64,000 nucleotides of DNA. It comes from Chrysemys picta bellii. Its lineage: Eukaryota. Of this stretch, positions 1 to 64,000 are shown in pieces. The translations under genes were made by a program, and so were the position numbers. Each line of letters opens with the position of its first letter. Position 1 is the first letter of the stretch. The notes beneath the pieces are model-generated. The model saw nothing but the letters and a program-made list of their open reading frames with translations, was not told where the DNA came from and searched no databases. Where the stretch lies: contig NC_088807.1 in assembly GCF_011386835.1 (NCBI RefSeq), positions 18,910,001 to 18,974,000 on the forward strand. The letters run 5' to 3'.

Positions 1-104
1 GAGCTGCTGTGACTGAGGCAGTAGAAGAAGGGAGCAGACAGTGGCTCCGTGGGGAGAGTGAGGGTGTTTCCCCGCCACAACCCCACCCCCTCACCCCACC
101 CTAC

Positions 105-11706
<11,602 letters not shown>

Positions 11707-11759
11707 GGCTGGGGACGGAGGGAACCTGGGGGGAGAGGGGTGGGGTCAGTGCCGCAGGG

Positions 11760-12465
11760 AGACCCTCCAAGAACGCCCTAGACCACGCCGCCCCCCTGAG
11801 AGACCCTACAATAACAAACCAGCCCCGAGAGACCCTACAATAACACACCAGCCCACACCACCCCCTGAGACACCCTATAATAACAAATCAGCCCCGAGAG
11901 ACCCTACAATAACACACCACCACCCACGACACCCACCCCCCTGAGAGACCCTACAATAACAAACCAGCCCCGAGAGACCCTACAATAACACACCAGCCCA
12001 CACCATTCCCCTGAGAGACCCTACAATAACAAACCAGCCCCGAGAGACCCTACAATAACAAACCAACCCGAAAGACCCTACAATAATACACCAGACCACG
12101 CTGCCCCCCGAGAGACCCTATAATAACAAACCATCCCCGAGAGACCCTCCAACAACAAACCAGCCTCAAGAGACTCTACAGTAATGCACCAGACCACGCC
12201 GCCTCCCCGGAGAGACCCTATAATAACAAGCCAGCCCCAGGAGACCCTACAATAACGCACCAGACCGTGCCACCCCCCTGAGAGACCTTATGATAACAAA
12301 CCAGCCCCGAGAGACCCACCAGTAACACACTGGACCACGCTGCCCTACTGAGAGACCCTACCATAATACACCAGAGCACACCACAGCAGGAAGACCTACA
12401 ATATCAAACCCAAGAAGCCACAGAGTGACCCTACAATAACAAACCAGCCTGTGCAGGCCTGAGAG
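11760..12465. repeat. Minisatellite built on GAGACCCTACAATAACAAACCAGCCCC units, MYH14 intron 1
   Basis: Many degenerate copies. Inverted copies at ~12975-13130 and ~60350-60555. Confidence 0.85.
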
Positions 12466-12773
12466 GCTCTGCCAGACAGTGCCCCACACTCCCGACCCAC
12501 AGCTCCCTGCTGTCCCAGCCCTGGCCCCTCCCCCGCAGCTCTGCGGGTGCCCCTCACTCCCGACCTCCTTGTATTCGAAGCGGGGAGGCCGGGCTGCGAT
12601 GGGGGGAGCTGAGCTGAGCTCCGGTCACTACAGCTGAGACCGGCCAACTCACGGCATCCGCCAGCCCGATTCCGGCCCCATGGCAACCAGACCCAGTGAT
12701 TCCCCCCCCACCGCCCACCTGCCCTTCCCTCGGGGGAGGGGCAGGCCCCCTGGCTCCCCCCCACCTTAGCCCA

Positions 12774-12821
<48 letters not shown>

Positions 12822-14959
12822 TTTTCCAGCTCACAGGTAACCCTAGCCTGGCACTAGGGGCCTCCCTGCCCCTCTCTCAGCAGGGGGGGGGGGGGGGGGA
12901 ATAAGCACCCAGAGGTCTGGGAATTTAAAACTCTTGGGCAGCGTGGGGGATTTCTCATTGTGATCTGTCCAGAACTGTTTGTTATTGTAGGGTCTCTCTG
13001 CGGGGGGCGGGGGGAAAGCCACATGGTTTGTCACGGTAGGGATTCTGGGGAGCACTGGGGGCACAGACACAGGGGTTGTTATTGTAGGGTCTCTCGGGAT
13101 GGCTGGGGCGGAGTACGCTGGGTTGTTATTGAGTAGCTGTGGAGTAGGGGGAGCCCAGGGCTGGGCTAGCAGGGGGCTGCGGGTCAGGAGTGAGGGGCTC
13201 TGACAGAGCTATGGGGTGAGCGGGGGCTGAATCAAGACTCTTGGGTTCTATCCCCGGCTCCGGGAGGGGGAGGGGGTCTAGTGGTTACAGCAGGCTGGGG
13301 GCTGGGAGCTAGGACTCCTGGGTTCTATCCGCGGCTCCGGGAAGGGAGTGGGGGCTAGTGGTTGGAGCGGGGCGGGGGCTGGAAGCCAGGACTCCTGGGT
13401 TCTCTCCCGGCTCTGCTACTTCTCCTGTCCCTCAGTTGCTTCGCTGGGGGGCAGCAGGGTCGGCCGGGGGAGGGGGCAGAGCTGCATTTCCCCATTCCCA
13501 CAGCCGGGGGAATCCTGCCCCCCCTCCACCCCCCGGCAGGACAAGTCCCAGCCTGCCCTCTCCCTGCAGGTGTTTCGCTCGTTGGGTGCACACGGGGGGG
13601 GGGGGGGGGGGGGTGGGGGGGTGGGGCTGGCTCCAACCCCCGAAACTGGCCCTTCAGCTGGGGAGGGTTTCACCCAGCCACCCCCTGCCCCAGAGTGGGG
13701 GACCTCAGAGCACAACCTAGGCTCTAATCCACCCCCCACCCCCGGGTGCGCCCCTCACCTGGCCAGGCCTGGGCAAGGCTCAATCCCGGCTTCTCAGCAG
13801 CAGCGCCCGGCAGAGCTGCCAGTCGCGTCACTGAGACAGGGAGGAGACAGGAGGGAACTGCCAACCCCAGAGGCTGGCATGGGGCAGCTCCTGGCACTGG
13901 GGAGGGGAGAGCCCCAGCCCCGCCCCCGCTCTGACCCACAAGACCCCACCCTCCTCCGGGGGAGAGAACCCAGGAGTCCTGGCTCCGAACGGGAGGCCTG
14001 AAGACACTTGACTGATTCAGAGCCCATCACCACCAGAAACCGAAAATCCAGCTGTGGGTGGGGCCCAGAGCTGGGCTGGCAGGGGGCTGCAGGTCGGGAG
14101 TGAGGGGCACCGGCAGAGCTGGGGGGGAGCCCAGGGCCGGGCTAGCAGGGGCTGCGGGTCGGGAGTGAGGGGCACCGGCAGAGCTGGGGGGGTCACTTGC
14201 CCCGCTGCTTGGACGCGCCAATACTTTGTATCTTGGCTGGTGTGTCGTCCCGTCCCCCCGCCCCAGGGCAGGGCAGGGCAGGGCTCAGCTCATTCCCTAA
14301 CAAGGAGCGAAGAGGCAGGTATGACTCCCCCGCCCTTTGGCCCGGACCCAAGGCAGGTGGATCTGGCGGCTCAGCAGGGCAGGGTGCAAATTCCACAGTC
14401 ACCTGCTCCAACTGCATCCGCCCAGGCTGGGGAGAGAACCCAGGAGTCCTGGCTCCCAGCCCCCCCAATCTAACCGCTAGACCCACTCCTCTCCCGGAGC
14501 CAGGGAGAGAACCCAGGAGTCCTGGCTCCCAGCCCCCCCCGATCTAACCGCTAGACCCACTCCTCTCCCGGAGCCAGGGAGAGAACCCAGGAGTCCTGGC
14601 TCCCAGCCCCCTGCTCTAAACCGCTAGACCCCACTCCCCCCAGAGCCAGGGAGAGAACCCCGACCCCAGTGATCGGCTGCGTCCTAGCCGACACCCCGGC
14701 CCTGGGAGGGACGGGAACCCAGCCCAGCCCCCACTCCCCTGCCAGCTGTGCCCAGCCAGCCCGTTAATTAGCTCATCAATCAGCGCCCGGAGCAGGCATT
14801 GCCAGGCGCGCCGCGGCTGAGCCAGAGGCCCCTGAGACACCTGGGGAACCTCCTGCCACTGCGCTGCTGCCAAGTGGGGAAGCTGGCGAAGCAGGTTCTG
14901 GCCAGGTCAGCACGTGGAGGAGACACAACACGGCTGGACCCACCGGACTGCCCTGGGGA

Positions 14960-15480
14960 TGGATCAGCAGGGGGCGCTCTCCCCGGGCAGGCAGGACGGG
15001 CCCCGATACCACAGGGCAGCAGGGAGCGGGGCGTGGGGGGCTCAGCAGGGGGCTCTCCCTGGGCAGGCAGGACGGGCCCCGATACCACAGGGCAGCACTA
15101 GGGGGCGCTGGGCTGCAGGGAGCGGAGGTGGGAAGGGGGGCTCAGCAGGGGGCGCTCTCCCCGGGCAGGCAGGACGGGCCCCGATACCATAGGGCAGCAC
15201 TAGGGGGCGCTGGGCTGCAGGGAGCGGGGGTGGGAAGGGGGGCTCAGCAGGGGGCTCTCCCCGGGCAGGCAGGACTGGCCCCGATACCACAGGGCAGCAC
15301 TAGGGGGCACTGGGCTGCAGGGAGCAGGGGTGGGAAGGGGGGCTCAGCAGGGGGCTCTCCCCGGGCAGGCAGGATGGGCCCGATACCATAGGGCAGCACT
15401 AGGGGGCGCTGGGCTGCAGGGAGCGGGGGGTGGGGGGCTCAGTAGGGGGCTCTCCCTGGGCAGGCAGGATGGGCCCCGAT
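14960..15480. repeat. ~100-bp VNTR, ~5 copies
   Basis: gatacc recurs at ~15081, 15183, 15283, 15382. Confidence 0.9.
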
Positions 15481-17689
15481 GCCTAAGGGGGAAATAATCC
15501 CTAGGAGACACAAGCAGGTTTTGGCCATCATGACTGATTCTCTCCCCAGCTCTGGGAGGGCAGTGGGGTGTAGTGGTTGGGGGGGGGGGGGGGCTGGGAG
15601 CCAGGACTCCTGGGTTCGCTCCCCGGCTCTGGCAGGGTCAGGGCTCCGAGCCAGGCCCATCGCGCGGGGGGGGGGAGGGGGGTGCTCTCTCAGCGCATAA
15701 TTGTGGTCTGTGCTGTGGAATGCCAAGAATGCCTCTGAGACCCACAGGTCGGGCTACGTCCGTCCCTCCCCCCCCGCCCCCCATGAAGCGTCTGGCCGGG
15801 CCTCCCCCCAGCTCAGCGGGCACCAGGCAGGGAGTCTGCCAATGCCGGGGGAGATGGGCCAGTGGGCAGAGAGGGGGCGGGATCCCGGGGTAGATGCGCG
15901 GGGGGTGGGGTGGGGGGGAATCCATCTCCCTGGCCTGTCCTGCCCTCAACCTCCCTCTACAGGAGCAGTTATTGCCTAGGGGGGTTGATGGAGGTGGGAG
16001 GGGAGTGAGGTCTAGTGCTCAGAGCCGGACTCCTGGGTTCTCTCCCCAGCTCTGGAAGGGGAGTGGGATCTAGTGGTTAGAGCAGGGGGGCTGGGAGCCA
16101 GGACTCCTGGGTTCTCTCCCCAGCTCTGGGAGGGGAGTGGGGACTAGTGGTTAGAGCCATGGGACCAGCTTGGAGGGAAACATCCCCACATCCCATTCCC
16201 TGCCCCCGCCAATCTGAAAGATCAAAGTCCCCGAAGGAAAGGCCCGGTCCCAGAATGCCCGGCGGCCTCTTCTCTCCCTTCCTTCCCTCCCCAACCCTGC
16301 ACTGTCACTGAAGAGACATCTCCCGCCCATCTCCCCACCGCCCATCTTCCGCCCCCCCCACCCCCCTGGCTCCCCGATCCCGACGCGCCAGCTAATTGGT
16401 CTGGCAGCCTCCCCTCGGGCTCAGGGCTCCTGCCAAGAACTCGAGGGCCGGCCGCCTATTTTCGGTGCAAAAGGAGCCGGGGATATAAATACAGCCGGCC
16501 CGGCGCCCAGACGCCCCAGTGACGGGCGCCCTCCCTCCCGGAGATGGGGCCCTCCCATCCCCACCCTCATCCCTTTCAACCGGACGGGGGCCCCCGCTCC
16601 GCCCCCGCCAGTTTGAATCAGCTGCTGGCTACGATTCCCGTCCCCACCACGGCCCAGTGCCGCTCAGAGCCTAACCCAGTCCTTACGGCTGCAGCTCCAG
16701 CCCGAGACTGGCTGGGCCTGGCAAAACGGCGCAGGGGGGATTTGATACGGTGCAATTCTCTCCAGGGTGCCGGGCCTGGGGAGAGGGGCCTGTACTGGGA
16801 GAGCAGCCTGCAAAATCTAGACGCGTGGGGACTTCTCTCCCGGTATGAAAGGGGCCCTACCCCGGGGGAGTTTATTCCAGCAGGTAGACCCGTGCCAGCA
16901 CTTTTAGCTCGGTATAACCGCCCCCACATTCAGCTGGGCTGGGCTGGCACGAGCCAGCAGGAGTTTGGTGCGCCAAGCAACGCGGGTACCCGATGCCACA
17001 CAAAATACCCGCGAGCACTCAGGTCGTACATAAACTTCCGGGCACAAGCCGCTGCGTTTGCCAGGGCCGACCCACCGCGGCTAGAAACCAGCCCCTCTCC
17101 TGGGACGCGGGGCCCACGGCCCAGCAAAACAAGGACAGATGTCTTGCCAGTCGCCAGCGTCGCTCAGCACGCGAGGGAGTGGGGAGGGCAGAGCCGCCGG
17201 CTCACGGACTTAACTCCTATGGAAAGCTAAGAGTCCGGGCGTCTTTTCCCCCAGGCACAAACCCGCCTCAGTCCCACGCGCGGAGTGGCACCGAAAAGCC
17301 TTCCCCGGCCTACATGCCAACACGGGAATTTCCCCCCGCGCCGGGGGAATTTCATGCCACGTTCTGAGCCGCTTTGGCCAGCATAAGCCACAGAAAAATT
17401 CCAGCCTCTCTCGCCCTAAGAGACCCCGCTTTGGGGGCTCAAGGTGCCTGGCCGGCCTGGTTCCTCTCCTCCGAATGGCTCCAGGTCGCAGGCTCTTTGC
17501 CCCGGGCATGCGAGCGAGACACGGACCCGCTGGAGAGCAGGTTCCGTTCCCCACCCCACCCGCCAGATCTCGCCTGGAAAGGGAATCGTGGCATGTCATT
17601 GCACAGGAACAAACCGAACTCGGCCTTGCCCCAGGCCGGCCCCTGGGGTCGGACAAGGGAACCCCCAGGCTGGCACCCTGCTGAGCATA

Positions 17690-18060
17690 AGGGGACCCTA
17701 GGGACCGGATAATGGGACCCCCCACTGCGGATAACAGGACCCCAGGGACCAGATAACGGGACCCCCCAGGCCAGCCCCCTGCTGTGGATAACAGGACCCC
17801 TGGGACCAGATAACGGGACCCCCAGGCCAGCCCCCTGCTGTGGATAACGGGACCCCCTGGCCCGGCTCCCTGCTGCAGATAACGGGACCCCTGGGACCAG
17901 ATAACAGGACCCCCGGGCTGGTCCATGCTGCGAATAACGGGACCCCCAGGCCCGGCTCCCTGCTGCAGATAACGGGACCCCTGGGACGAGGTAACAGGAC
18001 CCCCGGGCCGGGTCCCTGCTGGGGATCACGGGCCCCCTGGGACCGGATCACGGGCCCCCC
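17690..18060. repeat. Degenerate GATAAC(A/G)GGACCCC tandem repeat
   Basis: Motif repeated about 10 times. Confidence 0.8.
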
Positions 18061-18107
18061 CATTCCTCTCACGGGCCGGGACCGGCGCCCGCCTGCGCTG
18101 GGGTTAC

Positions 18108-18750
18108 CTGAGCAGGGCCGGAGGAAGGTGTCCGGGCCGGGGAGGTGTTGGCCGCGGAGGGGGCGCAGCTCTCACGGGCTATTGACAAGGCCGAGCCGTG
18201 CTCACTGGCCCGGAGAGGCAGCCGGGTGATTATGTAAATTTATGTAAATTTATGCAATTAGATTATTGCATTTTTGGAAGCATCCAGGCCCAAGCCCCCC
18301 CCCCCCGCCAGCCGGGTGCCCCCCCAGGAGAGTGGGGGAGGGGACAAAGCCAGGCCCCCCCGGTCCCCCCACATCAGCCCAGGTGCTACCGGTCCAGCGG
18401 CCAAGGAGCTACTGAGCTGTCCCGGACTGGGGGGAGGTGTCCCCGTGCGCTGGCCCCGCCCCCTCCGGAGGCAGCCCACCAATGGCAGGGGGGTGGGACC
18501 CTACAGCCGCCCTGAGATAGGTTGGTGGGGGGAGGAAGGCCACGCCCACTACGGCGTGGGCGGGAGGTGAAGGTGAGTGGCAGGGGCTCTGGCCAATCGG
18601 CGGAGGGGAAATGCTTTTGGGGTGGGGCGAGTGGAAACTGAATGGGGCGCTTTGTGTGAAGCTGGGGGGGGACGGGGGATGGAGGGATCAATGGGGCCCA
18701 TTGTCTGGGGCCCAGAGTCGGGGGGGGCAGATAGTCATTGGACTAGCAAA
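18108..18750 (-). promoter_or_regulatory. Candidate MYH14 non-coding exon 1 (donor after 18108) and promoter
   Basis: Strong donor CTCAG|GTAACC at 18108/18107. Upstream CCAAT boxes (~18479, ~18592, ~18737), GC/KLF boxes (GGCCACGCCC ~18540) and raised CpG. Position inferred, no transcript evidence. Confidence 0.5.
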
Positions 18751-18806
18751 GGTCCCCCTCCCACCGCAGGCGCGGAACCCAGGAGTCCTGGCTCCCAGCC
18801 CCCCCA

Positions 18807-18845
<39 letters not shown>

Positions 18846-19794
18846 CTGCCCCTGCTCTAACCACTAGACCCCACTCCCCTCCCACAGCTGGGAACAGGAC
18901 CCCAGTCTCCCCTGCACAGGTCCCAAGCGGCTGCCGGGCTCGACCCTCTGTCCGAATCCCCTGCACATGGAGCACCAAGCCGGCACCCCCCCACCCGCCC
19001 AGCCCCCCTGGGCCGGCTCACTCGCCCCCCGGGCCGGCTCGATCATCTCCCCACTGCCCAGCCCCCGGGGCTGGCTCACTCACCCCCCCCCCCACTGCCC
19101 AGCCCGCCCCAAGCCGGCTCGCTCACCCCCCCGTCACTCCCCCCCGGGCCGGCTCACTCACCCCCCACCCCCACCACCCAGCCCCCCGGGCCAGCTCGCT
19201 CACCCCCCACACCCAGCCCCCCAGGCCGACTCGCTCACCCCCCCACTGACCAGCCCCCCAGGCCGACTCGCTCACACACCCCCACCCAGCCCCCCGGGCC
19301 GGCCCGCTCACCCCGCTGCCCCGCCCAGCGGCTCTAGGTTCCCCTGAGCTCTTGTGGCTTGAGCCGCCCAGGGGCTGGAACTGGCTGCTGCCAGGCTGGG
19401 GTGGCTCCTGCGCCTGCCACGGACCCGGACCCAGCCTGCAATGACACAGCCCCAGCTGCCGGGCCCCGGGAGCCCAGCACCAAGCCTGGGAATTCAGTGG
19501 CTTTGGCTGGCAGGAGGAGCCGGCCTGGCAACCCCCCCACTCCCTGCCCAGCCACTCTGTGCCACCCCCACCACAGCCCCCTGCGGTCACCCCCAGCCCG
19601 GGCACCAAGCAGCATCAGGAGGTGGGGTCTTCCCATGCCACCAAGAGGGGACACGCCCTGCTGCCAGGCTCAGGGGGGCCACGGCAAAGCTGGGGCTACG
19701 TTATACGTCCCCTCCCACCCGTTGTCCGGTTAGACTGGGTGAGCGTTGGGACGGGGAATCTCTCTTGCTCTATCTGCCTGGAGCAGCACCCGGC

Positions 19795-19945
19795 CCAACG
19801 GGGCCCCGATCTCGGCGACTCTGTGTCTGGGCAGCGCCCGGCCTGACGGGGCCCCGATCTCGGCGACTCCGTGTCTGGGCAGCGCCTGGCCTGACGGGGC
19901 CCCGATCTCGGCGACTCTGTGTCTGGGCAGCGCCCGGCGCGACTC
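19795..19945. repeat. 48-bp tandem repeat (~3 copies) just upstream of IZUMO2
   Basis: gggccccgatctcggcgactctgtgtctgggcagcgcc units. The same unit occurs in reverse at 53025-53175. Confidence 0.85.
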
Positions 19946-20114
19946 TGTACCCACACACCCCTCCGCCCACACCATACCTGCAACCCCCTCTGCCCACACC
20001 GTACCCACAATCCCACACTGCATTGTGATGTCATTCTCGCCCCGAGGATTCTCCCTGGTGCCTGGCGCGCAGCAGGGCTGAGAACGGGTAGAACTTGTCA
20101 TGCCGGGCTGCACC

Positions 20115-23100
20115 ATGGCGCTCTTGGCTCCCCTCGTGCTGGGGGCCTGGCTGGCGGCGGGCGCCGGGGGCTGCCTGCAGTGCGACCGGCAGATCCGCAG
20201 CACCCTGGAATCGCTCCGCACCGGCCTGGTGCCCCGGCAGATCCGCGACAGCCGCCTGCGGGCACGGGCCCAGGCCCTGCTGCGCGGCATGGAGGGCGGG
20301 TTCTTCCGCCACTACGCCACCAGCCAGTTCGCGGGCACGGCCGGTAGGGGGCACGGCCCAGGGACCTCTGGGGGGGCACGACTGGGGGTATCCAGCGGGC
20401 ATGGCCTGAGGACAATGCATGGGGGGGGAGCCATAGGGCAAAGGGATGAGGTATGAATCCACCAACACTCCACTGTCCCCTCTGTACCCAACCCCCTCCC
20501 CCCCACACACTGCCCTGGCAGTCAGGGCTGGCCCCAGGGCAGCGCTAGGGGGCGCTGTGCTGCAGGGGGCGGGATGTGGGGTGGGCGCCACAGTCCACCT
20601 GGGGCCGATGTTTTCTCCCCCTCCCAGCTCTGAGCAGCATCAACGCCCTGATCCACCGCGTGAGGCTGACGGCAGCCGGCCTGGAACGAAGCGCCCTAAC
20701 AGGTGACAGCCCCACAGTCCTGCACCCCCAGTGCCCCCCAGTGCCCCCAGCATTCCACAGTCCTGTGCCCCACAGTGCCCCCAGCACCCCACAGCGCCAC
20801 CAGTGCCCCACAGTCCTGCACCCCCAGTGCCACCAGCGCCCCCTGCGCCCCCCCAGTCCTGCACCCCCCAGTGCCACCAGCACCCCACAGCACCACCAGC
20901 GCCCCCCAGTCCCACACCCCACAGCACCACCAGCACCCCAGTGTCCCCCAGTCCTGTGCTCCACAGTGCCCCCAGCACCCCACAGCATCCCCCAGTCCCA
21001 CACCCCACAGCTCCCCCAGCATCCCACAGCACCAGCAGGGCCCCATGGTCCTGCGCCCCACAGTCCTGCACCCCACGGTACCCCACAGCCCCAAGCCCCA
21101 CAGCCCTCCCCCCTCCACCGGAGTCACTTCCCCATCTGTCCCCAGACCAGGCCCTGCTGGACGCGCTGGTCGCTTTCAGGCGCAGAACGACCATGGAGCT
21201 GAAATCGGCTCTGAAGGAACATCAGGCAAAAGGTACCAGCTCCCGGGGTGGGGGTGGGGGGGCTGCCCCTCTGCCCTGGGCCCCTTCCTCCAAACCCCCC
21301 AATCCCCCAGTTCTGGGGGGCCCTTCAGTCACAGTCTGGGGCTACAATCGGTTTTTCTCTCTCTCTCCCCAGCTTGTAACCCCAAAACCTGTGGTAAGTT
21401 GACTTTCCATCGCTGCTCGGGGAATGGGGCAGGGGGCCTGTCCCCCTAGGGGGCGCCGGCCCCGATCTGGCCCGGGGGGAGGAACTGGCTGGTTCGGGGT
21501 CAAGGAATGGGGCGGGGGGGGGCTGGCTGGGGGCCTCACACTTTCCCCCTTCCCAGGCTGGCTCTACTATGACGTCTTCGACTGCACCAGTTGCAGGAAG
21601 GCGAAAGCCGTGTGTCTGAAGCAGCACCACTGCCTTGGTAGGGGGGAGTTGGGGGGCAGGGGGTGGGGGGCAGGGAGAGGTTGGGGGCCATGGGCAGATG
21701 AGCACGATGTCCAGCGAGGCTGTGGGGTGCAGGGTCGGGGGAGGGTATGGGGGCTCCAGGAGGGCCGTGGGGCAGGGAGGGGCATGGAGCTGATGCCCGG
21801 GGGATATCACTGACCCCAGCCCCCCACGTGGGGGAGGGGGAGGGGAGGGGAGGGGGGCAGACAGCAGGTGTGGGGGGTACCCAGGAGGGGCCTTCAGCTC
21901 TGTCAGCTCCTAACCTCCCTCCCCAACACAGTGGACTCCCAGGCCCGGCTCTCCCTGCGGTACCGGCCCCCGGCCCCTGGCCCGGCCATCGCCCGGACCG
22001 GCGTCTCTGTGGTGCTGTGCATGGGTGCCCTGCTCTTCCTGGCGCTGAGCGTCGCGTGAGTGTGAGGAACCCGCGCCCCCCAGAGCCGGCCGCATCCCCA
22101 CACCCCCCAGAGCTGGCCGCATCCTCCGTGTCCCGTCCCCCCCCCCGAGCTGGCGGCATCCCCTGAGACCCCCTCCCAGAGCCAGCTGCATCCCCCGAGA
22201 CCCCCCCAGAGCCACCCTCCCCCGAGCTGCCCGCATCCCCTGAGACCCCCCAGAGCCAGCCGCATCCCCCGTGCCCCCCAGAGCCAGTTGCATCCCTTCA
22301 GACCCCCCAGAGCCGGCTGCATCCCCCGCGCCCCCCAGAGCCAGCTGCATTCCCTGAGACACCCCCCCCAGAGCCGCTGCATCCCCCGCACCCCCCCAGA
22401 GTTGGCCACATCCTCTGTACCCCCGAGAGCCGGCCTCATCCCCCGCGCCCCCCAGAGCTGGCCGCATCCTCCGTGTCCCCCCCCCCGAGCTGGCTGCATC
22501 CCCTAAGACCCCCTCCCAGAGCCAGCTGCATCCCCCGAGACCCCCCAGAGCCACCCTCCCCCGAGCTGCCCGCATCCCCCGTTCCCCCAGAGCCAGTTGC
22601 ATCCCTTCAGACCCCCCAGAGCCAGCTGCATCCCCCGCGCCCCCCAGAGCCGGCCGCATCCCCCACGCCCCCCAGAGCCAGTTGCATCCCATGAGACCCC
22701 CCAGAGCCGTATTCTCTGAGACCCCCCCAGAGCTGGCCGCATCCCCTGAGACCCCCCAGAGCCGGCCGCATCCCCTGAAACCCCCCTGGGCTGGCTGCAT
22801 CCCCTGAGACCCCCCAGAGCCGGCCGCATCCCCCGCGCCCCCCAGAGCCGGCTGCATCCTCCATGCCCCCCCCCCCGGGCTGGCTGCATCCCCTGAGACC
22901 CCCCAGAGCCGGCCACACCCCCTGAGACCCCCCAGAGCCGGCCGCATCCCCTGAAACCCCCCCGAGCCAGCTGCATCCCCTGAGACTCCCCAGAGCCAGC
23001 CACGTCCCCTGAGACCCACCTGAAACTCCCCAGAACCGGCTGCATCCCCAATGGCCCCCCAGAGCCGGCTGCATCCCCCGCACCCCCCCAGAGCCACCTA

Positions 23101-23343
23101 CATTCCCCTCCCCCCAGAGCCAGCTGCATCCCCCGCACCCCCCCCAGAGCCACCTACATTCCCCTCCCCCCAGAGCCGGCTGCATCCCCCGCACCACCCC
23201 CAGAGCCGGCTGCATCCCCTGAGACCCCCAGAACAGCTCCATCCCCCGCAAGCGAGCGATCGCTGTCCAGGCCAGTCTGACTCTGTCTCTCGCCCCCCAG
23301 GGCCGTCACCTACTGGAGGAACCAGCAGTCCCTGAGGCAGTAG
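20115..23343 (+). CDS. IZUMO2: Izumo sperm-egg fusion protein 2 (219 aa; signal peptide, 8-Cys Izumo domain, TM)
   Basis: Exons 20115-20343, 20628-20702, 21146-21232, 21373-21393, 21557-21637, 21932-22055, 23301-23343, all GT-AG and in frame. GCLQCD...LLRGMEGGFFRHYA...ACNPKTC...VFDCTSC...VDSQARLSLRY...TYWRN matches recalled human IZUMO2 motifs. Kozak caccATGg; an in-frame upstream ATG at 20100; ATTAAA at 23495-23500. Confidence 0.9.
20705..21110. repeat. C-rich degenerate VNTR in IZUMO2 intron 2
   Basis: ccccacagtcctg / cccccagtgcc units. Confidence 0.8.
22070..23250. repeat. Long CCCCAGAGCCGGCTGCATCCCC VNTR in IZUMO2 intron 6
   Basis: Dozens of ~25-30-bp degenerate units; source of the long Gly-rich spurious ORFs. 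Confidence 0.9.
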
Positions 23344-23785
23344 CGCCCACACACGCACCCCGACCTGGGCCCGGCACCCGCCTGGGGACAGGGCTGGAAG
23401 GATGCTGGAGCCGCCGAGGTGGAGATCGCAGGCAGGAGGCGCTAGCTCCAGCCCCCAGCCCCCAGATCTCAGACCCCTCCTACCCCAGCTTGAAATTAAA
23501 CACAGACAACAAGGTTTTGGGTAGGGCCCTGGCTTCCAGCCCTCACCCCCTTCCCCGCTCTAACCACTAGACCCCACTCCCCTCCCAGAGCCGGGGAGAG
23601 AACCCAGGAGTCCTGGCTCCCAGCCCCCCAGCTCTAACCACTAGCCCCCACTCCCAGTGAGGAATTATGTACAAACTACACCAGTATTTTATTTCCAGGC
23701 TTACACTGGGGAAGCCATGGGGCCTGGCATGCCCAGGTGGGGGAGGGGCTGGGTCCTGCTGCCCCCTTGTCAGTCCCTCACCTGG

Positions 23786-26700
23786 CTAACACGCCAGCCA
23801 CCTGCCCTGTCCGGCCCAGGCCCTGTCCTCCAGCCACCTGCGGTGTCGGCAGCACACGCAGTACCTAGGGGAGAGCGGCTGTCAGGGTCTGCCCCCTGCC
23901 CTCACCCCCGGACTCCTGGGGTCTCTCCCTGGCTCTGGGAGGGGAGTGGGGTCTAGTGGGTAGAGCAGGGGGCTGGGAGCCAGGACTCCTGGGTTCTCTC
24001 CCTGGCTCTGGGAGGGGAGTGGGGTCTAGTGGGTAGAGCAGGGGGGTGCTGGGAGCCAGGACTCCTGGGTTCTATCCCTGGCTCTGGGAGGGCTGTTCAG
24101 ATTCTCACTGAGTGCTGGGTGGGGTCACCCCACTTTCAGTATCTGCGATGAGCCCAGAGGGGTAGAGGTCCCCAGAATCTGCCTCAGTTAGGGGTGATCC
24201 GAGGTTTTTGGGTGCATGGGGGCGGGGATGCCGTGAAGATGAAGGGGGAAAATATGGGTGTTGGGCATCAGAGGTAGGGAACGTGGGGTACCCAGGGCAG
24301 CCCCCCATCCTGAGCCACTCTATCCCAGCAGGGCACTCACAGCAGGGCGGCCGAGGCCAGCAGCACGGACTGGCAGACCAGGAAGAGATAGAGGGTGATT
24401 TCCTTCCTCTCCGCATCCCGCGGGTCCTCCTCTGGGGACAGAAAGGGGGTGAGCCCCAAGCCCCCCCCACAGCCCCCCACACCTCCACCCCACTGACCAG
24501 CAGACCCCTGGTTCCCCCCAGTACCCCACACCCCCTGCCACCCCCCAGGCTCCCATTCACCCCACTGTCCCCCAACCCCCAGTACCCCACACCCCCTGCT
24601 AACCCCGTTCACCCCACTACCCATCAGCTCCCCTGTCCTCCCCACCCCCATCTGCCCCCCACTGCCCAGCCCCCCACCCCAACCCCACGGCAGCAGCTAC
24701 CTCCGCAGAGCTCCCCGTCGAAGCACTGGGCATTGATGCGAAGGCAGGTCCAGCAGTCGAGAACTGGTCCCTCTGTAACCGCTGGGATGTGGAAAGGGGG
24801 GACCAGGTCAGGGACCCACGGGGAGACCCCGCCGTGCCCTGCAGGGGGTGCCAGCTCCCACCTGACCCCAGGGAGCAGGGAATGGGGCAGGGGGCCTTTC
24901 CCCTCAAGGGGGCGCCAGCTCCCACCCGGCCCCAGGGCAGGGACTGGTTGGCTCAGGGAGCAGGGAACGGGGCACGGGGCCTATCCCCTCCAGGGGGCGC
25001 TGGCAGGGGACTGTGGGTAGGCACCAGGGGGCCACACTCACTGCAGTCCTCGGAGCAGGCTGTGGGGGAAGCACAGACAGACACAGCGTTAGAGACCCTC
25101 TCTCATGGGGCACTCCTTGCCCCCCACGTCCCTCAGAGCCCCCCACCGCCCGCCCATCACCCAGAGGGCCCTACCCTGATCTCAGGGACGCTGGACCCAG
25201 ATCTCCCCGCTCCGCCCCCAATGCTGCTTGCGTCTCATGCGGCTGGAGATGGGGGGGTCCCTGGCTGTCGCATGGGGGGTGGGAGGGTGTCACGGAGTAT
25301 TGGGGAACTCAGGGCCCTGCACCCCCGGCTTCCTGCGATTCACCATGACTCTCAGCCAGCCAGTAAAGCAGAAGGTTTATTTGGATGACAGGAATACAGT
25401 CCAAGACAGGTCTTGCAGGCACAGACAACAGGGCCCCCCTCAGTTAGGTCCAGCTTGGGGTCCCAGGGCATTCCAGCCCAGCCCCCCTTGGGAGGTCAGA
25501 GCCATCTCTGCCTCCCAGCCATCTCTCCAGCCTCCTTCCAGCCTGCTTCCAGCACTCTGCCTTCAGCGACCCCTCCCACAGCCTTTGTTCAGTTTCCCGG
25601 GCCCCGGAGTCATCTGACCTCCAACCCCCTCCTGGGTTCTCATGTTACAAGCTCAGGTATGTTCCCTTGGGCCGGCTCCCATCCCCCGATGCAGACCATC
25701 CTAGTCACACTCCCCTGTCAGCATTCACACACCCCAGCAAGAACAGTCCCAGTTCGTCACATCTCTCCCCCCTTCGAGACCGAACTGAGCAGGGTCACTT
25801 TAGCCAGTGACCCGGGGAAGTTCGAACCTACCCCCGTTCCCATGGATGCCCCCGCATCCCTCCAGTTCCTTGGTGAGAATTACACCAGGCCCCTTCCGTT
25901 CCACGCCCCCCCTTAGGTCGGGGGTGCTTGATGGCACTCGCAGTTCGCATGTGGGAAGGTTTATGCGGCCTGTGCCCTTTCCCCACCCCCATACCTCTGG
26001 GGTTCCAACTGGGCTGTGGTCTTCTCCCAGCGCTCCAGTCTGGAGGTCTGTGCTTTGGGCTCTCTTGGTTTAGAGCCGCCCTTTTAACCTTGGCCACCCT
26101 CTGGAAAGGATCCTTTATGCTGGGCAAGGGTCCTAAAGCTCTTTTCCCCTTGTCCCAGGCCTTCCTCCCCCTCTGACAGGGGTCACAGGATCCGCAGTAC
26201 TGTCGGACAGTAACAAAGACCCCAGGCCAGTAAAAGCTCCGTAGCAGCCTCTGCTGGGTACGCCAGGTTCCCTGGTGCCCTGAGAGGGGAATGTCATGGG
26301 CCCGGCACAGCAGCTGGCGGCGATACTTCTGGGGTACCACCAGCTGCCTCCTGATCCCCCCTGACTCCATTTTCCCTGGGGGAGCCCATTCTCGGTACAG
26401 GAACCCCTTCTCCCACAGGAACCTTTTCCGGCCACCTCGTCCCATGGTCTGTACCGCATTGAGGTCGGCCAGGTCCCTTATCTTCCGCAAGGAGGGATCT
26501 CTCTGTAACTCGGCCTGGAACTCAGCAGCTGGGACAGGGATGGCCACCTGCTCTTTCTCGCCCGCTGGGTCCGAAGCTGCAGCCTCCCTGCGCCGTGTCC
26601 CTGGGCGTTCCCTCCCCACCAGGTTAGGGTCCTGCGCCTCAGGCAAGGCACCCCCCCCAAGGCCAGGGCGCAGTGCCCCTCGCCGGCTCTGACTGCGGGT

Positions 26701-29700
26701 CACAACTAAGGCGGTCTGGGGGCTGCTTGGCCAGTCCTCTAGGTCCCCCCCCATCAACACCTCAGTGGGCAAATGGTGGTGCACTCCCACGTCCTTGGGG
26801 CCCTCCTTGGCCCCCCATTTCAGGTGTACCCTCGCTACGGGAACCTTGAATGGGGTCCCGCCCACCCCGGTCAGGGTCAGGAAGGTGTTGGGCACCACCC
26901 GATCTGGGGCCACCACCTCGGGCCGGGCCAGTGTCACCTCTGCGCCCGTGTCCCAGTATCCATAAACTTTCTTCCCATCCACCTCCAGGGGAACAAGGCA
27001 CTCGCTCCGCAGGGACAGCCCCGCGCCAACCCTGTAAACGGAGAACTTTGAATCCGGAGCATCTGGCCCCCCAGAGAAGCTGGCCTGGGGCCCTTCTCTC
27101 TCTTGAGCAGTTGATAAGCTGCCAGCCCCTCTTGCGTTAGAAGCCTGCCCCTCGTCCGTCTGGGCCTCTACCAAGTTAACCCGGTGCGGGTTCGGTCTGC
27201 TCAGTCTGTCCTTGAGCTTGGGGCACTGGGCCCGAACGTGGCCTCTTCGGCCGCAGTAATAGCAGCTCAGGTCCCGTGGGTCCCCTCGAGCCGGTCGGTT
27301 GTCCCTGACGCTGGGCATTCCCCGTGGGAGGGGATTCCCCATATTCCCCCTTTGGGAGGTCCCAGGGTGACTCTCTCTCTGCATCGCGGCGGGCCTGTTC
27401 CTTTGGGGCTCCTCCCTGCCACCCCCTGACCGGCTCTTTACAAACTCATCAGCCAGCTGCCCGGCGTGTCGCGGGTTCTCTGGCTTTCTGTCCACCAACC
27501 ACAGCCTCAGGTCGGATGGGCACCGCTCATACAGTTGCTCCAGTACCAGCAGTTTAATCAGGTCCTCCTTCGTCTGGGCCCCACCAGCCCACTTGCTGGC
27601 GTATCTTTCCATGCGGGCGGCTAGTTGCAGATATGAGATCTCAGGGGTTTTATCCTGACTCCGGAACCTTTCCCGGTACATCTCAGGAGTCAGCCCAAAC
27701 TCTCGTAGCAGGGCCTTTTTGAATAGTTCGTAGTCCCCTTTCTCTGCCTCTCCCAGTTGGCGGTACAATGCCACGGATTTGGGGTCCAGTAAGGGGGTAA
27801 GGACCCGGAGTCTGTCCGCGGGATCCACCCGGTGCAGCTCGCAGGCCGTCTCAAAGGCCTCCAGGAAGTCATCCATGTCCTCCCCCTCCTTGTATGGGGC
27901 CATGATGCACTTATCAAAGCCCCGTGCAGTCCTGGGTCCCCCCTCACTCACCGCAGCCGGGGGTTCGCTGCCCTTCAATCTCGCCAGTTCCAGGTCATGC
28001 TGACGCTGTCTCTCATTCTCCTGTCTCTGTCTCTCTTTTTCCTCCCGTTCACGCTGATGCTGTCTCTCATTCTCCTCCCGTTCATGCTGTCTCTGTCTCT
28101 CTTCACGCTGATGCTGTCTCTCTTTCTCCTCCCGTTCACGCTGATGCTGTCTCTCATTCTCCTCCCGTTCATGCTGTCTCTGTTGTTCACGATCCTCCAG
28201 CTCCCTCAGTTTTAGCTCTTTCTCCCATTCCAGCCAATTCCGCTCCCCGGATGCCGAACGTCGCCGGGAGGATCCTCTGCTGGCCGGCGAGCTTCGCCGG
28301 GGGGACCCCCTGCTGGCCGGGGGGGTCACGGCGCCTTCGGTATTTGCTGGGCTCCTCCCCACCCTTCCCCTAGGCATAGGAAGGAGGGGTCTCGGGAAGC
28401 CCTCAGCAGCGGGCTGACCACTCCCAGCTGGGACAGACACTGGTGCCTGCGCTGCATTTGCCAGGCTGCTTCCCTGAGACACAGGGATCAGTTCATTCGC
28501 GCGATCTTCCGCCTCCAGCTGGGCAATGAGCTGTTCTTTGGTGAGCCTCCCAATGCGCAGCCGCCTCTGCTTGCACAGCTCCACCAGGTCGCTCTTAAGC
28601 CGCTTGGCATACATCTTCCTGCTGGCCACTCACCGGCCTGTGTGCTCACAGCTCCCCACAGTTCCCAGGGGGCCCCCTAGTGTGCCAGCCCTTCTCGAGG
28701 TCACCGCCTCTCCGCCAGGGTCGAGCTGCAGACTCCTCCGCCCCTGGGACCACTCGCTGCGATCCCCCCGGGGGACCCTGTTACTGCAAAAGTCCTTCTC
28801 GCTGGTCACACACTCCCAGGGGTAATAACCGTCTCTCTCCCACTCTTCAGCAGGCCTGGTTCCCGTCCATCCCCCTTCGTTTTACTGCTCCCCAGTCACT
28901 TACTGCAGGAAGCGCCGTCCACGGGGTGCAGTAGATCCCACCGCTGCCACCAGTTGTCACGGAGTATTGGGGAACTCAGGGCCCTGCACCCCCGGCTTCC
29001 TGCGATTCACCATGACTCTCAGCCAGCCAGTAAAGCAGAAGGTTTATTTGGATGACAGGAATACAGTCCAAGACAGGTCTTGCAGGCACAGACAACAGGG
29101 CCCCCCTCAGTTAGGTCCAGCTTGGGGTCCCAGGGCATGCCAGCCCACCCCCTTGGGGGGTCAGAGCCATCTCTGCCTCCCAGCCATCTCTCCAGCCTCC
29201 TTCCAGCCTGCTTCCAGCACTCTGCCTTCAGCGACCCCTCCCACAGCCTTTGTTCAGTTTCCCGGGCCCCGGAGTCATCTGACCTCCAACCCCCTCCTGG
29301 GTTCTCATGTTACAAGCTCAGGTATGTTCCCTTGGGCCGGCTCCCATCCCCCGATGCAGACCATCCTAGTCACACTCCCCTGTCAGCATTCACACACCCC
29401 AGCAAGAACAGTCCCAGTTCGTCACAGAGGGGTGTGGGGGGAGCCCCCCATCTCCGGGGGCACGTACCCAAGTCGGCGAAGCTCTCCATGGCCTCTCGGA
29501 GGCGGGTTCGCAGGGAGTCGCGGTGCTGGGCCAGCGTCAGCTGCAGCAGGTGAACCCCTGGGGGACAGGCAGACATTGCTGGGGGGCAGCCGGCCCCACG
29601 CGCACCTGGCACCCCTCCCCCAATGCCAGCCGAGATGCCGGGCACCTGTCATGTGGTCCACACCCCCTTCCGGAGACCCACAGCCCCACTCCCGCCCCCC

Positions 29701-30447
29701 ACCTCCCAGCCACTGCCGGCTCCTGCCCAGCATCCCTGCCCCCCGGGAACTCCAGCCCTGCCCCCCCCAGCCTGGGCCACTCTCAGCCCCGCCAGATCCA
29801 CCCCCCCACACACACACACACCTTTCCAAGGCGTCTCCTTGAGAGCCCTCAGCCAGCTGCTCAGAGCAGTTTTCACAGCCAGCATCCCGCGGACATCTGT
29901 ACAGGGAACCAAGGGGTCAAAGGGGGCACCCTCTGCCCCCCAGCAGCTGTGCCAGTGCTCCTCACTCCCGACCCGCAGCCCCTGCCAGCCCAGCCCTGGG
30001 CTCCCCCCATAGCTCTGCCGCTGCCCCTCACTCCCGACCCACAGCCCCCTGCTAGCCCGGCCCTTTCCCCCCACCCCAGCCCTGCCGGTGCCCCTCACTC
30101 CCGACCCGCAGCCCCTGCTAGCCCGGCCCTGGGCTCCCTGCTACCCAGCTTTGCCAGTGCCCCTCACTCCCAACCCGAAGCCCCCTGCTGTCCCAGCCCA
30201 GGTGCCCCCGGGGGAGGGGCCGCACACCCAGCACCCGGTGGTGTTTCTCTGGCAGGTGGGTGCTGTAGAGGCGCTCAAAGGCCTGGACCTGGCGTTGAAT
30301 TAGGGCATCCCGGTTGGGCACTTCAGAGGGCACCGCCTCCCCCAGCAGCACCCCCAGCCCCCGCAGGAAGGGCCGGTCGCAGTGCAGGCAGCCGCCCGCC
30401 CCCCGGGGGCGCAGCAGCAGCAGGAGGAGCAGGAGAGAGCAGGACAT
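23786..30447 (-). CDS. IZUMO3: Izumo sperm-egg fusion protein 3 (217 aa; signal peptide, Izumo domain, TM)
   Basis: Exons 30447-30228, 29896-29822, 29557-29468, 25059-25042, 24781-24701, 24431-24341, 23864-23786. GCLHCD...[11 protein letters not shown]...[37 protein letters not shown] match recalled human IZUMO3 ([33 protein letters not shown]). AATAAA on minus at 23688-23693. The last exon is less certain. Confidence 0.88.
25288..25761 (-). mobile_element. 3' LTR (474 bp), preceded by polypurine tract AAGGGGGGAGAGA (25774-25762)
   Basis: By eye it differs from the 5' LTR only by ~2 substitutions and a 2-bp indel, all in one ~25-bp patch. Confidence 0.95.
25828..28629 (-). CDS. 933-aa retrotransposon polyprotein: SAP/HeH-like N-terminus, coiled-coil repeats, SCAN-like capsid, CCHC knuckle, aspartic protease, integrase H2C2 zinc finger; no integrase core, RT or RNase H
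   Basis: Motifs [19 protein letters not shown]; [17 protein letters not shown]; [14 protein letters not shown]; WDTGAEVTL; [24 protein letters not shown]. Confidence 0.9.
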   Translation of the reverse strand: MASRKMYAKRLKSDLVELCKQRRLRIGRLTKEQLIAQLEAEDRANELIPVSQGSSLANAAQAPVSVPAGSGQPAAEGFPRPLLPMPRGRVGRSPANTEGAVTPPASRGSPRRSSPASRGSSRRRSASGERNWLEWEKELKLRELEDREQQRQHEREENERQHQREREEKERQHQREERQRQHEREENERQHQREREEKERQRQENERQRQHDLELARLKGSEPPAAVSEGGPRTARGFDKCIMAPYKEGEDMDDFLEAFETACELHRVDPADRLRVLTPLLDPKSVALYRQLGEAEKGDYELFKKALLREFGLTPEMYRERFRSQDKTPEISYLQLAARMERYASKWAGGAQTKEDLIKLLVLEQLYERCPSDLRLWLVDRKPENPRHAGQLADEFVKSRSGGGREEPQRNRPAAMQRESHPGTSQRGNMGNPLPRGMPSVRDNRPARGDPRDLSCYYCGRRGHVRAQCPKLKDRLSRPNPHRVNLVEAQTDEGQASNARGAGSLSTAQEREGPQASFSGGPDAPDSKFSVYRVGAGLSLRSECLVPLEVDGKKVYGYWDTGAEVTLARPEVVAPDRVVPNTFLTLTGVGGTPFKVPVARVHLKWGAKEGPKDVGVHHHLPTEVLMGGDLEDWPSSPQTALVVTRSQSRRGALRPGLGGGALPEAQDPNLVGRERPGTRRREAAASDPAGEKEQVAIPVPAAEFQAELQRDPSLRKIRDLADLNAVQTMGRGGRKRFLWEKGFLYREWAPPGKMESGGIRRQLVVPQKYRRQLLCRAHDIPLSGHQGTWRTQQRLLRSFYWPGVFVTVRQYCGSCDPCQRGRKAWDKGKRALGPLPSIKDPFQRVAKVKRAALNQESPKHRPPDWSAGRRPQPSWNPRGMGVGKGHRPHKPSHMRTASAIKHPRPKGGRGTEGAWCNSHQGTGGMRGHPWERG
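28935..28952 (-). other. Primer-binding site complementary to the 3' end of tRNA-Leu (AAG/TAG type)
   Basis: Plus strand ATCCCACCGCTGCCACCA equals the recalled 3'-terminal 18 nt (with CCA) of vertebrate tRNA-Leu-AAG/TAG, 2 nt from the 5' LTR. Confidence 0.85.
28955..29426 (-). mobile_element. 5' LTR (472 bp)
   Basis: Direct repeat of 25288-25761. AATAAA on minus near 29042-29047. Confidence 0.95.
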
Positions 30448-30669
30448 GGCCACAGATCCCCGGCCCCGCTGTGACCTCATCGGCCTGGTGACATCACAGA
30501 GCCAGAGGGGCAGAGTGTTCCCTGGGCGGGGAGGAAATGACATCATAGGCAGAAGAGTGGGTTAGAAGGTGTTGGCTGCAACACAAGAAATGATGTCACA
30601 AACAGAACTGGGGTCTAATGAGAGGAGTGGGTGTAGAACAGGAAGTGATGTCAGAGGCAGAAGAGGCAG

Positions 30670-31333
30670 TGTGACAAAGTGGGAATGTTCTTAATGTTTT
30701 CTCTGAATACTGTGTGGGTGCCTCAGTTTCCCCTATGCATTTCTTAACTATCTAGGGTGGTGGGAGAAGGGGGTGTGGTTGTTGCAGAGCCCTAGAGGGC
30801 CAGTGCGATGGTGTCTGCACAGAGAATGGCCAACACCCTGTCTCCTGGCAACTGATGGCCTGGGGCCCTCCCCTGCAAGTGCCAACTGAAGGTGTTGGAG
30901 AACAAAGAGATCAGGTGACCTCCTGGCCCGGGAAAGAGCCGAGGGGCTGGAGAGTTTCAGTTTGAGCTGGCTGGGGAAAGAGAGGCCTCAAGATGGACCT
31001 GACTTAGGGGTCCAGTTTCTGTACCTACAAGCTCTGTTTTGGACCGTGTTCCTCTCGTCTAATAAACCTTCTGTTTTAGTGGCTGGCTGAGAGTCACGTC
31101 TGACTGCGGAGTCGGGGGGCAGGGCCCTCTGGCTTCCCCAGGACCCCGCCTGGGTGGACTCGCTGTGGGAAGCGCACGGGGGGACGGGGATGCTGAATGC
31201 TCCGGGGTCAGACCCAGGAAGGTGGAAGCTGTGGAGGCTTCTTGCCCTGGAGACAGTCGGCTCCGAGAGAGGAGGCTCCCCCGAGTCCTGCCTGGCTTCA
31301 TATGGAGCAAGTCCAGAGCCTCGCCCGGGGACA
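30670..31333 (+). mobile_element. Solo LTR of a related Gypsy family
   Basis: Starts TGTGACA, ends ...GGGGACA. Contains AATAAACCTTCTGTTTTAGTGGCTGGCTGAGAGTCAC, similar to the LTR above. Imperfect 5-bp flanks GGCAG/GGCGG. Confidence 0.7.
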
Positions 31334-31619
31334 GGCGGCTAAAAGAAGAAGTGGCGGCACAACAAGAGATGATGTCAGAAGCAGAACAGGCATCTAGTGG
31401 GAGGAGCGGATGTAGAACAGGAAGTGATGTCAGGGGCAGAAGTTAGGGCTAAAGAAGAATTGAAGGCAATCAGGAACTGATGTCGAAGGCAGAATGGGAG
31501 GTGATGTTCGCAGCAGAAGAGGGGCTTAGAAAGGATTGGAGACAGAACAGGAAGTGATGTCAGAAGCAGGAAAGGGGCCCAGAGGTGGACTGAGGCAGAA
31601 TGGGAAGTGATGCAGGATT

Positions 31620-32037
31620 GCCAACCCTTGACCTTGATCTCCATCCCCCTGCACCAGGCGATGCCCTGTTCCCGCGGGCAGAGTCCCCTGGGTCCCAGCC
31701 GTGGCCCTGGGGCAGCAGGAGGAAGGGCCGGTTTGAGACACAAACCAGTTCTAGGGAGCTGGCTGGAGAACTTCATTCGAATTCTCATGCGCTCATCAAC
31801 TCATGGATGGTGGTGATGGGCTCGTTTCTGGGTGTGGGTCCCGAGTGAAACCTGTTGAGTTAAACTGCCTGTTGAAACACTTCGCGAGCAATTATTGAAT
31901 ATATTGAATATAACAACAGTAGCAGTGAAGGTTTGTTGAAAGTGAAGGGGAAAGTGCAGCCATTGAACGTGTCGGGGGAAACTGAGGCACACACGGGCTT
32001 AGTACAAATATTACAGAAAATCCCCCCCTTTGTCACA
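31620..32037 (-). mobile_element. LTR-like fragment, inverted relative to 30670-31333
   Basis: The minus strand from 32037 reads TGTGACAAAG...GTGTGCCTCAGTTTCCCC, resembling the start of the solo LTR. Left boundary uncertain. Confidence 0.5.
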
Positions 32038-32280
32038 GGAGATCTGAGGAAAACTGGGATGTGATGTCAGCGGCAGAAGAGGAAGTGATGTCAGACGTAG
32101 AAGAAGGGGCTAAAGAAGAATTGAGGCACAAGAAGAAGTGATGTCAGTGGCGGAATAGGAAGTGATGTCAGAAGTGGCACAGACCTTTATGGCAGGACTG
32201 GAGGCAGAACAGGAAGTGATGTCAGAGGCAGGAAGGATTAGAAGAGAACAGGAAGTGAGGTCATAGTGGTTGCCGGGGCG

Positions 32281-35200
32281 ATGCTGGTGCTGGTGGTGTT
32301 GGTGCTGCCCCTGCTGGCCCCGGGCGCCGCCCCCTGCCTGCGCTGCTGGCCGGACGCCCCCCGCTACGTCCACTACGACGTGCGGCTGCTGCTGGGGGCA
32401 GCGCAGCCCGGGGGGGCCGCGTGGCTGGAGAGGGAGCTGAGTGCGCTCATCTTGGGGGGGGACCACGGCGTCCACCTCATGGGTGAGGGGTGGGGCATGG
32501 GGCCCCCCACAAACACCCCCCTGGCCCACCTGTCACAGCACCCCCTGCCCTGCCCCCCATGGCGTCCCCCACTGAGACCCCTCCCACCAACTCCCTCCTG
32601 GTGACCCCTGCTGAGCCCCCCGATTCCCCCATAACAGCTTCTGACGAGCCCCCCCCACTCCCTGCTCCCATAGCTCCCCCCTCCCCACAGCCCAGCGCCC
32701 CCTGCTGACCCCCTGCCCCCCTCCCCGCAGCCCAGCGCCCCCTGCTGACCCCCGACCCCCGCCTCCTCCCTGCAGCCCAGCGCCCCCTGCTGAGCCCACA
32801 GCCCCACAGCCCAGCGCCCCCTGCTGACCCCCTGCCCCACCCCCTGCAGCCCAGCACCCCCTGCTGAGCCCCCGACCCTGCTCCCTGCAGCCCAGCGCCC
32901 CCTGCTGAGCCCCCCGCCCCACCCCCTGCAGCCCAGCACCCCCTGCTGAGCCCACAGCCCCACAGCCCACAGCCCAGTGCCCCCTGCTGACTCCCTGCCC
33001 CCCTCCTTGCAGCCCAGCGCCCCCTGCTGACCCCCTGCCCCCCTCCCCGAAACCCAGCGCCCCCTGCTGACCCCCTGCTCCCCTCCCCGCAGCCCAGCGC
33101 CCCCGCTAAGCCCTCGACCCTGCTCCCTGCATCCCAGCGCCCCCTGCTGACCCCCTGACCCCTGCCTCCTCCCTGCAGCCCAGTACCCCCTGCTGACCCC
33201 CTGCCCCCCTCCCCGCAGCCCAGCGCCCCCACTAAGCCCCCGACCTTGCTCCCTGCAGCCCAGCGCCCCCTGCTGACCCCCTGACCCCCGCCTCCTCCCT
33301 GTAGCCCAGCGCCCCCTGCTGAGCCCCCCCACCCCACCCCCTACAGCCCAGCGCCCCCTGCTGAGCCCACAGCCCCGCGCCCCCTGCTGATTCCCTGCCC
33401 CCCTCCTTGCAGCCCAGCGCCCCCTGCCAAGCCCCTGCCCCGCTCCCCGCAGCACAGCACCTCCTTGAGTCAGGACGAGGGGCATGGTGGGTGCTGCAGG
33501 CGCTGACGGGCAGCAAACCTCACCTCTGTCCGTCTGTCCGGCCGCAGAACGGGAGCGCCTGGAGCGAGAAGCCGGGAAGCTCTTCTATCGCCTGGACCAG
33601 ATCATCAACCGCAACCGGCAGGGTGAGCGCCAGGGGCCCAGCCCCAACTCCGCCTGCCCTGTCTGCCCCGCGCGGAGGGAGCAGCAAACCCCATGATGGA
33701 TCAGGGCTTGCCTTTCCCTCCCAGAGCCAGGGAGAGGACCCAGGAGTCCGGGCTACCAGCCCCCCCACCCTGCTCCCGTAACTAAGGGATGACAAGAAGT
33801 TGGGACTTTTTCCCCTTTTGACCTGAGCCATTAGCCGAAATTCACGGTCTTGTGGCCCGTTGCCAATCAGAGGAGAAATCGAGCCCTAGATTCTAAGGCC
33901 AGTGGGGATGGTCTGATCGTCTGGCCGGACCCGTCCCCCCCGCTAGCACAGGCCAGCACCCTGCCCCCAACCCCCTCACGCTGAGCCCAGCGGCCTGGGT
34001 TAGACCGAACCGGGGCTGGAGGTGCAGCCAGGTACCTTTGGGACGATCCCCTTTTGTCAGTCGCATCCTGGCCCCCTTGCAACTCGAGCACCAGCCGGGG
34101 AGGGAGAAGGGCCCTTGGCCCCCGAACACCGCAGGAGACGGGCCCTTTGCTCACAATCCCGCGCCTCCTCCCACGCAGCCCCGTGCCCAAAAGCTCTCCC
34201 GGGCGGTTTGTTCTCTCATGCGCCGGGGTTTCCATCGGGGTCTTCATCGCCATCTTCGCCCACGTCTCTCTCCCCCTCCCCTAATGTATGACCCTGTCCA
34301 GCCCCGGCAGTGGCCACGGGGCAGACCCCACCGTTGGGACGGGGTGGGGATGTTCCCATCGCTGGAGGGATTCCACCTCCCTGTGGGACATCGCCGGACG
34401 CCGTCTCCTACCCGCGTCTACCCCAGGGGCTAGGTTGGCCCAGCCCCGGCACACACAGGGGGTGGGGGGAGCGACATCACCTTGAGTTTTAACCATGGCC
34501 CGTGCTCCAGTGGCCTCGTATGGGCGGGTCAGCTCCGGGCCGAGCACGGCGCTTCCTTCCCAGCTGTGCGCGGGGGCCGGGCATGGCCCAAATAAGGCGT
34601 GCGACACCCAGCGCCCTCCACCCCCAACTCCTCCCCTGCCCCGCTCCCCACAGCCAACGCCCCTCCCCCACTTCTGCCCCGCAGATCCAGTGCGCCTGAT
34701 GAAAGAGGCAGCGCTTGAAAAGCAGAACTTCACCCAGCGCCTGAGAGCAGCATCGGCAGCCGTCCGGCAGCAAGGTACCCGCCATGCCCGCCTGCTGCCC
34801 GAGCTGGTGCCCCTCACTCCCGACCCGCAGCCCCTGCCAGCCCAGCCCTGGGCTCCCCCAGCTCTGCCAGTGCCCCTCACTCCCGATCTGCAGCCCCTGC
34901 TAGCCCAGCCCTGGAATCTGCCCCCCCAGTCTCTGCCGGTGCCCCTCACTCCCGACCCGCAGCCCCTGCTAGCCCAGCCCTGCCCCCCCCAGCTCTGCCG
35001 GTGCCCCTCACTCCCGATCTGCAGCCCCTGCTAGCCCAGCCCTGGAATCTGCCCCCCCAATCTCTGCCGGTGCCCCTCATTCCCAACCCGCAGCCCCTGC
35101 CAGCCCAGCCCTGGGCTTCCCCAGCTCTGCCAATGCCCCTCACTCCTGACTTGCAGCCCCTGCCAGCCCAACCCTGCCACCCCCCAGCTCTGCCGGTGCC

Positions 35201-36936
35201 CCTCACTCCCAACCCGCAGCCCCTGCTAGCCCAGCCCTGCCCCCCCCAGCTCTGCCGGTGCCCCTCACTCCCAACCCACAGTTAGCCCAGCCCCGGGCTC
35301 TGCCCCTGCACCCAGCTCTGCCAGTGCCCCTCACTCCTGGGTTCTCTTCCCACTCTGGGGGGGGCAGGGAGCCCGGATTCCTGGGTTCCATCCTGGCTGG
35401 GGGGGGCAGAAGGCTTGCGGGGAGCTGGATTAGGGGCCGGGGCCGTTCTGCCTGCGCTGATCCGTGTCTCTCTCCCCACAGTGTGCAGCGCGTCCTGTGG
35501 TGAGTCCGTCTGTCCATCCGGCTGCCTCCCGGGGGGTGGGGGGCTGCAGCCCCCGCAACACGAACCTACCGCTCGCGCCCTGGGCCGGCCCCCAAGTGGG
35601 GCCGTATCCACCCCCGCAACGCTGCCCCCTGGGGAGGGGCCCCCAGGAATGTGCGGGGCTGGGACGGCTCCCCTGGGGGTGTTTCTCTAATGGGGTCCCC
35701 CCCAACAGGCCGGTCCGAGCCCTTCGATTTGTCCGAGTGCGACAGCTGTGAACGCCTCCAAGCTCGATGCAGGGACCAGAGGGTCTGCGCAGGTAACCCC
35801 TGACACCCCCCAAGCCCCAACACTCCTCCACACCCCCGAACTCCAACACCCCCAGCCACCGAACCCCGACACCCCCAGCCCCCCAAACTCTGACACCCCT
35901 CCACCCCCCTGCACCCCCCATTGGCCACCAAACCCCTCACAGCAGCTCCCCCGAATCCCAGCATCCTCCACAGCCCCCTGAACTCCCCCAACCCTTTTTC
36001 CAGTCTTCCCCCCACCCCCCATTCACCCTCTAGTACCCCCCATGGCCTCTTCTAGTTCCATCTCCCTCCAGCCCCCAAACCTCAGCACCCCCCTGAACTC
36101 TCCCCATCACCCTCCCAAACCATTCATCCCCCTCCACGACCCCCCAACCCACAGCCCCCTTCCCGCCCCACACCCAGCCCAGCCCCCTAACTTCTGCCCC
36201 CTCTCTCCCCCCAGGCGCTGCCGTGATCCTGGCTGTGGGGCTGACCCTGGGGGGGCTGGTGCTGGGAGCCGCAGTGGGGTGAGTGGGGATCAGACAGAGG
36301 CGGGCGGCAGAGAGGGAAGTGGGACCCAGGCGTCCTTGAGAAGAGAATGGAGATGGGCCCCGATCCAACTCTAGGGCTGGGGGCTGGCTGGGAGGGAGAG
36401 GGATGGGGAATGCGGCCACTCCCATCTAGGGGGCACTGGTTCCGGTCTGGAGCGGTGGGGCCTGGCTGGCTGCGGGAGTGGGATGGAGCCACTCCTCTAG
36501 GGGGCACTGGCTCTGGGCAGGGGCGGAGGGGGCGTGGGGTTGACTGGGAGGCACCAGCCTGAGACCCCGGCCCGGGGACAGGGCCTTCCTTTGTTATAGG
36601 CGGCGAGCAAGGCCGGCGGCAGGCAGGACGGAGCCCCCCGCGGACCTGGGGAATGGGGCCCCCGCGGAGCAAGGGGCCGGGGCCCCCACGGAGCTGGGGA
36701 ATGGGGCTCCCGCGGAGCAAGGGGCCGGGGCCCCCCACGGAGCTGGGGAATGGGGCCCCCGCGGAGCAAGGGGCCGGGACCCCCACAGACATGGGGAATG
36801 GGGCCCCTGCAGAGCAAGGGGCCGGGACCCCCACAGACATGGGGAATGGGGCCCCCGCGGAGCAAGGGGCCGGGACCGTGACTCATTAAATGTTGGTGTC
36901 TTTTCCCATCCCGGCTTTTCTGGAGAATGTGACTGA
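32281..36936 (+). CDS. Unassigned IZUMO-family single-pass membrane protein (signal peptide, 8-Cys Izumo domain, no Ig domain, TM, repeat-rich cytoplasmic tail)
   Basis: Exons 32281-32482, 33548-33622, 34685-34774, 35482-35499, 35709-35792, 36215-36278, 36600-stop, all GT-AG. Cys pattern CLRC / CSASC / CDSC / C / C; sizes and phases match IZUMO2/3. Stop is 36936 as assembled, or 36889 if one C in the C6 run at 36731-36736 is removed. Confidence 0.85.
32680..33430. repeat. CAGCCCAGCGCCCCCTGCTGA VNTR in intron 1 of the IZUMO paralogue
   Basis: Many degenerate units. Confidence 0.9.
34805..35340. repeat. GTGCCCCTCACTCCCGACCCGCAGCCCCTGCTAGCCCAGCCCTG tandem repeat (dispersed family)
   Basis: About 8 units; the same family appears at ~29960-30200, ~14090-14190, ~12480-12560. 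Confidence 0.85.
36643..36880 (+). repeat. Coding 48-bp repeat x5 ((D/E)(L/M)GNGAPAEQGAG(A/T)PT) in the last exon of the IZUMO paralogue
   Basis: Five units visible; the second is 49 bp. Confidence 0.85.
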
Positions 36937-36959
36937 ACTGCTCCCCCAACCAAAATCCC

Positions 36960-37340
36960 CAGGTGACGGGCCCCTCTACCCCGGAATCCCGTCTCCCCCA
37001 GCCCCACGGGCCCCTCTACCCCGCCTCCCTCCAGCCCCACGGGCCGCTGTATCCCGGTATCCCACCTCCCCTGGCCCCCTGTACCCTGCCTCCCCCAGCC
37101 CCACGGGCCCCTCTACCCTGGTATCTCGCCTCCCCACGGGCTCCTCTACCCTGGTACCCTGCCTCCCCACGGGCCCCTCTCCCCTGGTATCCAGCGTCCC
37201 TATACCCCAGTATCCCACCTCCCCCAGCATCTCACCCTCCCCCAGCCCCACAACCCGACGGGCCCTTCTACCTCGGTATCCCACCTCCCTCAGCCCCACG
37301 GGTCCCTCTCCCCTGGTATCCTGCCTCCCACAACCCCATG
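36960..37340. repeat. CCCCACGGGCCCCTCTACCC degenerate VNTR between the paralogue and the EPN1 3' end
   Basis: Repeated motif. Confidence 0.75.
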
Positions 37341-38629
37341 GGCCCCTCTACCCCAGTATCCCGCTCCCCTTGATATCACACCCCTGCTGGCAAACACCCT
37401 CCCTGACTGCAGGGCTCACCCTGAAACCCAGCCATTACATAAGATTAATTAAGACCCTCCCCCAGCTGACCCCCCCAGCCTCTCCCTCCCCCACATACTC
37501 ATATCTCATGCCCCCCCCCCCCCCGAGCAGCCGCCCACAGACGCCCCATTGGTGCCTTAGAAGAATCTCACTTTATTATTAATTCATTTTAGCACATTCT
37601 GCATACACGGGGGGGGGGGGGGGGGGGGGGACACAAACGGGGGGGCAGAAATCAGATGGGGGACCCCTCCCCCCAGCAGAGGGTCAGGCTTAAGGATCAG
37701 CCCCCACCCCACTGCAGTTGATTGGTGAAGGGGGTGGGGGGCACAACTAGGAGAATTCATACACAGGTTGTGATTGGGGGGAAATCGGGGGGGCATTATG
37801 GGACCCTCCCCTCCAGTGGGGGGTTGAGTCTGTGGGGTGGGGAGCCAGGTTCACGACATCACAGCCACTCACGCGAGCCCCCTGCCCCCCCGGAGGGCAG
37901 GGATCATGCTGCGGGGGGGGGGGGGGGGGGGAAATCAGGGATTACGACCACACGGCCAGCAGGGGGTGCTGTCGATGCGGCACATCCTGGGCAGGGACAG
38001 GGGGGCATGTGCGGCTCAGAACTGCCCCCCCCACACACTTCAGTCCACAGGCCGGCAGCAGAGCCCCGGCGGGGTCCAGTCCTAGGTTTATCCTACTGCC
38101 GGCCTGGCTGGCCCTGCTCCGTGAGCTTTTTTGGGGGGTGGGGGGGTGATTAAGGCAGCCCCCCCCCGACTGCAAATCCCTCAGGGGGGGGGTGTCCAGT
38201 GGCCCCGCCCAGGTGGCTCCAAAGGAGATGCTGGCGTGGGGGAGGTGTCATGGCAGCCATCACTGCCTCCCCCCAGCAGCAGGGCCCCCGCATGTCCCGG
38301 GGGGGGGGGGGGGGCAGCTATAACTTAAAGGTGCAGGAGCACCCCCCACTTCCGAGAGATGGGGCAGGACTTGGAGGGGAGCTTAGGGTGAGGCATGGCC
38401 TCAATGGGGGTGGAGCTATGCAGGGAGAGGGGTTTAACACTGCCCCCACTTATGAATTCTCAGGTAACGGGGGGGTACTGCCCATGAAGGGGAGAATCTG
38501 ATGCCACACCCAGCAGCCCCTCCCACCTGCCCCCCCCATGGCATGGGCTGCCCCAGGGCTCCCTTCCCCCTCCCCCCAGCAGCCCCTTTGGGGGCTCCCC
38601 TCATGCCCCCCACCCCCGGGCCAGCCCCC

Positions 38630-41600
38630 TTATAGCAGGAAGGGGTTTGTGTTGCCCATGGACTGGACAGAGGCGCTGGTGGGTACGACAGGCTGGGGGG
38701 GCATCATGGGGGGCATGGCCATGGGGGACAGGCCAGGGGGCGGGACCCCAACCATGGGGGAGACAGAGGCCAGGGGCACGACTGGCCCCAGGGGGGTGAC
38801 TGAGACCATGGGGGGGGCGAAGGGGGCAGCGGGGGGGCACAGCCCCATGACGGGGCTGACGCGGAGCTGGTTGAGGGTCAGCGAGGCAGGCTGGGCCGGC
38901 TGGAATGGGTTGGTGGCCGAGGCACCGGCGGCTGCTCCCGGTGCCGACACCACGGGCGCGGGCGCCGTCCCTGGAACGGAGGGGAGAAGGGTGAGAGACC
39001 AGCCACACACCAGGAGAGAACCCAGGAGTCCCCCCCAACTGCTAGACCCCACCCCCCTCCCAGAGCCGGGAGAGAAACCAGGTGTCCTGGCTCCCAGCGC
39101 CCCCCGGCCAACACTAGACCCCACCCCCGTCCCAGAGCAGAAGAACCCAGGCGTCCGGCCGGGCGCTCACCTGTGGCCAGGAAGGGGTTGGAGGTCTTGA
39201 TGGTGGGGGGCGCGTGGGGTTTGCTGAGCAGCGAGTCCAGGTCCACCAGGGCGGCGTTGGGGCCCAGGAAGGACTCGGGGGTCTTGCGGGTGGGTTTGGA
39301 GGCCTCGGCCAGCGAGCCCCCGACAGCCGCCATGTCGAAGGTGCTGGGGCTCCGGGCGCCGGCCGAGCGCGACACCGGCACCTCCCCGGCCAGCAGGTCC
39401 AGCTCCCCTGGGGGGCAAGGACGGAGGGGCTCAGACACCCGCCCAGCCCAATCGCCGCAAGCCCAATCGCTGGGGAAAATACTGACTGGTCCCAGCGGGA
39501 CCCACTGCAGACACCTTCCTGGTCAGGCAGTGACCCACTGATAACCCCATAACCCAACCTCCGGACAAGGGGTTAAACCCACCCCCCCATCCCCCAAGCA
39601 CCAGCTCCCATCCGGCCCCAGGGCAGGGACTGGCTGGCTCAGGGGGGCAGGGAATGGGGCACAGGCTCCCATCAGGGAGAATGTATTCAGTGCCCCCCGC
39701 CCCCAATTTCCCAGCAGCCCGGCACACCCTCAGGGCAGTGAAGTACAAACGGGGGAGGGAAGGCAATGGGGGGAGGGGGAGGCAGTCGGGGGCCCCCCAA
39801 GCCCACCTGTGCTACTCCCTGACTTGGGCAGCGCCGGGCGTAGGCTGTCGAAATCCAAGAACTCGTCCGGCTCAAAGGCGCCACCGGCTGGAGGGGGGGG
39901 GGGAAGAGGTGAGTTACGGGGAGCGAGGGGGAGTCCACACATGGGAGAGAACCCAGGCGTCCTGGCTCCCAGCCCCCCACCGCTCTATTCACTGGACCCC
40001 ACTCCCCTCCCAGAGCAGGAGAGAGAACCCAGGTGTCCTGAGTCCCAGCGCCCCCCTGCTCTGACCAGTAGCCCCCAGTCCCAACCCAGAGGCAAGGAGA
40101 GAACCCAGGCGTCTACCTGTGGTGCCGTTGGTGCTGGCTCTCGAAGGTGACCCTCCCCAGCGGTCGGGGAAGGTCTGCGCGGGGGCCCAGGGGTCGGCCG
40201 CGGGTTTCCCCTGGGGGGCTGCGGCTGGGCCTGACGACCACGGGTCACCGGCGGGGGCCGCTCCGCTCACTGCAACGCCCCCAGCTGGAGGAGAGAAGAG
40301 CAGTTAGCAGCCGGGGCCAGTGGCTCCAGTACCCTCCCCCCCCATACACCCACAATGCACTGCAGGCCGTGGGGCAGGGTGTCAGCAGGGGGCTCTCCCC
40401 TGGCAGGCAGTGCTGGCCCCAATGCCCCGAGGTGGCGCTAGGCTGCAGGGGGCTCGGCAGGGAGTGCCTGACTGCGAGGAGTGGGGCGGGGGGCTCAGCA
40501 GGGGGTTCTGTGCTGTGGGGAGCGGGGGTGTGGGCACTCTCCCCAGCCCACAGTGCTGGCCCCGATGCCCTGTGATGGAGCTATGGGGCACAGTGCTGCA
40601 GGGAGCTCAGCAGGGAGCGCCGGGGGGCTCGGCGGGGGGCACTCTCCCCAGCAGGCAGGGTTGTTTGACCACCTCTGCTCCAGGACTGGCACGGACTATC
40701 CCCAGGGACGGGCCGAGGAGCGTCACGGGCACAGCTCAGAATCCCCCCGCAACACACAACCTCCTGCTTCCAGCCCACCCGCCTCCGGGATCTGGAGGGG
40801 ACTTGGCCTGGGGGTCACCATCTCCTCGCTGTGGGGCCCTTGGGGCTGATCCTAGCCAGGGGGCTGCTTCCCCAGCACTGCGGCCCTATGGGGAGAGCCA
40901 GGATTCAGCCGACCTGGGTTCTGTTTCTGGCCCTGCCATGGCCTCCCTCTGTGCCTCAGTTTCCCCATCAGGGACGCGGATACCACCCTGCTGTGGCAAG
41001 AGCTTTGATAGCTCCCCTCACGCTCCATTGTGTTCAGTGGGGGACACAGATTTGCCCCCCCTTGCACAGGGATGGGGCCACCGAACTCCCCCCACCCCCA
41101 CGCACTGGGACCCAGCATTTTTTAGTGACAAAGGCAGGAGGGGGCCAGAGGGGCCGGCGCCCAGGAACTGGAGTGATGCGCACGATGCAGAGACGTACCA
41201 GGGAGTGGGGAAGGGCCCGTCCCCTCAGGGTTCCAGGGGTCGGAGCTGGCGACGGCCGGGGGCCCCCCCCAGGGGTCTCCCGGGGCCGTGACAGAGGCGG
41301 ATGCCCCCCATGGGTCACCAGTGGAAGCCACGCCCCCAGGAGTCCCTCCCCAGGGGTCAGGGGCAGGCGGCCCCGCGGGAGCGGGCACAGAGGCACCCCA
41401 TGGGTCGGTGGGGGCGGGGGGACCCCATGGGTCCCCAGCAGCAGGGGGGGCCGGCGAGGTGAAGACATCGGCCAGGTCCATCAGCGACGACTGCGGGGGA
41501 GAAACGTGGTGAGACAGGGCAGCTGGTCACCCCAGATACACCCCGACACCTAGGCTCCGCCCCCAAATCTAGGCCTAGACCCCGCCCCCTGCCACAGATC

Positions 41601-44600
41601 CCGCCCCCAAGTCAGATCCCAAATACCTAGATCAGGGGTGGGCAAACTTTTTGGCCCGAGGGCCACATCTGGGTATGGAAATTGTATGGCAGGCCTTGAA
41701 TGCTCATGAAATTGGGAGTTGGGGTGCGGGATGGGGTGCAGGCTCTTGGGTGGGGGTGCAGGAGGGTGCTCCAGGCTGGGACTGAAGGGTTCGAAGAGCA
41801 GGAAGGGGATCAGGACTGGGGCAGGGGCACGGGAGGGGCTCAGGGGTGCAGGCTTTGGCCGGCGCTTACCTGAACCAACCCCCGGAAGCAGCGGCACGTC
41901 CCCCCCTCCGTCTCCTATGCAGAGGCGCGGCCAAGCGACTCTGCGCCCTGCCCGGTCTGCAGGCACCGCCCCTGCAGCTCCCATTGGCAGTGGTTCCCAG
42001 CCAATGGGAGCTGCAGGGGCGGCGCTTGGGGCGGGGGCACCATATGGAGCCCCTTGGCTGCCCCTACGCATAGGAGCTGGAGGGGTGACGTGCAGAGCCC
42101 CCGACCCTGCTCCCCGGCGAGAGCTCGAGGGCCGGATGCGCCCCCGGACCGTAGTTTGCCCACCCCTGAGCTCGACATCAGCCCAGGCTCTGTCCCTGAA
42201 TCTGGGCCCCCTGCTAGCCCCCAGCCCCTGCAAGAGGCTCCGCCCCCAATCAGACCTCACCCTCAAGTCAGAGCCCCCTGCTAAACCCCACCCCGTCTCC
42301 ACCCCCAACTCAGACCCCCGAACCCAAGCTGGGCCCCGCCCCAGCCAGGTAGACCCTGCTCCCTGCCCCGGGCTCCACTCCCATGTCAGCCCCTCCCCCT
42401 AGTTAGCCCCAGAGGGAGGGGTTACCTCCTCGCCCTTGGCCGGCACCGCCTCCTTCTTGCTCTCCTCGATGGCCATCTGTAGGCGCAGGTCGTCCCCGCG
42501 CCGGATCCGCTCCTCCTGGGGGGAGGCAAGGGAAATGGGGGGGTGTCAGCAGGGAGGGGCGGCCCAGCCCCAATCGGGGGGCGGGGGAGGGGAGCTGGAG
42601 TACTCACCTACGGCTGGCCTGGCAGCGTTCCCGGCCGGGGCTCCTTATAGCCAGGGAGGTCGCTGCCTGCCCCCAGCCCGACTCTATCCCATAATTCCCT
42701 GGCAACGCAGAGCGGGCTGTGGCATCGCTACTGACTGGCATCTACAGCGTTAACAGATCAAGTCCCGTCCAGAGCCAGGGACTGAACCCAGGAGTCCTGG
42801 CTCCCAGCTCCACCCTCTCCCCACCATATCCCACTCCCCGCCCAGAGCCAGGGAGAGAACCCAGGAGTCCTGGCTCCCAGCCCCCTCAGACCCCGCTCCT
42901 CTCCCAGAGCTGAGGACAGAACCCAGGCGTCCTGGCTCTGCATGGCTGTTACTGGCGCAGCGGGTTTCGCTCGCGGTGGGCAGCGTTACGCGGCTGGTCC
43001 GGTATAAGCCGTATCCCTGCCCGAGAAGAGCCGGCAGCAGGACAGGGCGAAGGGAAGTGGGGGAATGTGACCCCCAGCTCCCACAATTCCCTGAGGGCAC
43101 CAGGATCCCACCACACGTTGTGGAAATGTGCCAGAGGGCAGGCACAGGGACGTTTACGCGCGGGGCACCCGGTGTGTGCCGGGGCGGGGGGAGCTGGCAA
43201 AGGCAGCCCGTGCTCTAGCGCCCGGCACAAACGCAACCGGCCAAACCGCCCGGCGCAGACACCGGCCGGGGCAACGCCACTTTTGGAGGAGATTTGCCGG
43301 CTCAGCAACTCCCCAATCTCCAGGGAGTGCCCCCAGCAAGGCAGTTCTCGGACCAGGGGACCGGGTTTTCTCTGCTGGCCAAAGGACTCTGTGGGTAGAA
43401 ACTCCACCGGGGGTGGTTCCCGGCACGGCCAGGGGACCGGTGGCCACAACCACAGGGCTTTGCCGGTACGGCTACAGCAGCAAAGCCCGAGCCGCCCCCT
43501 ATGGGCCCTGGGGGGCAGGGAACAGCACAGCGCCCTGGCCACGCCCCTGATCTGCACCCTGTGCAGCCGGCCCATGCCCCTACTCCACTCGCTATGGGCT
43601 CTGCGGCCTGCCCCACATAGCGCTGCTCCCTGGGGACTAGAGGGGGCTAGGCAGGGGATGGGGTTTAACCTGGATCCACTGGGGGGGGCGGGTCCTCGAT
43701 TCTCTCCCCTCAGCTGCAGTCGGAGACACGGCCCCCATCCCTCATCCATGCCCTACAGAGACTGTATAAAAACAGCCCCCCACTGAGGTCTCGACTCCTG
43801 AGCCTGCAGCAGCCCCTCCCCCCCGACCTGGTGCAGTCCCGATCCCCCCAGGCATGCCCCCCCCCAGCTCCCCTCAATTTTTCAGCTCTGCCCCACCCCC
43901 CAGAAACCAGGTACAAACGCCCTCCCTGCCATGCCAGCGGCAGCCCCCGCCCCTCCCAACTCCAGACACACCAAATGAAACACGGAGCCCTGACGAGATC
44001 CCCATATCAGCACTGGCCCCCGCCCCGAATCAGGGACCCCGAGGTGGCAATTAACCAGAGCGAAAGCTGGGTGGTGGAGGAAGGACAGACAGATTAGCGC
44101 TGGGTGTGAATCAGAGTGAGGATTAATGGGGGGAGGGGGGTTAGAGCACAGCGGCCGCGGAGAGACCCAAACGACCCAGAGAGACCCGGCCAGAACCTTT
44201 CAGAACCTTCCGCTGCCTCCGTTCGGGGGGGGGACGGGATCTGGGTGCGACCGGGGGGGTCCTGGCATCGTGCCCCGGAATTAAACAAGGTGCAGAGAAG
44301 CGACGAGGGGCCCTGGGGGAGCCCGAGCGGCCCCCCGAAGAGGCCAGGCATCAGGGACATTTCAAACTAGAAGGGAGAGTGGGGGTCGAGTTTGGGAGAA
44401 GGGGCTGGGTAGGTCCATTTGGCAACACTGCCTGGTAGGCCAGCCAGCACCCAGGGGGAGAACCCAGGAGTCCTGGCTCTGACCCCCCCTGCTCTGACCA
44501 CTAGATCCCACTCCCCTTCCAGAGCCGGGGAGAGAACCCAGGAGTCCTGGCTCCCAGCCCCCCTGCTCTGACCACTAGACTCCACTCTCCACCCAGAGGC

Positions 44601-47600
44601 AGGGAGAGAACCCAGGAGTCCTGGCTCCCAGCCCCCCTGCTCTGACCACTAGACCCCACTCCCCTTCCAGAGCCAGGAAGAGAATCCAGGAGTCCTGGCT
44701 CCCAGCCCCTCCGCTCTGACCACTAGACCCCATTCCCCTTCCAGAGCGCTGGACAGAACCAAAGCTTGACGCTCAAATTGCTCCATCCACCACTAAAAGC
44801 TGCAGGTTGGGGTGAGGCAGGTGCTTAACGGCCATTTGGGACAGGAAGTGATGGGGGAACTGGTGGAGAGCGTGTGGATTTAGGGAGGGGAAAGGGGATG
44901 ATCCAAGATGGGATTGGGCCCAGCCACCAGGGTTCATGCCCCTAACAGGGGAAAGCTGGGGAGTTCACCTGCTAAGCACTTCCAAGTGCATGCGAGGGGG
45001 GCACGCAACCAGGAGACCACCCAACAGCACCCAGGAGGTGCTACAGAACACGAGTGAAACCAACCCTGGCCCTCAGTGGGACTGAAACTGGCCAGGAGTG
45101 AAACTGACCCTGGCTCCCAGTGGGACTGAAACTCACCAGGAGCGAAACTGACCCTCCCATGCAGAGGGACTGAAACTGACCAGGAGCGAAACTGACCTGG
45201 GTACCCAGCGGGACTGAAACTGATCAGGAGCAAAACCAACCCTGGCACTCAGAGTGACTGAAATTGACCAGAAGCGAAACTGACTGGAAAGTTCACCCCC
45301 TTTTAAAAGCATCCTTTCCCTGGAGGAGAGAAAAGCCCTTCGAGGCGATGGCGAGCAGTGAGTGGAGTTAGCGCTGATCTAGTCGGGGGTGGGGGTTAGT
45401 GCAGTGGGGGAGGGGGAAGGCCGGCCCCCGCTCCCCTCAGGGGGAGGGTGTTAGATCCTCCGGGGTCGGCTCTAACCTTGTCGTGCTCCTCTTTGCTCAA
45501 GCTAAGAGCAAGCTGGAGCTGCAGGTCCTCTTCAGCGACGGCGACGGGGGGCTGGCGGGGGCGGAGAGAGCAGAGAATGAAGGCGCAGCAGGGCACACAC
45601 CCACACCGGGGGGGGGGGGGGAAGGACAGGAGAGGGGCGAGGCGAGGCTTGGTCCATGGATAGGAAAGCAGACAGGACCAGGTGGGCCCGTGACCCCCCC
45701 CCCAATGTCCCCCTGGGAGCTAGATGCACAAACAAAGGGGGAAATGCAGGGGAGGTGAGAAAGAAAGGGCAGCAGACGGGGAAGGGGCGTGGGGGGGGGG
45801 CCCATGGTGCCGGGCCCAGGCAGGCAGGGCAGTGGGTGGGGGGCAGAGGATGGGGGCGCAGGCAGACACGGCAGTGGAGGTGCAGGAAGGGGATGGATGG
45901 CTCTATTTTGGGAGAGCCCCTCTAAGCAGACAAGTCGCGGCCTGGTCCAGGGGAGCGAATCGGCTTGTAAGGGGATGGGGAGGAGGCTGAGCTGGGGTGA
46001 ATGAGGGGGGGCTGTACAGGACCCTGTCTGATGCAGAGAGGATCAGGGGGCCGACCCTCCCCATCTACAGCCCCTGCTGGGTGGGAGTGAACGTAGCTTT
46101 GAACAGGCTCTGGTCCTTTGCTCCGCAGCACTGTGGAAGTTTATTGGAGGGCCTGGGGACCGTACCCCCATTGTGTGCAGATGTCTCCCAAGACCTGTGT
46201 ACCTAAAGCAGCCCAGGATCTCAGATAACCCAGGCCACAAAGAGACACGCCCCAGCTGAGATGCTATGAACAACCCTCCCCACCCAGCCGGCTTTCCCTG
46301 GCCCCCACCCCACTGTACCTGCCCTCCCCTGCCCCAACACCTGTGCAGGGGAAGGGCCAGAATTCAGCCCCACCGATACGCTGAGCAAATACAGGCTTGC
46401 TCCTCTGTGGGGGACTGGCTGGCTTTGGGGGGCAGGGAACGGGGCATGGGGTCTTTCCCCTCTAGTGGGTGCCAGCCATGATCTGGTCCCAGGGCAGGGA
46501 GTGGCTGGCTCAGGTGGACGAGAAATGGGGCACAGGGCCTCTCCCCAATAGGAGATGCCGGTCCCGCTCTGGCAGCACCGAACCAACCCCTGCCATCAGG
46601 GAGACGAGCTGGGCTGGTCCCAGCCTTGCACCCAGTGTCAGAGGCAGCCTGGCCACGATCAGGGGCTAACGGGCCTCCCCCCCAGGATGGCAGCAGGGAG
46701 GCCAAGGGCTGGACGCCACCCTGGGAGCAGACGCCCTCGGGGGGGGGGGGGGACAATCGCAGCCGGTCCCGGCCCGACCAACGCCCCGTGGAGCCGCCAC
46801 GGGGGCCCCATCTCGATCGGCGTCTCAGCCCCAGCCGCGCCAACCCCCCTCCCCCCCGTGCCCCGCAGCCGCCGCTCCAGATTTACCTTGCTCCTTACCT
46901 GCTCCGCTTCTTCCTTGCTCATGGCCAGCGCCAGCTGCAGCTGCAGCTCCTCCTCGCCGCTGCTCTGCGGCCAGGCCTGCTCCGCCTCTGCCGGGGCACT
47001 AGCGGCTGAGGCCGAGGAGGCTGTGGGGGAGAAAGGGTTAAACTGTTAGCCAAGGGCTCAGAGCAATGCGGCCCCTCTGGGGTGGGGCCCGGGGGCTGGG
47101 TACCCGGGGACCCCTTGCCTGGTGCTGGGACGCGGCCCCTCTGGGGTGGGGCACGGGGCCTGGGTATACGGGGACCCCTCACCTGGCACTGGGACACGGC
47201 TCCTCTGGGGTGGGGCCCGGGGGCTGGGTACCCGGGGACCCCTCGCCTGGTGCTGGGACACGGCTCCTCTGGGGTGGGGCCCGGGGCCTGGGTATACGGG
47301 GACCCCTCACCTGGCACTGGGACACGGCTCCTCTGGGGTGGGGCGCAGGGGCTGGGTATACGGGGACCCAGCCCAGGGAGAGAAGAGGAGGCCCGAGGGT
47401 GTGGGAAGGAGCACCAGGAAAACCAGCCCTGGGGCTTTATTTTTATTCTCCGAGCGAAGCAGGGACACCCTGGGGCTGGGGCTGGGCCGTGGGGCCGGGG
47501 CTGGGCCGTGGGGCCGGGGCTGGGCCGTGGGGCCCAGGAAGCAGCTGGCCTGGCCTGGCTGGTAAACAAACAGCCGGGGGACCAGCTGGCGTCTGTGCTG

Positions 47601-50600
47601 GCTCCTGGCCACAGGCTCCCCAGGGCAGCCAAACAACCCCCGGACCAGCAACGGTCCAGTGGGAGGGAGGGGACGCTGGGTCAGGGGTACAATCCCCCTC
47701 ATCCCCCCACAGACTCCCGCCCCACTCCCATCCCCCACCGAATCCCCGCCCCCTACTCCCATCCCCCCCAGAACCCCCTCACTCCCATTCCTCACTCCTA
47801 TCCCCCCAGAACCCCCGCCCTCCCATCCCCCCCAGAACCCCCTCGCTCCCATCCCCCCCCCAGAACCCCCTCGCTCCCATTCCTCACTCCCATCCCCCCA
47901 GAACCCCCGCCCTCCCATCCCCCCAGAACCCCCTCGCTCCCATCCCCCCCCAGAACCCCCTCGCTCCCATTCCTCACTCCCATCCCCCCAGAACCCCCGC
48001 CCTCCCATCCCCCCAGAACCCCCTCGCTCCCGTCCCCCCACACGCAGACCCCCCACCTGCTGTCCCCCACCCATTCCAATCAACAGCCCCCCCTCCCCTT
48101 CCCCCCCCCCCCACACACAGTTATTCCAGGGGCTGCGGGTCGGGAGCGAGGGGCTTGACTCCAAATATATGTTATTGTTATTAGCGCCATGGACCATGTG
48201 GGAGGGAGGTGGGTGCAGGGGTGTGTGTATAGGGGGGTGCGTGGGGTGGTGCGGGGTGTGTGTGCGCATATGGGGGGGGCCACGGGTTGCATGGGGGGGG
48301 GTTGTAGCACCTGCTCTCTCACCCACAAACCCAGCTCACACCTCGGCCTGGCCCTCATCCCCCGCCCGTCCCCCTACCAGGGCTGGCTCGAGACCCCGGT
48401 GCCACCGCCTGAGCCCCGCCCCCAACCGGTGCTGGGGAGGGGAGTCACGGCAGTGCCAAGGGACAGGCAGGCTCCACTCCCCCGCAGACACCCTGGCACC
48501 AGCTGTCAGCCCTGGTTAGCCGCCCTGCTGAACGGACGCTCTCCCTCGCATGAAGCCTGCGCCCCCGGTGGGAGGTGCCCGGGTCTGCCCCGAGATCTGC
48601 CCCAATGAGCCGACTGCCCCCCAGGCCAGTGAACTGATCGGGGGGGGGGAGAGGGAGGACTGAGAAACAGAGGGGGCAGCTCTGCTGGGGGGGCAGAGCC
48701 ACATACCCCACAGAGGGATGACGAACGCAGAGGAGCGGACCGAGGGGGACGTGACGGGGGGCCCTGGCTGTAGGGCTGGACGGGGGAAGGAGCACCAGGA
48801 GCCATCAAGGGGGGCAGAATGGTGTTACTGTCTCTTTAAGGGCTGGCCGTTCCCCTCCCCGCCCTTATCAGCGCTGGCTGGCAGAGGGGCACGAAGGTCG
48901 CTGGCAGCTCAGCCCCGATAAGAGCCCGTGGGGCAGGGCCTGGGGGAAGGGACACGTGTGTTCACCCCTTGGCTGCTACCCACTGCGGGCTGGGCGAGCA
49001 GGGGCTGCAGGTGGGGAGTGAGGGGCACCAGCAGGGCTGGGGGGAGGGGCTCACTCAGCTGCTGTGCTGGCTGGGAGGGGTGCCATGTGGGAAGCAGGGG
49101 GCGGAGCCAGCAGGGGTGAAAGTTCAGCAGATGGGCAGTGGATGGCACAGCCTCTGATTGGCTCCAGGCCCTGCCTGTCTGCACCCTACATGTCCCACCC
49201 CCCTCAGGGTGGGGCACAGCACCATCTCCTCCAGTTGGGGCAAGATCAGCCCCCGCCCCCCGCCCCTCACTCGCAGGCTCCGGCGCCCCAGGGCGAACCC
49301 TGTGGGCAGTGACCGGGGCAGCGCTGGGGGGTTCAGCCGCTGGGCAGGGAACCCGGAGCTGCCTGGGCCAGTGGAGGGCAGAGGGGGCCCTACACACAGT
49401 CCGTCCATCCCCCCACCGGAACCGCACCTGTGCCCCACAGCCACCACCCAGAGCCTCAGATCCCCCCCAAGCCCCACAGCTGTCACCTGCCCCCCCCCCA
49501 GGCCACCCCCGTGAGCCCCACAGCCGTCACCCAGCCCTCCTGAACCTGAGCCACCCTCCCGAGCCCCACAGCCATGACCTGCCCCCCGAACCTCAGAGCC
49601 GCCCCCCGAGCCCCACAGCTTTCACCCGCTCCCCAGAGCCCCCCAACCATCACCAGCCCCCAAGCTGCCTCCTGAACCCCACAGCTGTCGCCAGCCCCCC
49701 AACAGTCACAAGCCCCCCCATAACCTCAGAGCCCCCCCCAGCCCCACAGAAGTCACCAGCCACCCCAATCCTCAGAGCCACCTCCCCCCTACCTCACAGC
49801 CACCACCCTCCCTCTGAACTGCCCCCCAAGTGCCCAAACCTCAGAGCTGAAGGGCGGGTGGGGCCCCGGGGCAAGCAAGGCCCGGTTTAGGACAGGAAGC
49901 GAGGGAGGACCCCAGCTCCAGCCAAGCCAGGATCTGAGCGAGGTCCTGGGGGAAAAGGCACCAAGATGGGGGACAGAGCAGGGACCGCCCACCAGCCCCG
50001 GCTCACCCGTGGAGGTCTGCGCCAGCTTCTCCTTGGTCTTGAGGGCATGGGCCCGCTCCTCCTTGAGCCGCTCGTCGTCCCGGAGCAGGGCCACCAGCTG
50101 CTTGGCCTTCTCCCGCACGTTGACACCCTGGTCCTTGCCATCGCGGTCGACGTACTGGAAATCCTTCAGCGTCTGGATGGCGTAGATGTTCTCCTTGCAC
50201 TGCTGGGCCACACGCTCCGAGCCCGTCTTGATGAGGTACTCCATCAGCGTCATGGCCTGGGGGGGCAGGCCAGCCTCAGCCACGCAGCCCACTCACCGCC
50301 CTCCCCCCCCCGCCCTGCCACCCACGGCCCCTCTGTCCGCCTCCATCCAGCCCTCCCCTACAACCGCAGTCCCCAAATACACCACACAGCTCCCACACAT
50401 CCACCCAAACACCCCACACCCACAGCCCACCTGCCTACCAAGTCACAGAGCCGCTCCTCATACTCCACCCCTTCCCAGGCAAAGGGCACACAGGAGAGGA
50501 GTGGGGGCTAGTGGTTAGAGCAGGGGGCTGGAAGCCAGGACTCCTGGGTTCATTCCCCAGCTCTCAGGGTGGGGGATCAGTGGTTAGAGCAGGGGGGCTG

Positions 50601-50980
50601 GGTTCTATCCCCAGCTCTGGGGATTAGAGGTGGGGCCAGTGGTTAGAGCAGGGGGCTGGGAGCCAGGACTCCTGTGTTTGCTCCCCGGCTCTGGGGGGTG
50701 GGGGGCCAGTGGTTAGCGCAGGGGGTGGGAGCCAGGGCCCTGGGGGCAGCACCTTGTAGACGTGGCGCCAGTTCTTGCCGTGGTCGTTGAGCCGTTTCCA
50801 GATCATACTCATAATCTCGGAGAAGGCCACCACGTTGTAGGTGAGGTCGGCAATCTCCGACATGAGCGAGCTGGACGGGCCCCAGGGGTCGTTGGACGTG
50901 GCCTCCCGCACCTTGATCTCCGCCTCCGAGTAGTTGTGGACGATGTTTTTCATCTGGCGCCGCAGCGATGAGGTTGACAT
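38630..50980 (-). CDS. EPN1: Epsin-1 (ENTH, 3 UIM, DPW and NPF motifs), complete CDS
   Basis: Exons 50980-50753 ([33 protein letters not shown]), 50256-50007, 47020-46899, 45551-45477, 42515-42426, 41490-41199, 40284-40117, 39887-39807, 39407-39171, 38970-38630, in frame. 8 DPW, clathrin boxes LMDLA/LVDLD, 3 NPF. AATAAA on minus at 37572-37577. Confidence 0.95.
41633..42168. mobile_element. hAT-type MITE in an EPN1 intron
   Basis: TIRs CAGGGGTGGGCAAACT / AGTTTGCCCACCCCTG; degenerate 8-bp flanks ACCTAGAT / AGCTCGAC. Confidence 0.8.
44455..44750 (-). repeat. Tandem array of ~74-bp tRNA-derived SINE-head units (representative of >=15 such arrays in the window)
   Basis: Unit TCTAGTGGTCAGAGCAGGGGGCTGGGAGCCAGGACTCCTGGGTTCTCTCCC with A- and B-box-like segments. 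Similar arrays near 3790, 9660, 13200, 14425, 16000, 23555, 23905, 39010, 39945, 42770, 50500, 51360, 55490. Confidence 0.75.
45040..45290. repeat. Degenerate tandem repeat rich in GAAACTGA
   Basis: gggactgaaactgaccaggagcgaaactgacc units, about 5. Confidence 0.75.
47070..47370. repeat. 64-bp VNTR x~5 in an EPN1 intron
   Basis: ggggacccct recurs at ~47106, 47170, 47234, 47298. Related units at ~5520-5620 and, inverted, ~52140-52280. Confidence 0.9.
47700..48040. repeat. CATCCCCCCAGAACCCCC C-rich VNTR
   Basis: Repeated motif. Confidence 0.85.
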
Positions 50981-51284
50981 GGCGGGGGTGGGACGGGGGA
51001 GCGGCCCGGCAGCGGGGCGGCTTCTGATCCCAGTCCTGGGGGGGTGGGGGGGGGCGTGAAAGCTCCCTGTGTCTGTGCAATGAGGGGGGACCCCGATCCC
51101 AGTCTGGGCAGAAAAGCCCGTGTCTGTGCAATGGGGGGCCCCGGATCCCAGTCCTGGGGGGGGGGGGCAGGAAACCCCCTGTGTCTGTGCAATGGGGTGG
51201 AGCTGGCACCAGCGGGCGACAGGGAGGTGGTCAGGCTGCTATCTGTGCCCGGGACGGCACGGGTGAGCCGGGCCTGAGCCGCAT
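50981..51284 (-). other. EPN1: EPN1 5' UTR part of the first coding exon
   Basis: Acceptor tctctctgtcttgcAG at 51285-51286; no intervening splice site seen before the ATG at 50980. Confidence 0.6.
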
Positions 51285-51979
51285 CTGCAAGACAGAGAGA
51301 GCGAGATCAGTGATTCAAAACACCCAGAGCAGGGCCTGAGGCTGGCATGAGATGCAGCAAGAGGGGCTGGGAGCCAGGACTCCTGGGTTCTCTTCCTGAC
51401 TCTGGAAGGGGAGTGGGGTCTAGTGGTCAGAGCAGGGGGGCTGGGAGCCAGGACTCCTGGGTTCTCTCCCTGGCTCTGGGAGGGGAGTGGGGTATAGTTA
51501 AGAGCAGGGGGGCTGGGAGCCAGGACTCCTGGGTTCTCTCCCCAGCTCTGGGAGGGGAGTGGGGTCTAGTTAGAGCAGAGGAGCTGGGAGCCAGGACTCC
51601 TGGGTTCTCTCCTCAGCTCTGGGAGGAGTGTGGTGGCTGGTGGTTAGAGCAGGGGGGCTGGGAGCCAGAATTCTGACATCGGTCCCTCCTCGCAGGGAGC
51701 GCGTATGGAGGGAGGGCTGGCGGGGAGGGACCGACCCCAGAGAGAACATGCCCAGCCGCCCGACGGGAGATGACCCCCCAGACAGCAGGAAGAGCCAGCT
51801 GCCAACCTCTAGCGTCCCCAGTAGAGGGGTGCCAAGGGCAGCCAGAATTCAGCCCCTTTGGGGACGGGCAATGGACCCCCATTGAAAGGCCCTGAGAAAG
51901 GAAGGGACATGGCGGGTCTAGGGGTGCCGGGCTGCAGAGCTCCACCCTCCAGTCAGTGCTGGGGCATAAGAGCGGCCAG

Positions 51980-52100
51980 GCTGGGTCACACCAAAGGCCC
52001 ATCTAGCCCAGTGGCCGATGCCAAGTGCATGAGAGGGAATGAACAGAACAGGGAATCGAGTGATCCATCCTGTCGCGCATTCCCAGCTGCTGGCAAAAGG
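51980..52100 (-). mobile_element. CR1-like 3' fragment
   Basis: cataagagcggccaggctgggtcacaccaaaggcccatctagcccag resembles the reverse complement of reptilian CR1 3' ends (recalled). Confidence 0.5.
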
Positions 52101-54169
52101 GGTCGGCAGGTAACCAGCCGTGTCACAGCCTGCGGCAGGAAGTGTCCAGATAACCAGCCCCAACCCCAGAGGGGCCGTTGTCCCAGCGCCGGGCGAGGTG
52201 TCCCCGTATAACCAGCCCCAGCCCCACCCCAGAGGAGCTGCATCTTTGTGCCAGGCAAGGGGTCCCCAGATAACCAGCCTCCACGCCCCAGCCCAGAGGC
52301 AGCCGCATCTCCATGCCCTGCGGAGCGCCCGGGGACGGTGGCCGCGGCACCAAGCAGAGTGTGGCGCAGCGGAGGGGAGGAAGGAAATCTCCGGGCGTCC
52401 TGGCGCCATGACTCACGTCTCAGAAATGCAGAAGGCCTCACTTCCTTCCCCTCTGGCTGCTCCCGGCTGGGACGAGAAGACCCGTGGGGCTGTAGACCAC
52501 CAGGGGGAGGAATTCAGGTGACACCCCCCCCTCCATCAGAGCCGGCACAATGACCCAGCGGTGCTCCTGGGACTGGGCTGAGGGGCCAATGAACCAGGGG
52601 ACCCCTCTCCGTGTTCCTGTGCAGCACCCCCACCCCACTGCTGCCTGAGGCAGGGCAGCTCTCTGGGCTGGGGGCTGCAGCCACTGATGCACCTGTCTAC
52701 ATTGAGAGGGGCCAGGGATAGATCCCAGGAATCCAGGCGGCCTGTCTCCCTGCTCTAACCACCAGACTGCACGGCAAGTCGGGGAAGGCAAGTCAAACGC
52801 TGACGGCGGAACAGACAGGCGAGCGCATCCCTGTGGCCGTTGAAGGGACAGGGTAGGCGGGGGTCAGTTCAAAGGACAGGGGCTCCCCATGTTAAGGTGG
52901 CCCCAAGTGACAAGCCAGGCCCTCCCCTACTAAGCCCCACAGGGTTCAGTTCAGAAAACACCCCCGCATCCCATTCCTAGAGCTTGTTGTTTATATTCTG
53001 GTAGTGACTTGAGATCCTAATGAAGATCGGGGCCCTGTCCTGCCAGGTGCTGCCCAGATCCAGAGTCACTGAGATCGGGGCCCCGTCGGGCCGGGCACTG
53101 CCCAGACCCACAGTCGCCAAGATTGGGGCCCCGTCAGGCTGGGCGCTGCCCAGACACAGAGTCGCCGAGATCACCCTAGGCCTCCTACCCACTGGACCAC
53201 CCCAGCCTGAAAACCCCTATAACCACACACTGCTGGGAGGTCTTGTCTCAGCTCTTCCCTGACCCGTGCACCACCAGGCCAACCCCAGGGGTCTCTGGTG
53301 CCAGATCCAACCCCCACCCAGCTCTGGGGAGCAGGAACCCCACCCGTTGCCCATCCAGGGTGCGCACCGAGGAGCCAAACAGGCTCTGGTCAGTTTCGGG
53401 GCAGCTGTGAAATTGACCAGGGCGGTGGGTGCAAGGACGGCTGATACAGGCTGGGGGGAGGCAGGAAAGACCTCCCCACTAGCCAGCCTGGCTGCTCACA
53501 TCAGACCCTCGCTAGCCAGAGGCCCACGGGCCAGATGGGCGCCCTAAAGCTGCACCCGAGGGAACTCCCAAGCACCAGCTGGCAGGGCGAGCGCTGTGGC
53601 TACCAGGTGCCTGCTCAGATTTAAGGCCCTGACGTGGCTGGTTTAGAAGTAACCCCCCTCCCAGCTCTGCCACGACCCCTAAAGAGGCAGTGGGAAGTAC
53701 CTCGTGCCCCACGCCCGGCGAGGGGTGGGAGCAACGGAGACAGCAGCAGCTGATGAGACGCGAGCCGAGGTATGTCCAGCCCTGCCCCAGTCCCCTCTGT
53801 ACCCCGCCAGCTGCCCGCAGCCCCCAGGTGGCTGCGGCCAGATCGCTGTCTGGATGGGGTGGGAGCAGGTGGGTATGCACCAGCACAAAGACACTTCCAG
53901 GATGCACTCGCGGGGGGGTGGGAGGGGAGGGGGAGAGGATGTAATAAATCATCCAGGCCTTATATCACCCCACGGGGCAGCTGGCCCCGCTGCAGTGCCA
54001 GCGGCACGTATCAGGGCCACACACACACACCCCTACCCTGGGCTGTCACCCGAGAGCCAGACGGGGAGGATCTGGACAGAGCACGGACAAGGAACCATCA
54101 GAGGCACAGTGCTGGGCTGGGGGATTAGAACCACTCCCTGTGCTGGTCAACACCGCTGGCCAGTGGGCC

Positions 54170-54800
54170 CTCCACCTGCCCAGGGTGCCCCGGGCCAGCC
54201 CCACTCTCTCGCCCCCCAAGGATCTCCCGGCCAGGGCATTCCCAGGCCAGCCCCACTCCCCCGCACCCCCACCGGCGGGATCTCCCTGGGCCAGCCCCAC
54301 TTCCCCCTCCCCAGAATCTCCCTGCCCAGGGCGCCCCAAGGCCAGCCCCACTCCCTCGCTGCCTGGGGATTTCCCTGTCCAGGGTACCCCAGGGCCAGCC
54401 CCACTCCTCCCCCACAGTGATCCACCTGCCTAGGGCACCCCCAGGACAGCCCCCCTCCCCGCGCTCTCCCCAGGATCTCCATGCCCAGGACACCCCCGGG
54501 CCAGCCCCCCACCCTCCCGATCTCCCTGTCCAGGGCACTCCTGGGCCAGTCCCCCTCCCCACACCCTGCCCAGGACACCCCCAGGCTAGCCCCACTTCTC
54601 CATCCCCGGGATCTCCCTGCCCAGGACACCCCCAGGCCAGCCCCATTTCTCCATCTTTGGGAATCTCCCTGCCCAGGACACCCTCAGGCCAGCCCCATTT
54701 CTCCATCTCTGGGATCTCCCTGCCCAGGGCCAGCTCCACTCCCTCACAGCACTGTGTCCCCAGGACGCCCTGCAGGCCAATTCCTCCCTAGTTCTGAGCA
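54170..54800. repeat. GGCCAGCCCCACTCCC / TCTCCCTGCCCAGG VNTR in EPN1 intron 1
   Basis: Degenerate tandem units. Confidence 0.75.
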
Positions 54801-56439
54801 CTCCCTCTCCAGGGCCCCACAGACCAGCTGCCCCCAGGCCTGGAGCTGGTCTGAGCAAGTGACTCCACTCCACCCCCTAAGGGGGCTGCAGTGTCCCAGC
54901 AAGATGCCCTCCCACCCCAACCTGGGCACAAGACCGGCCTCTTCTGGATTTCCCCCCACGGCCTCCTCCTTCCCCCACTGCAGCCCTCCCACACCCTGCA
55001 AAGCTGGTGGGGGCGCGAGAGCCTGCCCCTCCACAATGACTGGGGCCCGGATCCCCCAACGGCAGGTAGCACCGGTCTCTTCCCTGCCCTCAGCAGGCTG
55101 CCCCCCGCCCTGAGCCAAAGGCACCAGCCCAACCTCCTCTCCCAGCCCGGCCCTCCTGTGAACTCTGGACAGCACCGTGCGCGCCGCGCTATGGGCCCAG
55201 CAAAGGGGTGACAGGCAGCTGGCTCACAATGACGGGCTCCCTCCTCCCGCTCTCCCCTGCCTGCAAAAAAGCAATCAGAGCACAGGGGCACCCTGTCCCC
55301 ATCCCTGATCGCTGGCAAGGGGCAATGCCCAGGCCCAGAGCCTTCCACGGGAGGATCCCGAAGCACCCGGCCAACATGCAGCGAGGGCGGGGGGGTGGTA
55401 CAAGTCCTGTTTCACAGGTGGGGAAACTGAGACAGAGAAGAGTAGTGACTTGCCTTTAAATTCACAGCAACAAAGCCAGGAGTTAAACCCAGGAGTCTGG
55501 ACTCCCAGGCCCGTCTGCTCTACATACTAGACACCACTCCCCTCCCAGAGCCGAGTAGAGAACCCAGGAGTCCTGGCTCCACCTCACTCCCCTCCCAGAG
55601 CCAAGGAGAGAACCCAGGAGTCCTGGCTCCCAGCCCCCCTGCTCTAACTGCTAGACCCTGCTCCCAGGAGAGCTGACAGCAATGCCAGAGACAAGACTCA
55701 CCCCGCAGGCTTCACCTAGTCGAGAACTCACCTCACGTCTCCCGTTGGGGGTGAGGTGGAAGCCTCTCAGGTCACCCGGACTCCTGGGTCCGCTTCAAGC
55801 CGCACCCAGTCTGCAGTAGGGTGGGGAGGCTGGCGTCCCCTCCTGGCACCTCTCCCCGTTACCGGGGCCTTGGGCCGGCCTGAGCTTCCGTGGGCACCTC
55901 CTGTCTGGATTCAGGCCCCAGCCGGGCGGGCAGGGGGGAGGCAGAAGCGTCCCCCTGGAGATGTCAAGCCCCCCCGCTGCCCTGCCTTGGGTGGGGGTCT
56001 CAGGGGCAGGGAGGGGGTCTCTCGCCCACCTACCCACCCCCACCCCTTACCACCTCTGATCCGCCCCCTACAGCTGGGCTGAGCAGGGGCCCAGGGGGGG
56101 CATGTCTGGGGCCCCTATGCGGGGGGGGGAGGAGGAAGATGCCCCCTTTGCCCCTGTGTTGGGGGGGGGCTCTGGGGGCTGTTTCGCTCTGACTGGGGGG
56201 TTCCCCTCCCCTGGGGGTCCCTAACCCCTGGGCGGGGGGGGGGTCTCTGAGAGCTGGAGGAGGTGGGGGGCTGGGCCCCTCCCTAAGGGGGCCCCTGGGG
56301 GTGGGGATTTCTGGGCCAGTGGGTGGAGCTGTGGGGGGCGGGGAGCTGTGGGGGACCCCTGGGTGGGGGGGGTCCCTGGGGCGGGGGGGGGGGGGGTCTG
56401 GAGCTCTGGCCCCGCCCCACCGGGGGGCCCCGCTGGTTG

Positions 56440-56760
56440 ACGCGCGCGCACGCGGGGGGGCCGCTCTAGCCCGTCTCTATGGGCCCCGGAGGCTCCGCGT
56501 CCCCGCTCGGCGCTGGGCTGGGGCGGCCGCGGCTGCTGGACCCTCCGCACCGGAAGCGGAAGCCGCCGCCCGCCCGGCCCCACTTCCGCCCTCCTCCTCC
56601 CTCCGCAGCGCCGGGCTTCCGCCCTCGCCGTGGCGTCACTTCCGGCCGCGCCCATAGAGACGCGAAGCCCGAGCGGCAGCTCCGCGCCTCGTCCCCCGCC
56701 CGCCCCGGGGGCAGCGCTGCGGCGGGATGTGCGCCCCTTGCCCCGCCCCAGTGACCCCCA
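56440..56760 (-). promoter_or_regulatory. CpG-island promoter and candidate non-coding exon 1 of EPN1
   Basis: Dense CpG, tandem CGGAAGCGGAAG ETS sites, canonical ETS-CRE CCGGAAGTGACGC (minus, 56645-56633), candidate donor CCG|GTGCGG at 56551/56550. Confidence 0.7.
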
Positions 56761-57887
56761 GGCCCCGCAGCTTGGTGACCCTTGACCCAGTGCCGTGACC
56801 CCTTAACCCGCCGTGACCCCTTGACCCCCACATGACCCCCTGCCACATCCCCGTGACTGGCCGTGTCGTGGCGGGCGCCCTGGCCCCGTACCCGGCTCCT
56901 CGCCCGGGCCTGGACGCCCAGGCTGCACGGCCAGATGGGCCCCTTGTGATCTTCTCGTCTGACCCCGCCTGGCACCGGTGCCTGAGACCCCCCTCAACAC
57001 CATCCCAGAGCGATCGGAAAACACCCCGCCCGGATGTTCAACAGTCCCAGGGCTGGAGACTCCACCGTGACCCGTGCCAGTTTGTGCCAAGGGTTAATTA
57101 CCTCTAAAAACATACGGCTGGTTTCCAGTCGGAATGGGTCGAGCTTTACTTTCCAGACGTTGGATCGTGGGAGACCTTTCTCTGCTAGATTGAAGAACCC
57201 ATTGTTCCACGTTTAGTCGCCGTGTAGGTACTTACAGACTGGGATCAAGTCACCCCGGGACCTTCTCTTTGTTAAGTTAAATAGATTGAGCTCCTTAAGT
57301 CTGTCACTTTTAGGCAAGTTTTCTAATCCTTTAATCATTCTCGTGGCTCTTCTCTGAACCCTCAACATCCTTCCTGAATGGCACCAGAACTGGACACAGG
57401 ATTCCAGCAGCGCCAAACACAGAGGAAAAAGAACCTCTCTGCTCCTACTCAAGATTCCCCATTGATGCATCGCATTAGCTCTTTCGGCTACAGTGTCACA
57501 CTGGGAGCTCATCTTCAGCTGATTGGCCACCACGACCCCCAAATCTTTCTCGGAGCCACTCCTTCCCAAGATAGAGTCCCCATCTGCATGTCAACATTCT
57601 GTGTTCCTGGGCGGATACATTTACATTTAGCTGTATTAAAATGAAATTGCTTGTGCCCAGATTATCAAGCACTCTAGATCGCTTTGTAGCAGTGACGTGT
57701 GCTCGTTATTTACCACTCCACAATCTTTGTGTCATGTGCAAACGTGATCAATGCCGACTTTATATTTTCTTCCCAAGTCATTGATAAAAACATTAAATAG
57801 CTTATGTCCAAGAACCGCTCGCTGCAGGATCCCACTGAAAGCACAGCTGCTTGATGACGATTCCGCATCTACATTTACATTCTAAGA

Positions 57888-58504
57888 CAGGGGTCGGCAA
57901 CCTACGGCACACGTGCCAAAGCTGGCACGCAAACCGATTTTTCCTGGCACGCGGCGTGGGCTGAGCCGCTCAGCCCACCCCGTTCTGGAGTTCCCGCTGC
58001 CGGCTCCTGCCAGCCGGGGTCCCCGCAGGTCCCACTCAGCACCCACTGCCGGCCTGGGTTAAGGAACCCCAGGCTGGCCGCGGGCAGGAGCTGGGGGCAG
58101 AAACCCCAGAGTGGCGGCAGGCCAAGCCAGTCGCTGCTCTGGGGTTCTGGCTGCTGGCCCCTCACCAGCAGGGGTCTCTACCGCGCAGCTCCACTCACCT
58201 TGCTTCCGGTTGGAGGCTCTCTTGCAGACAGGGTCCAGGCCTCCAGCCCTGCTCAGGCCTACCAGCCACCTACTCCACTCACCTCAGCTGCCAATCTTGG
58301 TTTCCAGCCCTTGCTTATCCTGCTTTCGGGCCTGGAGTCCCAGCAGGTCACCCATTACATGTAACAGTAGTTTGGTTATATATTATAGACTTATAGAGAG
58401 ACCTTCTAAAAAACGTTAAAATGTATTACCGGCACACAAAGCCTTAAATTAGAGTGTATAAATGAAGATTCGGCACACCACTGCTGAAAGTTTGCCGACC
58501 CCTG
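57888..58504. mobile_element. hAT MITE (617 bp) inserted in the CR1
   Basis: TIRs CAGGGGTCGGCAA / TTGCCGACCCCTG; perfect 8-bp TSD TTCTAAGA (57880-57887, 58505-58512). Confidence 0.92.
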
Positions 58505-58573
58505 TTCTAAGACCTATCAGTTAGCCAGTTTTTAATCCATTGAATGTGGGCAATGTTCATATTCTATCGTTCT

Positions 58574-58697
58574 TAGGGTGACCAGACAGCAAGTGTGAAA
58601 AATTGGGACGGGGGTGGGGGAGTAATAGGAGCCTATATAAGAAAAAGACCCAAAAATCAGGACTGTCCCTATAAAATCGGGACATCTGGTCACCCTA
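58574..58697. mobile_element. Small hAT MITE (124 bp) inserted in the CR1
   Basis: TIRs TAGGGTGACCAGA / TCTGGTCACCCTA; perfect 8-bp TSD ATCGTTCT (58566-58573, 58698-58705). Confidence 0.92.
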
Positions 58698-60959
58698 ATC
58701 GTTCTAGTTCTGTCATCAAAATGTTACGCGGTACCAAGTCAAACACCTTCTAAGAAGTCTAAGTATATTGCGTCAATGCTACTACCTTCATGAACCAAAC
58801 TTGTAATAACGATATCAAGTTAGTTTGACAGGATCTATTTTCCATAAGCCCTTGTTGATTGGCATTAATTACATTACTCTCCTTTAATTCTTTATTAATT
58901 GACCTATATCAGCTACTGGATCGACATCAGGATGACAGGTCTATAATTACTCAGGTCATCTCTTTTACACTTTTTACATATTGGCCCAACATTAGCTTTA
59001 TTTCAGTCTTCTGGAACTTCCCCCGTGCGCCACAACTTATTGAAAAACATTAACGGGTTAGAGAGCTCCTCGGCCAGTTCTTTTAAAACTCGTGGATGCA
59101 AGTTATCTGGACCTGGTGCTTTTAAAATGTCTAACTTTAGTAGCTTCTGTTTAACATCCTCCAGAGATGGAATGGCAAGAGTGTTCTCATCACCATACGA
59201 TGAGACGATATCATCTGTTTTTTCTCCCAAACCAGAACAGACCGTACTTCTGCCTTCTCTGCATTTCAACAGAACCTAGCAGCTGAAGCGTGGCGTCCAT
59301 TTAATAAGCAAAGCCAAGAACTTAAAAAGCCCTCTTGCTCCTTCCTAAATAGGTGTATCACCATTCATTTTAACAATCCAGTCGTGCAAATCATCCCGCC
59401 AGGTTTCAGTGATACCAACTAGATTGCATTTATGCTCACAAATGAGCAATTTCACTTCTTCCTCTTTGTTCCCCCAGGCTGCCAGCATTGGTACACAGGC
59501 AATTCAAGAATTTCTTCTCTTCGTGCCCTTCGGTTCCTTCATTAATTTGCTTCTCAGCATCTCAATTTTGTGCGGCGTGTTAGTTTCTTCCCTCTTTCTG
59601 CCTGCTCCTTATGCTAAGGCCTAGGGATGTGCTGGCCGCCCTTTCCTGCAGCCCCCATTGGCCAAACCTGTGGATGCGGGAGGTAAACAAACCGGCCTGG
59701 CCCACCAGGGGCTTTCCCTGAACAAGCAGCGGCCCTAGTTTGAGAACCACAGGTTAACACACACACCAGCTACTCTAGCCAGCTTGTTCATAAGGAGATT
59801 GGTGCCCCTTTTCCTGAGGTGGAGACCATGCAACCCGTACATCCCCCTCTTCACACAGAAAGTGGCCCAATGTTCAACCAGTCCCTGCTCACCTCGCCAG
59901 TGGTTCACTTCCACACTCTCCAGCCTTCTGTTTCCCTTTGCTTGTGGGACGGGAACGATCTCGGATAAGATTGCTTGGCTATTCTTCTGCTTCGACACGC
60001 TCCCGCAGTCCCTGAAGTCCTCCGCTGCCTGCGAGGCATCTCACTAAAGCAGCATCCATCTCTAGGAACCATCACCAATGCATCCATGCCTGATGGCCTC
60101 TTGACCCTGTCAGATGACTCTTTGGCCCGGTCCGATGCCCCTTAACCCGATGCGATGATCGCTTGACCCGATGAGATGATCCATTTGACCCATCCGTGCA
60201 TCGGGTTCATGTGTGATGACCTCCAGCCCCCCAACAGCAGTGCGACACCCCCCCCCCCCCCCACCAGGCCAAAGACAGGGGCAAAACAGGCAACACAGGA
60301 AATGACTGCAAAAGCCCCCCAAACACACACTAGGGTTACATCCACTGGTTTGTTATTATAGGGTATCTCATGAACAATGGGGATGTATATGCTGCTTTGT
60401 TGTTGTAGGGTCTCTCATGAGTGGTGGGACTGTGTATTGATTTGTTATTGTAGGGTCTCTTGGGAGAAATGGAGGCTGAGTCCTAGTTTTTTATTGTAGG
60501 GTCTTTCTGGGGTAATGGGGCTGCCACCATCACTGTTATTGTAGGGTCTCTCTGGCCCATACTGACTGCAGGGCATGGTGGAGGAGTGCCCATCCTATGG
60601 AGCTGGGGGCAGGCCTCAACTCAGTGCAGGTCTCCAATGAACTGGACCATGGTCCATTCCAGCAAGGCCCCCAGGACAGGGCAGGGCCCCAGGGTAGACA
60701 CCCTGAGAGGGGCTGGGCCCCAAACCTCACAGGCAGCAGCCCCCAGAACCCAATGGCAGCATGAGCCTCTGTCCCCACAGCTACCTCCCACCCTGGGGGA
60801 CCCGCCGCTAGGGGGCAGAGCAGGGCTCCGGCTCCGAGGCCCATCCCACGAGGAATTGGGCTGAGACCCAGTGAACCCATTTCAGGCAGGGGCCACACAA
60901 CAGCTGGAAACCACAGCTAGCCACGGAGGGGAAAGGCTCCGTGTGCCCCATTCCCCATG

Positions 60960-61260
60960 CCCGAGCCAGCCTGTCTCTGCCCTGGGGCCAGATGGGAGCC
61001 AGCGCCCCCTAGAGGGGGAAGGCCCCATTCCCCATCCCTGAGCCAGCCAGTCTCTGCCCTGGGGCCAGATGGGGGCCAGATGGGAGCCAGTGCCCCCTAG
61101 AGGGGGAAGGCCCCATTCCCCATCCCCGAGCCAGCCAGTCTCTGCCCTGGGGCCAGATGGGAGCCAGTGCCCCCTAGAGGGGAAAGGCCCCAGACCCCAT
61201 TCCCTGCCCCCCCTGAACCAGCCAGACCCCCCCTGGGGCCAGATGGGAGCCAGTGCCCTG
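60960..61260. repeat. Tandem copies of the dispersed CTGGGGCCAGATGGGAGCCAGTGCCCCCTAGAGGGG element
   Basis: About 4 units; single copies at ~2490, 21440, 24950, 36420, 46450. Confidence 0.8.
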
Positions 61261-62124
61261 TGCCTTATTACCTGCCCCCTGGCCACACGAGTTCTGGGTC
61301 ATCTGTGACCCACCCTAAAGATGGAATCCCCCTGCCCCCCAGCGCCTGTTCTGAGTTGGGCAGGGCCCCAGCCCTGACAGCGTGTGTGTGTGTGTGTGTT
61401 GGGGGAGTGTGCCCAGCTCTATCACTGCCAGCCTCAGGGAAGGGACCTTGGCGGGAGGGGGATGGGCAGCCGGAACCCACCCACCCCCAGAAAGCAAGGC
61501 TCACCCCCTCCAGCAGGTGGCAGGACCCTCCCCCCAAGAGAGGACTGTCCGGGAGCGAAGCGCTGACACCATGACTTCAAGGATGCTGGGTTACTGGAGT
61601 AACTGGGTTTATTTCTCCTAGTACAAAAGCCAGCCAGTGCGGGAGCAGAGACGAGGCAAACAGCAGGGCCAGGGGCAGAGGGTCAAGCCGCCTTTGGGGC
61701 AGCCCCATACAAGCCATCACAGCATCAACCTTACGCTAACCCCCTGCCCACAAAGGCCCCTGTCCCTCCCCCATCCCCCTGCACCCACAGTGACAGCAGC
61801 TTGGAGCCAGTGCCCCCACCCCTGCCACAGGTACGGTCACTGCTGAAGAAGCCGGGTTTCCATGGCACAGGCTCTGGTAGGGGGTTGCCCTTGCTACTAC
61901 CAGTAGTAGGCGCTGGTCCCTATGGTGCAGTCCCCAGTTGCTCCCCCCGGAGGCACTGTCACTGCTAGAAAAGCCAGGTCTCCATGGCACAGTCCCTGAT
62001 TGGGGGTTGCCTTGCTGCTAACAGTAGTAGGCGCAGGTCCCTCTGGTGCAGCCCCCGGTGCCTCCCCTAGGGGGCGCTCTCACTGCCCTGAGTAGCACCA
62101 TCCCTGTGGCACCGTCCCCAGTCC

Positions 62125-64000
62125 TCAGTGCCTGGCCACGTGCACCTGCACCACATCCAGCAGACCCTGCGCCAGCCGCAGCACCTCCTGCTCCTCTCCG
62201 GCCGGAAAGGCCTCGTTGGGGATGGTGGGCGGGGGGTGGTAGCTGGGATACTGCGTGGTCTTGTCGTCCACGCCATGCCGGCGCAGTTCAGCCACTTGTG
62301 CCGGCAGCCCCTCCAGCCCGGGGTCGTAGGCTGCCACCTTCTGCGCCAGCGAGGCCAGCGTCTGCTCCCGCTCAAAGCGCTCCCCCCGATGGTACACGGC
62401 AGCCGCCAGGGCCTTCTCCACGGCACGGTGGACCTTGTAGAAGACCCAGTTGGTGCAGCGCTGCCCCACGTCGTGGCCAGCCGCCCGCAGGTCGCTCTGG
62501 GCCTGCCGGAGCCAGCGCCCGGCCTCCTTGGCCTGGGGACGCCGGCCGGCCTGGGCCCGGTGGTACGACCAGAAATCGTAATGGAAACCATGGGCCTTTT
62601 GGCCGGTGAACTCCCTGCGGCTCTGCCTGTGGTGCCTGGCCTCCCCATCCCATTTGTCCCACGAGGCTGAGAAGCCCCCGTGGCTACTGGGATGGTGCCT
62701 GCCACCCGAGGCCTGGGGGCTGCGGGGATTGCCCGCTGCCCGGGGCTTCCTGCCCTCCTCCAGCTCCTGGAGCCTCTCCCGCAGGTACTTGCAGACCTCG
62801 TTGGCCATTTCCTCCTGCCCCATGTTCTTGTCGGGGTGATAGCGAAGGTAGAGCCGCCGGATCGCCTTCTGCCGCTCGCCCTCGGGCAGCTCCCAGATCT
62901 GGGCCAGGCAGGTGTCCACCTCCTCCTTCACCTGCCCCAGCGACTGGCGGTACCACGCTTCCCGCCTCTCCTGCTGCCGCTGCTGGTCCGGCACCAGCAC
63001 CAGTGCCCGACCACGGCCATCCACCTGGATCCTCTTGAACTGATACAGGTCGTTGGCGCTCACCTCCTCCTGGCGCCCAGCTCCCAGGTCGATGCGGTAC
63101 ATGGGCACCGCGCCATCCGGCAGGACTTCCAGCACCACGGCGTACTGGTAGCGCTCCTTGGGTGCCGCCGGGTCCAGGTAACCCACGTAGTCACCCGGGG
63201 CGAAGGTGTTGAGGATGCTCATGTCCAGGCTGTCGTACCACTCCTGGGTGATCTCCGTACCAGGGCTGGGCAGGGTGTAGGCGTCGGTGTAGGCGCTGGG
63301 TTGCAAGGGCACCCCGTGCCTCTCCAGCACGCTGAGCACTTGGCCGGGGTCCGTGCTGGCCAACATCTGCATGAGGATTGACATGGATTTCCAACGCAAC
63401 ATCCCTCCCATAATACTGGCCACCTCCTGGGTCAAGCTGCTCAGAATCTGGACTGACTGGCCCAGATCCACCATCCTCTCCTGGTGCAGCAGGTAGACCC
63501 GGCGCCTCCCATCGGCATGCAGGACCACATGGACAACCTGGGAGACTTGGCTCCCCTCCAGCCGCTTCCCGCGGTGCATCATCGTCGTCTGGATCTTCTC
63601 ACAGCACACCACCTCCAGCCGCTCGGCAGAGAAAGCCACCTCCCGCTCCCTCCTGGCTGTCTCCGCCTCTTCTTCCTCGTCCCGTCTCTGCCACCTCAGC
63701 AGCGCCGCCAAGCCCTCCCGGAATTCGGGAGACACAAGGATGCCGTGGAGCTGGTTCTGTCTCTCGCAGAACTCACCGTAAGGGCACAGCTCTAGAGAGT
63801 CCTCCTCCAGCTGCAGCTCTGTGATCTCTGACAGGAGCTGGGGCCTCAGGGGCTGGGGCAGCTGCCGCACCAGCTCCCAGGGGTTGTAATCTGGAAAGGG
63901 CAGGTGGCATCTGGAGAGGTCCACCAGGAAACGGAAGGTGCTCCCCAAGGCTTGGCTAACATCGGCAGGGGCACAGTCACTGAAGACCAGGGTATTGGAG
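62125..64000 (-). CDS. Sacsin-like protein, C-terminal part of a large exon (J domain + HEPN domain); frame is open to the window end
   Basis: J domain RQKAIRRLYLRYHPDKN with intact HPD. HEPN EAGRWLRQAQSDLRAAGHD..LAQKVAAY..GVDDKTTQYP..IPNEAF aligns with recalled SACS (EARRWLRQARANFSAARND..LAQKIEEY..GVDSLKTRYP..IPNDRF) but is clearly divergent. AATAAA on minus at 61608-61613. Confidence 0.85.
   Translation of the reverse strand, partial: SNTLVFSDCAPADVSQALGSTFRFLVDLSRCHLPFPDYNPWELVRQLPQPLRPQLLSEITELQLEEDSLELCPYGEFCERQNQLHGILVSPEFREGLAALLRWQRRDEEEEAETARREREVAFSAERLEVVCCEKIQTTMMHRGKRLEGSQVSQVVHVVLHADGRRRVYLLHQERMVDLGQSVQILSSLTQEVASIMGGMLRWKSMSILMQMLASTDPGQVLSVLERHGVPLQPSAYTDAYTLPSPGTEITQEWYDSLDMSILNTFAPGDYVGYLDPAAPKERYQYAVVLEVLPDGAVPMYRIDLGAGRQEEVSANDLYQFKRIQVDGRGRALVLVPDQQRQQERREAWYRQSLGQVKEEVDTCLAQIWELPEGERQKAIRRLYLRYHPDKNMGQEEMANEVCKYLRERLQELEEGRKPRAAGNPRSPQASGGRHHPSSHGGFSASWDKWDGEARHHRQSRREFTGQKAHGFHYDFWSYHRAQAGRRPQAKEAGRWLRQAQSDLRAAGHDVGQRCTNWVFYKVHRAVEKALAAAVYHRGERFEREQTLASLAQKVAAYDPGLEGLPAQVAELRRHGVDDKTTQYPSYHPPPTIPNEAFPAGEEQEVLRLAQGLLDVVQVHVARH

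What the first reader, a model, noticed from the sequence alone, without database searches (positions are those of the whole stretch)
20100..36936. Compact three-gene IZUMO cluster (IZUMO2 -> <- IZUMO3, <- -> unnamed paralogue)
Seen: three genes with the same exon phases (1,1,1,1,1,2) and near-identical internal exon sizes (75; 87-90; 18-21; 81-84 nt) within 17 kb. Known (recalled): human IZUMO2 neighbours MYH14 on chr19, while IZUMO3 is isolated on chr9. Inference: this is the ancestral tandem array from which IZUMO3 was relocated in mammals. It shows an expanded set of Ig-less Izumo proteins in a lineage where the mammalian receptor JUNO is not expected, suggesting an uncharacterised reptile gamete-recognition module.
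Basis: partly seen in the sequence, partly recalled or inferred. Interest (0 to 1): 0.7.

Follow-up and report, generated by a model that had tools for sequence, protein, structure and literature searches.

The report
Turtle IZUMO2–IZUMO3–TEX51 sperm gene cluster

Summary
Between 20100 and 36936 lie three intact seven-exon genes with GT-AG introns in phases 1,1,1,1,1,2. Internal exon sizes are 75/87/21/81, 75/90/18/81 and 75/90/18/84 nt.

- **Gene A (+):** IZUMO2, next to a MYH14-type myosin exon, as in mouse.
- **Gene B (-):** the gene annotated IZUMO3 in at least ten turtle species.
- **Gene C (+):** not an unnamed paralogue. It is the orthologue of TEX51 (testis-expressed protein 51). All 20 named hits of a search of 1.84 billion proteins are TEX51, and it nests in a TEX51 clade (support 100/97) whose branching follows the species tree.

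TEX51 was placed in the IZUMO1/SPACA6/TMEM95 superfamily by structure in 2025. IZUMO2–IZUMO3 adjacency in reptiles was published in 2015.

What I could not find in the TEX51 papers I read is that TEX51 lies head-to-head with IZUMO3 and shares the Izumo exon architecture. That argues it is a fifth Izumo paralogue made by tandem duplication, later scattered in mammals (chromosomes 19, 9 and 2 in human).

The "expanded reptile gamete-recognition module" reading is not supported. Mammals have the same genes, and mouse knockouts of Izumo3 and Tex51 affect the acrosome and sperm head, not gamete binding.

Other notes of this scan flagged gene C and its promoter on this same stretch.

The parts
20100..23343 (+). 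Gene A = IZUMO2 orthologue, 7 coding exons (20100-20343, 20628-20702, 21146-21232, 21373-21393, 21557-21637, 21932-22055, 23301-23343), 224 aa: signal peptide, Izumo domain, TM helix
   Evidence: Pfam IZUMO on the exon-1 ORF, 30.1 bits against a cut-off of 25. Turtle and alligator IZUMO2 proteins map to each exon. Exact model. IZUMO2 clade 99/98.
23786..30447 (-). Gene B = IZUMO3 orthologue, 7 coding exons (30447-30228, 29896-29822, 29557-29468, 25059-25042, 24781-24701, 24431-24341, 23864-23786), 217 aa; tail-to-tail with IZUMO2, stop codons 442 nt apart
   Evidence: Pfam IZUMO on the exon-1 ORF, 26 bits. The Chelonia orthologue P0018 scores 100.8 bits over the whole domain. Turtle IZUMO3 proteins map to the exons. 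Model, clade 100/99, Atlas nearest clusters named IZUMO3.
25288..29426 (-). Young LTR retroelement inside IZUMO3 intron 3, in the same orientation as the gene. LTRs at 25288-25761 and 28955-29426. One 933-aa ORF (25828-28629) with a SCAN-like capsid, zinc knuckle and integrase zinc finger. The interior is only 3.2 kb and no reverse-transcriptase match was found.
   Evidence: LTRs 99.2% identical, TG..CA ends, 5-bp target duplication GAGGG. Pfam domains of the ORF.
30448..32280 (.). 1.83-kb head-to-head spacer between the IZUMO3 and TEX51 start codons, carrying 9 copies of an ETS plus CRE-like composite motif, all on the + strand, six of them within 225 nt upstream of the TEX51 ATG
   Evidence: Ten matches in the window, nine of them here, against 0.11 expected. 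An RNA-like contig with an adapter remnant starts at 32255.
32281..36936 (+). Gene C = TEX51 orthologue, 7 coding exons (32281-32482, 33548-33622, 34685-34774, 35482-35499, 35709-35792, 36215-36278, 36582-36936 in the literal frame; stop at 36887-36889 if the C6 run 36731-36736 is really C5). It has a signal peptide, an Izumo-type four-helix bundle with hairpin, a TM helix and a repeat-rich cytoplasmic tail.
   Evidence: The orthologue search returned only TEX51. Clade 100/97. Spliced contigs give joints 32481>33547, 33621>34684, 34772>35480, 35789>36212 and 36277>36581. Fold Z 11.5 to IZUMO1. hhalign 94-96% to IZUMO2/3.
2852..4105 (-). Left flank: exon of a myosin-II heavy chain (MYH14-type) inside this ORF
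   Evidence: Pfam Myosin_head, 3.6e-9, profile positions 175-206.
49789..50292 (-). Right flank: ENTH-domain exon of an epsin (EPN1-type); a UIM-like stretch lies near 46887-46943
   Evidence: Pfam ENTH, 4e-23. The UIM-like peptide turned up as a chance tblastn row.

Best explanation
The block is a conserved turtle cluster of three old paralogues of the Izumo-domain family, in the order MYH14 | IZUMO2 -> <- IZUMO3 <- -> TEX51 | ... EPN1.

Each gene encodes a small type-I membrane protein with these parts:
- a signal peptide;
- a four-helix bundle tied to a beta-hairpin by two CXXC motifs, with eight cysteines in a fixed spacing;
- one transmembrane helix and a short tail;
- no Ig domain.

The three genes share an exon-by-exon architecture, so they arose by tandem duplication of one ancestral gene. 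Because each has its own mammalian orthologue, the duplications predate the amniote ancestor. Turtles kept the array. In mammals IZUMO2 stayed beside MYH14, while IZUMO3 and TEX51 moved to other chromosomes.

Shown here: gene models, family and orthologue assignments, the fold of the TEX51-type protein, transcription and splicing of gene C, and co-residence of the genes in other turtles.

Inferred from mouse work: expression in spermatids and a role in acrosome and sperm-head formation, not in egg binding. Also inferred: because every internal exon is phase 1-1, any of them can be skipped in frame, which accounts for the many annotated isoforms that lack exactly one or two exons.
For: - **Gene models:** three intact ORFs with identical phases and near-identical exon sizes.
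- **Cysteine pattern:** the same in all three, CXXC...C-x3/4-C-x9/10-CXXC-x6-C-x5-C.
- **Paralogue similarity:** Izumo-domain identity 25-30%, z 6-8 against shuffles. hhalign gives TEX51 vs IZUMO2 96.3% (E 1.5e-9), TEX51 vs IZUMO3 94.3% (1e-7), IZUMO3 vs IZUMO2 91.4% (9e-7).
- **Gene C identity:** phmmer of its Chelonia orthologue against 1.84 billion representatives gave 24 hits; all 20 I looked up are TEX51 or TEX51-like, from monotremes, marsupials, eutherians, squamates and Pelodiscus.
- **Tree:** three clades, each with support of 99 or more; gene C groups with turtle and squamate TEX51, sister to mammalian TEX51.
- **Fold of the Chelonia TEX51-like protein:** four helices, a hairpin and a TM helix. 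VIA Z is 11.5 to IZUMO1 over 132 residues, 9.7 to SPACA6 and 7.9 to TMEM95; the next unrelated chain scores 6.4.
- **Transcription:** spliced RNA-like contigs confirm five of gene C's six introns.
- **Other turtles:** Natator IZUMO2, IZUMO3 and the TEX51-like protein are all on contigs of one length (23.6 Mb), so very probably one contig, and the IZUMO3 and TEX51-like accessions are three apart. Caretta IZUMO3 and IZUMO2 have consecutive accessions. Gopherus, Chelonia and Pelodiscus IZUMO3 and TEX51 share a contig length.
- **Literature:** reptile Izumo2/3 adjacency (PMC4807442); Myh14-Izumo2 in mouse (PMC12270595); IZUMO3 at 9p21.3 (PMC12932537); TEX51 on human chr2 and mouse chr18 and its membership of the IZUMO1/SPACA6/TMEM95 (IST) superfamily (PMC12615630).
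Against: - I had no mammalian IZUMO2, IZUMO3, IZUMO4 or IZUMO1 sequences. Orthology of gene B to mammalian IZUMO3 therefore rests on NCBI names, an Atlas look-alike (0.95) and the published phylogeny, not on a tree made here.
- No synteny could be checked outside turtles, so "ancestral array" is parsimony, not demonstration.
- Pfam IZUMO does not reach its cut-off on turtle TEX51 (16.6 bits against 25), and nothing hit gene C exon 1 alone.
- Sequence profiles of TEX51 and IZUMO3 found no IZUMO1 chain in the PDB.
- The tissue of the RNA-like runs is coded, and their RNA status is only a guess of the tool.
- Function in turtles is untested.
Confidence: 0.85

Rival explanations
1. One reading: gene C is an unnamed, reptile-specific extra Izumo paralogue, and the three genes form an expanded gamete-recognition module of reptiles.
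For: Chelonia and Natator annotate the gene only as an uncharacterised LOC, and Gopherus as 'RpfA-like'. Pfam finds nothing in exon 1. The repeat tail is peculiar to sauropsids.
Against: Every named relative is TEX51, including mouse NP_001357798 and both monotremes. The TEX51 clade has 100/97 support and its topology follows the species tree. Mammals therefore have the same gene set. [quoted passage not shown]
Confidence: 0.03
2. The genes are old paralogues, but their adjacency in turtles is secondary. Dispersed genes were brought together, or only IZUMO2/IZUMO3 are ancestrally linked and TEX51 moved in later.
For: No non-turtle synteny was tested here. The region is GC-rich, repeat-rich and carries a recent retroelement insertion, so it is dynamic.
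Against: Three paralogues with the same exon plan lying within 17 kb are what tandem duplication leaves. Independent convergence of relatives on one spot is far less likely. The linkage is shared by sea turtles, a tortoise and a softshell, and MYH14-IZUMO2 is shared with mouse (PMC12270595).
Confidence: 0.1
3. Assembly artefact: the block is mis-scaffolded, or one of the copies is a collapsed or duplicated assembly error.
For: The DNA is 60-70% GC with many minisatellites. There is one probable homopolymer-length discrepancy at 36731-36736.
Against: There are no Ns in 20100-36936. The three genes are only 25-30% identical, so they are not duplicates of one another. The same genes co-reside on contigs of five other turtle assemblies. 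Spliced contigs from independent runs match gene C.
Confidence: 0.02

Closest known systems
TEX51 (testis-expressed protein 51), IST-superfamily member described in mouse and human (Commun Biol 2025, PMC12615630; Andrology 2025, PMC12917576)
   Same: Gene C is its orthologue. It has a signal peptide, a four-helix bundle, a beta-hairpin, two CXXC motifs, one TM helix and no Ig domain. The gene is compact (about 4.7 kb here; mouse knockouts deleted about 4.2-4.5 kb). Hamster isoforms lack exactly the 30-aa and 6-aa segments that are exons 3 and 4 here.
   Different: The turtle protein has a long cytoplasmic tail of 16-aa repeats that is absent from mammals. In turtles the gene lies head-to-head with IZUMO3 next to IZUMO2, whereas human TEX51 is on chromosome 2, away from any IZUMO gene.
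IZUMO2 and IZUMO3 of mammals and reptiles (Ellerman 2009 family; Grayson 2015, PMC4807442)
   Same: They have the Izumo domain with eight cysteines and four helices, a TM anchor and no Ig domain. IZUMO2 sits beside MYH14 as in mouse. Grayson reported IZUMO2/IZUMO3 adjacent on reptilian contigs, as seen here.
   Different: Human IZUMO3 sits alone at 9p21.3. Here it is wedged between IZUMO2 and TEX51 and carries a young LTR element in intron 3.
IZUMO1, SPACA6 and TMEM95 (solved structures 5JK9, 7TA2, 7UX0)
   Same: The predicted turtle TEX51 ectodomain superposes on the four-helix bundle and hinge of IZUMO1 (Z 11.5, 132 residues), SPACA6 (9.7) and TMEM95 (7.9).
   Different: There is no Ig-like domain, unlike IZUMO1 and SPACA6. 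Sequence identity is only 11-14%. There is no evidence of egg binding or a fusion role.

Membership tests
Izumo domain family (Pfam PF15005) | Match to the Pfam IZUMO profile above its gathering score (25 bits) | tested here: met
   Met for genes A and B. Gene A exon-1 ORF scores 30.1 bits and gene B exon-1 ORF 26.0 bits. Orthologues score 100.8 bits (P0018, IZUMO3) and 57.2 bits (P0003, IZUMO2).
Izumo domain family (Pfam PF15005) | The same Pfam match for gene C (TEX51) | tested here: inconclusive
   There was no hit on exon 1 or on isoform P0020. The full-length orthologue P0021 scores 16.6 bits, E 0.013, below the cut-off. Eight of 24 TEX51 proteins match at E<=1, the best at 3.4e-7. Profile-profile comparison gives 94-96% probability.
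Izumo domain / IST superfamily | Eight conserved cysteines including a pair of CXXC motifs | tested here: met
   The spacing in A, B and C is CXXC ... C-x4/3/3-C-x9/9/10-CXXC-x6-C-x5-C. The eight-cysteine definition is quoted in PMC3432370 and the CXXC pair in PMC12615630.
IST superfamily (IZUMO1-SPACA6-TMEM95) | [quoted passage not shown] | tested here: met
   Tested for the gene C orthologue only. The AlphaFold2 model has helices 24-39, 43-58, 69-89 and 94-124 and strands 134-138 and 143-147, with pLDDT 80-93 across them. The top 16 Foldseek PDB hits are all IZUMO1, TMEM95 or SPACA6. VIA Z is 11.5, 9.7 and 7.9 against 6.4 for the best unrelated chain. Genes A and B were not folded.
IZUMO1 / SPACA6 subtype | Ig-like domain between the hinge and the TM helix | tested here: not met
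   The hydrophobic TM segment follows soon after the last domain cysteine in all three models, leaving no room for an Ig domain. No Ig family appears in the Pfam scans.
TEX51 orthologue group | Closest relatives are TEX51, and the gene falls inside a TEX51 clade that follows the species tree | tested here: met
   Search and names. Clade support 100/97, with sauropsid and mammalian halves. The Chelonia orthologue maps only to gene C exons in the window.
TEX51 orthologue group | Shared flanking genes with the mammalian TEX51 locus | not testable with these tools
IZUMO3 orthologue group | Groups with mammalian IZUMO3 in a family tree | not testable with these tools
Indirect support: NCBI names in at least ten turtle species, Atlas nearest clusters named IZUMO3 at 0.95, 0.92 and 0.91 against IZUMO2 at 0.89, and the published reptile Izumo3 phylogeny and synteny (PMC4807442).
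IZUMO2 orthologue group | Adjacent to MYH14, as in mammals | tested here: met
   A myosin-head exon lies on the minus strand at the left edge of the window. The mouse gene order is Kcnc3-Myh14-Izumo2-Zfp473 (PMC12270595). Alligator and turtle IZUMO2 are the best hits.

The most novel reading that the evidence does not exclude
The turtle locus preserves the ancestral amniote array IZUMO2-IZUMO3-TEX51. That would make TEX51 a fifth Izumo gene by descent (tandem duplication), not merely a structural look-alike. IZUMO3 and TEX51 would originally have been driven from one bidirectional, ETS/CRE-rich testis promoter. The divergent lncRNA that starts at the mouse Tex51 promoter (PMC12615630) could then be a remnant of that bidirectional activity.
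Probability: 0.5. Interest if true: 0.45.

Novelty: already known. Interest (0 to 1): 0.33.

Why it matters
The three genes are known and annotated, and two of them were already reported as neighbours in reptiles. The added value is modest and evolutionary.

TEX51 entered the IZUMO1/SPACA6/TMEM95 superfamily in 2025 on predicted structure alone. Its position head-to-head with IZUMO3, together with the same seven-exon, phase 1,1,1,1,1,2 plan down to the 18-21-nt mini-exon that carries two cysteines, is independent genomic evidence of common descent with IZUMO2 and IZUMO3.

This gives a concrete, testable model for how the Ig-less Izumo genes arose and were scattered in mammals. It also corrects "uncharacterised LOC" and "RpfA-like" annotations in several turtle genomes.

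Tried and rejected
- **Pfam on gene C:** exon 1 and the short Chelonia isoform gave no hit.
- **Sequence profiles against PDB chains:** the TEX51 and IZUMO3 profiles gave only transmembrane noise and no IZUMO1. Only the fold comparison linked them.
- **Rfam:** nothing in the window.
- **Neighbouring genes in other species:** I used contig lengths and consecutive accession numbers instead, which is weaker.
- **Fourth Izumo-like copy or pseudogene:** tblastn of the three models found none in the window.
- **Flanks:** Pfam on 20 further long ORFs in 37-62 kb found only the ENTH exon and a HEPN+DnaJ ORF. In 1-20 kb it found only a myosin exon.
- **LTR-like peptide at about 31059-31310:** it is not a copy of the intron-3 LTR at the DNA level.
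- **Frameshifted pseudogene reading for gene C:** rejected, because the shift lies in the cytoplasmic repeat tail at a C6 homopolymer, and one contig from the same species label reads C5.
- **Joined spliced models:** these were not sent to any database, fold or family tool. Those searches used exon references or database orthologues. The joined translations were made only inside the sandbox from the window file, for phase and ORF checks, local tblastn and the tree.


Full report
**What the window is.** The window is GC-rich DNA (60-70%) from a turtle. The best protein matches are Chrysemys picta bellii entries that agree even across read-through intron sequence: P0001 at 100% over 92 aa, and P0007 and P0010 at 99%. 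It is therefore that species or a very close emydid. There are no Ns in 20100-36936.

**Check of the observation.** ORF listing and Pfam flagged Izumo-type first exons at 20100 (+) and 30447 (-). I mapped database orthologues onto the window, read the splice sites and computed exact models. This gives three complete genes, each with seven coding exons, canonical AG/GT sites and intron phases 1,1,1,1,1,2. Sizes of internal exons 2 to 5:

| Gene | Exon 2 | Exon 3 | Exon 4 | Exon 5 |
|---|---|---|---|---|
| A | 75 | 87 | 21 | 81 |
| B | 75 | 90 | 18 | 81 |
| C | 75 | 90 | 18 | 84 |

Even the exon-6 donor is the same GTGAGT, split after the second codon base, in all three. For gene C, contigs of public runs that the tool guesses to be RNA carry GT..AG joints at 32481>33547, 33621>34684, 34772>35480, 35789>36212 and 36277>36581, plus one alternative acceptor at 33412. 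One 393-nt contig runs from exon 3 to exon 7. The model is therefore transcribed and spliced as drawn. Depth was high in two runs of a related species and low in a run with the same species label as the runs that hold this DNA.

**What the three genes are.**
- **Gene A** is IZUMO2. Its relatives are IZUMO2 of Pelodiscus, Alligator sinensis, Mauremys and Natator. It lies next to a myosin-II head exon, just as mouse Izumo2 follows Myh14 (PMC12270595).
- **Gene B** is the gene annotated IZUMO3 in at least ten turtle species. The Chelonia orthologue matches the whole Pfam IZUMO profile at 100.8 bits. Its nearest ESM-Atlas clusters are all named IZUMO3, at 0.95 to 0.91, ahead of IZUMO2 at 0.89.
- **Gene C** had one word-search hit, an uncharacterised Chelonia LOC, and no Pfam hit. 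I therefore spent the exhaustive search on it. Among 1.84 billion representatives there were 24 relatives. All 20 that I looked up are TEX51 or turtle TEX51-like proteins, from mouse, rabbit, cattle, deer, shrew, marmot, opossum, wallaby, platypus, echidna, python, corn snake, cordylid, geckos and Pelodiscus.

In a maximum-likelihood tree the three window genes fall into three clades, each with support of 99 or more. Gene C sits with Chelonia and then the squamates (91/92), sister to a mammalian half with monotremes at its base (95/90). The whole TEX51 clade has 100/97 support. So does its reading of gene C as an unnamed paralogue.

**Is TEX51 really kin of IZUMO2 and IZUMO3?** Several independent lines say yes.
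- The exon architecture is the same in all three genes.
- The cysteine pattern is the same: CXXC ... C-x3/4-C-x9/10-CXXC-x6-C-x5-C.
- Domain identities are 25.7% (A-B), 24.6% (A-C) and 30.0% (B-C), with z of 6 to 8 against shuffles. C is as close to B as A is.
- Profile-profile comparison gives TEX51 vs IZUMO2 96.3% (E 1.5e-9) and vs IZUMO3 94.3% (1e-7). That is no worse than IZUMO3 vs IZUMO2 at 91.4%.
- Eight of 24 TEX51 proteins touch Pfam IZUMO, the best at 3.4e-7.
- An AlphaFold2 model of the Chelonia protein (mean pLDDT 74, and 80-93 over the ectodomain) has four helices, a hairpin and a TM helix. Its 16 best Foldseek PDB hits are all IZUMO1, TMEM95 or SPACA6.
- VIA-align gives Z 11.5 (132 residues, 3.4 Å) to IZUMO1, 9.7 to SPACA6 and 7.9 to TMEM95. 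The best unrelated helical protein scores 6.4.

There is no Ig domain in any of the three.

[quoted passage not shown] TEX51 was placed in the IST superfamily by an AlphaFold search, and the authors noted it is conserved in mammals, lizards, snakes and turtles (PMC12615630). A second group noted the IZUMO1-like fold of mouse TEX51 (PMC12917576). The main TEX51 paper does not contain the words synteny, tandem, duplication or paralog. I found no paper linking TEX51 to the IZUMO2/3 locus, but my search was limited to the open library.

**Conservation of the cluster.** The protein records still help.
- In Natator depressus, IZUMO2, IZUMO3 and the TEX51-like protein all sit on a contig of 23,614,366 nt. 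The IZUMO3 and TEX51-like accessions are three apart.
- In Caretta, IZUMO3 and IZUMO2 have consecutive accessions.
- Gopherus, Chelonia and Pelodiscus have IZUMO3 and TEX51 on contigs of the same length.

The array is therefore shared by sea turtles, a tortoise and a softshell. In mammals the three genes lie on different chromosomes: Izumo2 beside Myh14 (PMC12270595), IZUMO3 at 9p21.3 (PMC12932537), and TEX51 on human chr2 and mouse chr18 (PMC12615630).

**How it most likely works.** The gene products are type-I membrane proteins of the Izumo fold. This is shown by sequence and by a fold prediction. By analogy with mouse they should be made in spermatids. Tex51 loss gives sperm-head, acrosome and flagellum defects, with reduced fertility in one study and normal fertility in another (PMC12615630, PMC12917576). 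Izumo3 loss gives acrosome defects (cited in PMC12615630). [quoted passage not shown] So a role in spermiogenesis is more likely than egg recognition. That is inference, and nothing here tests it in turtles.

All internal exons are phase 1-1, so skipping keeps the frame. Annotated isoforms lack exactly exon 4 (P0011), exon 5 (P0015), exons 3+4 (P0014, P0020, P0024) or exons 4+5 (P0010). Hamster TEX51 isoforms lack exactly the 30-aa or 6-aa segment that corresponds to turtle exons 3 and 4. This also indicates that these two exon boundaries are conserved in mammals.

**Other features of the block.**
- A 4.1-kb LTR retroelement (25288-29426) sits in IZUMO3 intron 3 in the gene's orientation. Its LTRs are 99.2% identical, with TG..CA ends and a 5-bp target duplication. 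It has one 933-aa ORF with capsid-like, zinc-knuckle and integrase zinc-finger matches but no reverse-transcriptase match. It is young and probably a deletion derivative. All seven IZUMO3 exons remain intact.
- The 1.83-kb spacer between the IZUMO3 and TEX51 start codons carries nine + strand copies of GGAAGTGATGTCA-like motifs, against 0.11 expected.
- The TEX51 tail is a 48-nt repeat array. A C6 run at 36731-36736 throws the literal frame out of the repeat. One contig reads C5, which gives a 279-aa protein ending like the sea-turtle one.

**Limits.**
- I had no mammalian IZUMO1-4 sequences.
- I checked no synteny outside turtles.
- The tissue of the runs is unknown.
- Joined spliced models were not sent to any search or fold tool. 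Database orthologues or exon references were used instead.

**Verdict.** It is wrong that the third gene is new or that reptiles have an expanded module. The genes and two-thirds of the linkage are already known. The TEX51 linkage and shared architecture are a small, checkable addition.

Noticed in passing
window 25288-29426: Young LTR retroelement inside IZUMO3 intron 3, in the same orientation as the gene. LTRs are 474 and 472 nt, 99.2% identical, with TG..CA ends and target duplication GAGGG. One 933-aa ORF has a SCAN-like capsid, a zinc knuckle, a DTGA motif and an integrase zinc finger. The interior is only 3.2 kb and no reverse-transcriptase match was found. The RefSeq Chrysemys IZUMO3 model (P0010) skips exons 4 and 5, which flank or follow this insertion.
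   Followed up: partly
window 30641-32263: Nine + strand copies (up to 1 mismatch) of an ETS plus CRE-like composite, GGAAGTGATGTCA, lie in the head-to-head spacer between IZUMO3 and TEX51, against 0.11 expected per window. Six lie within 225 nt upstream of the TEX51 ATG. An RNA-like contig with an adapter remnant begins at 32255. None lies upstream of IZUMO2.
   Followed up: partly
window 36731-36736: A C6 homopolymer in the 48-nt repeat array of the TEX51 tail shifts the literal frame, giving a 295-aa protein with its stop at 36936. One low-depth contig from the species label that holds this DNA reads C5, which keeps the repeat frame and gives 279 aa with a stop at 36887-36889. This is either an assembly error or an allele.
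   Followed up: partly
window 62125-63948 (-): A 607-aa open reading frame with HEPN (1.6e-9) and a weak DnaJ match. This arrangement resembles the C-terminus of sacsin, and it lies beyond the epsin gene.
   Followed up: no
window 22217-23144, 32637-33484, 30004-30200 and 34786-35308: GC-rich minisatellites fill several introns, with periods of 29, 40 and 63-69 nt. The 63-69-nt unit occurs in both IZUMO3 intron 1 and TEX51 intron 3. All four runs laid show deep contig coverage at 34800-35400, so it is a dispersed repeat.
   Followed up: no
proteins P0022, P0047, P0024, P0025, P0033 (alignment A2): Sauropsid TEX51 proteins carry long, species-variable repeat tails after the TM helix. Turtles have 16-aa Gly/Ala/Pro-rich units, with 11 matched stretches in the 405-aa Gopherus protein that NCBI calls 'RpfA-like'. 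Squamates have proline-rich units. Mammalian tails are short.
   Followed up: no
window 31000-31300: Very deep contig coverage in all four runs, with many base differences. This looks like a dispersed repeat in the IZUMO3-TEX51 spacer. Its peptide resembles the start of the intron-3 LTR, but the DNA does not match that LTR at E<1e-5.
   Followed up: partly

What the first reader, a model, noticed from the sequence alone, without database searches (positions are those of the whole stretch)
32281..36936. Unassigned fifth-type IZUMO gene: Izumo four-helix domain, no Ig, TM and repeat tail
Seen: a fully spliceable 7-exon gene encoding MLVLVVLVLPLLAPGAAP-CLRCWPDAPRYVHYDVRLLLG...ERERLEREAGKLFYRLDQIINRNRQDPVRLMKEAALEKQNFTQRLRAASAAVRQQVCSASCGRSEPFDLSECDSCERLQARCRDQRVCAG-TM(AAVILAVGLTLGGLVLGAAVG)-RRAR, with 8 conserved Cys and one NFT sequon. 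Compared with recalled sequences it lacks the Ig domain of IZUMO1/SPACA6, has a TM unlike IZUMO4, lacks the extra Cys pair of TMEM95, and shares few diagnostic residues with the neighbouring IZUMO2/3. Its middle helices look loosely IZUMO1-like. Inference: a distinct family member lost in mammals or restricted to reptiles, and a candidate sperm-egg adhesion/fusion factor. No single ORF reveals it.
Basis: partly seen in the sequence, partly recalled or inferred. Interest (0 to 1): 0.8.

Follow-up and report, generated by a model that had tools for sequence, protein, structure and literature searches.

The report
Turtle TEX51, a known Izumo-fold gene
The spliced gene is real and expressed, but it is the turtle copy of TEX51, a sperm-cell membrane protein that NCBI already annotates and that a 2025 paper already placed in the Izumo/SPACA6/TMEM95 superfamily, so it is not a new family member.

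Summary
The seven-exon gene at 32281-36936 (+) is real. All splice sites are GT..AG, and spliced RNA contigs from two turtle species confirm four junctions directly and support the rest. Two corrections apply. The main last-exon acceptor is 36582, not 36600, which adds six residues in frame. The assembly also has one extra C in a C-run at 36731-36736. Without it, the tail is five 16-residue repeats ending at TAA 36888-36890.

The protein has a signal peptide, an Izumo-like four-helix bundle, a beta-hairpin hinge, eight Cys including two CXXC motifs, a TM segment and no Ig domain. It is not unassigned. A Chrysemys picta bellii protein identical to window exons 2-6 is named "testis-expressed protein 51" by NCBI, as are its lizard and snake homologues.

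Dupuis et al. 2025 described TEX51 as a new IST-superfamily member found in mammals, lizards, snakes and turtles. Mouse knockouts point to acrosome and sperm-head formation rather than gamete fusion.

One modest addition: TEX51 lies head-to-head with IZUMO3 beside IZUMO2 and an epsin gene. This order is shared by turtle and lizard, and the three genes have the same exon plan.

I could not test orthology to mammalian TEX51 with mammalian sequences.

The parts
32281..32482 (+). Coding exon 1: signal peptide, first CXXC (CLRC), helices 1-2. RNA contigs reach upstream to at least 32255.
   Evidence: Exon-1 search found turtle orthologues.
33548..33622 (+). Exon 2 (75 nt, phase 1), start of helix 3. 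A minor alternative acceptor at 33413 was seen in one run.
34685..34774 (+). Exon 3 (90 nt), helix 4 with the NFT sequon
35482..35499 (+). Exon 4, an 18-nt micro-exon encoding VCSASC (hinge Cys 3 and 4). It is skipped in some NCBI isoform models of other turtles.
35709..35792 (+). Exon 5: beta-hairpin hinge with the second CXXC (CDSC) and two further Cys
36215..36278 (+). Exon 6: transmembrane segment
36582..36890 (+). Last coding exon from the RNA-supported acceptor 36582 (alternative 36600). It holds the end of the TM, an RRRAR stop-transfer and the repeat tail. Stop is TAA 36888-36890 in the repeat frame. As assembled, the frame shifts and runs on to TGA 36934-36936.
36635..36877 (+). 48-bp x 5 tandem repeat encoding 16-residue Gly/Ala/Pro-rich units of the cytoplasmic tail
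   Evidence: Similar repeats occur in variable number in other turtles.
36731..36736 (+). C6 run. One C is absent from a same-species RNA contig, so this is a probable assembly error or an allele that shifts the tail frame.
   Evidence: table 4
36885..36890 (+). ATTAAA, a likely poly(A) signal overlapping the stop. RNA contig depth falls to zero after about 36868.
30448..32280 (.). Shared head-to-head promoter region between the IZUMO3-like gene and TEX51. It holds 12 of the window's 13 TGATGTCA octamers (CRE-like), often as GGAAGTGATGTCA, plus TGAGGTCA next to each ATG.
   Evidence: Conserved in Mauremys, absent from Pogona.
24341..30447 (-). Neighbour B, IZUMO3-like gene. Six exons were mapped (220, 75, 90, 18, 81, 91 nt). 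The last exon was not fixed.
   Evidence: (Pfam IZUMO 27.2 bits on exon 1)
20115..23343 (+). Neighbour A, IZUMO2-like gene with seven exons (229, 75, 87, 21, 81, 124, 43 nt)
   Evidence: (Pfam IZUMO 31.2 bits on exon 1)

Best explanation
This is the turtle TEX51 gene (testis-expressed protein 51), a divergent member of the IZUMO1/SPACA6/TMEM95 (IST) superfamily with no Ig domain. It encodes a type I membrane protein. The parts, in order, are a signal peptide, a four-helix bundle tied to a beta-hairpin hinge by four predicted disulfides (CLRC...VCSASC...CDSC...C-x5-C), one TM helix, a basic stop-transfer and a low-complexity repeat tail. Shown here: the gene structure, its transcription and splicing, conservation under purifying selection, and the predicted fold. 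Inferred from mouse Tex51 work: it is made in spermatids and helps build the sperm head and acrosome and the midpiece/principal-piece junction, rather than acting as an essential sperm-egg fusion factor. It sits in a conserved reptile cluster IZUMO2 - IZUMO3 - TEX51 - epsin and shares the cluster's seven-exon plan. That fits an origin by tandem duplication within the IZUMO family.
For: Gene model and splicing. Orthologues occur in turtles, alligator, lizards and snakes, and many are named TEX51 by NCBI, including C. picta bellii P0018, which is identical to the window over exons 2-6 and its alternative first exon. The gene is intact with conserved splice sites in Mauremys, and dN/dS is 0.31. 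The ectodomain AF2 model has pLDDT 83, pTM 0.77, four helices and a hairpin. The top 18 Swiss-Prot AFDB hits are all IST members: IZUMO3 and IZUMO2 at TM 0.58-0.62, and TEX51_HUMAN with the highest identity at 25%. The top 16 PDB hits are IZUMO1, TMEM95 and SPACA6. Atlas features place it equally near IZUMO3, TEX51, TMEM95 and IZUMO2. Literature: TEX51 is an IST member found in mammals, lizards, snakes and turtles, and a second knockout paper notes its IZUMO1-like fold. Cluster and exon plan.
Against: I could not obtain any mammalian TEX51 sequence. Orthology to mammals therefore rests on NCBI naming, on the paper's PSI-BLAST statement, on Ensembl orthologues cited, and on a Foldseek hit that does not separate TEX51 (25% identity, TM 0.38) from IZUMO3 (23%, TM 0.60). 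Local synteny does not match. Human TEX51 is on chr 2 and mouse Tex51 on chr 18, whereas the reptile neighbours are IZUMO2, IZUMO3 and an EPN1-like epsin. From my own knowledge, those lie on human chr 19 and chr 9. Pfam IZUMO matches only below threshold, at 16.6-17.5 bits against a cut-off of 25. The tissue of the RNA runs is not disclosed, so testis specificity in turtle is not shown.
Confidence: 0.85

Rival explanations
1. A sauropsid-restricted fourth IZUMO-type paralogue without an Ig domain, which NCBI named TEX51 only by weak best-hit similarity and which is not orthologous to mammalian TEX51.
For: Local synteny with mammalian TEX51 is not conserved. Foldseek scores IZUMO3 and IZUMO2 above TEX51_HUMAN. 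Several turtle orthologues are still labelled 'uncharacterized'. My word-limited searches retrieved no mammalian hit.
Against: NCBI names the gene TEX51 without '-like' in many reptiles. Dupuis et al. report TEX51 in lizards, snakes and turtles. The reptile cluster's three no-Ig TM genes map one-to-one onto mammalian IZUMO2, IZUMO3 and TEX51, and A and B are already taken by IZUMO2 and IZUMO3. TEX51_HUMAN gives the highest sequence identity among IST hits. IZUMO3 has also lost synteny in mammals, yet its orthology is accepted.
Confidence: 0.12
2. A decaying or non-functional copy. The assembled tail is frameshifted, so the gene might be a pseudogene in this species.
For: The extra C at 36731-36736 shifts the tail frame in the assembly.
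Against: The shift affects only the distal cytoplasmic repeats. A same-species RNA contig lacks the extra C. All exons and splice sites are intact, spliced RNA is abundant in a sister species, dN/dS is 0.31, and the gene is intact across turtles and squamates.
Confidence: 0.03

Closest known systems
TEX51 (human A0A1B0GUA7, mouse A0A140LIV7; Dupuis et al. 2025, PMC12615630)
   Same: Signal peptide, four-helix bundle, beta-hinge, two CXXC motifs, TM, no Ig, and no extra 'disulfide 3'. The gene is compact and multi-exon: mouse has 8 exons in about 4.5 kb, the turtle gene 7 coding exons in 4.6 kb. NCBI gives this very gene the same name.
   Different: Sequence identity to the human canonical isoform is only about 25% in the Foldseek alignment. 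The turtle tail is a 16-residue repeat array. The genomic neighbourhood differs: it lies beside IZUMO3, IZUMO2 and an epsin in reptiles, versus chr 2 (human) and chr 18 (mouse). I did not test orthology with mammalian sequences.
IZUMO3
   Same: Best structural match (TM 0.58-0.60, E 1.6e-4). Same architecture, exon lengths and intron phases. It is the immediate head-to-head neighbour. The mouse knockout likewise affects the acrosome.
   Different: The window's own IZUMO3-like gene is a separate locus. It shares only 31% identity over the 55-residue hinge with this protein. It passes the Pfam IZUMO threshold on exon 1 alone, whereas this protein does not.
IZUMO2
   Same: No-Ig, TM architecture, seven exons with intron phases 1,1,1,1,1,2, and the same cluster. 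TM-score 0.60-0.62.
   Different: Similarity is confined to 22 hinge residues. The TEX51-family HMM scores it 7 bits, against 273 for this gene.
TMEM95
   Same: Four-helix bundle plus hinge plus TM without Ig. PDB 7ux0 is among the hits.
   Different: Pfam TMEM95 scores only 11.7 bits against a cut-off of 27. It lacks the extra disulfide reported for TMEM95 and SPACA6. TMEM95 is needed for fusion, whereas Tex51 knockout sperm can still fertilize.
IZUMO1
   Same: The four-helix bundle and hinge superpose on IZUMO1 crystal structures (TM 0.49-0.62). The eight-Cys pattern is the same.
   Different: It has no Ig-like domain, and there is no evidence of JUNO binding.

Membership tests
IST superfamily (IZUMO1/SPACA6/TMEM95; definition in PMC12615630) | Anti-parallel four-helix bundle | tested here: met
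   AF2 ectodomain model with pLDDT 83 and helices at 10-22, 30-42, 53-73 and 78-108. It superposes on IZUMO1 structures at TM 0.49-0.62 and on IZUMO2, IZUMO3 and IZUMO4 models. The model was built on the Mauremys orthologue, which is about 92% identical.
IST superfamily | Pair of CXXC motifs | tested here: met
   CLRC in exon 1 and CDSC in exon 5. Both are conserved in turtles and squamates.
IST superfamily | Beta-hinge after the bundle | tested here: met
   Predicted hairpin at residues 118-122 and 127-131 of the model, with pLDDT 84-88. This is a prediction only.
IST superfamily | Testis or spermatid expression | tested here: inconclusive
   Abundant spliced contigs in two runs of a related species and rare ones in the window's species. 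The tissue of the runs is not disclosed.
Pfam IZUMO domain (PF15005) | Score at or above the gathering threshold of 25 bits | tested here: not met
   16.6-17.5 bits on full-length orthologues. 7 of 16 family members match at E<1, the best at 0.0017. Single exons give nothing. The neighbouring A and B genes pass on exon 1 alone.
TEX51 orthologous group | Groups with mammalian TEX51 rather than other IST members by sequence | not testable with these tools
   No mammalian TEX51 sequence could be fetched. The three word-based searches reached only sauropsids. Indirect support comes from NCBI names, the paper's PSI-BLAST statement and the highest Foldseek identity to TEX51_HUMAN.
TEX51 orthologous group | Conserved local synteny with the mammalian locus | tested here: not met
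   The reptile neighbours are two IZUMO genes and an epsin. Human TEX51 is on chr 2 and mouse Tex51 on chr 18. The positions of the human IZUMO2, IZUMO3 and EPN1 genes come from my own knowledge, not from a tool.
TEX51 orthologous group | Architecture: signal peptide, 4HB, hinge, TM, no Ig, no extra disulfide | tested here: met
   compared with the description.
TMEM95 family (PF15203) | Pfam threshold and the extra Cys pair | tested here: not met
   11.7 bits against 27. Only eight Cys are present.
IZUMO2 / IZUMO3 orthologous groups | Being the IZUMO2 or IZUMO3 locus of this genome | tested here: not met
   Separate IZUMO2-like and IZUMO3-like genes lie at 20.1-23.3 kb and 30.4-24.3 kb. They are adjacent, as reported for reptiles. 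This gene is only distantly similar to them.

The most novel reading that the evidence does not exclude
The sauropsid gene that NCBI calls TEX51 is not the orthologue of mammalian TEX51. A milder version: it is the orthologue, and the conserved IZUMO2-IZUMO3-TEX51-epsin cluster with one shared exon plan gives the first genomic evidence that TEX51 arose by tandem duplication inside the IZUMO family and was later scattered in mammals.
Probability: 0.12. Interest if true: 0.45.

Novelty: already known. Interest (0 to 1): 0.18.

Why it matters
The finding matters little as a discovery. The gene is annotated as TEX51 in this species, and its Izumo-like fold and reptile distribution were published in 2025. 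It does show that the first-stage reader can recover a divergent, multi-exon reproductive gene from raw sequence, including an 18-nt micro-exon. The locus adds a small evolutionary point. In turtle and lizard, TEX51 lies head-to-head with IZUMO3 next to IZUMO2, and all three share exon lengths and intron phases. This supports descent of TEX51 from the IZUMO family, not just structural resemblance.

Tried and rejected
- **Pfam on single exons:** the scan found nothing.
- **PDB by sequence:** a profile search found nothing.
- **First AF2 model:** it included the signal peptide and TM, was poor (pLDDT 62) and gave no PDB match. Trimming to the ectodomain fixed this.
- **Homologue searches:** the three word-indexed searches reached turtles, alligator and squamates but never mammals. 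No family-wide tree could therefore be built.
- **Other routes to mammalian sequence:** the supplements of the TEX51 paper are not held. A macaque sperm proteome lists TEX51 but gives no peptides.
- **Atlas feature search:** exon-1 pieces of the two neighbouring genes gave no usable hit.
- **Exact look-up of the C. picta isoform:** it is not on record.
- **Earlier scan notes:** none covered this place.
- **Not done:** I did not model any complex, because I make no binding claim. I did not check the C-run with DNA reads.
Full report
**Observation**

All have AG acceptors and GT donors, and they join into an open frame. The product starts with a signal peptide and CLRC. It has helical segments, the hinge pattern C-x3-C ... 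CxxC ... C-x5-C, a hydrophobic TM and a repeat tail. No single ORF covers it.

**Transcripts**

I laid contigs of four putative RNA runs on 32200-37000.
- Two runs of a closely related species carry exon contigs at word depth of about 700-7500. They contain GT..AG junctions 32482/33548, 33622/34685, 34774/35482, 35792/36215 and 36278/36582.
- One run of the window's own species carries the same spliced forms at depth 2-4 with no mismatches.
- The micro-exon is entered by a supported junction. The contig continues well past 18 nt, but the exit junction was not among the rows printed.
- The last acceptor seen in three runs is 36582, not 36600, which adds AFLCYR in frame. A loose end in one run, and several NCBI models of other turtles, show that 36600 is used as well.
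- A minor alternative acceptor at 33413 also occurs.

**Tail**

Positions 36635-36877 are a 48-bp x 5 tandem repeat. The same-species RNA contig lacks one C (one contig, depth 4.7). Without that C, the tail is five 16-residue Gly/Ala/Pro-rich units ending ...TVTH at TAA 36888-36890, inside an ATTAAA. Other turtles' proteins end the same way. The extra C is probably an assembly error or an allele.

**Identity**

A full-library HMMER search with exon 1 found a 225-aa Chelonia mydas protein that is 76% identical over exon 1. Word-based searches from it, and from growing alignments, found homologues in turtles, Alligator, lizards and snakes. NCBI names many of these 'testis-expressed protein 51'.

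One of them is Chrysemys picta bellii isoform X2 (P0018). It is identical to the window over exons 2-6, and its alternative N-terminus is encoded at 33483-33547. The gene is therefore already annotated as TEX51 in what is very probably this genome.

**Conservation**

Across the family, the eight Cys and a core motif in helix 3 are conserved. In Mauremys every exon and splice site is intact, including the 36582-type acceptor. dN/dS against the window is 0.31, with dS 0.14.

**Fold**

Pfam IZUMO is the best family, but it stays below threshold at 16.6-17.5 bits against a cut-off of 25. A model that included the signal peptide and TM was poor. The ectodomain alone gave pLDDT 83 and pTM 0.77, with four helices and a beta-hairpin.
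- Against Swiss-Prot AFDB models, the top 18 hits are all IST members. IZUMO3 scores TM 0.58-0.60 at E 1.6e-4, and IZUMO2 scores TM 0.60-0.62. TEX51_HUMAN has the highest identity at 25%, but TM is only 0.38 against the short canonical isoform. IZUMO1, TMEM95, IZUMO4 and SPACA6 follow.
- Against the PDB, the top 16 hits are IZUMO1 chains (TM 0.49-0.62), TMEM95 7ux0 and SPACA6 7ta2.
- Atlas shape and feature searches agree.

**Literature**

Dupuis et al. 2025 (PMC12615630) found TEX51 by a structural search of the human proteome. They describe a 4HB, a beta-hinge, two CXXC motifs, a TM and no Ig. They call it the newest IST member and state that it is conserved in mammals, lizards, snakes and turtles. 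Their Tex51 knockout males are hypofertile, with loosely anchored acrosomes, cytoplasmic remnants and midpiece/principal-piece disjunction, yet the sperm can still fertilize.

An independent knockout (PMC12917576) gave normal litter sizes but head malformations in more than 80% of sperm. That paper also notes the IZUMO1-like fold. TEX51 protein appears in a macaque sperm proteome.

**Locus**

The window holds two more Izumo genes.
- Gene A (20115-23343, +) has seven exons. Exon 1 alone scores 31 bits on Pfam IZUMO.
- Gene B (30447 down to about 24.3 kb, -) scores 27 bits on exon 1 and goes from the hinge straight into a TM.
- Grayson 2015 (PMC4807442) reported that Izumo2 and Izumo3 are adjacent on reptilian contigs, which fits A and B.

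Exon lengths are 229/75/87/21/81/124/43 for A, 220/75/90/18/81/91 for B and 202/75/90/18/84/64 for TEX51. Intron phases are 1,1,1,1,1,2 in all three. The proteins are nevertheless far apart. A and B share 25% identity over 153 residues. B and TEX51 share 31% over 55 residues. A and TEX51 align over only 22 residues.

The order IZUMO(+) - IZUMO(-) - TEX51(+) - ENTH gene(-) recurs in Mauremys and in the lizard Pogona. The ENTH gene is an epsin with UIM, DPW and NPF motifs.

**Orthology caveat**

I could not obtain mammalian TEX51 sequences, so I built no tree. Human TEX51 is on chr 2 and mouse Tex51 on chr 18. From my own knowledge, human IZUMO2 and EPN1 are on chr 19 and IZUMO3 is on chr 9. Local synteny with mammals is therefore not kept.

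Three points favour orthology. The reptile cluster's three genes map one-to-one onto mammalian IZUMO2, IZUMO3 and TEX51. NCBI naming and the paper's PSI-BLAST result agree. IZUMO3 gives a precedent for orthology without synteny. I put orthology at about 0.8-0.85.

**Mechanism**

The best reading is a spermatid type I membrane protein. Its disulfide-clamped bundle and hinge face the lumen or exterior. It contributes to acrosome anchoring and sperm-head and flagellum shaping. This function is inferred from mouse and was not shown in turtle.

**Verdict**

The interpretation as a new, unassigned, reptile-restricted fusion factor does not hold, because this is TEX51 and it is already known.

Noticed in passing
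window 30448-32280, and 20026: The octamer TGATGTCA (CRE-like) occurs 13 times in the window against about 1 expected. Twelve copies lie in the 1.8-kb region between the divergent IZUMO3-like and TEX51 genes, six of them as GGAAGTGATGTCA. The thirteenth lies about 90 bp upstream of the IZUMO2-like ATG. TGAGGTCA sits next to both divergent ATGs. The array is present in Mauremys and absent from Pogona. It may be a spermatid (CREM-type) promoter array, but this is untested.
   Followed up: partly
window 25288-29426: A 4.1-kb LTR retroelement lies in intron 3 of the IZUMO3-like gene. Its 474-bp LTRs are 99-100% identical (25288-25761 and 28955-29426). An internal 933-aa ORF (25828-28629, minus strand) carries SCAN-like, zinc-knuckle and integrase H2C2 domains but gave no RT hit. 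The element is absent at the same site in Mauremys, so the insertion is recent.
   Followed up: partly
window 20115-23343 (+) and 24341-30447 (-): Complete IZUMO2-like and IZUMO3-like genes are present, with the same exon lengths and intron phases as TEX51. The last exon of the IZUMO3-like gene was not pinned down. One candidate acceptor lies near 23864.
   Followed up: partly
window ~38600-50300 (-): An epsin gene, EPN1-like by its C-terminal NPF/DPW/UIM peptides, with its ENTH exon at 49789-50292. It is the conserved downstream neighbour of TEX51 in turtle and lizard.
   Followed up: partly
window 62125-63948 (-): A long ORF with a DnaJ-like stretch and a HEPN domain, like the C-terminus of sacsin.
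   Followed up: no
window 36731-36736: A C6 homopolymer in the assembly against C5 in a same-species RNA contig. It shifts the frame of the TEX51 tail repeats.
   Followed up: partly
window 35482-35499; P0013, P0019: Some NCBI isoform models of other turtles skip the 18-nt micro-exon that carries two of the eight Cys. This would remove partners of two predicted disulfides. It is unclear whether this is real alternative splicing or an annotation artefact.
   Followed up: no
P0023 (Hemicordylus) and other squamate TEX51 tails: Squamate TEX51 has a different, longer cytoplasmic tail with several Y-E-N-I / Y-Y-N-V motifs (of pYxN type) in place of the turtle 16-residue repeats. The NFT sequon is not kept in squamates.
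   Followed up: no
window 32676-33465 and 34806-35337: Introns 1 and 3 of TEX51 are largely C-rich tandem repeats with periods of about 40/126 bp and 63/131 bp. Many unrelated RNA contigs map to these repeats.
   Followed up: no
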